Of a stretch of DNA of 32,163 nt, positions 1 through 32,163 are shown piece after piece. The stretch is from positions 1 through 32,163 of the forward strand of contig JAISDM010000016.1 in the NCBI GenBank assembly GCA_031264885.1, read 5' to 3'. Position numbers and translations under genes: made by a program. A model generated the notes under the pieces. The model was given only the letters and a program-made list of their open reading frames with translations, ran no database searches and was not told where the DNA came from. Numbering within the stretch: the stretch's first letter is position 1; each line of letters starts with the position of its first letter. The DNA is from Peptococcaceae bacterium. GTDB taxonomy: Bacteria; Bacillota; Peptococcia; DRI-13; UBA5745.

Positions 1-235
1 TGCCATTTATATATGAAATTTATATATGAAATCGGGGCTTGTGTCAATGTGAATTTCGCGGCGGCAGGGAACCACCCGTTCGTAATTTGGAAATGCGCGT
101 CTGTCAAGGACGGGCCAGACTGTCCGAAAACGCACCCTAAACATTCCCAACACATAACATATGGGGTAATTCGATTGGATTCACACACTATATACGGTGC
201 TAACGATGCGATTTTTGATGTTTTCGGACGGTCTG

Positions 236-302
236 GGGCGGCAGAATGCCGCCCCTACGATATCGTGAATGATGTGTCTGTAGGGGCGGCATTCTGCCGC
301 CC
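236..302. repeat. Inverted pair (REPIN/BIME-like doublet) of a 23-bp GTAG-type REP, GTAGGGGCGGCATTCTGCCGCCC
   Basis: 236-258 is the exact reverse complement of 280-302, with a 21-bp spacer. Each copy is GTAG followed by the GC-rich palindrome GGGCGGCA-TTC-TGCCGCCC. A third identical copy is at 21625-21647. Confidence 0.85.
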
Positions 303-393
303 GCCTTTGGCAGGGGGATTTTTTTGTACTCGAAATTTTGCCGCCGGCGCGTTATAATGAATTATTGAACGAGTCCTAAGACGGGGAGGCGCT

Positions 394-1092
394 ATGGCGC
401 TGTCGAGACGGCTGCGCGCCGTTGCGGATATGGTTCCGGAGGGTTTGACGCTGGCGGATATCGGGACGGATCACGGGCTGCTTTTGTGTCAATTGGTCAA
501 AACGGGCCGGATTCCATATGGCATTGGCGTGGAATTGAATATGGGACCTTTCAGGCGGGCACAGGCGGCGGTCCGTGAATCCGGGCTGGAATCCCGTGTG
601 GAAATACGGCAGGGGAACGGATTGGGGCCGCTGAAGCCGGGGGAAGCGGCGGTTGTGGCCGCCGCGGGCATGGGAGGCGGATCCATCCGGGGCATCCTTG
701 AAGCGGCCGGATGGATTCGGCAGCTGCAATGCCTGATCCTGCAGCCGATGACGGAGGTGGCGGAGGTCCGCTATTGGCTGTCCGGGCATGGCTGGAAAAT
801 CATTGAGGAAGACGCGGTTAAAGAGGGCGGAAAGTATTATCAGATCATAAAGGCGGCGCCCGGGCCGGCGGAGGAATTATCCCCGGCGGAGGCGCATTAC
901 GGGCCTGTGCTTATTGAGAAGCGGCACCCTTTGCTGAGGGAAATGGCGGCAAAAGATTTTAGAGTTTTGCAGGGAATCTTGGAACAAATGGCGAATGCGT
1001 CATATATGGATGAAGGAAAAAGCGAGAACTTCATGAAAAGTCAGCATCGGCAAAAAGCGCTGTGGATGGAGGATTTCATGGAATGGCTGTAA
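394..1092 (+). CDS. trmK: tRNA (adenine(22)-N1)-methyltransferase
   Basis: LSRRLRAVA, ADIGTDHG SAM-binding motif, RQGNGL, AGMGG and LILQPM motifs; RBS GGAGG upstream; canonical position before a Nif3-like gene. Confidence 0.95.
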   Translation: MALSRRLRAVADMVPEGLTLADIGTDHGLLLCQLVKTGRIPYGIGVELNMGPFRRAQAAVRESGLESRVEIRQGNGLGPLKPGEAAVVAAAGMGGGSIRGILEAAGWIRQLQCLILQPMTEVAEVRYWLSGHGWKIIEEDAVKEGGKYYQIIKAAPGPAEELSPAEAHYGPVLIEKRHPLLREMAAKDFRVLQGILEQMANASYMDEGKSENFMKSQHRQKALWMEDFMEWL

Positions 1093-2195
1093 GTTCGGGA
1101 AAAATCGTCAAGGTCATGGAGGCGTTCGCGCCGGCGGCTTTGGCTTTGGAAAGGGATCCCATCGGACTTCAGATGGGTTCGCCGGAGCAGGAGATTCATA
1201 CGGTTTTGGTCAGCCTGGAACTCAACGAGACCGTTTTGGAGGAGGCCGTACAGTCCCAGGCTCAGATGATTCTGGTGCATCACACGCCGCTGTTTGTTCC
1301 TGTTAAGAATCTCAGGGAGGACAAGATGCCGGGCCGGATGCTGGCGAGGATGCTCAGACACCGGATGTGCCTGTATTGTGCGCATACCAACCTGGATGTT
1401 GTGATGGGCGGGGTCAACGACACGCTTGCGGGCCGCCTGGGCCTTGAAGAGGTTCAGATACTTTGCGTCACTTATCGGGAGAAATTGACCAAGCTGGTGG
1501 TGTATGTCCCGTGGGAGCATGTGGAAGCGGTGCGCAGGGCTATGGCGGAGGCCGGCGCGGGCTGGATCGGCGACTATTCCGACTGTGCTTTCATGGTGGA
1601 AGGATACGGATTTTTTCGGCCGGGCAAGGGGACGCGTCCATACATCGGTCAGGAGGAACAACTGGAGAAGGTCCGCGAGGCGCGGATTGAAACGGTGATG
1701 CCGGAGGCCAAGGCGCCTCAGGTGGTGAACGCGATGATGGAGGCGCATCCTTATGAAGAAGTGGCCTATGATCTGTATTCTTTGAATAATCAGGGCAAAA
1801 AAAGCGGCATGGGCCGGATCGGGGTTTTGCCGGAACCTATGGCGTATAAGGATTTCGCGTCGCTGGCGGCGCGGCAGTTGTCCGTCCGCGGGCTGCGCTG
1901 TACCGGGGATCCTGACGCCAAAGTAAGGCGCGTCGCTTTGTGCGGGGGAAGCGGGGCTTTCTTGATTGAAGAAGCCAAGAACCACGGCGCGGACGTGTTT
2001 CTCACGGCGGATGTGAAGCATCATGAGGCGCAGGACGCTTTGGACGCGGGTTTGTTCGTGATCGACGCGGGTCATTTTTCCACGGAGCAGCCCGTGGTTG
2101 AAATAACGGCGAAGCATATCAGGGAAGCTTTGCCGGAACTGCAAGTGATTGAATCCAAAATCAATACGGATCCTTTCTGGTACGTGAAAGAATAG
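1083..2195 (+). CDS. Nif3-like dinuclear metal-centre hexameric protein (YqfO/YbgI family, with PII-like insert)
   Basis: DPIGLQMG, HHTPLF, AHTNLD, AHPYEEVAYD, TADVKHH and DAGHFSTE motifs. Start placed at ATG 1083, downstream of GGAGGA and overlapping the trmK end. Confidence 0.93.
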   Translation: MAVSSGKIVKVMEAFAPAALALERDPIGLQMGSPEQEIHTVLVSLELNETVLEEAVQSQAQMILVHHTPLFVPVKNLREDKMPGRMLARMLRHRMCLYCAHTNLDVVMGGVNDTLAGRLGLEEVQILCVTYREKLTKLVVYVPWEHVEAVRRAMAEAGAGWIGDYSDCAFMVEGYGFFRPGKGTRPYIGQEEQLEKVREARIETVMPEAKAPQVVNAMMEAHPYEEVAYDLYSLNNQGKKSGMGRIGVLPEPMAYKDFASLAARQLSVRGLRCTGDPDAKVRRVALCGGSGAFLIEEAKNHGADVFLTADVKHHEAQDALDAGLFVIDAGHFSTEQPVVEITAKHIREALPELQVIESKINTDPFWYVKE

Positions 2196-2251
2196 GCGGA
2201 ACGCCTGTTCTTTCGCTGTATTCGGCGGGAACTTTTCACGAGGAGGAGCCT

Positions 2252-2965
2252 ATGGGGGAAGGAAAATTTCTTTTGGAATTGAGCTCGATTCAGGCGAAGA
2301 AAGACGCGTTGGATCCCAAACGGGTGCTGAGTGAGGATTTTAAGGCCATCAAGGGGCTAAAAAGACAGATTGAAAGCATGGAGGCCATGCTGGAAGGCGA
2401 GAAGGAATTGCGGGCCTCCCGCATGAAATCCATCGCGGCGCTGGAAGCGGAGATGGGGGGCAAGGAGCAGTATCTGCGCCAGGGAGAGACGCGCTTGTAT
2501 GAATCCAAGGGGCATTCCCTGAGGGAGCTGCTGGGCATCCAGCAGGCGATTGTGGCGGCGGAAGCGGATTTGCGCGCCGGGGAGGATACCTACCTGAGTT
2601 TGCTGAACGAGTTGGAGGGGATGGGAAAAGAGCGGGAAAAAACGGAAGCCGCGTCCAAAGAGCTTAAAAAGACGTACAATCAAAAAGTGCGGGATTTCAA
2701 GCTTAAGAAGCGGGATCTGGAACTTCAGATCAAGGCGCTGGAAGCGGGGGAGGAATCAATTCGAAAGGAACTGTCCGAGAAGACGCTGAATTTATATGAC
2801 AGCGTTTTGAAACGGGTGGGACAAGCGCCGGTGGCGACGGTGTGGAAGCAGACGTGTCAGGGCTGCCATATTGGAATTTCCGATCAGCAGATCCGCAAGA
2901 TCCAATTCGGGGAGCGATTGTACTGCTGTGAGAATTGCGAAAGGATTTTGATCATGCCGGAGTGA
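2252..2965 (+). CDS. Coiled-coil protein with C-terminal C4-type zinc ribbon (DUF164/CT398-like)
   Basis: Long charged heptad region followed by CQGCH...CENCERIL; RBS AGGAGG; commonly follows Nif3-like genes. Confidence 0.88.
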   Translation: MGEGKFLLELSSIQAKKDALDPKRVLSEDFKAIKGLKRQIESMEAMLEGEKELRASRMKSIAALEAEMGGKEQYLRQGETRLYESKGHSLRELLGIQQAIVAAEADLRAGEDTYLSLLNELEGMGKEREKTEAASKELKKTYNQKVRDFKLKKRDLELQIKALEAGEESIRKELSEKTLNLYDSVLKRVGQAPVATVWKQTCQGCHIGISDQQIRKIQFGERLYCCENCERILIMPE

Positions 2966-2982
2966 TTGGGATGTGTGGGGTG

Positions 2983-3975
2983 TCAGGGCAGATTAAATTC
3001 GCTTTTGGGGAATTGGATTTCTACCGCGGCGCCTTGCCCCGCTTCCGAGGCAATGGAGACCGCCAAACCCAGCTTCGTACACAGTTTTTTGCATAAATAC
3101 AGGCCGAATCCGGTGGACCGCCCGAAGCGCCGGCCGTTTTCGCCGGTAAACCCTTTGTCGAAGACCCGCGGGATATCTTTTTCCGGGATTCCGACGCCGT
3201 CGTCCCGGATGAAAAGAGAAACGCTCTGGGGATGCGGCACACCCCGAAACTCCAGGTGGGTTCCGCCGTATTTTACGGAATTATCCATGATTTGGCGCAG
3301 AATAAAGACGACCCATTTCGCGTCGGTAAATACCGTCCAGTCCAGTTCCAGCGCGGTTATTTTGACCTTGTTGGCGATCAGATACACGGCGTTGTTTCTG
3401 AGCGCGCCGCCGACCAGATCCGATAAAGGAACCGCTTTAATGATGTAGTCTTTCTCCACGCTGCCGCTGCGGGAATAGAAAAGGACCTGTTCCGCCAAAA
3501 ACTCAATTTTGTCCAGCTCGGTCAGAATCTCCTGATTGTGGGTGTTCTCGCAGATCAACTTCGTCCCGGCGATGGGGGTTTTGATCTCGTGAACCCACAT
3601 TTCAATATATTCACGGTATTCCAGGGAAGCAAGGCGGTGTTTCCCGATCTCGCCGCTCATGGATTTGGCTGTGCGCCGCAGGGTATCGTACAGGATTTGG
3701 CCGTCGAAGAAGTCCGGCCGGTCTATCATTTCCGGCAAAAAGCGTTTTTCCTCAAGCTGATCCAGCAGGTTTTGCAGCTTGGTGTAATACTGTTTTTTTG
3801 TAAAAAACTCCGGAAGCAGGGCCGCCAGGCCGCCGAAGAAGAACAGGCCGGGAATGAAGACGACAAAGTAAGGCCGGGGCTTGACTACGTAAAGCAGCAG
3901 CATAAAGAAAACGGACAAAAAAAGATTCGTAAGGATGAATCCCAGCTTGCTCCGCGTGAAATCGCCGATTTTCAT
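2983..3975 (-). CDS. Intramembrane-sensing histidine kinase, BceS/GraS-like
   Basis: Two close N-terminal TM helices, H-box WVHEIKTPI, N-box QIMDNSVKY, DDGVGI, FDKGFTG, STGFGLY. Confidence 0.93.
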   Translation of the reverse strand: MKIGDFTRSKLGFILTNLFLSVFFMLLLYVVKPRPYFVVFIPGLFFFGGLAALLPEFFTKKQYYTKLQNLLDQLEEKRFLPEMIDRPDFFDGQILYDTLRRTAKSMSGEIGKHRLASLEYREYIEMWVHEIKTPIAGTKLICENTHNQEILTELDKIEFLAEQVLFYSRSGSVEKDYIIKAVPLSDLVGGALRNNAVYLIANKVKITALELDWTVFTDAKWVVFILRQIMDNSVKYGGTHLEFRGVPHPQSVSLFIRDDGVGIPEKDIPRVFDKGFTGENGRRFGRSTGFGLYLCKKLCTKLGLAVSIASEAGQGAAVEIQFPKSEFNLP

Positions 3976-4637
3976 AAGGAATAACCCTGCCCCCTTCGGG
4001 TCTTGAGCTTCTCACCCGCGCCGATTTGGCCGAGCTTTCTCCTGAGGCGGTTGATGTTCACCGTCAGGGTGTTCTCGTCCACGAAGTCGTCCGACTGCCA
4101 AAGGGTGTTCATGATTTCGTCTCTTGGGATGATGCCGCCCTTGCCGGCCATCAGCAATTGCAGGATGCGCGCCTCGTTTTTGGTTAACTCGACGCTTTGT
4201 TCCATGTAACTGGCGGCGCTTTTTCCCAAATCCAGGGCGAGCCCGCCGAAGCGGAGCAGGTTCGGCGCTTCCGTGTCGTAAGCGCGTTTAAGCAAGGCGG
4301 CGATTTTGGCGATCAGGATGTGGGTGTTATACGGCTTTGTCACAAAATGATCCGCGCCTAGATTCAGGCTCATCAGCTCATCCATTTCGCTGTCCCTGCT
4401 GGTGACGACGATGATGGGAACGCCGGAGCGGCCGCGGAGTTCCCGGCAGATATGGAATCCGTCATAAACGGGCAGGTTCAGGTCGAGCAGAACCAAATGC
4501 GGGTTTGCGGACAGGACAAACTCGACGATGTTGTTGAAATCGTCCGTGGCAGTTGCGGAATATCCGAATTTTTGGAGCAGGGATCTCAATTCTTTCCGAA
4601 TGACCGGGTCATCTTCGACGATCAGAATATTGTACAC
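3972..4637 (-). CDS. OmpR-family response regulator, BceR/GraR-like
   Basis: ILIVEDD, LLDLNLP (phospho-Asp), GADHFVTKPY, NTLTVNINRLRRKL, TRRGQGY; GTG start after AGGAG; 4-nt overlap with the kinase. Confidence 0.95.
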   Translation of the reverse strand: MYNILIVEDDPVIRKELRSLLQKFGYSATATDDFNNIVEFVLSANPHLVLLDLNLPVYDGFHICRELRGRSGVPIIVVTSRDSEMDELMSLNLGADHFVTKPYNTHILIAKIAALLKRAYDTEAPNLLRFGGLALDLGKSAASYMEQSVELTKNEARILQLLMAGKGGIIPRDEIMNTLWQSDDFVDENTLTVNINRLRRKLGQIGAGEKLKTRRGQGYSL

Positions 4638-4928
4638 GGGATTCTCCTGTGGGCAAAAGCGTGTTCAAAATGTATGCGGAGGCGGGGAGAGCGTTGTAAG
4701 GGCAAGATTTTGATATGGAAGCCAACGACCCTAACGCAAAGCGTTATACACACGCTGAGATAGTGGAGCGCATGAATAAACGGCACGAGGCGCACAGCCG
4801 TGTATAATGTTGTATGATTACAATCCACAGAATTCTACGCGGGATGCGAGATATTCCGAACGTATCGCAACTATCCCAGGAATAGCGCGCAGTTGATCTA
4901 TTTCACGTCGTTATGACGCTTGTTCCAA

Positions 4929-4973
4929 TGGCACGCCAGGAGGGGTTCGAACCCCCGACCCACGGCTTAGAAG
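4929..4973 (-). mobile_element. 3' half of tRNA-Arg(TCT) only; probable att site (island boundary)
   Basis: Minus strand reads CTTCTAA GCCGT GGGTC GGGGG TTCGAAC CCCTC CTGGCGTG CCA: anticodon loop, T-arm and CCA end. Upstream bases (CGCAT) cannot pair with GCCGT, and there is no D-arm or 5' acceptor strand. Confidence 0.85.
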
Positions 4974-5255
4974 ATGCGTTTCCTATTTCTCACGGAGTAC
5001 ACTGGGAACATCTGCTATGCACCTGAATCCCTTTCCGAATGCGGATTAGACCGTACCAATTTCTTTTGTAGTATCCTTGAATACCACCTTTATGTCTGCT
5101 GTGTATTCCTGCTTTGTTAGCAGACCGTTTGCCATATTAGGCTGTTGCTCAGATAAAGAAGTTGGTATATCCACCCATATTATCAAGTTATTTGGCAATT
5201 TAAAAGCGTCAATAAATAACCGGGCATTTGAGCAGGAATCAGTATCTCTCCAAGA

Positions 5256-5474
5256 TCACCCTGATTCAACCGATGCCATCTCCCCATTGGAGGAGATTTT
5301 TTCTAACCATGCGTCGTTGTGCGGCAACGTGACAAACTTCCAACCTTGTTCTTCAAGTCCCGAGCGTTGGGCTTTCATGTACTTGCTCAGCCCGTCTATT
5401 CCGCCATGTTTTTCGAGTAGCAGTTCACGGTTCTTCCTGACATCTTCAACAATGTCAGCACCAGCGTAATTCAT
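5256..5474 (-). CDS. Small helical protein downstream of the PIN gene, putative antitoxin
   Basis: 72 aa; starts 1 nt after the PIN stop with RBS GGGAGGG; DIVEDVRKNRE motif resembles small partners of this PIN subtype. Confidence 0.6.
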   Translation of the reverse strand: MNYAGADIVEDVRKNRELLLEKHGGIDGLSKYMKAQRSGLEEQGWKFVTLPHNDAWLEKISSNGEMASVESG

Positions 5475-5475
5475 T

Positions 5476-5955
5476 TTATTCCCTCCCGTCTAAACCCAAC
5501 AATGCCTCCGGCGTTACCAACAGCGGAACGGAAAGATTCCACTGATTGTTGTATTCCTGGATTTTCACAAAGGTGTGAATTCCCAGATGGGTACAGTTCC
5601 AAGTGAGCATGTAATCCATATTGGCGAGGACACTGACCGCCAGGTGATAACAATCAATCTTGGCTCGGTCAGGTATGCCGAGCAGTTTCTGATATGCGTC
5701 AGATAATGTGGTCATTTCATCTGTTACAGGGATGACTGGCAAGCCTCTCAAAAATTCAATGCGGCGGGCGGCGGCTTGAACATCGCCCAGCAAACATTCA
5801 TTGATGACGAATTGGCTGATGTAGAGTTCGTATTTTAGCCTTTCCGATTCCCAAAAGGCTAAGGTAGCAGCTTGCATTCCAGCGGTTATTGTATCACGGC
5901 TTGGTCTGCTGGTAGCGAAGCTGGGAATCGTGGTTTCTACGTACATTTTCTTCAT
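5476..5955 (-). CDS. PIN-domain (VapC-like) nuclease/toxin
   Basis: KKMYVETTIPS (first acidic residue), ISQFVINE, IDCYHLA, LTWNCTHL; start placed at ATG 5955 after GGAGAG. Confidence 0.85.
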   Translation of the reverse strand: MKKMYVETTIPSFATSRPSRDTITAGMQAATLAFWESERLKYELYISQFVINECLLGDVQAAARRIEFLRGLPVIPVTDEMTTLSDAYQKLLGIPDRAKIDCYHLAVSVLANMDYMLTWNCTHLGIHTFVKIQEYNNQWNLSVPLLVTPEALLGLDGRE

Positions 5956-6001
5956 TTTATTCTCTCCAAATCCCGAGTATGATAACCATATTGCCATTAC
6001 C

Positions 6002-6030
6002 ATAATACATCAAAAACCCTGCTGTGACAA
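6002..6030 (-). promoter_or_regulatory. Putative sigma-A promoter of the PIN operon
   Basis: TTGTCA-17 nt-TATTAT on the minus strand, about 45 nt upstream of the PIN start. Confidence 0.5.
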
Positions 6031-6056
6031 TTGCCATATGTGATAAATATAGAGGA

Positions 6057-6110
6057 CTTGATTCATGGCTTGATTCATGGCTTGATTCATGGGCAAATTC
6101 ATGATTCATG
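6057..6110. repeat. Tandem repeat: 3 x CTTGATTCATGG plus two degenerate ATTCATG units
   Basis: Exact 12-bp units at 6057-6068, 6069-6080 and 6081-6092. Confidence 0.9.
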
Positions 6111-6116
6111 CCTTAC

Positions 6117-6146
6117 AGACGCCTCATCTTTGAGGCGTCTTTTTTT
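6117..6146. terminator. Rho-independent terminator-like hairpin
   Basis: 10-bp perfect stem AGACGCCTCA/TGAGGCGTCT, 4-nt loop, T7 run on the + strand; lies downstream of the 6259-7962 gene. Confidence 0.75.
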
Positions 6147-6258
6147 ATGTTGTTTTATTTGTTGAACATATGTATACAGAATCAATAACATTGGATACAC
6201 AGTAAAAATCTATGCGGCTAGCGGCCGTTGATCTCACAAATTGCAAACAAACTGTCCA

Positions 6259-7962
6259 TCAATTGTTGGCAGATCCACGCAGCATTGCATCCCAGTCGGA
6301 GGGCAGCTCGATCTTTTTACTTACTGGGTATCCTATAAATCCGTTCTGGGCGCAGACAAGGGTATGATCCCTGGCGGGGTCGCCGCTTACAGCGATCTGT
6401 AAATCATCGGGATCGGAGACCATCTGGACATACCGGTTCGGATCCGCGGACGTGCCCAGCTGTTCAGGCCAGCTCCCGTCTTCGATGCCCTTTTGGAACC
6501 GCGCGATTTCCTTCCCGCTCATATCAGCCGGCTTCAGCTTCGCGTTCTCATAGAGATACCGCTTGATTTTTTCCTTGGTATAGCCAGCCTTCGCCAACTC
6601 TTTCACCACGAGCGGCGTGAGTATGATCAAAGGTCGCGTCTTTTGGCCCCGGAAGAAGAACTGAATGAAAAGATGATTATCAGCCATACGCTTTGCGATG
6701 TTTTCCAGTGTGCCTTCGGCAGTGGGCATACCGGACTCGATCAGCTGAGTCCGCTCCGTGACGGAAGTCAGAGTGACGACATTATCCCCGGTCTTGAAGC
6801 CCCGATCAGCGCTCAATGGCTGCCAGCCGGCCTCGGCAATCGCGTCCTCGTTTTCCGCCAAAACAATTCTGAAGTTATCTCCAAAGCAGCCTTTATCCGC
6901 TTTATGAGGCAAAAATCCGCACACATTCCGTATGTACATACGCAGGAAACGGCCGATGCTGGTATTCGCCTGAAATCCGGGGCGAAGAATTCCCTGGGTA
7001 TAGTTAAACTCCAAATCCTTAATGATCTTGCCATTTATGATAATCAACGTTTCCGTTCCAGGCGTCTGCCCCAGATGCTCCTGGCCAAAATCCGGGTCGC
7101 ACAGCCCTTCGACAATGGCGATCAGTACAGGCATATATTCCGGGCGGCAGCCGCTCATCACGCCGTTTACGGCAATGTTCCAAATTGTCGCCTCACGGTT
7201 ATCCGGCTTCAAGACCCCGACGACCGAACCCGCGGGGCGCGCCGTAAACCGCAGGAATTTCTCCACCTCTTCAATCACCGGCGGAATGACAGGCAGACCG
7301 TCGCTCCACTCGCGCATATAATAAAAGTCGTTGACCTCCTTGAGATTACCGGAAAAAACGATATCTCTCATCCCCGGCTCCTTCACCGGCTTCGCGTCCG
7401 CCGGCTGCACAGTCAGAGCCTTGACAACCTGGTCGGTCATAACCTCGGCCGCGTTCTTATAAATCTCTTCATCCGTAAAGAAATTGACATGTCCCGGATG
7501 AACCGCGTAGGGCAAATTGGGATATCCTTCGCCCGCCGCATTGAAGCCGCCCGCCGTTTGGAAACCGTCACAACAAAGTGTCACGGTGGGAATCCCTAAC
7601 TTCTCAACCAAAATGCTGGTTCGGGTCACGGCGGCGATACAGCTGCCGCAGCAGCCGACGCCGCAGATTACGGCGTCTACGCCAAAGCTCTTCAGCTTCC
7701 CGGGGAGATCGGCCAATACCTCATGCTCCTTGCCCCCGTGAATTTCACCAAACTCCTTCCAGCTTATGAAACGGATCCCGGGATACCGTCTCCCCAACTC
7801 CGCTTCAAATCCCTCGCACATGACATCACCTTTGAAAACCCAATCCCATAACTCCGCTACGACCTTGCCCTCCAGCGTATCCAGGCGCTTCGCGAGTTTA
7901 GCGCCTGTTATGGTGGACTTTCCGCGGGGCCATACAACATCATACACATTGGCGTCTTTCAT
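6259..7962 (-). CDS. UGSC-family (seleno)protein homologue, Cys form, paralogue 1; putative thiol-dependent redox enzyme
   Basis: N-terminal GVDAVICGVGCCGSC...VEKLGIPTV; C-terminal domain WSDGLPVIPP, IAVNGVMSGCRPEY, ANTSIGR; RBS GAGGAGG; no in-frame TGA. Confidence 0.75.
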   Translation of the reverse strand: MKDANVYDVVWPRGKSTITGAKLAKRLDTLEGKVVAELWDWVFKGDVMCEGFEAELGRRYPGIRFISWKEFGEIHGGKEHEVLADLPGKLKSFGVDAVICGVGCCGSCIAAVTRTSILVEKLGIPTVTLCCDGFQTAGGFNAAGEGYPNLPYAVHPGHVNFFTDEEIYKNAAEVMTDQVVKALTVQPADAKPVKEPGMRDIVFSGNLKEVNDFYYMREWSDGLPVIPPVIEEVEKFLRFTARPAGSVVGVLKPDNREATIWNIAVNGVMSGCRPEYMPVLIAIVEGLCDPDFGQEHLGQTPGTETLIIINGKIIKDLEFNYTQGILRPGFQANTSIGRFLRMYIRNVCGFLPHKADKGCFGDNFRIVLAENEDAIAEAGWQPLSADRGFKTGDNVVTLTSVTERTQLIESGMPTAEGTLENIAKRMADNHLFIQFFFRGQKTRPLIILTPLVVKELAKAGYTKEKIKRYLYENAKLKPADMSGKEIARFQKGIEDGSWPEQLGTSADPNRYVQMVSDPDDLQIAVSGDPARDHTLVCAQNGFIGYPVSKKIELPSDWDAMLRGSANN

Positions 7963-8101
7963 GGAACATTCCTCCTCTACATTTTGAATTTACACACAGT
8001 GGATTGTTTATTTCACACTATCATAAAAACAAAATATAAGGAACTTTCTTTGAGATTACCCCAACCGGCGTTAACCGTCGGTTTACGCGCGGTTTATAAG
8101 T

Positions 8102-8131
8102 AAAGCGAGCCAGGCTCGGCTCGCTTTTTTT
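8102..8131. terminator. Terminator-like hairpin after the LysR pair
   Basis: AAAGCGAGCC-6 nt-GGCTCGCTTT, flanked by A/T runs, directly at the stop of 8130-8990. Confidence 0.65.
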
Positions 8132-8990
8132 ATGCGTTCTCTTGGGGATACATGTCGTAAACAACATTGAGAAGCGCCATAACTACCGGAGACGGCGATT
8201 TGCGATGGAGAATGACCCCCACCGGCATAAGATCGGTCTCAAGCGGGACGGCGGCGAGCGAATTCAACATATTCACAAAAGACGCTTTGGTGATAAAAAC
8301 ACCATTGTTATAACAAATGCCCATAATGCTTTGCAGGTCATTGCTCGGAAGGGTCTCCAGCTTCAGATGATCACAACATTTGTTCAGCTGTTCCAAAAGA
8401 TCGGTGTTTTTCCACAATACTCCCACATGCTGACCGGATAAATCTTCCAACCGGATCGTCTGCTTTTTGGCCAGCGGATGATTTGGCAGGAAAAGGCACT
8501 TGTAGGGCATGGGAAAAAGCACGGTATACCGTATATCGGGGCGGTCCAGCATTGGATGATAGGTGCATTCGGCCACATCCGCCCGATCATGGAGTATATC
8601 TTCAACAAGATTGCCGCTTGCCTGCAATTTTATTTTAACCCCAGGAAATTTACGGGAGAATTCATTGAACACGTTGTCCAGCAGCAGATGTGGATGGGAA
8701 GGCGTTATAATGCGAACAGTCTGGTTTTGGAGCGCAAGTTCCCGGCCCCTTTGGGCAGCGGCTTCCATTTCGGCGATTGATTTCCTGGCGGCGTTACAGA
8801 ACAACTCGCCGGCGGGGGTCAGGGAGATACCCTGATGCGTGCGCACGAACAAAGTGAAGCCGAGCTCCTTCTCAAGGGAGTCGATCTGCTTCTTAACGGC
8901 CGGCTTTGAAAGATACAACGCTTCCCCGGCCTGGCTGAAACTGCCGCGCTCCGCTGTTGTAATCAGAGATTTGAGCTGCTGACTGTTCAT
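8130..8990 (-). CDS. LysR-family transcriptional regulator
   Basis: MNSQQLKSL...GSFSQAGEALYLSKPAVKKQIDSLEKELGFTLFVRT HTH; start reset to ATG 8990 after AGGAG. Confidence 0.93.
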   Translation of the reverse strand: MNSQQLKSLITTAERGSFSQAGEALYLSKPAVKKQIDSLEKELGFTLFVRTHQGISLTPAGELFCNAARKSIAEMEAAAQRGRELALQNQTVRIITPSHPHLLLDNVFNEFSRKFPGVKIKLQASGNLVEDILHDRADVAECTYHPMLDRPDIRYTVLFPMPYKCLFLPNHPLAKKQTIRLEDLSGQHVGVLWKNTDLLEQLNKCCDHLKLETLPSNDLQSIMGICYNNGVFITKASFVNMLNSLAAVPLETDLMPVGVILHRKSPSPVVMALLNVVYDMYPQENA

Positions 8991-9039
8991 AAACGCTCCT
9001 TTTGATTCTCTCCTCAATTCCTCTTCCGCGATCCGCGGT

Positions 9040-9921
9040 TTAGAAATTGGGAATTGGCAGGTCCATATAAAACTCAATGATGCTCTGCCGCATAAACGCC
9101 TGAGAAGCGTTCTTTGTGTCATTCTTTCGCCAATAAAGAGAGATCGGCAATTCAATATCAAAATTCTCAACAGGCAGAATGACCAGATCATCGTCGGCAG
9201 GCAGGTTGTACACCACCATAAGTCCAAGGCACCTGTTGGAACGGATGGCCTTGATCATATCGGCGGAATCGCGGCCCAAAAATGTAATTCGGGGATTAAA
9301 TCCGACAGACTGGGGCAGATCCTTGGCGAGACTAATCAGCGAGTGCGACACGCCGGTAGTTGAGCAGAAGGAGTGACGGTTCAAGTCACTCTTCGTAACC
9401 GTTTTCGCGTCCGCGAGCGGGTGTGCCTTATTGGCCACGACCGCCAGCTTATGATAACGGAGGAGCGCCCGGTCAATGCTCATATTGTTTGACCGGCCCA
9501 GCGTAATCACCAGGTCACAGTTATTGTTAACCAACTCATATTCCCAATTTTCCGGTATATTCTCCACCTTTAAATTCAGGCCCCGGGACAGCAAAAGATT
9601 AATCAGTTGGGAATTCGCCGGGGAAATAGAGCATGCCAGACGAACGAAATTCACCGATCTCTGCTTCAACTCTTCCATTTCGTTCATACACGAATCCATA
9701 ATATTTTCGACGGCGGTAACGCCCCGCAGAAAAATTTCGCCGTACTCATTTAACTGAATCCCCCGGCCGGTGCGGTCAAACAGCTGAAAGCCGATCTCCG
9801 CCTCCAGTCTGCGGATTGACGCTGAAAGCGAAGGCTGAGTAATGTTGAGCTGCTGGGCCGCTTTGGTCATATGCCGGGTACGGGCTACGACGGCAAAATA
9901 TTTTAAAGTGGCAATATCCAT
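9040..9921 (-). CDS. LysR-family transcriptional regulator
   Basis: LKYFAVVA...HMTKAAQQLNITQPSLSASIRRLEAEIGFQLFDRTGR HTH. Confidence 0.95.
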   Translation of the reverse strand: MDIATLKYFAVVARTRHMTKAAQQLNITQPSLSASIRRLEAEIGFQLFDRTGRGIQLNEYGEIFLRGVTAVENIMDSCMNEMEELKQRSVNFVRLACSISPANSQLINLLLSRGLNLKVENIPENWEYELVNNNCDLVITLGRSNNMSIDRALLRYHKLAVVANKAHPLADAKTVTKSDLNRHSFCSTTGVSHSLISLAKDLPQSVGFNPRITFLGRDSADMIKAIRSNRCLGLMVVYNLPADDDLVILPVENFDIELPISLYWRKNDTKNASQAFMRQSIIEFYMDLPIPNF

Positions 9922-9995
9922 AGGATCAGACCCCCTGATAAGGATCGGTTTACTCGTTGAGTTTCTCTCTTCACATGAATTTTGTTCTATTTTCT

Positions 9996-10075
9996 ATTAT
10001 AGCATATGTATTTGTAAGGGCCAATCATTTTGACAAATGATAGTCAAAACGTTATCAAATATACCATCGATAGTT
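9996..10075. promoter_or_regulatory. Leftward promoter of the LysR pair plus shared dyad operator (copy 1)
   Basis: Minus-strand TTGGCC-17-TATAAT (10024-9996); TGATAG-N8-TTATCA...ATCGATAGTT at 10038-10075 matches 19807-19844. Confidence 0.6.
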
Positions 10076-10150
10076 ATCGCCGTATAGTACCGAAAAAATG
10101 TCCTATTCGACTACACTGCGCGGTATACGGTATAATTTTGAGTAGGTTGT

Positions 10151-11065
10151 TTGGTATGGCGGCGCAACACACTTGAGCAAACCAATAAGATCATCAACGA
10201 AGAATCCCAGGCGACGAACGCCTATGAGACCGGCGAGGTTGATGTTCTGTCGCTGAACCCCACGGCGGATCTTGATTATCTCGCCGCCCTCCCCAACACC
10301 GCCCAGATTAGATTGGTCATGCCCACATGCACAATGATCCGCTTCAACATGAGTGAGAACTCCATAATGAACAACAAGGACGCCCGTTACGCAGTCATGT
10401 ACGCAACGGACTTCAACGCCGTCAAAAACATCGCCTACGGCGGGTTGGGTACGGTTCCTCAATTTATCATTTCCGCTAACGGCGACGAAACGGAGCCCGA
10501 ATTCCTCAACGCAACAACAATCTATTCCGATCTGGCAAACGGACCAAACTACGATCTTGCCAAAGAATACGCCGAGAAAGCCGGAATTGTCGGCAAGACC
10601 CTGACGATCATTAACGACAGTACCGCCGTGTTCCAAAGCAGCTGCGAAGTCCTTCAAGCCTGCCTCGGAAATATTGGCGTAAACCTTGAGATCGTAAACT
10701 ATGACGCCGGCAGCTTCAAGGAAAAATACGCCAGCCCCGATGGCTGGGATATGTTCCCCTCCGAGCATTCGAACCCGACCAACGCCAGTTACCCTCTCGC
10801 CACGCGTATCATTACCGCCAACAAGCTGTGCTGGTCCGGCCCGGAATATGACGCGGTCAACGCCCAGGCAAAGGAAGTCGTCGGTACCTTTGATCCGGCG
10901 AAACGCAAAACTCTTATGGAAGACTTCCTGGTTGTATTGCAGGATTACTCTCCGGCGTATAACCTTCTTGACAACGTGAAGGTTTACACATACGACTCCC
11001 GGCTCCGGGGCGTTGAAATCTTCCGTATGCATGACTTCCTTATCAAGGACTGGTCGTGGGTTTAA
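10151..11065 (+). pseudogene. 5'-truncated family-5 (Dpp/Opp) ABC substrate-binding protein
   Basis: Begins at the mid-protein motif KIINEESQATNAYETGEVDV; has DARYAVMYATD and YDLAKEYAEKAG; no signal peptide, lipobox or RBS; ~300 aa versus ~550 aa for the intact paralogue at 29085-30740. Confidence 0.75.
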
Positions 11066-11168
11066 CGGATGTATCCAATTGAAGAGTCAATAAAGCAACG
11101 GCCACTGGTTGGTCACAGCCGGTGGCCACCGTTTTTTAGCTGCTTTATCGAAAGGGGTTATAAAGGAT

Positions 11169-12152
11169 TTGAGCAAGTTCGTTATAAGACGGATACTTTG
11201 GATGATTCCTACACTTCTCTGTGTTGTGCTTCTGATCTTTGTCCTGTTCGAGATAACGCCTGGAGACCCCGCGCTGACAATTCTGCCGAGCGACTCCTGG
11301 ACAGAGGAAAACATCGCGCGGGTTCATAAAGAGCTTGGATTGGACGACCCAATTCTCGTGCGCTATGTCCGTTATTTAGGCAACGCGGTACAAGGCGATC
11401 TCGGCACGAGTTATCTGACCAAAACCTCTGTAACCAATGAGATCGCTCAAAAGTTTCCCTATACAATGAAAATCACATTTATCAGCGTAATTATGGCCAT
11501 CGTCGCCGGCATCCCATTTGGTGTAATCGCGGCAAAACACCAGTACACACTGACAGACAACATTTCCGTTTTTATATCTCTGTTGTTTGTGAGTATGCCA
11601 AATTTCTGGTTCGCGCTTCTGCTTGCGCGATTTTTCGGCGTCCAGCTGGGGTGGCTGCCGACGACCGGCGTCGAGACATGGACAGGGTACATATTACCGA
11701 GCGCCACAGTCGCCATTACTTCACTTGCGGCCATAACCCGTCAGACACGCTCAAGTATGCTTGAGCAAATCCGTCAGGATTATGTCGTCACCGCGCGCGC
11801 CAAGGGTCAGATCGAAGGAAAGGTTATCTACGGCCACGCGCTGAAAAACGCGCTGATCCCGATTATCACAGTCGTCGGTACAAATATTGCCAATCATCTT
11901 GGCGGAACATTGGTCGCGGAGACCATCTTCTCAATCCCCGGCCTTGCCAAGTACATGATTACCGGCCTGAACGGGCGTGATTACCCTGTCGTTCTGGGTT
12001 CAGTCCTTTTTATTTCGGCCGTGTTCTGTATCGTCATGATGGTCGTCGATATTATTTACGCCGTCGTTGACCCGCGTATCCGCATTCAGATGATGAAGAA
12101 GAACAATAGCGGCAGAAAAACCAAGGCCAGAAAGGAGGCTGCGGCAGCGTGA
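11169..12152 (+). CDS. Dpp/Opp-type ABC transporter permease (DppB/OppB-like)
   Basis: KFVIRRIL, PGDPA, GLDDPILVRY, EAA loop TARAKG, ETIFSIPG, RDYPVV; TTG start at 11169. Confidence 0.93.
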   Translation: MSKFVIRRILWMIPTLLCVVLLIFVLFEITPGDPALTILPSDSWTEENIARVHKELGLDDPILVRYVRYLGNAVQGDLGTSYLTKTSVTNEIAQKFPYTMKITFISVIMAIVAGIPFGVIAAKHQYTLTDNISVFISLLFVSMPNFWFALLLARFFGVQLGWLPTTGVETWTGYILPSATVAITSLAAITRQTRSSMLEQIRQDYVVTARAKGQIEGKVIYGHALKNALIPIITVVGTNIANHLGGTLVAETIFSIPGLAKYMITGLNGRDYPVVLGSVLFISAVFCIVMMVVDIIYAVVDPRIRIQMMKKNNSGRKTKARKEAAAA

Positions 12153-13006
12153 GTAGAGGAAAAAAACAATTACGTATATACGAAGTCTGGCGTCAGCTTC
12201 GGAAGAATAAATTCGCCATGGCCGGCATGGTGATCATCATTCTGCTGGCGCTTGTCACTATTTTCGCTGATCAGTTAGCGCCATACCACTTTGAGACGGC
12301 CGACTTTTCCGCCTCCTTCGCGAGGCCCTCCGCCGAGCATCCCCTCGGATGCGACAAACTTGGACGCGACACCTTGAGCCGCGTCATTTACGGCGCGAGA
12401 ACGAGTCTGCAAATCGGTCTCGGCGCCACGGTGATCGCCACGGTCGTCGGCGTCGTACTCGGCGCCTTCTGCGGCTACTACGGCGGCTGGATCGACACAA
12501 TTTTTATGCGCTTTCTCGATATCTTCCAGTCCATTCCAAATCTGCTGTTCAGTATCGTGCTTGCGGCATCGCTGGGCGTCGGCGTCAAAAACGCCATCAT
12601 AGCCGTAGGCATAACATCCGCGCCGCTGTTCGCGCGTATGATACGGGGCAGCATTATGCAGATCCGCGGCAGTGAATACATTGAGGCGGCCCGGTCGATC
12701 AACGCGCGGGATCCCCGCGTTATTATCAAGCACATTATCCCCAACGCCATCTCTCCTGTCATCGTACAGATCACCATGAAGATCGGCAGCGCCATCATCT
12801 ATGGCGCGACGCTCAGCTTCATCGGGCTCGGAGCCCAGCCGCCCACAGCCGAGTGGGGCGCGATGATTTCGGAGGCGAGAAATTACATCCGCAATTATCC
12901 GGCGCTTATTATGTATCCCGGCGCCGCCCTGATGATCTGCGTGCTGGCGTTCAATCTGTTTGGCGACGGTCTGCGTGACGCTCTCGATCCGCGTTTGAAG
13001 AACTAA
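12149..13006 (+). CDS. Dpp/Opp-type ABC transporter permease (DppC/OppC-like)
   Basis: HPLGCDKLGRD, EYIEAARS, KHIIPN, LSFIGLG, GDGLRDALDP. Confidence 0.95.
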   Translation: MSRGKKQLRIYEVWRQLRKNKFAMAGMVIIILLALVTIFADQLAPYHFETADFSASFARPSAEHPLGCDKLGRDTLSRVIYGARTSLQIGLGATVIATVVGVVLGAFCGYYGGWIDTIFMRFLDIFQSIPNLLFSIVLAASLGVGVKNAIIAVGITSAPLFARMIRGSIMQIRGSEYIEAARSINARDPRVIIKHIIPNAISPVIVQITMKIGSAIIYGATLSFIGLGAQPPTAEWGAMISEARNYIRNYPALIMYPGAALMICVLAFNLFGDGLRDALDPRLKN

Positions 13007-13019
13007 GGAGGTGGCAGCG

Positions 13020-14024
13020 ATGGAGAAAACGGCTCAGGCCGGCGAGGCTTTCTTAGATATCAAGGATCTCGTCGTTGAGTACCACACCGACGACGCGGTC
13101 ATTCACGCCGTTAACGGTGTAAACCTGAAACTGGCAAAGGGCGAGACGCTCGGCCTCGTTGGTGAAACCGGCGCCGGGAAGACAAGCATCGCCAGAAGCA
13201 TTCTGCGTATTCTGCCAGATCCGCCGGCCAAAATCATGAAAGGCGAAATTTGGTTCAACGGCGAGAATATACTGAAGCTCCCGGAAAAAAAAGTCCGCTC
13301 AATCCGCGGCGATAAAATCAGTATGATATTCCAGGACCCCATGACAGCCCTGAACCCGATTGAAACAGTAGGCAGCCAGATTTCCGAGGCAATCCGGCTG
13401 CATAACAGCATCTCAAGAGCCGACGCCAACAAACAGGCCGTACAAATGCTTGAGACGGTCGGCATCCCCGGCAAGCGTTTCACCAACTATCCTCTTGAGT
13501 TTTCAGGCGGGATGAAGCAGCGGGTGGTTATTGCCATGGCGCTGGCCTGCAAACCGGAACTGCTGCTGGCTGACGAGCCGACCACCGCGCTGGATGTCAC
13601 CATCCAAGCACAGGTACTCGAAATGATGCGTGACCTGCAAAAAGACTTCGGCGCCTCCGTTATCCTGATCACACACGACCTCGGCATCGTGGCCGAAATG
13701 TGCGAGAAGGTCGCCATCATCTACGCCGGAGAGGTCGTTGAATACGGTACGGCGGAGGATATCTTTGACCACCGCGCGCATCCCTATACCGAAGGACTTT
13801 TCGGTTCTATCCCAACGATCCATACCAAAACAAAACGTTTAAATCCCATTCGGGGCATGATGCCCGACCCCGCCAATCTGCCGTCCTGCTGCCGGTTTGC
13901 CGGTCGCTGTCCGTACACCACAGACGAGTGTACAAGCAGCTATCCCGAGATGGTCGAATGCAAGTCCCAGCCACACACAGTACGTTGTGTACGCGCCAGG
14001 GTAAAGGAAGGGGGGAGCCAATGA
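13020..14024 (+). CDS. Dpp/Opp-type ABC transporter ATP-binding subunit (DppD-like)
   Basis: Walker A GETGAGKT, FSGGMKQR, DEPTTALD, HPYT, Cys-rich oligopeptide-ABC tail; ATG 13020 after AAGGAGG. Confidence 0.95.
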   Translation: MEKTAQAGEAFLDIKDLVVEYHTDDAVIHAVNGVNLKLAKGETLGLVGETGAGKTSIARSILRILPDPPAKIMKGEIWFNGENILKLPEKKVRSIRGDKISMIFQDPMTALNPIETVGSQISEAIRLHNSISRADANKQAVQMLETVGIPGKRFTNYPLEFSGGMKQRVVIAMALACKPELLLADEPTTALDVTIQAQVLEMMRDLQKDFGASVILITHDLGIVAEMCEKVAIIYAGEVVEYGTAEDIFDHRAHPYTEGLFGSIPTIHTKTKRLNPIRGMMPDPANLPSCCRFAGRCPYTTDECTSSYPEMVECKSQPHTVRCVRARVKEGGSQ

Positions 14025-14968
14025 GCGATATTCTCGAAGTACAAGAACTGAAAAAATACTTCCGGGTGGACGGCGGCAGCCAGCTTCACGCGGTAGACGG
14101 TGTCTCCTTCAAAATTGAAAAAGGACAAACCCTTGGCGTCGTCGGGGAGTCCGGCTGCGGTAAATCGACATTGGGCCGCGTCATTCTGCATCTGATCGAA
14201 CCCTCCGGCGGGCAGATTTTCTTTGAAGGCAAGGATATCTCCAATCCTAACCGCAGCATGATCAATTACGTCCGGGAGAACATGCAGATCATTTTCCAAG
14301 ACCCGTTTTCCTCGCTTAACCCGCGTATGAGCGTCAGCGAGACGATCATGGAGCCCATGATTATAAAGGGCGGGATCTCACGGTCCGACATGTACGAGAA
14401 AACATTGAAACTGATGGATACCGTCGGCCTCGCCCAGCGTTTTACGAATTCCTATCCCCATGAACTCGACGGCGGGCGCCGCCAGAGAATCGGCATTGCG
14501 CGCTCGCTCGCGCTTGACCCCAAGTTCATCGTCTGCGACGAGCCCGTCTCCGCGCTGGACGTCTCTATACAGGCACAGATATTGAACCTGCTGCTGGATC
14601 TGCAGGAGGAGCGGAACCTGAGCTATATCTTCATCACTCACGATCTGTCCGTTGTAAAATACATCTCCAACAACATCCTCGTCATGTACCTTGGGCAGAT
14701 GGTCGAACTGGCGCCATCCGACGAGCTGTTTGAGAACCCGGCGCACCCCTACACAGAGGCGCTGCTTTCCGCCATCCCTGTCGCGGATATCCATGTAAAA
14801 CACGAACGCCTCCAAATGAAGGGAGAACTGACGAGTCCGATCGATCCGAAGCCCGGCTGCCGCTTCATGGCCCGCTGCCCATATGCCGCGGAAAAATGCG
14901 CCGAGCCCCAGACACTGCAAAATATCTCCCCGGATCACCAGGTTTCCTGTTGGATGAAGCAATCCTAA
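14021..14968 (+). CDS. Dpp/Opp-type ABC transporter ATP-binding subunit (DppF-like)
   Basis: [37 protein letters not shown]; ATGA overlap with the previous gene. Confidence 0.95.
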
Positions 14969-14969
14969 C

Positions 14970-14996
14970 GCGTAACCGCGTAAAAGACAAATAGAA
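14970..14996. repeat. 27-bp direct repeat, left copy (GCGTAACCGCGTAAAAGACAAATAGAA)
   Basis: Identical to 17522-17548. Confidence 0.95.
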
Positions 14997-15051
14997 CGCT
15001 TCGTGTCTGTGGGTTTGCTGTAGACGGGATTTCTGCGTTCTTTCGCTTCAA

Positions 15052-15252
15052 TCAGCGGGCTTCTTTCATCAGCTCCTTAATCTGTTCTTCCAATCGAAGT
15101 CTTTCTTCTCTTTCTCTAGCCAATTGTCTTTCTGCCTCCAGCGCCTTCTTTTCCGCCGCCGACGCTTTTTGTTTTTCTTCTAATGCTTTTTGTTTTTCTT
15201 CTTCTATAATCTCTTCCCAGATATCATTCAAATAACGCGTTTCTCCAATCAT
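15052..15252 (-). CDS. Putative intragenic in-frame small protein (RpnS-like antitoxin), 66 aa
   Basis: Perfect internal Shine-Dalgarno AAGGAGG (15267-15261), 8 nt before an in-frame ATG at 15252. Confidence 0.6.
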   Translation of the reverse strand: MIGETRYLNDIWEEIIEEEKQKALEEKQKASAAEKKALEAERQLAREREERLRLEEQIKELMKEAR

Positions 15253-15903
15253 TTCCAATTCCTCCTTCGTATAATTTACTTCGTTTAACATGCCGTAAAT
15301 CTTTTTAATCCAAGAAGGATCGCTGTCCTTCATTTCGCCGCCCAGAAACAATCGCTGCCACGGTTCCAAATCATCACTCACCGTCTTGGTATACTCGAAA
15401 AAACAAGAAACCGTCGATAGCCCAGGGAACACCAAGTCATGTTTTTTATCGTAAAACTCAAACATATGCACAGCGTCCTCATCTGACTTGATCAATCGAT
15501 CGCCGATGATGTTCAAACTCAAAACCCGTTTCAGACCTTTGTATTTCTTTGCTCCAAAGTTTTTTACAAATCGGTCCGAAGTGTAAAAAAAGGATCGGGT
15601 CGCGAAAATATTCCTGGTTTGCATTTGCAGTTCCACAATGAAATCCCCCGCGTCAAACGCCGCGGATATGTCTTTGATGGTTTCCTTGATTTTTCGAACT
15701 TCACCGTCGCGCTCAAAATAAGAATGAAAGCTGTATGGATTTGAAATCACAATATCTTTGGCGTCTATGCCGAAGAAATCATGAATCGTGCCCCACAGAA
15801 CTTCTTCGCTCTCGCCCGGTGTCGTCGTCGCTTTGCGAAACACAAGATCATTCGTGATCGACAAGCCTTTTTTCCTTTTTTCAGGTTCGGTTTCTTTCGC
15901 CAT
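15052..15903 (-). CDS. Rpn-family recombination-promoting nuclease / PD-(D/E)XK nuclease family 'transposase'
   Basis: ITNDLVFRK, KDISA, IVELQMQ (D...ExQ motif), RSFFY, SLNII, then a charged coiled-coil C-tail; start ATG 15903 after GGGAG. Confidence 0.85.
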   Translation of the reverse strand: MAKETEPEKRKKGLSITNDLVFRKATTTPGESEEVLWGTIHDFFGIDAKDIVISNPYSFHSYFERDGEVRKIKETIKDISAAFDAGDFIVELQMQTRNIFATRSFFYTSDRFVKNFGAKKYKGLKRVLSLNIIGDRLIKSDEDAVHMFEFYDKKHDLVFPGLSTVSCFFEYTKTVSDDLEPWQRLFLGGEMKDSDPSWIKKIYGMLNEVNYTKEELEMIGETRYLNDIWEEIIEEEKQKALEEKQKASAAEKKALEAERQLAREREERLRLEEQIKELMKEAR

Positions 15904-16067
15904 AATCAATACTCCCATCGTTTTCTCAATTGGTTTGACATCATGAATCCCCCATAAAGAAATGATAGCATAGAATTCTCCAAAAATAAATATCCGAAAT
16001 TGACTTTGAGGCTTTGAGGGGGACGGATGCCGCCAAACGCAATGAATAATAAAAGGAGGCATACAAT

Positions 16068-17483
16068 TTGAAAAAGAAACTTTTACGAAGAAACTTTCTC
16101 AAATACGGCGCAGCAATAGGAACGGTGGCTTTAGTTGCAGCGGTTTTAGCCGGTTGTGGTAGCGCGGTCACTCCATCCTCCGGCGCAGAATCATCTGCAG
16201 TCTCATCCTCCGGTACATCGGAATCATTGCCCTCGGTTCAGGCGACGGAACCCGGAGCAATAAAACAATCATATTATCGTGTCAGCGGCGCGAATATAAT
16301 GCTCTACGAGCCGATTGAACCCGGAGAAAACGCAAAAATCCTGCTCGCCTCCATGCACGGCGGCCTGGGCCGGACTCTGGAGCAAAATTTCCTCAAAACC
16401 GTGGCTACGCTGGGATTTCGTACTATGTATTGTGTCCCAGACCACGCATCGTTTGTTGATCAGTTCAAAGATTTTGCGAACTGCATGACGTTTGCTCGGG
16501 AATATGATGGCGTCACAAAAATTATCCTGATGGGGCAGAGCCGCGGCGCCGCCGTAATGAGTGCCTACCAGAAAATTGCCGAGAATGGTGCAGATGTGTT
16601 TCAAGGGCCTGAGCGACGCCTACCCATTCCCGATATAGTGTGTTCCCCGGCTGACGGTCTCATGTTGCTTGACGCAAATTTTGGTTTTATGGTAATGCAT
16701 GTCATGTCCATGAACCCCGCTCTCATTGAGGAAGGTAACGCGATGAAGGTAGACCCTGAGCTTGACGCATTGAACCCCGAAAATGGTTTTGGCGAAGAAG
16801 AGTGCCATTACACCGAGGAGTTCCGCCGCAAATTCCTAACAGCCCAAAGGTCACGCTATTACGAGCTGATGGATCTGGCAGAGGAGCGTTGGGGGCTGAT
16901 CCAAAACGGAGAGGGTAATTTCTCGGATAACGAGCCGTTTATTGTGCCTGATTGCATTGGTACTAACAATTCGCCGAAGCTGTTTGCCGGTGATATAAGC
17001 TATTTCTCCCGAACCAAGGGGGCTTACGATCTCATCCATCCAGATGGCTCCATCACCAATGAAGTTATTCGGTGTCTGCGCCCAAACGAGAACAACCCCG
17101 CTTTCGCTGGCACCAAAGAGGCTGCCTTTGAGACAACCGTCAAGGACTTCTTTTGGATGGAGGTTAACATTACCGAAGACTATGACTACGGCGAGGATTA
17201 TCTGACCGGCGTCGATTTTGAAAGCAGCTTCACCTGTTCCAGTGGCAATGTAAAGATGATATCCTGTCCGCTGCTACTGATGGGCCATACGGCCGGATAC
17301 GAGTTCATTACTGCGGAGTGGTCCTACGAAAACGCAAACAGTGCTGATAAAACCATCGCGTTTACCGAAGGCGCCACGCACGGATGGTCTTCCATCGACA
17401 AGGACAAATATGGTGATACACTTCTAACCGAGGCCAAATATGTGGCCGACTGGATGACGGCGGAAGGGCGCTTTGTTGACTAA
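16068..17483 (+). CDS. Putative Tat-exported lipoprotein, alpha/beta-hydrolase fold
   Basis: LRRNFLK twin-arginine motif, h-region, lipobox LAGC, Ser-rich linker, HGG, nucleophile elbow GQSRG, C-terminal GATHG; TTG start after AAGGAGG. Confidence 0.8.
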   Translation: MKKKLLRRNFLKYGAAIGTVALVAAVLAGCGSAVTPSSGAESSAVSSSGTSESLPSVQATEPGAIKQSYYRVSGANIMLYEPIEPGENAKILLASMHGGLGRTLEQNFLKTVATLGFRTMYCVPDHASFVDQFKDFANCMTFAREYDGVTKIILMGQSRGAAVMSAYQKIAENGADVFQGPERRLPIPDIVCSPADGLMLLDANFGFMVMHVMSMNPALIEEGNAMKVDPELDALNPENGFGEEECHYTEEFRRKFLTAQRSRYYELMDLAEERWGLIQNGEGNFSDNEPFIVPDCIGTNNSPKLFAGDISYFSRTKGAYDLIHPDGSITNEVIRCLRPNENNPAFAGTKEAAFETTVKDFFWMEVNITEDYDYGEDYLTGVDFESSFTCSSGNVKMISCPLLLMGHTAGYEFITAEWSYENANSADKTIAFTEGATHGWSSIDKDKYGDTLLTEAKYVADWMTAEGRFVD

Positions 17484-17504
17484 ACTTCGTTCTTTGCTAA
17501 TCCA

Positions 17505-17999
17505 TTAAAGAATTACAAGATGCGTAACCGCGTAAAAGACAAATAGAATAACCGTCCCGGCCAGGCAGATGCGGCAGCGGTCGATATACTGCTGCCGTGT
17601 CTCCGGCCTTTTTTTGAAGTGCTTGCGCCATCCGGAATTCTCGTCCATTACCGCGGCGCCATCTGAATCCGGCTCTGAACCTCGTTTTCGCAGTGTGCTT
17701 AACCGGAAAAGGCTGAGGATCACGGTGACAGCGCCGAATCCCAGCCAACAGTAAAACGCAGAAAAACTGAGGTTTTGCCGGTACTTATCGGCGCCATAAA
17801 CGCCGTATTTCAGCCAAGCCCCTGTCTCCCCGAAAGCCATGGCTATGGTCCCGCCTATCGTAATCCAAAAAAAGATTCGGCTGAGTTCAAGCAGGATAGA
17901 CCCCTCGGCGCTTCGTGTAATCCTCTCCCGCTTTTTTTCAAGCGACCTGCGGAACACATCGTCGTCGCCCTTGCCAAAGCGTTGTAGTAGATTAAACAT
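17505..17999 (-). CDS. Hypothetical membrane protein (about 3 TM segments)
   Basis: Three hydrophobic stretches; starts 2 nt after the stop of 18002-19723; start codon uncertain. Confidence 0.6.
   Translation of the reverse strand: MFNLLQRFGKGDDDVFRRSLEKKRERITRSAEGSILLELSRIFFWITIGGTIAMAFGETGAWLKYGVYGADKYRQNLSFSAFYCWLGFGAVTVILSLFRLSTLRKRGSEPDSDGAAVMDENSGWRKHFKKRPETRQQYIDRCRICLAGTVILFVFYAVTHLVIL
17522..17548. repeat. 27-bp direct repeat, right copy, inside the 3' end of the membrane-protein gene
   Basis: Identical to 14970-14996. Confidence 0.95.
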
Positions 18000-18001
18000 A
18001 T

Positions 18002-19723
18002 TTACATCTGAGCTTCTTTCAGCATTTCATTCCAATGATCCGGGAGCTTGACCGCCTGGCTGGTGAGCTTGCCCATCGAGTAGTTCGACCGGAAGAACTG
18101 GCTGCGGTTACGGGTCGGATCCCCGACGACAATGACGACAATGTTGGCTTCTTTCCAGAACAGCGGCACCATACGCTTGGGGTCGTCGGATTCATACCAT
18201 TCCGGATCAAGATTCCCCATCCCGACCTCTTCCTTTAAGCTGTAAGGCTGCCAATGATTAAACCGGGATACGTTCGTTTCGAAGTACTCGGCGGTAACCT
18301 TCGCGTGGGCGAGGATGTACTTTGTAATGGATTCTTTATCATACCCGCTCCCGGCAAGCAGCTTCGCGACGGCCGGGCTTAAGAACAGGACGTTGTTATC
18401 CTGATATCTGCGCATTGTCTGATAGGGTTCAGTCATCCTGGCTGCCCAGTCGGTCAGATAATCCAGATGCTGTTCCGCGGTGGAACCGTTCGTCTGCATC
18501 GGGTCGCTGCATACGCGGCCGGAAACGATCGTGACGACGTTTTCGCCTTTGTCGAAGCCCTGCGTCTCAGCGACTGTCTTGAAGCCGATTTCTTCACAGA
18601 CTTGGTCATTCTCCGGGATAACCGGACGGAACATCTGTCCGTAGGTCGACATATCCGTCGAACCGATCTGGAACCCGGCGATGTTGCGCAGTATCAGGCG
18701 ATAGAAGCGGCCTACCGTTACGTTCGGCATACAATCCGGACGCTGATGCCCGATTTTGTAGTTGAATTTAAGTTGATCACGAATGGGCCCGTTCAGCATG
18801 ATCATCGCTTCCCACCCCGGAGTGGCGCCGGAGTCTTTGACGCTAAACTCAGGGGTCGCCATGATCTCGGCGATGGCGAGAAGCAGCGGGAAATATTCCG
18901 GATGACAGCCGGCCATAACACCGTTAACCGCGACTTTCCAAACAGTGCAGGAGGCCATGGACGGCTCCATAATGCCGATCACTTCCTCAGGATCGCGGTC
19001 CGTGAATTTCAGGAACTTCTCAATTTTTTCAACAGTCGGAGGGACAATCGGAAGACCGTCCGACCATTTCATTTCGTAGAAATAATCCTGGATCTCCTCG
19101 TTGCTTCCCTCAAAAATAATATCGCGGGAAGCCGGCCCTCTCTTTCTTTCCCTAGCCGTACTTTTGACAGGCGTTGTAAGGGCGGCGGCGATCTTCGGAA
19201 CGACAGCGTCACGAATGTTTTTGCGGACGGTATCCGCCGAATCCAGCGCGATCGGGTTCGGATATTCCACGAAACGGGCGTCCGGGTAGCCGGCGCTCTT
19301 CGCGTTCTGTTTTGCCATGGGTGGGAAGCCCTTGCAGAGTATGCCGACAGCCGGAATGCCCTGCCGCTCGACCAACACAACGCCGCGCGCCACAGCGGGA
19401 GAGCAGGTACCGCAGCAGCCGTTGCCGACAATTACGGCGTCAATGCCGTTTTTCTTAAGCTGTTCCGGAAGAGCCGCCATCATCTCGGCTTCATAAGACG
19501 GATCATGGAAATTGCCGAAGGTCTTGTAGCCGACAAATTTAATGTCCGGATACATGGCTTTTAATTCTTCTTCAATCATCGGGAAGGTTTCATCGCCGCG
19601 GAACGCCCAGTTCCAAAGCTCGCCGATGGTTTTTCCGTTGAGATCGGGGATGGACGGAGAAACTGTTTTGTCTTTTGAGACAGATACCGCGGCTGGATAA
19701 ACAACCTGAAGAACGCCACTCAT
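18002..19723 (-). CDS. UGSC-family (seleno)protein homologue, Cys form, paralogue 2
   Basis: GIDAVIVGNGCCGTC...VERQGIPAV; WSDGLPIVPPT, VAVNGVMAGCHPEY; colinear with 6259-7962 over its full length. Confidence 0.75.
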   Translation of the reverse strand: MSGVLQVVYPAAVSVSKDKTVSPSIPDLNGKTIGELWNWAFRGDETFPMIEEELKAMYPDIKFVGYKTFGNFHDPSYEAEMMAALPEQLKKNGIDAVIVGNGCCGTCSPAVARGVVLVERQGIPAVGILCKGFPPMAKQNAKSAGYPDARFVEYPNPIALDSADTVRKNIRDAVVPKIAAALTTPVKSTARERKRGPASRDIIFEGSNEEIQDYFYEMKWSDGLPIVPPTVEKIEKFLKFTDRDPEEVIGIMEPSMASCTVWKVAVNGVMAGCHPEYFPLLLAIAEIMATPEFSVKDSGATPGWEAMIMLNGPIRDQLKFNYKIGHQRPDCMPNVTVGRFYRLILRNIAGFQIGSTDMSTYGQMFRPVIPENDQVCEEIGFKTVAETQGFDKGENVVTIVSGRVCSDPMQTNGSTAEQHLDYLTDWAARMTEPYQTMRRYQDNNVLFLSPAVAKLLAGSGYDKESITKYILAHAKVTAEYFETNVSRFNHWQPYSLKEEVGMGNLDPEWYESDDPKRMVPLFWKEANIVVIVVGDPTRNRSQFFRSNYSMGKLTSQAVKLPDHWNEMLKEAQM

Positions 19724-19759
19724 AGTTCATACACTTCTTTCTTTGTTTATTACATTTTT

Positions 19760-19844
19760 ATTATACTTTGAGTGGTTTTTTTGTCCAATTGAACATAAAA
19801 CCCGTTTGATAGTTTAATGGCTATCAGTTGTTTTATCGATAGTT
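19760..19844. promoter_or_regulatory. Promoter of UGSC paralogue 2 plus shared dyad operator (copy 2)
   Basis: Minus-strand TTGGAC-17-TATAAT (19788-19760); perfect dyad TGATAG-N8-CTATCA at 19807-19826, followed by ATCGATAGTT. Confidence 0.62.
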
Positions 19845-19883
19845 TATACTCTATATTTGGAGAGGCGGCTGCGGTCAGCTTCT

Positions 19884-21554
19884 CTATATGCGGTACAACC
19901 GCGTGGCATACTCATATATAAGCGCGTCCAGCCCCTCGCTCACGCCTTGGTAATGGCGCATTTCGCCGTCTTGGTCCAAGTACCCGAAGTCATCCCCGGC
20001 TGACGGCCAATAAGGCAGCCCCTCACCGTTAGGATCTCCCTTGCGGCAGAAATTCGCCCAATAGCCGCAGACGATGTCCGCCACCCGATAATCCAATTCC
20101 CGCCAGGGGCGGTTCGCCGGTACGCCGCCGGCAAGCGACCGGAAAGCATACCACTGGTCGCTGCCGTGAAACGCCAGCCGAAGGTCGGGGTTCATCTTTG
20201 GATCCGTCATATCTTCGGGGTGAACCGGGGGTATATGCGACCACAGGTAAGCGTATACGGACATGTTTGGGCGCAACTTCTTCATGTGCATACCGAACAG
20301 CCGGTGCAGCATCAAACTGCGGGCGCCGCTGGACTTCCCGTTGCCGGTCAGCCCCAGCGAGGCCAGCCGCCTGGCTTTCTTTGCCGCGTTTTCGTCCGTT
20401 ACCTTCACGAGCGCCTCAAAATCATACTTATCGTACAAATCCCCCAGCATATAGCGAAAATGAGCGTAAAAATCAGCCGCGTTCCCGATGGATTTCTTTA
20501 GGGGATATCGCGTTTCCCCGTCTCCGTCGTGGTGCCCAAGGTAAAACACAGGGTCGCCCGGATCCGTAAAAACCAGCGCCTCCCCGTAGGTGGCGCCGCC
20601 CATAACGTCGATATCGTAATCCAGCTTCTCAAACGCCTCATAAAAAGAACCGTATGGAATATAGTCCCCGTCGCATACCATATCGCCTATGACATAATCC
20701 CGCGCCAAATCAAAGCTGAACACGCGCTCTGCCGGCAGCTTGCGCAGATCGTCCAGGGGCGTGTCCGCCGCGATGCCCAACTGTCCCAGGTAATCTGTCC
20801 CGAACCGCTCCGCCTCCGGCACGGTGGGGAATTTCATGAACCAACGGAAAACACTCTGGGCAATAACGCGCTTCACCCGTCCGCGGGCATAGGGGCACAG
20901 GGCGATGGCGTTGGATTTCCATGTGCCGCCCGACACGCCGCCCACGGTAATGTTGTTCGGATCGCCGCCAAATTGCTCAATATTCTCCGTTACCCAGTCC
21001 AGCGCGGCCAACTGATCCATTAGCCCATAGTTGCCGCTTTTCCCGCCCTGCTCGGCCGAAAGCTGCGGCAGCGCGATATAACCGAACGGGCCAAGGCGCT
21101 GCCCCACACTCACGGCCACAATGCCGCGTTTGGCGAGGCCGACGGGGTTGTTCTGCACTTCATAGGAAAACCCGGTGGTCAGACCGCCCCCATGAAACCA
21201 GATAAACACGGGCCGTTTCTCGCCGGGCCGCGCCGCGCCTGTGCAAACGTTCAGATACAGGCAGTCCTCGCTGATTGCCGGCGCCGCCGCGGATACCGTG
21301 TCGTCATCGCCCTTCACGTCGGCGGAATCCCGGCGGTGTACCCATTTCATATCCTGGTAGGCAGCCGGCGCAAACGAGTCACAGCTGCGCACCCCATCCC
21401 AAGGGGCAGGCGGCGCGGGCGGCGCCCACCTAAGCGGACCCACCGGCGGAGCGGCATATGGAATGCCCTTAAACAGCGTCAAACCGTCCGCGTCTTCCCC
21501 TGCCGAAACACCCCGCGTCTTCCCGTATATCGTTTTTACAATCCCAATCGGCAT
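19884..21554 (-). CDS. Type-B carboxylesterase/lipase (PnbA-like)
   Basis: FKGIPYAAPPVG, SEDCLYLNV, WFHGGG, GNYGLMDQ, FGGDPNNIT, GVSGG, FHGSD, WANF..GDPNG; start 21554 or 21560 after AAGGAG. Confidence 0.93.
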   Translation of the reverse strand: MPIGIVKTIYGKTRGVSAGEDADGLTLFKGIPYAAPPVGPLRWAPPAPPAPWDGVRSCDSFAPAAYQDMKWVHRRDSADVKGDDDTVSAAAPAISEDCLYLNVCTGAARPGEKRPVFIWFHGGGLTTGFSYEVQNNPVGLAKRGIVAVSVGQRLGPFGYIALPQLSAEQGGKSGNYGLMDQLAALDWVTENIEQFGGDPNNITVGGVSGGTWKSNAIALCPYARGRVKRVIAQSVFRWFMKFPTVPEAERFGTDYLGQLGIAADTPLDDLRKLPAERVFSFDLARDYVIGDMVCDGDYIPYGSFYEAFEKLDYDIDVMGGATYGEALVFTDPGDPVFYLGHHDGDGETRYPLKKSIGNAADFYAHFRYMLGDLYDKYDFEALVKVTDENAAKKARRLASLGLTGNGKSSGARSLMLHRLFGMHMKKLRPNMSVYAYLWSHIPPVHPEDMTDPKMNPDLRLAFHGSDQWYAFRSLAGGVPANRPWRELDYRVADIVCGYWANFCRKGDPNGEGLPYWPSAGDDFGYLDQDGEMRHYQGVSEGLDALIYEYATRLYRI

Positions 21555-21624
21555 GGTCATCTCTCCTTAAACGGTACGTATTCATAGCCCGCGCAGACTC
21601 TTGATCAGCCCGGGTCCGGATTGA

Positions 21625-21647
21625 GGGCGGCAGAATGCCGCCCCTAC
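21625..21647 (-). repeat. GTAG-type REP, third copy
   Basis: Identical to 236-258; intergenic between the two esterase genes. Confidence 0.85.
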
Positions 21648-21656
21648 GGTACATAT

Positions 21657-23132
21657 TTATAGTTCGCGCAGACTCTTGATCAGCCCCGGATGGTCGGCTG
21701 CGAAGCGAACGGCCTGCTTGGCGGCGGGGTTCCGCGCCAATTCCTCCGCCGCGTATCCCATATCGGTAAAGTGCATGGACACCGGGTTTTCTTTAGTATA
21801 GGCCGGCCAAGGCTTCAACCCTTCCCCGTTCGGGTCGCCCGTCTTTGCGAAATTGGTCCAATAATCCACCATCGCTTCCGACAATTCCTTATCATACGCG
21901 GTGAAACCGCCGTTTCCCGCGTCAGCCGCTTCCACCATGCCCATCACATACCGGATCTCGCTGCCGTGAGGCGTAGGGTTCTGCAGTCCCCTTTGCCGGG
22001 CGGGGGGCTGGGTCCGTTCGAAGTGGTAGGTGAATATCGGCCTGCGTCCCGTGTCTGTCTGCCGAATTGCCCAGGAAACGCCTCTGGAATAGACGAACGC
22101 CGGAATCATCCTCTCGTCGGCCACTTCATGGCGCACGATTTTGATCCATCCGCTGTCGCCGCTGACAGACCCGGCAATCACCGGAATATCCGCACATTCG
22201 CCTTTCCATATCCCCACGCCGGGCGTAACCGTCAGGATGTCGCCGTCAATGTCCGGCTGGAACACCGATTTCTCCCAGGATTCCAGTTCCCCGGCAGTGG
22301 CGTCCCGCAGCATGTCGTTCACCTCGCCGGCGTCCTTTTTCATCAAATCATCCGCCGTCCAGCCGAGTCTGTCCATTCCCCGCCGGCAGACGCCGATTTT
22401 TTCATCCAACGGACGATAATTGTCGGAATCGGTCACGCCGCCGCCGGATTCCACGATCACCCGCCGCATCATGTGCCGCGCGCGGGGTGAACACATCAGC
22501 ATGCGGGCGCTCATCCCGCCCGCGGAGAATCCGAACACCGTAATATTGTCCGCGTCCCCCCCGAATGCGCCGATGTTCCCGCGAACCCAGGAAAGAGCCG
22601 CTATCTGGTCCAGAAGCCCGTAGTTTCCCGTCGTCCCGTCCCGCGCTTTCAACGCGTCCAACGCAAGGAAGCCCAGCGCGCCCAAGCGGTAATTGACCGT
22701 GACCAAGATCACGCCCTTCCGCGCGAACGCCTCCCCGTCAAATTCCGGGGAAGTCCCGCATCCGGTAACAAACCCGCCCCCGTGGATCCAGAACATGACC
22801 GGGCAATTTCCCCTCTCGGATTCCCTCCCTGCCGGGCCGCCGCCCGTTTTCCCCGCCGCTCCCGCAGGCGCCCAGATATTCAGGTACAGGCAATCCTCAC
22901 CGATCTCCCGGACGTCCGGGTCGCCGAAGGGTTTATGCTGCACCGCGGACGCGGAGAATTTATCACAAAGAAGCACCCCCGCCCATGGCAGCGGTCTTTG
23001 GGGCGGCGTGAACCGCAGCATGCCCACAGGCGGCCTGGCGTAGGGGATCCCCTTAAACACCGTGACATTCTCATCCCTCCCCGGCACACCCTTCAGCAAG
23101 CCATATTGTGTGGGAACTGTATCCATAGCCAT
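21657..23132 (-). CDS. Type-B carboxylesterase/lipase (PnbA-like)
   Basis: FKGIPYARPPVG, EDCLYLNIW, WIHGGGF, NYRLGALGF, GFSAG, PHGSEI, WTNFAKTGDPNG; start reset to ATG 23132 after AAGGAG. Confidence 0.94.
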   Translation of the reverse strand: MAMDTVPTQYGLLKGVPGRDENVTVFKGIPYARPPVGMLRFTPPQRPLPWAGVLLCDKFSASAVQHKPFGDPDVREIGEDCLYLNIWAPAGAAGKTGGGPAGRESERGNCPVMFWIHGGGFVTGCGTSPEFDGEAFARKGVILVTVNYRLGALGFLALDALKARDGTTGNYGLLDQIAALSWVRGNIGAFGGDADNITVFGFSAGGMSARMLMCSPRARHMMRRVIVESGGGVTDSDNYRPLDEKIGVCRRGMDRLGWTADDLMKKDAGEVNDMLRDATAGELESWEKSVFQPDIDGDILTVTPGVGIWKGECADIPVIAGSVSGDSGWIKIVRHEVADERMIPAFVYSRGVSWAIRQTDTGRRPIFTYHFERTQPPARQRGLQNPTPHGSEIRYVMGMVEAADAGNGGFTAYDKELSEAMVDYWTNFAKTGDPNGEGLKPWPAYTKENPVSMHFTDMGYAAEELARNPAAKQAVRFAADHPGLIKSLREL

Positions 23133-23165
23133 AAGATTTCTCCTTCCGCGGACGAGTATGAGTTT

Positions 23166-23198
23166 AGGACTTGTGCAACTTATTATTGCACAAGTCCT
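23166..23198. promoter_or_regulatory. 13-bp perfect inverted repeat between LysR and esterase (operator or RNA hairpin)
   Basis: AGGACTTGTGCAA-7 nt-TTGCACAAGTCCT, with no U-tract. Confidence 0.55.
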
Positions 23199-23211
23199 TA
23201 GACGCTCAAGT

Positions 23212-24120
23212 TTAGACCCCCGCCGTTCCGGGGTTGGGCGCGCCTTCCCCGTTTGCCGCTTCATCCACAAACACTCGGACAGACGGGTTATCGGCGGGAT
23301 CGCAGTAGTACATGTTTACGTCGAAAGCGCAAGGCACGGTCGTGACCTGGGAAAGCGCGATATTGCGGTACTCCCCGCTGACCACGGACTTGGGTACGAT
23401 GGTCACGCCGTTTCCAAGGGAAACCATCAGCAAGGCGCTGTCCACATTTGGCACGGGGATCACATTGATCCGCCCGTTCGTATGTTTTTCCGCAAGTATG
23501 CGGTTCTGCGCGTACGGCCCCCAGAATTCGTCGTCAAAAGGCACAAACAGGTTTTCTTTTTCCAACTCTTTCAACTCGACAAACGGGGATTTTTGCAGCC
23601 GGCGGCCTGCCGGGAAAGCCACGAAGGCCGCCTGGCGAAAGGCTGCGGAGCATTTGATTTTATCCAACAGCTGCGTGTACGCGCAGGGGGACAGAAACAC
23701 GTCGTTTTCGAGGATTTCGCGGGATGTGACCGGCCCCCGCGCCACGCTGAGCGACAGGGCGATCCCCCGGTACCGGGCGGAAAACCGATGGATGAAGTCC
23801 AATGTGCCGCGCCCCAGGGAGCTTCTCGTGCAGGCGATTTTGAGCGTTCCGCCATCGGTTTGCCCGCCGATTTTGATGCGGCTTTCCAGTTTCGCGCATT
23901 TTTGAATCAGCCGCGCCGCGTCAAGCGATAACTGCTTGCCCGCCTCCGTCAGGCACATGGCGCGCGTGCTGCGCACGAACAGCTTGAATCCCAATTCTTC
24001 CTCCATTTCAAGGATATGACGGCTCAACACAGACTGGGTGATGTAGAGTTTTTTTGCCGCCAAGCTGTAGCTGCGCGTGTCGGCAAGCACCAGGAACTCC
24101 TGCAGGCGGTTCGTGGTCAT
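23212..24120 (-). CDS. LysR-family transcriptional regulator
   Basis: RLQEFLVLA..RSYSLAAKKLYITQSVLSRHILEMEEELGFKLFVRSTR HTH; 4-nt overlap with the upstream LysR. Confidence 0.93.
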   Translation of the reverse strand: MTTNRLQEFLVLADTRSYSLAAKKLYITQSVLSRHILEMEEELGFKLFVRSTRAMCLTEAGKQLSLDAARLIQKCAKLESRIKIGGQTDGGTLKIACTRSSLGRGTLDFIHRFSARYRGIALSLSVARGPVTSREILENDVFLSPCAYTQLLDKIKCSAAFRQAAFVAFPAGRRLQKSPFVELKELEKENLFVPFDDEFWGPYAQNRILAEKHTNGRINVIPVPNVDSALLMVSLGNGVTIVPKSVVSGEYRNIALSQVTTVPCAFDVNMYYCDPADNPSVRVFVDEAANGEGAPNPGTAGV

Positions 24121-25025
24121 TCCCCGACCCTCCCCTCGCCCGCGGCAAGAAAGGCTTTGAGCGCGTCCGCGAACAATGCCGCTGCCTCATTGGCCGGCTC
24201 CTTCTGACAGTAAAACCGCATCATCGCCTCGCCGCCGTCGCATAGAGAAAGAGCCACCGAGTCCGGCGGGGCTGCCGCCAGAGACGCCAACGGGTACATG
24301 GCCAGCCCTTTTTCCACGGACACCAGGTATTTGAACCATGTCTTGTCCTGGACATCGCCGCACAGCGAATAGGATATTCCCGATTCTTCCAATATCGCCT
24401 CTTGCCGGCGGCGTATGGCGGGTTCCCGGGTCTCCGGGTAGAGTATAAACTGCTCCCCCTCCAGTTCCTTGACGGACACTTCCGTCCGCCCCGCCAGCGG
24501 ATGGTCTTTAGGCACAAACACATACTGGTTCATCACACACACGTCCATGCCGCGTATCTGCGCTGTCTGCTGGGATTCTACGTAAAACGCGAAATACACG
24601 TCCACATCCCCCGCCTCCAGGCTGTCCATCACGCCATAGGCCGCGTCGTCGGTGAATTCCAGGTGCAGGCCGGGGTACATCCGGTTGAAACCGCGCAAAA
24701 ACTGCCTCAGCGCCGGCGGCAGTTCCAGCCCCATCACCGCCAGTTTTAAACGCCTGTACGCGCCGAACGCCGTATCGGCCCCCCGGCGCGCGATCCGCTG
24801 GTAATCCTCCAGAAGCTCGCGGCACTCATCAAAAAAGCATCGCCCGTCCGCCGTCAATTCCACCCGATGGGCATTGCGCGCAAGCAGCCTGACCCCAAGG
24901 CTGTTCTCAAATTTGGAAAAACGCGCGCTCAAAACCGCCGCGGACACCTGAAGCCGTGCCGCCGTCCGCGCAAAACTGCCCGACTCGGCAATCAGGATAA
25001 ATTCTCTCAAACGCTCATAGTTCAT
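24117..25025 (-). CDS. LysR-family transcriptional regulator
   Basis: MNYERLREF...GSFARTAARLQVSAAVLSARFSKFENSLGVRLL HTH; start reset to ATG 25025 after GAGGTG. Confidence 0.93.
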   Translation of the reverse strand: MNYERLREFILIAESGSFARTAARLQVSAAVLSARFSKFENSLGVRLLARNAHRVELTADGRCFFDECRELLEDYQRIARRGADTAFGAYRRLKLAVMGLELPPALRQFLRGFNRMYPGLHLEFTDDAAYGVMDSLEAGDVDVYFAFYVESQQTAQIRGMDVCVMNQYVFVPKDHPLAGRTEVSVKELEGEQFILYPETREPAIRRRQEAILEESGISYSLCGDVQDKTWFKYLVSVEKGLAMYPLASLAAAPPDSVALSLCDGGEAMMRFYCQKEPANEAAALFADALKAFLAAGEGRVGE

Positions 25026-25046
25026 GTCACACCTCAATTCGAGGCA

Positions 25047-25075
25047 ATTGTAGCACAAATGCCATGAGACTGGAA
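25047..25075 (-). promoter_or_regulatory. Putative internal promoter for the second LysR pair
   Basis: TTCCAG-17 nt-TACAAT with extended -10 TG. Confidence 0.45.
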
Positions 25076-25124
25076 GCGGCAAATCCACGGCGGCGGTGTG
25101 GTTCCGCGCGATGGTTCCGCGCGG

Positions 25125-26087
25125 TCAATACGCCCCTGTCTTTTGCGCCTGTGCCTTCACACAGGCTGCCACATGCCCCGGCGCGACCAACTCCAATTTT
25201 TGGGGGCCTTTGCATACCTCCGACGCCTGCGGGCAGCGGGCGGCAAAGCGGCAGCCCGGTTTCGGGTCGATGGGGGATACGATTTCGCCTCTCAGCACAG
25301 CGCGTTCCCTGCGCGCGTGTATATTCGCCGATGGCACGGCGGACAGCAGCGCCCTCGTGTAAGGATGGACCGGCGCCGCAAACAGCTCTTTGGCGGGGCA
25401 TTTCTCAACCAGCTGCCCCAGGTACATGACACAGATGTCGTCGGATATGTGGCGCACCACGGACAGATCGTGAGTGATGAACATGTAGGTCAGGTTTTTT
25501 TCTTGCTGCAGATCCATGAGCAAGTTCAGTATCTGCGCCTGTATGGATACGTCCAGCGCCGATACGGGCTCGTCGCAGACCACGAAGGCCGGATCCAGCG
25601 CCAGCGCCCTGGCGATGACCACCCGCTGGCGGCGCCCGCCGTCCAGTTCGTGCGGGTACGCCAGCCGCAGCCGGGCCGCGATGCCCGCCAAATCCATCAA
25701 CTGTGCGGTTTTTTCGTCCATCTGGCGCTTGTTGTATCTGCGGGACAGATGGAGCGGTTCCTGGATTGTGTCCTCCACCGTGTAGCGCGGGTTCAGGGAC
25801 GAGTAAGGGTCTTGGAAGATAATCTGCGCCTGTTCGCGGAATTTACGCAGCTGTCCTCTGGAGAGGATCGTCACATCCTCGCCGTCCAGGAAAAACCTTC
25901 CGGATGTGCTGTCCTCCAGATGAACCAGCACCCTGCCCAGCGTGGATTTGCCGCAGCCTGACTCCCCCACGATCCCCAATGTGCCGCCTCTGCCGATGGA
26001 AAAAGATACATCGTCCACCGCATGCACCGTACCGCGCTTAGTTTTGAAATGTTTCTTCAGATTTCTGACCTCCAGAAATTCCGGCAT
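25125..26087 (-). CDS. Dpp/Opp-type ABC ATP-binding subunit (DppF-like)
   Basis: [35 protein letters not shown]; start reset to ATG 26087 after AAAGGAG. Confidence 0.95.
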   Translation of the reverse strand: MPEFLEVRNLKKHFKTKRGTVHAVDDVSFSIGRGGTLGIVGESGCGKSTLGRVLVHLEDSTSGRFFLDGEDVTILSRGQLRKFREQAQIIFQDPYSSLNPRYTVEDTIQEPLHLSRRYNKRQMDEKTAQLMDLAGIAARLRLAYPHELDGGRRQRVVIARALALDPAFVVCDEPVSALDVSIQAQILNLLMDLQQEKNLTYMFITHDLSVVRHISDDICVMYLGQLVEKCPAKELFAAPVHPYTRALLSAVPSANIHARRERAVLRGEIVSPIDPKPGCRFAARCPQASEVCKGPQKLELVAPGHVAACVKAQAQKTGAY

Positions 26088-26098
26088 GGGGACTCCTT

Positions 26099-27058
26099 TC
26101 ACCGCAAACACCTGCACGTATGCCCCGGTCCGACCGTCTTCATTTCGACGGGCCGCGCGCCGCACTCTCCGTCCATATAGGCGCACCGGGGGGAAAACTT
26201 ACAGCCAACCGGCAGCGCGGTGGGATCCGGCGGCTGCCCGGGAATGGGCGTCAGCCGCGCCACATCCTCCCACATAGACGGAATGGCGGCGAACAGCCCC
26301 ACCGTATAGGGATGCGCCGCGTGGTCGAACACATCCTCCAACGCGCCGTATTCCACGATTTCCCCGGCGTAAATCACCGCCACATAGTCGCACATTTCGG
26401 CTACGACGCCCATGTCATGCGTAATGATGACGGTGGACGTCTCCTTCAAATCATGCAGTCTGTGCATCATATCCAGCATCTGCGCCTGTATGGTCACATC
26501 CAGCGCCGTGGTGGGCTCATCCGCCAACAGCAAGTCCGGGCCGCACGCCAGCGCGGCGGCAATGACCACCCGCTGCTTCATACCGCCGGAAAACTGGTGC
26601 GGGTATTCCCCATACCGCTGCGCCGGGATGCCCACCAACTCCAGCGACATCTCCGCCTGCTGTCTGGCGGCGGCCGCGGAAACATGGTCATGCTTGCGGA
26701 TGACCTCAGCGATCTGGTTACCCACGCACATAACCGGGTTAAGCGCCGTCATCGGGTCTTGGAATATCATAGAGATTCGATTGCCCCGCATATGGCACAT
26801 CTCTCTTTCGGGTAATTTAAGTAAGTCAACACCGTCCAGAAAGATTTCTCCGCCCCGCACGGCGGCAGGCGGCGACTGAAGTATACGCGTGACCGCCCGG
26901 GCGATCGTGGTCTTGCCGGCTCCGGTTTCCCCTACCAACCCCAGCGTTTGTCCCTTCGATAAATCCAGACAGACGCCGTTTACAGCCTGAACTGTTTCGT
27001 ATTTCGTCACATATTCCACCGTTAGACCACGTACGGAAAGAAACGTATCCTGGCTCAT
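26099..27058 (-). CDS. Dpp/Opp-type ABC ATP-binding subunit (DppD-like)
   Basis: GETGAGKT, FSGGMKQR, DEPTTALD, HPYT. Confidence 0.95.
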   Translation of the reverse strand: MSQDTFLSVRGLTVEYVTKYETVQAVNGVCLDLSKGQTLGLVGETGAGKTTIARAVTRILQSPPAAVRGGEIFLDGVDLLKLPEREMCHMRGNRISMIFQDPMTALNPVMCVGNQIAEVIRKHDHVSAAAARQQAEMSLELVGIPAQRYGEYPHQFSGGMKQRVVIAAALACGPDLLLADEPTTALDVTIQAQMLDMMHRLHDLKETSTVIITHDMGVVAEMCDYVAVIYAGEIVEYGALEDVFDHAAHPYTVGLFAAIPSMWEDVARLTPIPGQPPDPTALPVGCKFSPRCAYMDGECGARPVEMKTVGPGHTCRCLR

Positions 27059-27104
27059 CTGACACCTCGTTAGCCTGTCTTGCGGCCATTGCGTTTAACG
27101 AATT

Positions 27105-28016
27105 CTAACGTTTGAGCTTGGGGTCAAGCGCGTCCCGCAGGCTGTCCCCGGTCATGTTGACCGCCAGCACGAACACCAGCAGGAACAACCCCGGGAACAG
27201 CATCATTTGAGGATATTTCTTGATGAAATCCCTGCCGGAACTTAACAGCGCCCCCCATTCCGGCGAATCGACGGGCAGCCCCAGCCCCAAAAAACTCAGT
27301 CCGGCGGCGGACATGATCACCGTACCCACCGACATCGTGGCGCGCACCAATATCGGCGAAAAAGCGTTAGGGATAATATGGCGCGTGATTTTGCGCCAAT
27401 CTCCGCAGTTGATGGAGCTGGCGGCGTCGATATACTCCATCTTCCTGACATTGAGAATGGAGGAACGCATCAGCCGCGCGGTCCCGGCTATCTGCGCCAC
27501 ACCCAGCGCCAGCATGGTATTGAAAAAACCGCCCCCAAAGGCCACCGCCAGCGCCATGTTGAACAGCACGCCGGGGATGGACTGGATGACATCGATGCAC
27601 CGCATGATGAACTCATCCGCGGGCCCGCCGTAGTATCCCGACACGGAGCCGATGGCCACGCCCGAAACAGCGCCGATCAGCGTCGCGCCCAGCCCGAGGA
27701 CAATGGAATATTTGGCGCCGCAGATGACCCGGCTGAAAAGGTCGCGTCCCAAGTCGTCCGTGCCGAACCAGTGCTTCGCGCCGGGCGGCGCGAAGATATC
27801 CCCCGTCATGGTTTCCACGCCGTAAGGCGCCACAAAATCAGCGCAGATGGCCAAAACCGCGAACAATACGATAACGGTCACGCCGATAACCGCCTTCTTG
27901 CTGTCGAGCATCCGCCCTATGACCTGCCTGATCTGTGACGACCTCGCTTGGGCGGAAATGGCGCCGCCGCCCGGCGGTCTCTGATATCCCGCGGCTGTTC
28001 CCTTTGCTGCCGTCAT
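27105..28016 (-). CDS. Dpp/Opp-type ABC permease (DppC-like)
   Basis: HWFGTDDLGRD, EYIDAA, RHIIPN, LSFLGLG, GDSLRDALDP. Confidence 0.95.
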   Translation of the reverse strand: MTAAKGTAAGYQRPPGGGAISAQARSSQIRQVIGRMLDSKKAVIGVTVIVLFAVLAICADFVAPYGVETMTGDIFAPPGAKHWFGTDDLGRDLFSRVICGAKYSIVLGLGATLIGAVSGVAIGSVSGYYGGPADEFIMRCIDVIQSIPGVLFNMALAVAFGGGFFNTMLALGVAQIAGTARLMRSSILNVRKMEYIDAASSINCGDWRKITRHIIPNAFSPILVRATMSVGTVIMSAAGLSFLGLGLPVDSPEWGALLSSGRDFIKKYPQMMLFPGLFLLVFVLAVNMTGDSLRDALDPKLKR

Positions 28017-28040
28017 TTTATTTCCCTCCGTGACCGTTGG

Positions 28041-28985
28041 TCATTTTCTGCGCCGCGCGGTGCTGTACTGCTCCTTGACGCGGGGATCGACGAATGCCAT
28101 GCCGAGATCCGCCGCCAGCATGACCAGGCTGAAAAACAGAGACGTTATGATTACGCCGCCCATCACAGCGGTAAAATCCCTTTGCCCCACCGCCGTCACC
28201 AAGTAGTTCCCGATCCCTGGTATAGAAAACACTTTCTCAATGATGAGGCCGCCGCCCAGCATGCCGCCGAAATTCATGCCCGCCACCGCTATGATGGGGA
28301 TCAGCGCGTTGGGCAGGGCATGCCTTACGATCACTTCGCCCTCGGACAGCCCCTTGGAACGGGCCATGACGACGAAATCGGAGCGGATGACCTCAAGCAT
28401 GCTGGAACGTGTCTGCCGGGTGATGATGGCCACGCCGTGGAAGCAATTGGCGAGTACAGGCATAATCCAGTATTCGACGCCTCCCATCCCATAAGGCGGC
28501 AGCCAGCCCAGCCGATAAGCGAACAGCAGCACCAGCATCAGGGCCAGCCAGAAACCGGGCGTGGACACGAACAGAAGCGAGAAGGCAGTGGCCAGCGAGT
28601 CGCCGGTTTTGTTCTGGTGCAAGGCCGCGTATACGCCCAGCGGAATCCCGGCAAACACCGAAATCAGAATGCCGAACACCGCGAAAATCAGTGATTTGGG
28701 GAAACGCATGACTATATCCGCGGAAATGCTGGTCTTGTTCACCAGCGCCTTGCCGAAGTCATGTCGAATGAACACATTGTACAGATAATCGCCCAACTGC
28801 ACGATATATGGCCTGTCCAGCCCCATCAGGCGGCGCAGTTCCTCTACCTGTTCCCTCGGGGCGTTGCCCGCCAGCACCTCCGCCGCGTCGCCCGGCGTGA
28901 ACCATATAATGGTAAATACCAGGACAGTGACACCGATGATGATGGGAATCATCAGCGCCAGACGCCTGAAAACATATCGAATCAT
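28041..28985 (-). CDS. Dpp/Opp-type ABC permease (DppB-like)
   Basis: RYVFRRL, PGDAA, GLDRPYIVQ, MARSKGL, EKVFSIPGIG. Confidence 0.95.
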   Translation of the reverse strand: MIRYVFRRLALMIPIIIGVTVLVFTIIWFTPGDAAEVLAGNAPREQVEELRRLMGLDRPYIVQLGDYLYNVFIRHDFGKALVNKTSISADIVMRFPKSLIFAVFGILISVFAGIPLGVYAALHQNKTGDSLATAFSLLFVSTPGFWLALMLVLLFAYRLGWLPPYGMGGVEYWIMPVLANCFHGVAIITRQTRSSMLEVIRSDFVVMARSKGLSEGEVIVRHALPNALIPIIAVAGMNFGGMLGGGLIIEKVFSIPGIGNYLVTAVGQRDFTAVMGGVIITSLFFSLVMLAADLGMAFVDPRVKEQYSTARRRK

Positions 28986-29084
28986 CGCGGTTTTCCTTTT
29001 TCATGTCGTCGTTGTCAATTCGCCCGGGACACATGTGATTGCGTTACGCAGGATCCCCCGCCGGCAATATGTGCCGGCGCGCTG

Positions 29085-30740
29085 TTATTCATAATACGCG
29101 TAATCGGCGGAGAATTCGCACGCGCCGACCACCAGGTTGTTCTTGAAATTCGTCACCGTCTCCTTGATGGCGTCCACATAGGAACAGGTGAAATAATTGG
29201 AAAACCACTGGTAAACATAGCAGTTGTCCACCACATAGTCATGTATGGCGTCCAAATCCGCTTGCGCGCCGTCCTTGGAATTGCTTTTGTCAACCAAATT
29301 CTCGAAATCATCGTCGCGGACGCCCCACATGGCCCCATTCACTTGGTTGTTCAAGCCCACGCTGCTGCAGTAGTACGAATAAGACTGAATCAAATAAGGG
29401 CCTTTCAGCGTGGTGGCGGCAATGAAAATATCCCAGCCGCTTGCCAGGTCGTTCAAATATGTAGACTGTGTGGCCGCCTCCACCGCGTTGACCTCCAGCT
29501 TCAGCCCGATTGCGGCCAGGCATGACGCCAGCACGGAACCCGTCTTCTCCGTTTCCGCCCCCGCGGGGCCATAGAATTTCAACACCGTGCCCTCCGGGAT
29601 GCCCGCCTCGGCCAGCATCGCCTTCGCTTTTTCGATGTCATAGTTGTAGTAGTCCCCAGATTCCCACGCCTTGTTGTAGCCGATGGCATAGGGGCTGCCG
29701 AAAGTCGGCGGCGCGTAGCCGATGCCGCTGAGCGCGCCGGTGATCAGTGCGTCATTGTCCGTGGCGTAACAGATGGCCTTGCGCAGCGCTTCGCTGCTGC
29801 ACGCGCTGTACTCGGACGCGTTGAACACAATGGTTTTCATCTGAATGGACTCTTTGCTCTCCACCGTCACGCCGGGGATGGTCCGGGCATCCTCCACGAT
29901 GCTCTCGTTCAGCCACGCGCAAATCTGCGTCCCCGCCGGATCCTCGGTGGAAATGGCCATCTGCGTGGTCTCGCTCACCGTATTGTAGACGATTACGTCC
30001 ACGTTCGCGCGGCTCGTCACGGCGGTCAGCTCCGGCGTCTGCCAGTAATCATCTCTCTTTTCAACCTGTGTCGAGCTGCCGGAAATGAATTCCACGCACA
30101 CATACGGGCCTGTGCCCGCGCAGATTGAACCGTCCGCCTCGGACTTCTCGAAAGCCGCTCTGGCAGCCATCCAGCAAGTTTCGCACACCATCTCGAAGAT
30201 GCCCACGCCGGAATCCGTCAGCTTCATGGTAAACGCGTAGGGCTCTGTCACCTCAATGCTCTCAATGTATTTTGAATCCGCAATGCCGTTCTCATGGGCT
30301 TTGTCAACGCTGAATTTCACATCTTCCGCCGTGAATGGATTGCCGTCGCTGTCGACGATATAGTCATACAGTACGCAGTCGTATGTTACATCGTCCACCT
30401 TCTCCCATGACTTCATCAAGACGCCTTGGAAGCTGTCCGACCCGAACTGCTCCCGTTCCGCCAGGCGTTCATACACACCCGCGTACTGAATGCCCAAGTA
30501 GGGGTTCCATTTGCTGTAGGGGGCGAACACATTGACGGCGCTGGCCAACGCGACCGTGGCCTTTGTCCTCCGTCCTTCCTGCGCGGCGGAAACGACCTGG
30601 CCGTCCGCGGCTTGGTTACCCGCGCTCTGGCCGCCTTCGTTCCCGCCGGACGCGCACCCCGCCAACAGCGCCGCCGCCAAGACTGCGGCCAGACCTCGCG
30701 CCCACGGTTTCTTCATGCCTCTCGACGCTATTGCCGACAT
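29085..30740 (-). CDS. Family-5 ABC substrate-binding lipoprotein (divergent DppA/OppA-like)
   Basis: Lipobox LAGC, SDGNPFTAEDVKFS, GTGPY, ALRKAICYATD, YDIEKAKAMLAEAG; start ATG 30740 after GAGGAGG. Confidence 0.92.
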   Translation of the reverse strand: MSAIASRGMKKPWARGLAAVLAAALLAGCASGGNEGGQSAGNQAADGQVVSAAQEGRRTKATVALASAVNVFAPYSKWNPYLGIQYAGVYERLAEREQFGSDSFQGVLMKSWEKVDDVTYDCVLYDYIVDSDGNPFTAEDVKFSVDKAHENGIADSKYIESIEVTEPYAFTMKLTDSGVGIFEMVCETCWMAARAAFEKSEADGSICAGTGPYVCVEFISGSSTQVEKRDDYWQTPELTAVTSRANVDVIVYNTVSETTQMAISTEDPAGTQICAWLNESIVEDARTIPGVTVESKESIQMKTIVFNASEYSACSSEALRKAICYATDNDALITGALSGIGYAPPTFGSPYAIGYNKAWESGDYYNYDIEKAKAMLAEAGIPEGTVLKFYGPAGAETEKTGSVLASCLAAIGLKLEVNAVEAATQSTYLNDLASGWDIFIAATTLKGPYLIQSYSYYCSSVGLNNQVNGAMWGVRDDDFENLVDKSNSKDGAQADLDAIHDYVVDNCYVYQWFSNYFTCSYVDAIKETVTNFKNNLVVGACEFSADYAYYE

Positions 30741-30823
30741 CTTTGAACCTCCTCTCACCTCACTGTTACTCTCTGCGTGTTTCATTATTCACGCTTTTAT
30801 TCACGCCTTCGTTTCACAGTAAA

Positions 30824-30852
30824 ATTTTATCATGCCGCAATCGCCGTGTAAA
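30824..30852 (-). promoter_or_regulatory. Putative sigma-A promoter of the second ABC operon
   Basis: TTTACA-17 nt-TAAAAT with extended -10 TG, in an AT-rich divergent intergenic region. Confidence 0.55.
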
Positions 30853-31215
30853 CCCATAACAACCCATTTATTTATTCGTTATTTTTGTTTAATGTGTTCC
30901 GCCTCTTTTTATGTGTTTCGCCTGTCACATTCATATATTCCATTTTTCTGTGTTATTAAATTGATTCCTCTATTGGTTTCTAACCGAGTCCCAAGAAATA
31001 ATTTCCATATTAAAGAATTATATATGCAATATATTTTATAAACGCCCTTTGCATGGAGTTCCGCATCCTTGCGGTCCGCGCGGATTTGCGATAAAATTGA
31101 ACCTGCGCGGCGCGCGCGGTTCCGCGCCAAAGCAGGCGCAGCCACGCGCGCGCAAGGTTTGAATGGCTGTAAACAAATTGAACGCCCGCTTTACGGCGGG
31201 CGGCGAGGTATTACA

Positions 31216-32163
31216 ATGAACAAAGCAACCGCAAAATTCGCCTGTATCGGCGCGTGGGGCTATAACGAATCCGCTCCGGATCACGGCTTGACCGTCTGCC
31301 ATTATGATGGGGACAGCGGGACGTTCACACCCATTGACCGCATTCTGCCCTATGTCCGCGTGGGCGGGGTTTGCCGGCATCCCGCGCTCCCCATCCTCTA
31401 TTGTCCGGACGAGTGTACTAACTCCTGCAAAGACGGCGGCGGTCACATCGTCGCGATTCTGGCGGACGCGGCCGGCGGCGCGCTGACAGAGTTAAACCGG
31501 CTGCCCTCCTTCGGCGGCGCGCCGTCTTACTGCGCGACAGACGCCGGCGGAACATACTTGCTGGTAGTTAATCACGCCGGAAACGATTCCATACTGAAAA
31601 CACGCCGGATCGGGCAAGGCGCGTATAAACTCTGCCGGGAGTACGACGAGGCGAACATCGTCCTCTTTCCACTGGCGAAAGATGGGAGGATCGAAGCGCC
31701 CTGCGACATCGCGCGCCTTGACGGAAGCGGCCCGCGTCCCTCCCAGGTTCACGCCAAGCCTCATTGCGTGATGGCTTCCCCGGACGGCAGCATATTCCTC
31801 GTCTGCGACTATGGGGCGGACAGACTCTACACCGTCCGCATAGACAGAAACAGGCGCAAGCTGGACATGCGCGGCGGGCGTTACTACACATGCGCGCCCG
31901 GCGACGCGCCGCGCTATGCCGCCTTCCATCCCACGGAGCCCTTTGTTTTCACAAACAATGAGGACGCGCCCTATGTGTATGCTTTCCGCTATGCCGACAG
32001 TGGACGGCTTACCTTCATTTGCAAAGAGCTTGTGGCTGAACCGCCGGCCAAAGCCGGCGAGTCGCCGCTGATCTCCGACATCCGAATCCATCCAAACGGC
32101 CAAACCCTGTATAACCTTTCCAGGGCATATAATACCGTGACGGTCCTGGGCATCGGCGAAGAC
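31216..32163 (+). CDS. Lactonase-family 7-bladed beta-propeller (6-phosphogluconolactonase/cycloisomerase-like), runs off the window end
   Basis: Not in the ORF track because it has no stop in the window. Own translation from ATG 31216 (RBS GAGGT): MNKATAKFACIGAWG...LTELNRLPSFGGAPSY...GSGPRPSQVHAKPHCVMASPDG..VCDYGAD...GDAPRYAAFHP...SDIRIHPNG. Confidence 0.85.
   Translation, partial: MNKATAKFACIGAWGYNESAPDHGLTVCHYDGDSGTFTPIDRILPYVRVGGVCRHPALPILYCPDECTNSCKDGGGHIVAILADAAGGALTELNRLPSFGGAPSYCATDAGGTYLLVVNHAGNDSILKTRRIGQGAYKLCREYDEANIVLFPLAKDGRIEAPCDIARLDGSGPRPSQVHAKPHCVMASPDGSIFLVCDYGADRLYTVRIDRNRRKLDMRGGRYYTCAPGDAPRYAAFHPTEPFVFTNNEDAPYVYAFRYADSGRLTFICKELVAEPPAKAGESPLISDIRIHPNGQTLYNLSRAYNTVTVLGIGED

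Follow-up and report, generated by a model that had tools for sequence, protein, structure and literature searches.

Two related genes in the window, that is, in the whole stretch of 32,163 nucleotides that was analysed, are, as judged from their sequences, cysteine-type members of the UGSC-fusion family, most members of which are C-U-G-S-C selenoproteins. They represent further members of a known family and not a new type of system. A "UGSC/Unknown_1 fusion" was described in 2008 by Zhang and Gladyshev, according to the available text of their paper (PMC2398784), and UGSC is still given as uncharacterised in reviews as late as 2026 (PMC13188914). The encoded proteins are most likely thiol-dependent reductases which act on a carboxylate catabolite.

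Architecture of the two window proteins

Paralogue 1 (6262..7962, minus strand, stop codon at 6259-6261) codes for 567 amino acids, in which a UGSC domain (residues 8-184; 7411..7941, minus strand) is fused to an uncharacterised C-terminal domain (residues 195-567; 6262..7380, minus strand), the latter containing a WSDGLPxxPP motif (7291-7308) and Cys272 (codon 7147-7149). The C104-C105-G-S-C108 motif is located at 7639..7653 of the minus strand, where the DNA from 7639 to 7656 reads GGC TGC TGC GGC AGC TGT, i.e. G103-C104-C105-G-S-C108, and C105, which occupies the Sec column, is encoded by TGC at 7648-7650. Paralogue 2 (18005..19723, minus strand, stop codon at 18002-18004; 573 aa) exhibits the same architecture, with a UGSC domain at residues 7-183 (19175..19705, minus strand), a C103-C104-G-T-C107 motif at 19403..19417 (minus strand; C104, in the Sec column, is TGC at 19412-19414) and a C-terminal domain at 18005..19135 (minus strand), whose Cys273 (codon 18905-18907) is the equivalent of Cys272. 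The original prediction had placed CCGSC within 7560-7700 and CCGTC within about 19350-19460, both with Cys encoded by TGC and not TGA. Both motifs were located there, the second as G102-C103-C104-G-T-C107 at 19403-19420, the second Cys of each is TGC, and the quoted flank LKSFGVDAVICGVG...VEKLGIPTV matches the 567-aa ORF (6259-7962, minus strand). Homology between the two proteins spans their entire length (36% identity, E 3e-130), and the motif they have in common is therefore inherited and not due to chance. At E<=1e-3, paralogue 1 has 2579 homologues and paralogue 2 has 2739 (8000 candidates scored for each).

The assignment of the N-terminal domain is based on Pfam PF24696 (172 model positions, gathering cut-off 25 bits), which matches paralogue 1 with 119.1 bits (E 2.9e-34, model positions 1-171) and paralogue 2 with 101.7 bits (E 6.5e-29, positions 2-171); at the column of the U/C-G-S-C motif the window proteins carry C-G-S-C and C-G-T-C. 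NF041046, a model built on a stand-alone UGSC protein of ~147 aa, gives 54.7 and 68.5 bits for the window proteins, below its equivalog cut-off of 125 bits, and is matched by all 60 of 60 aligned fusion proteins at E<=0.01 (best E 6.1e-19). The AF2 model of paralogue 1 (pLDDT 89.9, pTM 0.91) shows a Rossmann/flavodoxin-like alpha/beta/alpha fold for this domain, with C-C-G-S-C at the junction of strand 97-103 and helix 106-121. When the full model was compared by VIA-align, matches covered residues 28-190, i.e. only the N-terminal domain, and comprised SDRs, receiver domains and cobalamin-binding domains (Z 9.1-11.4); the best 50 matches listed are Rossmann/flavodoxin-like and none of these is described as thioredoxin-fold, whereas a thioredoxin-like fold was suggested for UGSC in the available text of the 2008 paper (PMC2398784). 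Foldseek with the full-length model yielded only matches of TM<0.2 (FtsZ, MccF, NQO1), and at the sequence level no PDB chain matched the family profile with an E below 0.29.

The C-terminal domain, of ~375 residues (AF2 pLDDT 93.1), had been predicted to be a large uncharacterised WSDGLP domain, and it indeed lies outside every Pfam family: in 81/81 members Pfam detected no family besides UGSC in the N-terminal parts. It is likely the Unknown_1 domain in the available text of PMC2398784. Cys272 is present in 128/128 sequences examined, and Arg327, Asn333, Arg338, Arg341, Asn346, Asp356, Arg365 and Glu370 are likewise invariant. The domain alone gave no match at Z>=8 among 48,161 chains in VIA-align (best Z 5.8) and 0 matches at E<=1e-3 in Foldseek. 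The top fold matches, to class I fumarate hydratases (6uqn, 7xky), are weak both in Foldseek (E 1.1e-3 to 2e-2, TM 0.23-0.25, rmsd 15-18 Å) and in VIA-align (Z 4.1-4.4, 193-195 residues at 5.4-6.2 Å). Homologues of the domain at E<=1e-3, when grouped at 50% identity, amount to 3773 representative clusters. Among its structural look-alikes in the Atlas (TM 0.84-0.86), 18-25% of cluster members carry AhpC-TSA/Redoxin domains, a link which serves as a lead only; an Atlas feature search limited to named clusters that lack UGSC yielded nothing usable.

The selenocysteine column in relatives and in the host

A survey of TGA against TGC at the motif column found TGA in 75/78 related genomic loci, and always TGA. 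A conserved hairpin 14 nt 3' of this codon is paired in 91.7% of cells, by an explicit pair count over the hairpin segments (n=38), compared with only 29-52% for slid partner columns. TGA is thus the rule among homologues, as supposed when the paralogues were first taken for Sec-to-Cys variants, and together with the hairpin this identifies the window genes as Cys forms of a C-U-G-S-C selenoprotein. Both have TGC at this position and hence no in-frame TGA, and in paralogue 1, read against the conserved helix, a SECIS-type stem can form only 2/6 pairs. A metagenome scan for paralogue 2 recovered 3 loci, with CCGTC in 3/3; its truncated relatives of 437-466 aa probably contain TGA, to judge from the start positions of the gene calls. 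The vicinal Cys is present as originally described, but it is not an extra residue of the Cys forms, since a Cys already stands immediately 5' of the Sec column in 71/78 loci; in the wider family this residue is A, S, G or other. The motif Cys proved conserved and not variable, with 102/128 aligned family members retaining the redox pair (U or C followed by x-x-C). A distinct group, 22/76 full-length non-Sec gene calls, has G-G-A-S-G in place of the motif and an N-terminal domain devoid of Cys but retains Cys272, so that the redox pair is dispensable for some members; in the tree this Cys-less clade is well supported and adjoins the Sec and Cys clades.

The host genome itself contains four matches to PF24696, namely Sec, Cys, Cys and Cys-less paralogues. 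The third paralogue, on contig C194, has an in-frame TGA and the hairpin; at the start of the contig lie the C-terminal 242 residues of SelB (SelB-wing_2 E 1.6e-14, SelB-wing_3 E 3e-15), and a thioredoxin-reductase-like gene with a CATC active site lies 1 kb upstream of the Sec paralogue. The fourth paralogue, on contig C286, has G-G-A-S-G, no Cys in the N-terminal domain and a retained Cys272. The search for Sec machinery in the host, proposed with the original prediction, gave a divided result: SelD and the SelB fragment were found, whereas neither SelA over the cut-off nor tRNA-Sec was found in the assembly of 308 contigs. The notion that the host is devoid of Sec decoding, and that the Cys forms were thereby forced, is rejected in view of the SelB end and the TGA-containing paralogue of C194. 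The neighbourhoods of relatives include SelB genes at 11 loci and SelD-like genes at 4. The gene is found in 3/11 genomes of the host's GTDB family and 4/88 of its class, too few for a tally of Sec against Cys.

Gene neighbourhoods and a proposed reaction

In the window, two type-B carboxylesterase genes (19884..23270, minus strand; Pfam COesterase E 2.2e-77 and 8e-104) lie directly upstream of paralogue 2, and their position suggests that they may be tied to its enzyme. Farther upstream are two LysR regulators and an Opp/Dpp-type ABC importer (23212..30785, minus strand), which consists of two ATPases, two permeases and one family-5 binding protein, whose best NCBIfam matches (GsiB/NikA/Opp-type) are all below cut-off. 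Paralogue 1 likewise has two LysR regulators upstream, together with a divergent Opp/Dpp-type ABC transporter operon (8130..14968, no single strand assigned). Among relatives, the commonest neighbour cluster is thioredoxin-reductase-like, with 24 genes in 23/79 loci and a representative of 307 aa that scores 320 bits on TIGR01292; these counts are rough, as the crude ORF heuristic by which neighbourhood genes were called yielded antisense shadow ORFs in GC-rich loci. Further neighbours are of carboxylate type: CoA-transferase III, MmgE/PrpD, MaoC-like hydratase, TctC, MatC/CitMHS, UbiD and lactonase.

We consider it an even bet that the proteins work as single-chain, thiol-driven reductases, i.e. 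Cys-type UGSC fusion enzymes with catalysis at Cys272 and a relay through C105/C108. The C-terminal domain would be the catalytic or substrate-binding part, which binds the carboxylate catabolite, and Cys272 would join in the chemistry. The CxxC pair C105/C108, at the strand-to-helix junction of the N-terminal domain, would serve as the redox centre and supply two electrons (from Sec/Cys in most relatives), becoming a disulfide, or a selenenylsulfide in the Sec forms. Re-reduction with NAD(P)H could then be carried out by the thioredoxin-reductase-like flavoprotein or by the general thioredoxin system. The reductase would consist of one chain and require neither a pyruvoyl subunit nor GrdA.

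The window holds no thioredoxin-reductase-like gene; this and the existence of Cys-less members (22/76) count against a redox relay.

The same Cys-less members, common and forming a well-supported clade with an intact Cys272, would also fit a non-redox isomerase, hydratase or lyase, in which Cys272 is a nucleophile or acid/base and the UGSC domain is mainly structural or regulatory; hydratases and MmgE/PrpD enzymes are indeed among the neighbours. However, the costly Sec is kept in 75/78 loci, which speaks for a chemical role of this residue, and the family is linked with thioredoxin-reductase-like genes, so such an enzyme appears unlikely. The four cysteines C104, C105, C108 and C131 might, on another account, build a metal or iron-sulfur site, structural or engaged in electron transfer, with no dithiol/disulfide cycling. 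They are missing together in the Cys-less clade, C131 occurs only alongside the redox pair (75/102 sequences versus 0/26 without the pair, an association that is weak evidence because related sequences are not independent), and the weak top fold matches of the C-terminal domain are Fe-S-dependent enzymes. Such a site is nevertheless improbable, given that most members carry Sec at position 105, that many Cys forms have A, S, G, L, N or D in place of C104, that C131 is missing in 27/102 members with the redox pair and that the most frequent neighbouring gene encodes a disulfide reductase.

The likeness of the motif to the Sec site of GrdB/PrdB, which had prompted the original prediction, is supported by profile comparison, and the N-terminal domain, a module of Rossmann-like fold, is a relative of the C-terminal segment in which these proteins carry their Sec. 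In hhalign, the family profile aligned with a GrdB alignment at a probability of 86.7% (E 4.4e-6, 105 columns), residues 77-189 falling on GrdB 319-426 (its last ~110 residues) and the GrdB Sec on C105, the second Cys of the motif; PrdB matches at E<=0.01 were obtained for 18/60 family members. Scores on the protein B models are far below cut-off (TIGR01918, 24.5 bits for paralogue 2 against 65.45; TIGR04483, 25.3 and 15.3 bits for the window proteins against 300), and the window proteins are therefore one-domain relatives and not members.

This homology, and the family-5 solute-binding proteins (peptide/opine type) that adjoin 6 relatives and both window copies, could be taken to indicate a Stickland-type reductase, in which the C-terminal domain would cleave itself at Cys272, yielding a pyruvoyl group for the binding of an amine substrate, with the Cys/Sec attacking the alpha-carbon. 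This must be regarded as very improbable, not only for the low GrdB/PrdB scores. The C-terminal domain profile reached a probability of just 1.2% against a 9-sequence GrdE-type alignment and 5.7% against GrdB, the latter through leftover UGSC residues only, and Pfam found no Gly_reductase match among 81 family members; by these comparisons the domain is unrelated to GrdE/PrdA. Furthermore, the host genome, at 96% completeness, contained no GrdC/D and yielded nothing in searches for GrdE/PrdA (PF09338), GrdA (PF04723) and GrdB, whereas the same searches found matches in other genomes of the phylum; PF09338 was found in 5/5 GrdB-bearing genomes as a positive control, and the PF04723 search had none. 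As for the early suggestion of a stand-alone reductase or lyase, either activity is putative, and the proteins probably do have a partner, as a thioredoxin-reductase-like gene lies next to relatives in 23/79 loci and next to the Sec paralogue of the host.

Significance and comparison with known systems

A broader proposal, put forward tentatively, is that the UGSC fusions form an undescribed enzyme class, which would combine a domain of unsolved fold, with Cys272 acting on a carboxylate, a GrdB-like Sec/Cys centre and a thioredoxin-reductase-like flavoprotein of its own. Candidate substrates would be di- or tricarboxylates with unsaturation or substituents, lactones and ester products. If true, this would be a single-chain counterpart of the Stickland protein B, without a pyruvoyl subunit. 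The C-terminal domain comprises thousands of clusters, yet it is outside Pfam and without a clear solved structural relative. Cys homologues are ordinary for selenoproteins; the two Cys copies are useful rather than surprising, and they ease the laboratory study of a widespread selenium enzyme family. They are intact, fused and free of Sec, so that a first activity of the family might come from screening substrates with protein expressed in the ordinary way in E. coli, and a selenoprotein family that ranks among the most abundant in aquatic environments may thereby become accessible to assay. The four paralogues of one genome provide a natural comparison series.

The closest known system is the UGSC family itself (PF24696, NF041046), with which the window proteins have the U/C-G-S/T-C centre in common; they differ from UGSC selenoproteins in carrying Cys in place of Sec. 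In the available text of PMC2398784, the UGSC/Unknown_1 fusion is, like the window proteins, joined to a conserved unknown domain. With GrdB/GrdF/GrdH/PrdB (TIGR01918, TIGR01917, TIGR04483), homology extends over ~110 residues round the redox centre, whereas the first ~318 residues of GrdB have no counterpart in the window proteins. Grd systems are linked to thioredoxin-system genes, and both selenoprotein B and the family of the window proteins exhibit a UxxC-type centre together with this gene linkage; glycine/proline reductase, however, needs a pyruvoyl proprotein (GrdE/PrdA) and GrdA, and the host genome gave matches to neither. Class I (Fe-S) fumarate hydratase, the fold that two programs place first, if weakly, for the C-terminal domain, offers a lead and not a relationship: both families are linked to carboxylate metabolism, but the C-terminal domain has a single conserved Cys and therefore no three-Cys cluster site.

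Cys-type genes among Sec-encoding relatives

The two paralogous genes, of 567 aa (paralogue 1, positions 6259-7962, minus strand) and 573 aa (paralogue 2, 18002-19723, minus strand), share 36% identity over their full length (E 3e-130) and are Cys-type members of a known family of unknown function. Residues 8-184 and 7-183, respectively, match the Pfam UGSC domain (PF24696) at 119.1 and 101.7 bits (cut-off 25), and the NCBIfam UGSC_fam model scores the two proteins at 54.7 and 68.5 bits, under its 125-bit equivalog cut-off. The motif of paralogue 1 is encoded by GGC TGC TGC GGC AGC TGT (G-C104-C105-G-S-C108; 7639-7656, minus strand), and that of paralogue 2 reads G-C103-C104-G-T-C107 (19403-19420, minus strand). 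The presence of TGC rather than TGA in both copies, as stated in the original prediction, is confirmed in the DNA, and the flanking strings quoted with it match both paralogues.

A genome-wide scan turned up 601 stretches that code for relatives; of these, the best 79 served as the loci for the codon tally and the neighbor survey. One of the 79 (L088) is frameshifted and lacks a readable motif. The comparison of TGA with TGC at the motif column, proposed together with the motif, came out strongly on the side of Sec: at the position of C105, 75 of the 78 loci with a readable motif have TGA and three have TGC, any stop at this column is TGA without exception, and C-U-G-S-C is found in 71/78. Many database homologues are gene calls of 430-480 aa that start just past the motif, because the codon at the C105 column is TGA.

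A hairpin lies 3' of the TGA, its 6-bp helix beginning 14 nt past the codon and enclosing a CGUGxU loop. Across the 75 TGA loci, the 42-nt segment has a mean MFE of -19.4 kcal/mol; the two window genes give -10.8 and -11.5 kcal/mol. Helix positions pair in 91.7% of cells, versus 29-52% when the partners are slid, and six cells are compensatory; because the stem is formed by codons for Pro-Ala...Arg within a conserved peptide, protein constraint contributes to the pairing. The 13 residues after the Sec/Cys codon (GSCIAAVTRTSIL) are identical in paralogue 1 (7603-7650, minus strand) and in the Sec gene at L012 (6313-6354), relative to which the synonymous changes ACG to ACC and CGG to CGA in paralogue 1, as read from the sequence, abolish two of four stem pairs. 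By the same kind of reading, five of six pairs are still possible in paralogue 2.

Four paralogues in one host and the spread of the family

The host genome, 96% complete at 3.26 Mb in 308 contigs, carries four family genes, namely the two Cys copies and one gene on each of two further contigs. The third (C194, 6779-8599, minus strand) has one in-frame TGA within G-V-G-C-U-G-S-C and a SECIS-like hairpin, and the fourth (C286, 2588-4297, plus strand) reads G-G-A-S-G, its N-terminal domain being devoid of Cys while Cys272 of the C-terminal domain is kept. The selA/selB/selD check suggested earlier was borne out for selD, which is present, and for the C-terminal part of selB (242 residues at the edge of C194, positions 1-729); SelA and tRNA-Sec were not found in the 308 contigs, possibly owing to assembly gaps. 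A host devoid of both SelA and SelB was rejected as a whole, as C194 carries the SelB C-terminus and the TGA paralogue. The TGA paralogue, the SelB portion and SelD together indicate that the host is probably Sec-competent, with Sec, Cys and Cys-less versions of the gene maintained in the one genome. The practical value of the host paralogues lies in this four-state set within one genome, and that of the window copies in being Sec-free, fused and intact.

A quick maximum-likelihood tree of 81 rows combined the two window genes and the two other host copies with 52 of the 79 loci and 25 full-length database proteins; truncated gene calls were left out, so that the database rows contain too few Sec forms. 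Paralogue 1 groups with two Cys proteins of 81-84% identity (SH-aLRT 100); its sister is a Sec clade (support 98) that unites the host C194 gene with genes from Desulfosporosinus, Paenibacillus and Lachnospiraceae, followed outward by a Cys-less clade with the host C286 gene (support 99). Sec forms lie deeper in the tree, on which at least eight state changes are needed. For paralogue 1, parsimony favors a change from Sec to Cys, although the root is not fixed. Paralogue 2 falls among Cys proteins of 72-82% identity, named by NCBI as Lachnospiraceae MAG proteins, and its CCGTC recurs in three metagenome loci that are 75-81% identical to it. The G-G-A-S-G type, with no N-terminal Cys and Cys272 kept, forms its own clade and, among 76 full-length gene calls from databases, accounts for 22. 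The gene is patchy (3/11 genomes of the host GTDB family, 4/88 of the class), which suggests horizontal transfer. Transposase-like genes lie near three of the four host paralogue loci (PDDEXK_2 in the window, 15052-16062, minus strand; YhgA-like Transposase_31 on C194, 2262-2780, minus strand, and on C286, 4455-4973, plus strand), and together with the patchy distribution suggest mobility of these loci.

Gene neighborhoods

Neighbors were clustered from heuristically called ORFs in the 79 loci and the window. A cluster found in 23 loci, with 24 genes, is the commonest; its representative is a 307-aa thioredoxin-reductase-like protein (Pyr_redox_2; TIGR01292 at 320 bits, cut-off 343 bits). Further clusters comprise TctC receptors (13 loci), CoA-transferase III (12), SelB (11), MmgE/PrpD and TauD (8 each), 3-hydroxyacyl-CoA dehydrogenase, MaoC-like hydratase and family-5 binding proteins (6 each), and SelD-like proteins, MatC/CitMHS carriers and UbiD (4 each). 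In at least seven loci (L046, L054, L074, L080, L082, L086 and L087) the fused Sec gene is immediately followed by another gene that encodes the C-terminal domain by itself (about 390-420 aa, without UGSC, at about 7700-9150), and the thioredoxin-reductase-like gene often comes next.

On C194 the order is a LysR regulator, enoyl-CoA hydratase, MaoC-like gene, thioredoxin-reductase-like gene (CATC site; 9232-10152, 1 kb upstream of the Sec paralogue), LUD-domain gene, the Sec gene, MmgE/PrpD and MatE. No such flavoprotein occurs near either window copy, and a single further thioredoxin-reductase homologue (33% identity) exists in the host genome. Paralogue 2 is preceded by two carboxylesterases, two LysR genes and an Opp-type importer, and farther out lies a 7-bladed lactonase; lactonase, UbiD/UbiX, CoA-transferase III, MaoC-like and CitMHS genes lie near its close relatives. 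A family-5 solute-binding ORF (10151-11065, plus strand, 304 aa) covers only profile positions 154-348 of 368, a LysR gene (9040-9921) occupying the place of its missing N-terminal part, and it may be a truncated remnant heading the ABC operon. Two further ORFs lack any Pfam or NCBIfam match: one of 471 aa with a lipoprotein-like N-terminus (16068-17483, plus strand) and a hydrophobic one of 164 aa directly past the paralogue 2 stop (17505-17999, minus strand).

Domains, proposed mechanism and known systems

No Pfam family covers residues ~195-567, and among 81 aligned members Pfam reports UGSC alone, located N-terminally in 53. A search of 1.84 billion representative proteins with the C-terminal domain yielded 3773 at E<=1e-3, of which 2273 reach E<=1e-10; the architectures include UGSC plus C-terminal domain (about 565-590 aa), TGA-truncated gene calls, the stand-alone domain (about 344-420 aa), the reverse order, and multi-domain proteins with a central UGSC (845-1254 aa). 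In three of the last (P0303, P0313, P0316) the C-terminal domain is repeated on both sides of UGSC, and a copper amine oxidase N-terminal-like domain is present in one of the three. Folded alone, the domain is modeled at pLDDT 93.1 and pTM 0.93. Its best Z score against solved chains is 5.8, short of 8, and Foldseek gave no match at E<=1e-3, with class I fumarate hydratases (TM 0.23) as the weak top rows. Cys272 is present in 128/128 sequences, and complete or nearly complete conservation in the family alignment extends to the WxDGLPxxPPT motif and several Arg, Asn, Asp and Glu residues. Profile comparison found the domain unrelated to the N-terminal part of GrdB and to GrdE-type proproteins (hhalign 1.2%).

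The most likely reading, at roughly even chances, is a thiol-dependent reductase, in which the C-terminal domain would bind a carboxylate-type catabolite and employ Cys272, electrons would come from the C105/C108 pair, and the thioredoxin-reductase-like protein or thioredoxin would return this pair to its reduced state. Two points count against this reading: the frequent Cys-less N-terminal domains with intact Cys272 (the 22 of 76 above) and the lack of a published assay. Among the rivals, a non-redox enzyme is unlikely, a metal or Fe-S site quite unlikely and a pyruvoyl Stickland-type enzyme very improbable. 

A resemblance to the Sec site of GrdB/PrdB was originally proposed. NCBIfam PrdB and GrdB models match the window proteins weakly (15-25 bits), and a 60-sequence family alignment at E<=0.01 gave UGSC_fam in 60/60, PrdB in 18/60 and TIGR01918 in 3/60. 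The resemblance was upheld by profile-profile comparison with a GrdB alignment from 11 loci in other genomes of the phylum, where the family matched GrdB positions 319-426 of 431 (probability 86.7%, E 4.4e-6) and the GrdB Sec aligned to the second Cys of the window motif.

Full-text literature searches found no functional study of UGSC proteins; passages of reviews from 2022 and 2026 (the latter PMC13188914) describe them as uncharacterised, and a "UGSC/Unknown_1 fusion" is mentioned in a passage of Zhang and Gladyshev 2008 (PMC2398784). In the AF2 model of paralogue 1 (pLDDT 89.9, pTM 0.91) the motif lies between strand 97-103 and helix 106-121, and no thioredoxin-fold protein is among the 50 structural matches listed for the N-terminal domain. 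The 2008 paper guessed a Trx-like fold for UGSC, whereas the modeled domain resembles Rossmann/flavodoxin-like alpha/beta/alpha proteins (Z 9-11).

Follow-up and report, generated by a model that had tools for sequence, protein, structure and literature searches.

What placed two genes between perfect copies of the end of a neighbouring gene, when the only DNA-acting protein encoded there is a nuclease? The question is raised by a locus of the Peptococcaceae bacterium assembly GCA_031264885.1, in a stretch of 32,163 nucleotides (contig JAISDM010000016.1, positions 1 to 32,163; hereafter the window). Two 27-bp direct repeats in the window flank a gene for an Rpn-like nuclease and a gene for a Tat-signal lipoprotein, and one of the repeats lies in the 3' end of a small membrane-protein ORF. 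The original prediction, made from the letters of the DNA, was of an insertion of about 2.55 kb with an att-like duplication that restored the C-terminus of its target, possibly a mobile unit associated with the nuclease. Our analysis supports the insertion, qualifies the restoration and argues against the nuclease as the driver.

The repeat, GCGTAACCGCGTAAAAGACAAATAGAA, is present twice on the plus strand with 0 mismatches between the copies, which enclose exactly two ORFs, as had been described (Table 1). None of 100 dinucleotide-preserving shuffles contained a match to the 27-mer. In the entire genome (308 contigs, 3.26 Mb) there are two copies, both in the window. No third copy with up to 6 mismatches exists in the 3.26 Mb, the nearest other matches being three unrelated sites with 7 mismatches each, and no copy was found in 2.9 million viral contigs. 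The identity breaks off abruptly on both sides (flank identity 0.15 and 0.12). Among the 15 isolated, genome-unique pairs of exact direct repeats of at least 18 bp that lie 0.2-20 kb apart in this genome, the focal pair is the second longest.

On the minus strand, the right copy encodes LFVFYAVT of the membrane ORF, which then continues with HLVIL and a stop codon. The left copy is read in the same register, with a TAG (14967-14965) beyond it that shares two bases with the TAA (14966-14968) of the dppF-like gene; both points had been noted before and hold in the sequence. The tail HLVIL-stop (17521-17505) comes from the insert. The claimed restoration of the C-terminus is inexact, as the tail changes from R-stop to HLVIL-stop.

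Table 1. Features of the repeat-flanked locus (positions in the window; strand as read).
Feature	Position	Strand	Remarks
dppF-like ABC ATPase, left neighbour, last gene of a dppBCDF-type operon	14021..14968	+	Start at 14021 inferred; longest ORF from 13928
Relic stop TAG	14965..14967	-	Would end the membrane ORF as ...YAVTR without the cassette; read from the sequence
Left repeat copy, att-like	14970..14996		Putative remnant of the final codons of the membrane gene; 1 bp past the dppF-like stop; seen in the sequence and in an X1 contig
Stretch between the repeat copies	14997..17521		2,525 bp; with one repeat copy, a 2,552-bp unit
Nuclease repeat unit: ORF preceded by a promoter-like leader and followed by 24 bp of flank	about 15028..16013	-	Delimited by blastn; G+C 0.416
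Divergent PD-(D/E)XK nuclease, PDDEXK_2, Rpn-like, 283 aa	15052..15903	-	PF12784
Tat-signal lipoprotein, alpha/beta-hydrolase fold, 471 aa	16068..17483	+	RRNFLK motif; lipobox LAGC
Target gene, orphan ORF, 164 aa, three hydrophobic segments	17505..17999	-	G+C by codon position 0.53/0.43/0.59, coding-like
Right repeat copy	17522..17548		Within the live membrane ORF; encodes LFVFYAVT in its last hydrophobic segment; seen in X1 and X2 contigs

Both junctions recur in independently built contigs. The public data were contigs, not reads, from three termite-gut runs of one study (X1-X3), and rare variants are lost in such contigs. In X1, one contig (14120-15103) crosses the left copy with 3 differences and another (15967-17756) crosses the right copy with 0 differences; they extend 107-1,555 bases to each side of the repeat copies. 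In X2, a contig (17369-17659) of a strain diverged by about 4% crosses the right copy with 11 differences. These bridging contigs rule out a mis-assembly at the repeat copies. X2 and X3 cover only parts of the locus. The empty site and the circular junction, proposed earlier as checks, did not appear: among the joints listed for the contigs of X1-X3, none skips about 2,552 bp or closes the cassette into a circle. One X2 joint (18001 to 15030, with 19 letters between) was rejected as a cassette joint; it equals the junction of a DUF6398 gene and a nuclease copy on contig C283 and so does not concern the focal locus.

The stretch between the repeats has a G+C content of 0.468, as compared to 0.549 in the rest of the contig, and both of its genes lie below their surroundings. 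The whole insert, its ends and the hydrolase gene are single-copy in the genome, and only the nuclease part recurs, on contigs C117 and C283. Both genes are accessory: the nuclease was found in 0 of 100 related genomes (E<=1e-20) and the hydrolase in 0 of 200, two matches to the signal peptide alone aside. Because both genes are missing from the relatives searched and the G+C content is lowered, the insertion is well supported: the 2,525-bp stretch behaves as acquired DNA set into the 3' end of the membrane ORF. A search for the empty site by synteny, at the DNA level in 60 relatives, matched the dppF part only, apart from three short matches in the nuclease tail (37-54 bp, E 1e-4 to 6e-4). 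The target gene is an orphan, and for that reason no empty site came to light: the gene has no homologue in 5.8 billion proteins, with only itself among 58 scored candidates. Three weak metagenome loci (32% identity, residues 1-73 only) were judged unrelated. For the UGSC-family gene upstream, whose stop lies 2 nt before the start of the target ORF, 40 relatives yielded paralogues but no clear orthologue.

The absence of an integrase or transposase, asserted in the original prediction, was confirmed by Pfam: no integrase, transposase or transfer domain was found in the insert at E<=10, PDDEXK_2 is the only match above its cut-off, and the sub-threshold matches (LMBR1, Tho2, TAT_signal and Hydrolase_4) are weak. 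The focal contig has no Phage_integrase match either. No terminal inverted repeats were found at the cassette ends among 25 of the 26 inverted-repeat pairs listed for 14600-17900. At the DNA level, plasmid and phage collections returned nothing for the cassette, and PADLOC gave no hit for its proteins. No Rfam, tRNA-like or riboswitch target is present in 14000-18600, and a promoter and terminator scan gave signals no higher than those of shuffles.

The earlier labels of the two genes hold loosely. For the hydrolase, the twin-arginine motif, the lipobox and the fold all agree with the label. Its nucleophile elbow reads GQS158RG, and S158, D427 and H438, invariant in 22 sequences, would form a Ser-Asp-His triad. 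The AlphaFold2 model (pLDDT 84.6) matches feruloyl and cinnamoyl esterases, monoacylglycerol lipases and YcjY with a Foldseek probability of 1.00, and the protein may be a secreted esterase in a lignocellulose-degrading habitat. A PDB sequence search returned nothing for either cassette protein. There is no Pfam model for the hydrolase family, and the homologues have a scattered distribution that takes in Actinomycetota, Clostridia, Chloroflexota, Proteobacteria, Bacteroidota and Spirochaetes. The loci of such homologues give a yardstick for the focal repeat pair, which goes far beyond chance expectation: in 29 of them (about 11 kb each), flanking exact repeats are at most 15 bp long, apart from a single 20-mer between paralogous genes in the flanks, and 21 of the 29 have none of at least 14 bp.

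For the nuclease, PDDEXK_2 stands whereas the Rpn models do not. The protein passes PF12784 (E 1.2e-9, 38.7 bits, cut-off 27.4), and at E<=10 it matches neither PF04754 (Transposase_31) nor any NCBIfam model, TIGR01784 included. Since PF12784 is passed but PF04754 and TIGR01784 are not reached, the nuclease is, by its sequence, a divergent relative of Rpn and not a model-level member of that family (COG5464). When 11 of its relatives (P0083, P0085-P0090 and P0092-P0095; the fragment P0084 and P0091 were left out) were scanned with TIGR01784, five passed, four fell below the cut-off and two had no match. Across 17 aligned sequences, residues D19, D78, E91, Q93 and R103 do not vary and the D...ExQ motif is conserved; these residues would be equivalent to D11, D63, E82, Q84 and R94 of RpnA, as given in the available part of Kingston et al. 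(2017, PMC5350276). The C-terminus is a charged heptad-repeat tail, and the number of heptad-like EEKQKAL repeats differs between the C272 and C117 copies; C117 has extra heptads, and an in-frame Met lies upstream of the repeats. In the Rpn family, a variable tail of this kind is combined with an internally translated antitoxin, RpnS. As in Rpn genes, there is a PD-(D/E)XK core with D...ExQ and a repeat tail that varies between paralogues, together with patchy spread, several copies or fragments per genome and no inverted repeats. The nearest cluster representatives are only 30-39% identical. The sole close protein (73% identity) lies on a 1.6-kb contig, and no close homologue with gene context was found in genome contigs or viral contigs. 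Rpn (YhgA-like) genes are now read as toxin-antitoxin or anti-phage genes in the portions available of Kingston et al. (2017, PMC5350276) and Zhong et al. (2023), and the nuclease is probably a gene of this toxin or defence type.

The focal cassette has parallels in the same genome. On contig C109, the longest isolated pair (30 bp, at 1850 and 3521) copies the last 9 codons and the stop of an EamA gene and encloses a 1.6-kb cassette of low G+C content (0.406) without a recognisable nuclease. A Phage_integrase-family gene (E 4e-23) lies outside the repeat-bounded cassette, at a distance of 246 bp from the outer repeat copy. On contig C150, a 23-bp pair copies the 3' end of secF around a 744-bp cassette, which carries a PD-(D/E)XK gene of the Uma2 family. 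Flanking repeats of at least 22 bp were found for 4 of 87 low-G+C segments, as compared to 3 of 435 random controls, and two of these four are true cassettes. Three further pairs were rejected as cassettes: an intragenic leucine-rich-repeat motif accounts for that on C227 (22 bp), that on C252 (22 bp) belongs to a diverged element of some 140 nt and that on C265 (32 bp) represents dispersed REP-like sequence. We dropped the notion that stop codons mark the exact start of the repeats; it is true of C150, whereas on C109 similarity extends to 6 of 7 bases past the stop, and it is untrue at the focal locus. The genome encodes seven tyrosine recombinases above the Pfam cut-off, all candidates to act in trans. 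A dif/Xer (IMEX) reading was rejected on inspection by eye, since the 27-mer shows no inverted arms.

The explanation that we favour, with roughly even confidence, is that the cassette is an integrase-less, att-flanked islet, similar to a CIME, left by ordinary site-specific integration. Positions 14997-17521 would have been acquired when recombination at the 27-bp identity set incoming DNA into the 3' end of the membrane ORF, with a copy of the identity left at either side as attL and attR. The agent would most likely have been a site-specific recombinase of the tyrosine type that either acted in trans or belonged to a larger ancestral element, since decayed. The insert would have given the target gene its new five-residue tail, while the displaced original end (R-stop) would now adjoin dppF, and the Rpn-like nuclease would be cargo or a later arrival rather than the engine. 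We infer both the role of a recombinase in making the repeats and this order of events.

Known elements provide a precedent. ICESt1 has repeats of 27 bp. According to the accessible sections of Guedon et al. (2017, PMC5704250), elements with tyrosine recombinases, with att identities of 8-60 bp, integrate into the 3' ends of protein genes so that one repeat holds the gene end, and CIMEs keep attL and attR although the integrase is lost. Like CIMEs and other decayed elements of Firmicutes, such as the islands related to ICESt1 and ICESt3 at the fda 3' end of Streptococcus thermophilus, the focal locus has short, perfect repeats around a small island that lacks integration and transfer genes. 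One repeat holds the 3' end of the target, so that the gene stays open, and the cargo consists of adaptive or defence genes. Unlike in CIMEs, no integrase-bearing partner element with the 27-mer was found in the genome (up to 6 mismatches) or in the viral contigs; at 2.5 kb the island is very small, and its two intact genes come without pseudogene debris; and the target is an orphan gene whose last residues are altered. Classical integrative elements usually keep the tail of the target, as do the C109 and C150 cassettes, whereas at the focal locus the identity ends one codon before the original stop and the tail is therefore changed. Other observations also weigh against the islet. Neither an empty site, nor a circular junction, nor a third att copy was found. 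With no integrase remnant and an insert filled by two intact genes, the route through decay needs tidy deletions. In the reconstructed empty site, the two convergent genes overlap at their stops and have neither a spacer nor a terminator between them, an unusual arrangement. Because the C109 recombinase gene lies outside its cassette, that parallel needs a reading by tandem accretion.

The alternative that survives best, though we regard it as unlikely, is an insertion through short homology, of the Campbell type or by template switching, that needed no dedicated recombinase. The incoming DNA, circular or linear, would by chance have carried, or earlier picked up, the 27-bp gene end, and RecA-dependent recombination at close to minimal homology or template switching during replication would have doubled it. 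A single crossover would yield exactly the structure observed, in which both sides bear a copy of the identity and no recombinase lies inside. Shen and Huang (1986) reportedly found about 23-27 bp to be the shortest segment that supports efficient RecA-dependent recombination in E. coli, which counts for this alternative. It also fits the proposal, in the part available of Kingston et al. (2017, PMC5350276), that Rpn nicks can feed primer-template switching and the microhomology-mediated assembly of islands. However, it leaves unexplained how 27 bp of the end of an orphan gene came to be on the incoming DNA. Furthermore, three cassettes in one genome each duplicate a gene 3' end, and one adjoins a tyrosine recombinase; three separate duplications of this kind point to a directed process rather than to rare accidents.

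It is quite unlikely that there was no insertion, the gene order being ancestral and the left 27 bp left over from a local duplication or rearrangement of the end of the membrane gene. The failure to find an empty-site allele would agree with this, and the membrane ORF itself looks accessory, being an orphan with a third-position G+C of 0.59 as compared to 0.66-0.71 in the neighbouring genes, so that the whole stretch may be a variable region. The sharp ends of the identity between unrelated flanks, the foreign composition of the nuclease unit, the absence of both inner genes from all of the relatives searched and the same pattern at two other loci argue against it.

The mobile unit driven by the nuclease, as raised in the original prediction, appears very unlikely. 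Here, staggered breaks about 27 nt apart, made by the Rpn-like enzyme and filled in, would yield a 27-bp target-site duplication. The nuclease gene is the sole DNA-acting gene inside, its catalytic motif is intact, and it is multi-copy (copies and fragments) and rearranged in the genome; the C150 cassette also carries a PD-(D/E)XK gene, and repeat lengths of 23, 27 and 30 bp vary as staggered cuts might. However, the recurring unit matches the C283 and C117 copies at 83-95% identity with aligned boundaries (blastn) and reaches neither repeat, ending 31 bp from the left copy and about 1.5 kb from the right copy, and the C117 and C283 copies have neither the hydrolase nor the 27-mer. No nuclease is recognisable in the C109 cassette, which has a tyrosine recombinase gene next to it, and the cassettes elsewhere lack an Rpn-like gene. 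No PDDEXK_2 or Rpn-like nuclease lies within 5 kb in any of the 29 hydrolase-homologue loci. The earlier suggestion that other homologues of the nuclease might be flanked by direct repeats found no support: among 39 PDDEXK_2 and Uma2 loci of this genome and 30 relatives, the only one with a flanking repeat of at least 18 bp consists of two genes in tandem. In the text available of Zhong et al. (2023), rpn genes are described as lacking inverted repeats and target duplications and as having variable ends, no autonomous transposase of the PD-(D/E)XK fold is known, and rpn genes are called 'highly unlikely' transposases. Unlike those published loci, the focal one has repeats, and the unit that they bound is larger than the nuclease gene. 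Direct repeats of about 20-30 bp around an inserted segment also recall IS1630 (IS30 family; target duplications of 19-26 bp) and IS1634 (17 to several hundred bp). Such elements have DDE transposases and terminal inverted repeats and are multi-copy, whereas the focal cassette is single-copy and has neither a transposase domain nor inverted repeats.

PD-(D/E)XK nuclease genes occur in two of the three repeat-flanked cassettes (Rpn-like and Uma2). A new class of nuclease-assisted mobile cassettes, in which the nuclease nicks in a staggered fashion and host repair joins, making 23-30-bp target duplications at the 3' ends of membrane genes without a recombinase of their own, is highly improbable; if true, the focal locus would be the first footprint of an Rpn-linked insertion with cargo. 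The probability that two metagenomic contigs were wrongly fused at a 27-mer common to both is practically negligible, even in a metagenome bin of 308 contigs with a repetitive nuclease region inside which the independent contigs break, as it would leave one copy of the shared word rather than two and both copies are crossed by X1 contigs, the right one also in the diverged X2 strain.

If the islet reading is right, the locus would be an ordinary case of small accessory or defence genes persisting as integrase-less, att-flanked islets, and would show that a nuclease labelled 'putative transposase' beside direct repeats should not be assumed to be the mobilising enzyme. The hydrolase family, widespread but patchy over at least six phyla and without a Pfam model, may be worth following. 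Finally, three minimal cassettes (0.7-2.5 kb, with 23-30-bp repeats of gene 3' ends) in one termite-gut genome provide a natural set for the question of recombinases acting in trans.

Two copies of a 27-bp sequence, identical at every position, bound the cassette and enclose two ORFs, as the original prediction had claimed. In minus-strand translation, LFVFYAVT of the right copy belongs to a membrane-protein ORF (hereafter the target ORF), which then continues into the cassette as HLVIL and a stop codon, and the reading frame through the left copy runs on to a TAG that shares two bases with the TAA of the neighboring dppF-like ABC ATPase gene. The earlier structural description was correct in every readable detail. 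The identity ends abruptly at either side of both copies, and shuffles of the window yielded no match to the 27-mer. The window is one complete contig (C272) of genome G000 (GCA_031264885.1), a 308-contig, 3.26-Mb bin. The concern that the 27-mer might be a dispersed repeat was dispelled, as its only two copies in G000 are those in the window, and an approximate scan of G000 retrieved no additional copy with six or fewer mismatches.

Coordinates of the features discussed (window positions, or contigs of G000 where named)
Feature	Position	Strand	Remark
27-bp repeat, left copy	14970-14996
27-bp repeat, right copy	17522-17548
Nuclease ORF	15052-15903	minus
Nuclease repeat unit	~15028-16013		from copy alignment
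Nuclease leader	15955-16013; C283:1097-1151, 4549-4594		AT-rich, ~50 bp
Nuclease copies and fragments	C117:18890-18949, 20525-20913; C283:1-158, 847-1151		83-95% identity; fragments scrambled or deleted
Hydrolase ORF	16068-17483	plus
Target ORF	17505-17999	minus	164 aa
UGSC-family paralogues	6259-7962; 18002-19723; C194:6785-8470; C286:2615-4288		570 aa, n = 4
X1 contig spanning left copy	14120-15103
X1 contig spanning right copy	15967-17756
C109 repeat	1850-1879 and 3521-3550		30 bp, perfect; locus L066, C109:1028-4411
C150 repeat	11783 and 12550		23 bp, perfect; locus L069, C150:11783-12572
REP-like elements, example	C150:12418-12500		also on C288, C214, C205
C252 element pair	380-520 and 8600-8740		~140 nt, diverged

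Indirect evidence from sequence comparison suggests that the cassette is an insertion. Its genes were not found in relatives, with no hydrolase in 200 related genomes (two "matches" span the signal peptide only) and no nuclease at E ≤ 1e-20 in 100; homologues of the hydrolase are scattered across widely differing phyla; and the G+C content is lower, at 0.416 in the nuclease unit and 0.506 in the hydrolase versus 0.549 elsewhere on the contig and 0.559 in G000. However, the empty site that the original prediction called for was not found, since no joint skipping the cassette occurs among the joints listed in contigs of X1, X2 and X3, public termite-gut sequencing runs of one study. Nor is it reachable through relatives, because the target gene is an orphan without homologues in the protein collection. 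The right copy is also crossed in X2, by a ~4%-diverged strain; the insertion is common to at least two strain variants and therefore not very recent.

The target ORF encodes three hydrophobic segments, its G+C content by codon position is coding-like, and it starts 2 nt past the stop of a UGSC-family gene upstream. The UGSC paralogues in the window adjoin peptide ABC transporters and carboxylesterases, and the C194 paralogue may be a selenoprotein, as it contains one TGA in frame.

In the hydrolase, a twin-arginine motif (RRNFLK) is accompanied by a lipobox (LAGC). No Pfam family scores above threshold against it, and sequence searches matched it to no solved structure. Its confident AlphaFold2 model (pLDDT 84.6) predicts an alpha/beta-hydrolase fold, for which the top Foldseek matches are feruloyl/cinnamoyl esterases and monoacylglycerol lipases, and S158 (in GQSRG), D427 and H438 are invariant across 22 homologues. 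The protein collection holds 80 homologues, and 29 genome loci (L037-L065) are distributed over Actinomycetota, Clostridia, Chloroflexota, Proteobacteria, Bacteroidota, Spirochaetes and Acidobacteriota. Identities range from 31 to 64%, and since the best matches (63-64%) come from one bin each of Nocardioides and Oscillospiraceae, the family seems to have moved horizontally often.

The nuclease ORF passes the Pfam PDDEXK_2 model (38.7 bits, cut-off 27.4), with no match to PF04754 or to NCBIfam models. At E ≤ 1e-3, an exhaustive HMMER search retrieved 271 cluster representatives, of which even the closest full-length ones are only 30-39% identical. When eleven relatives were scored with TIGR01784 (NCBI's "Rpn family"), five passed, four fell below the cut-off and two did not match. 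D19, D78, E91-x-Q93 and R103 are invariant in an alignment of 17 sequences. On the strength of the PDDEXK_2 match, the remote relatives, the partial TIGR01784 passes and the invariant catalytic motif, we assign the predicted protein as a divergent Rpn-like PD-(D/E)XK protein with an intact motif. Its C-terminus is a charged heptad-repeat tail. The number of heptads differs between the C272 copy and that on C117, which fits the account in part of Zhong et al. 2023, where rpn genes are shown to be toxin-antitoxin/anti-phage genes whose C-terminal repeats are hypervariable.

The nuclease is multi-copy in G000: a second copy occupies the end of C117, and C283 has an internally deleted one. A 60-bp piece lies across a cobQ-like gene from the C117 copy, and another fragment lies at the start of C283. 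One extra copy has additional heptad repeats in its C-terminal tail, and one remnant comprises 94 codons with three internal deletions. Fragments flank a cobQ-like gene and a DUF6398 gene on both sides. The AT-rich leader also recurs alone before an unrelated esterase-like ORF on C283, perhaps as a portable promoter or as what is left of another nuclease unit.

The proposal that the Rpn gene mobilizes the cassette did not hold up, and the evidence argues against the nuclease as the mover. Its repeat unit, in which the ORF is preceded by a promoter-like leader and followed by another 24 bp, falls 31 bp short of the left 27-mer and ~1.5 kb short of the right one, and neither the hydrolase nor the 27-mer is linked to any other nuclease copy in G000. 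The cassette has no terminal inverted repeats. At the 29 hydrolase-homologue loci, no relative of the nuclease or the membrane ORF occurs within 5 kb, and no exact repeat longer than 15 bp flanks the locus, save one 20-mer between paralogous flanking genes. When 39 PDDEXK_2 or Uma2 loci from G000 and 30 relatives were surveyed over 1.5 kb on each side, a single locus, a tandem gene pair, showed a repeat of at least 18 bp; these genes do not generally carry long repeats at their flanks. Excerpts of Zhong et al. 2023 judge a transposase role for Rpn proteins very unlikely. The reading as an Rpn-associated mobile unit is not supported.

A scan of G000 for exact direct repeats of at least 18 bp spaced 0.2-20 kb apart revealed 168 genome-unique pairs, 15 of them with unrelated flanks. 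The three longest of the latter, on C109 (30 bp), C272 (the focal 27 bp) and C150 (23 bp), are all of the same kind; other candidates were rejected as intragenic or dispersed repeats. On C109, the right copy constitutes the last nine codons and stop of an EamA-family transporter gene, and the cassette contains three ORFs without a family match (G+C 0.406). Outside the left copy, at a distance of 246 bp, a 191-aa Phage_integrase-family gene (C109:1028-1603; E 4e-23) points at it, and an IS3-type HTH transposase fragment lies beyond that gene. The locus looks as if an integrase-bearing element and a cassette without integrase had accreted in tandem. On C150, the right copy forms the final codons and stop of secF, only 15 bp separate the left copy from recJ downstream of it, and the 744-bp cassette (G+C 0.462) contains a REP-like element along with one Uma2-family (PD-(D/E)XK) gene. 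In seven of eleven related loci secF is followed by recJ after a gap of ~0.5-0.95 kb, which in all seven is occupied by a small membrane-protein ORF (LapA-like by eye, no family match), so C150 does not offer a simple empty/filled pair either.

This termite-gut genome is unusually rich in PD-(D/E)XK nuclease genes: it has 16 Uma2-family matches, compared with 0-7 across 30 relatives, plus at least four more PDDEXK_2 genes (C11, two on C252, C287). On C252, diverged copies of an element with a common 22-bp core, GGGCGACAACGTGTGCAACGCG, flank an 8-kb region whose first gene is a PDDEXK_2 gene; these copies might represent a structured RNA or mark the two ends of a further island. Two dispersed REP-like families, one around GGGCGGCAGnATGCCGCCCCTACGG and the other around GTCATTCCGGGCTTGTCCCGGAATCC, are present in very high copy number and make up the bulk of 727 direct-repeat pairs (at least 18 bp, within 20 kb).

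The focal cassette has the architecture of tyrosine-recombinase integration, with a short identity on each side, one copy of which forms the end of the protein-coding target, and an insert at the 3' end of that gene. It may have arisen by such site-specific integration; the recombinase would have been supplied in trans or since lost. We give this reading about an even chance. Passages of Guedon et al. 2017 (PMC5704250) report att identities of 8-60 bp and integration targets that include the 3' ends of protein genes, and describe CIMEs, att-flanked elements that have lost the integrase, keep attL and attR, and can stand in tandem with an integrase-bearing element. C109 agrees with this tandem picture, and the focal locus agrees with the definition save on one point, as neither G000 nor viral contigs yielded a partner element that uses the 27-mer. 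Three features weigh against site-specific integration: the insert lacks gene debris, the tail of the target protein is changed rather than kept, and the reconstructed empty site consists of convergent genes overlapping at their stops. Seven tyrosine recombinase genes score above the cut-off in G000, none of them on the window contig. Recombinase-free insertion through short homology is unlikely. A local duplication with no insertion at all would accord with the missing empty site but not with the genes absent from relatives and the lower G+C, and we consider it improbable. Nuclease-assisted insertion with a true target duplication finds a small opening for an indirect role in part of Kingston et al. 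2017 (PMC5350276), where Rpn overexpression led to RecA-independent recombination and Rpn nicks were proposed to feed template switching and microhomology-mediated assembly. However, in the excerpts of Zhong et al. 2023 rpn genes have neither inverted repeats nor target duplications, and their ends vary; this route is very doubtful. An artefact is hardly conceivable, because the feared mis-assembly is contradicted by separately built contigs of X1 that cross each copy and by the X2 strain, which crosses the right one, although X1, a termite gut run, is probably the source sample and its contigs are hence not independent of the original reads.

With site-specific integration as the preferred reading, the focal structure belongs to an already known kind. 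What goes slightly beyond routine is that G000 carries three very small cassettes of one design, two of them with PD-(D/E)XK genes, together with its Uma2 expansion and an uncharacterized, apparently widely transferred hydrolase family.
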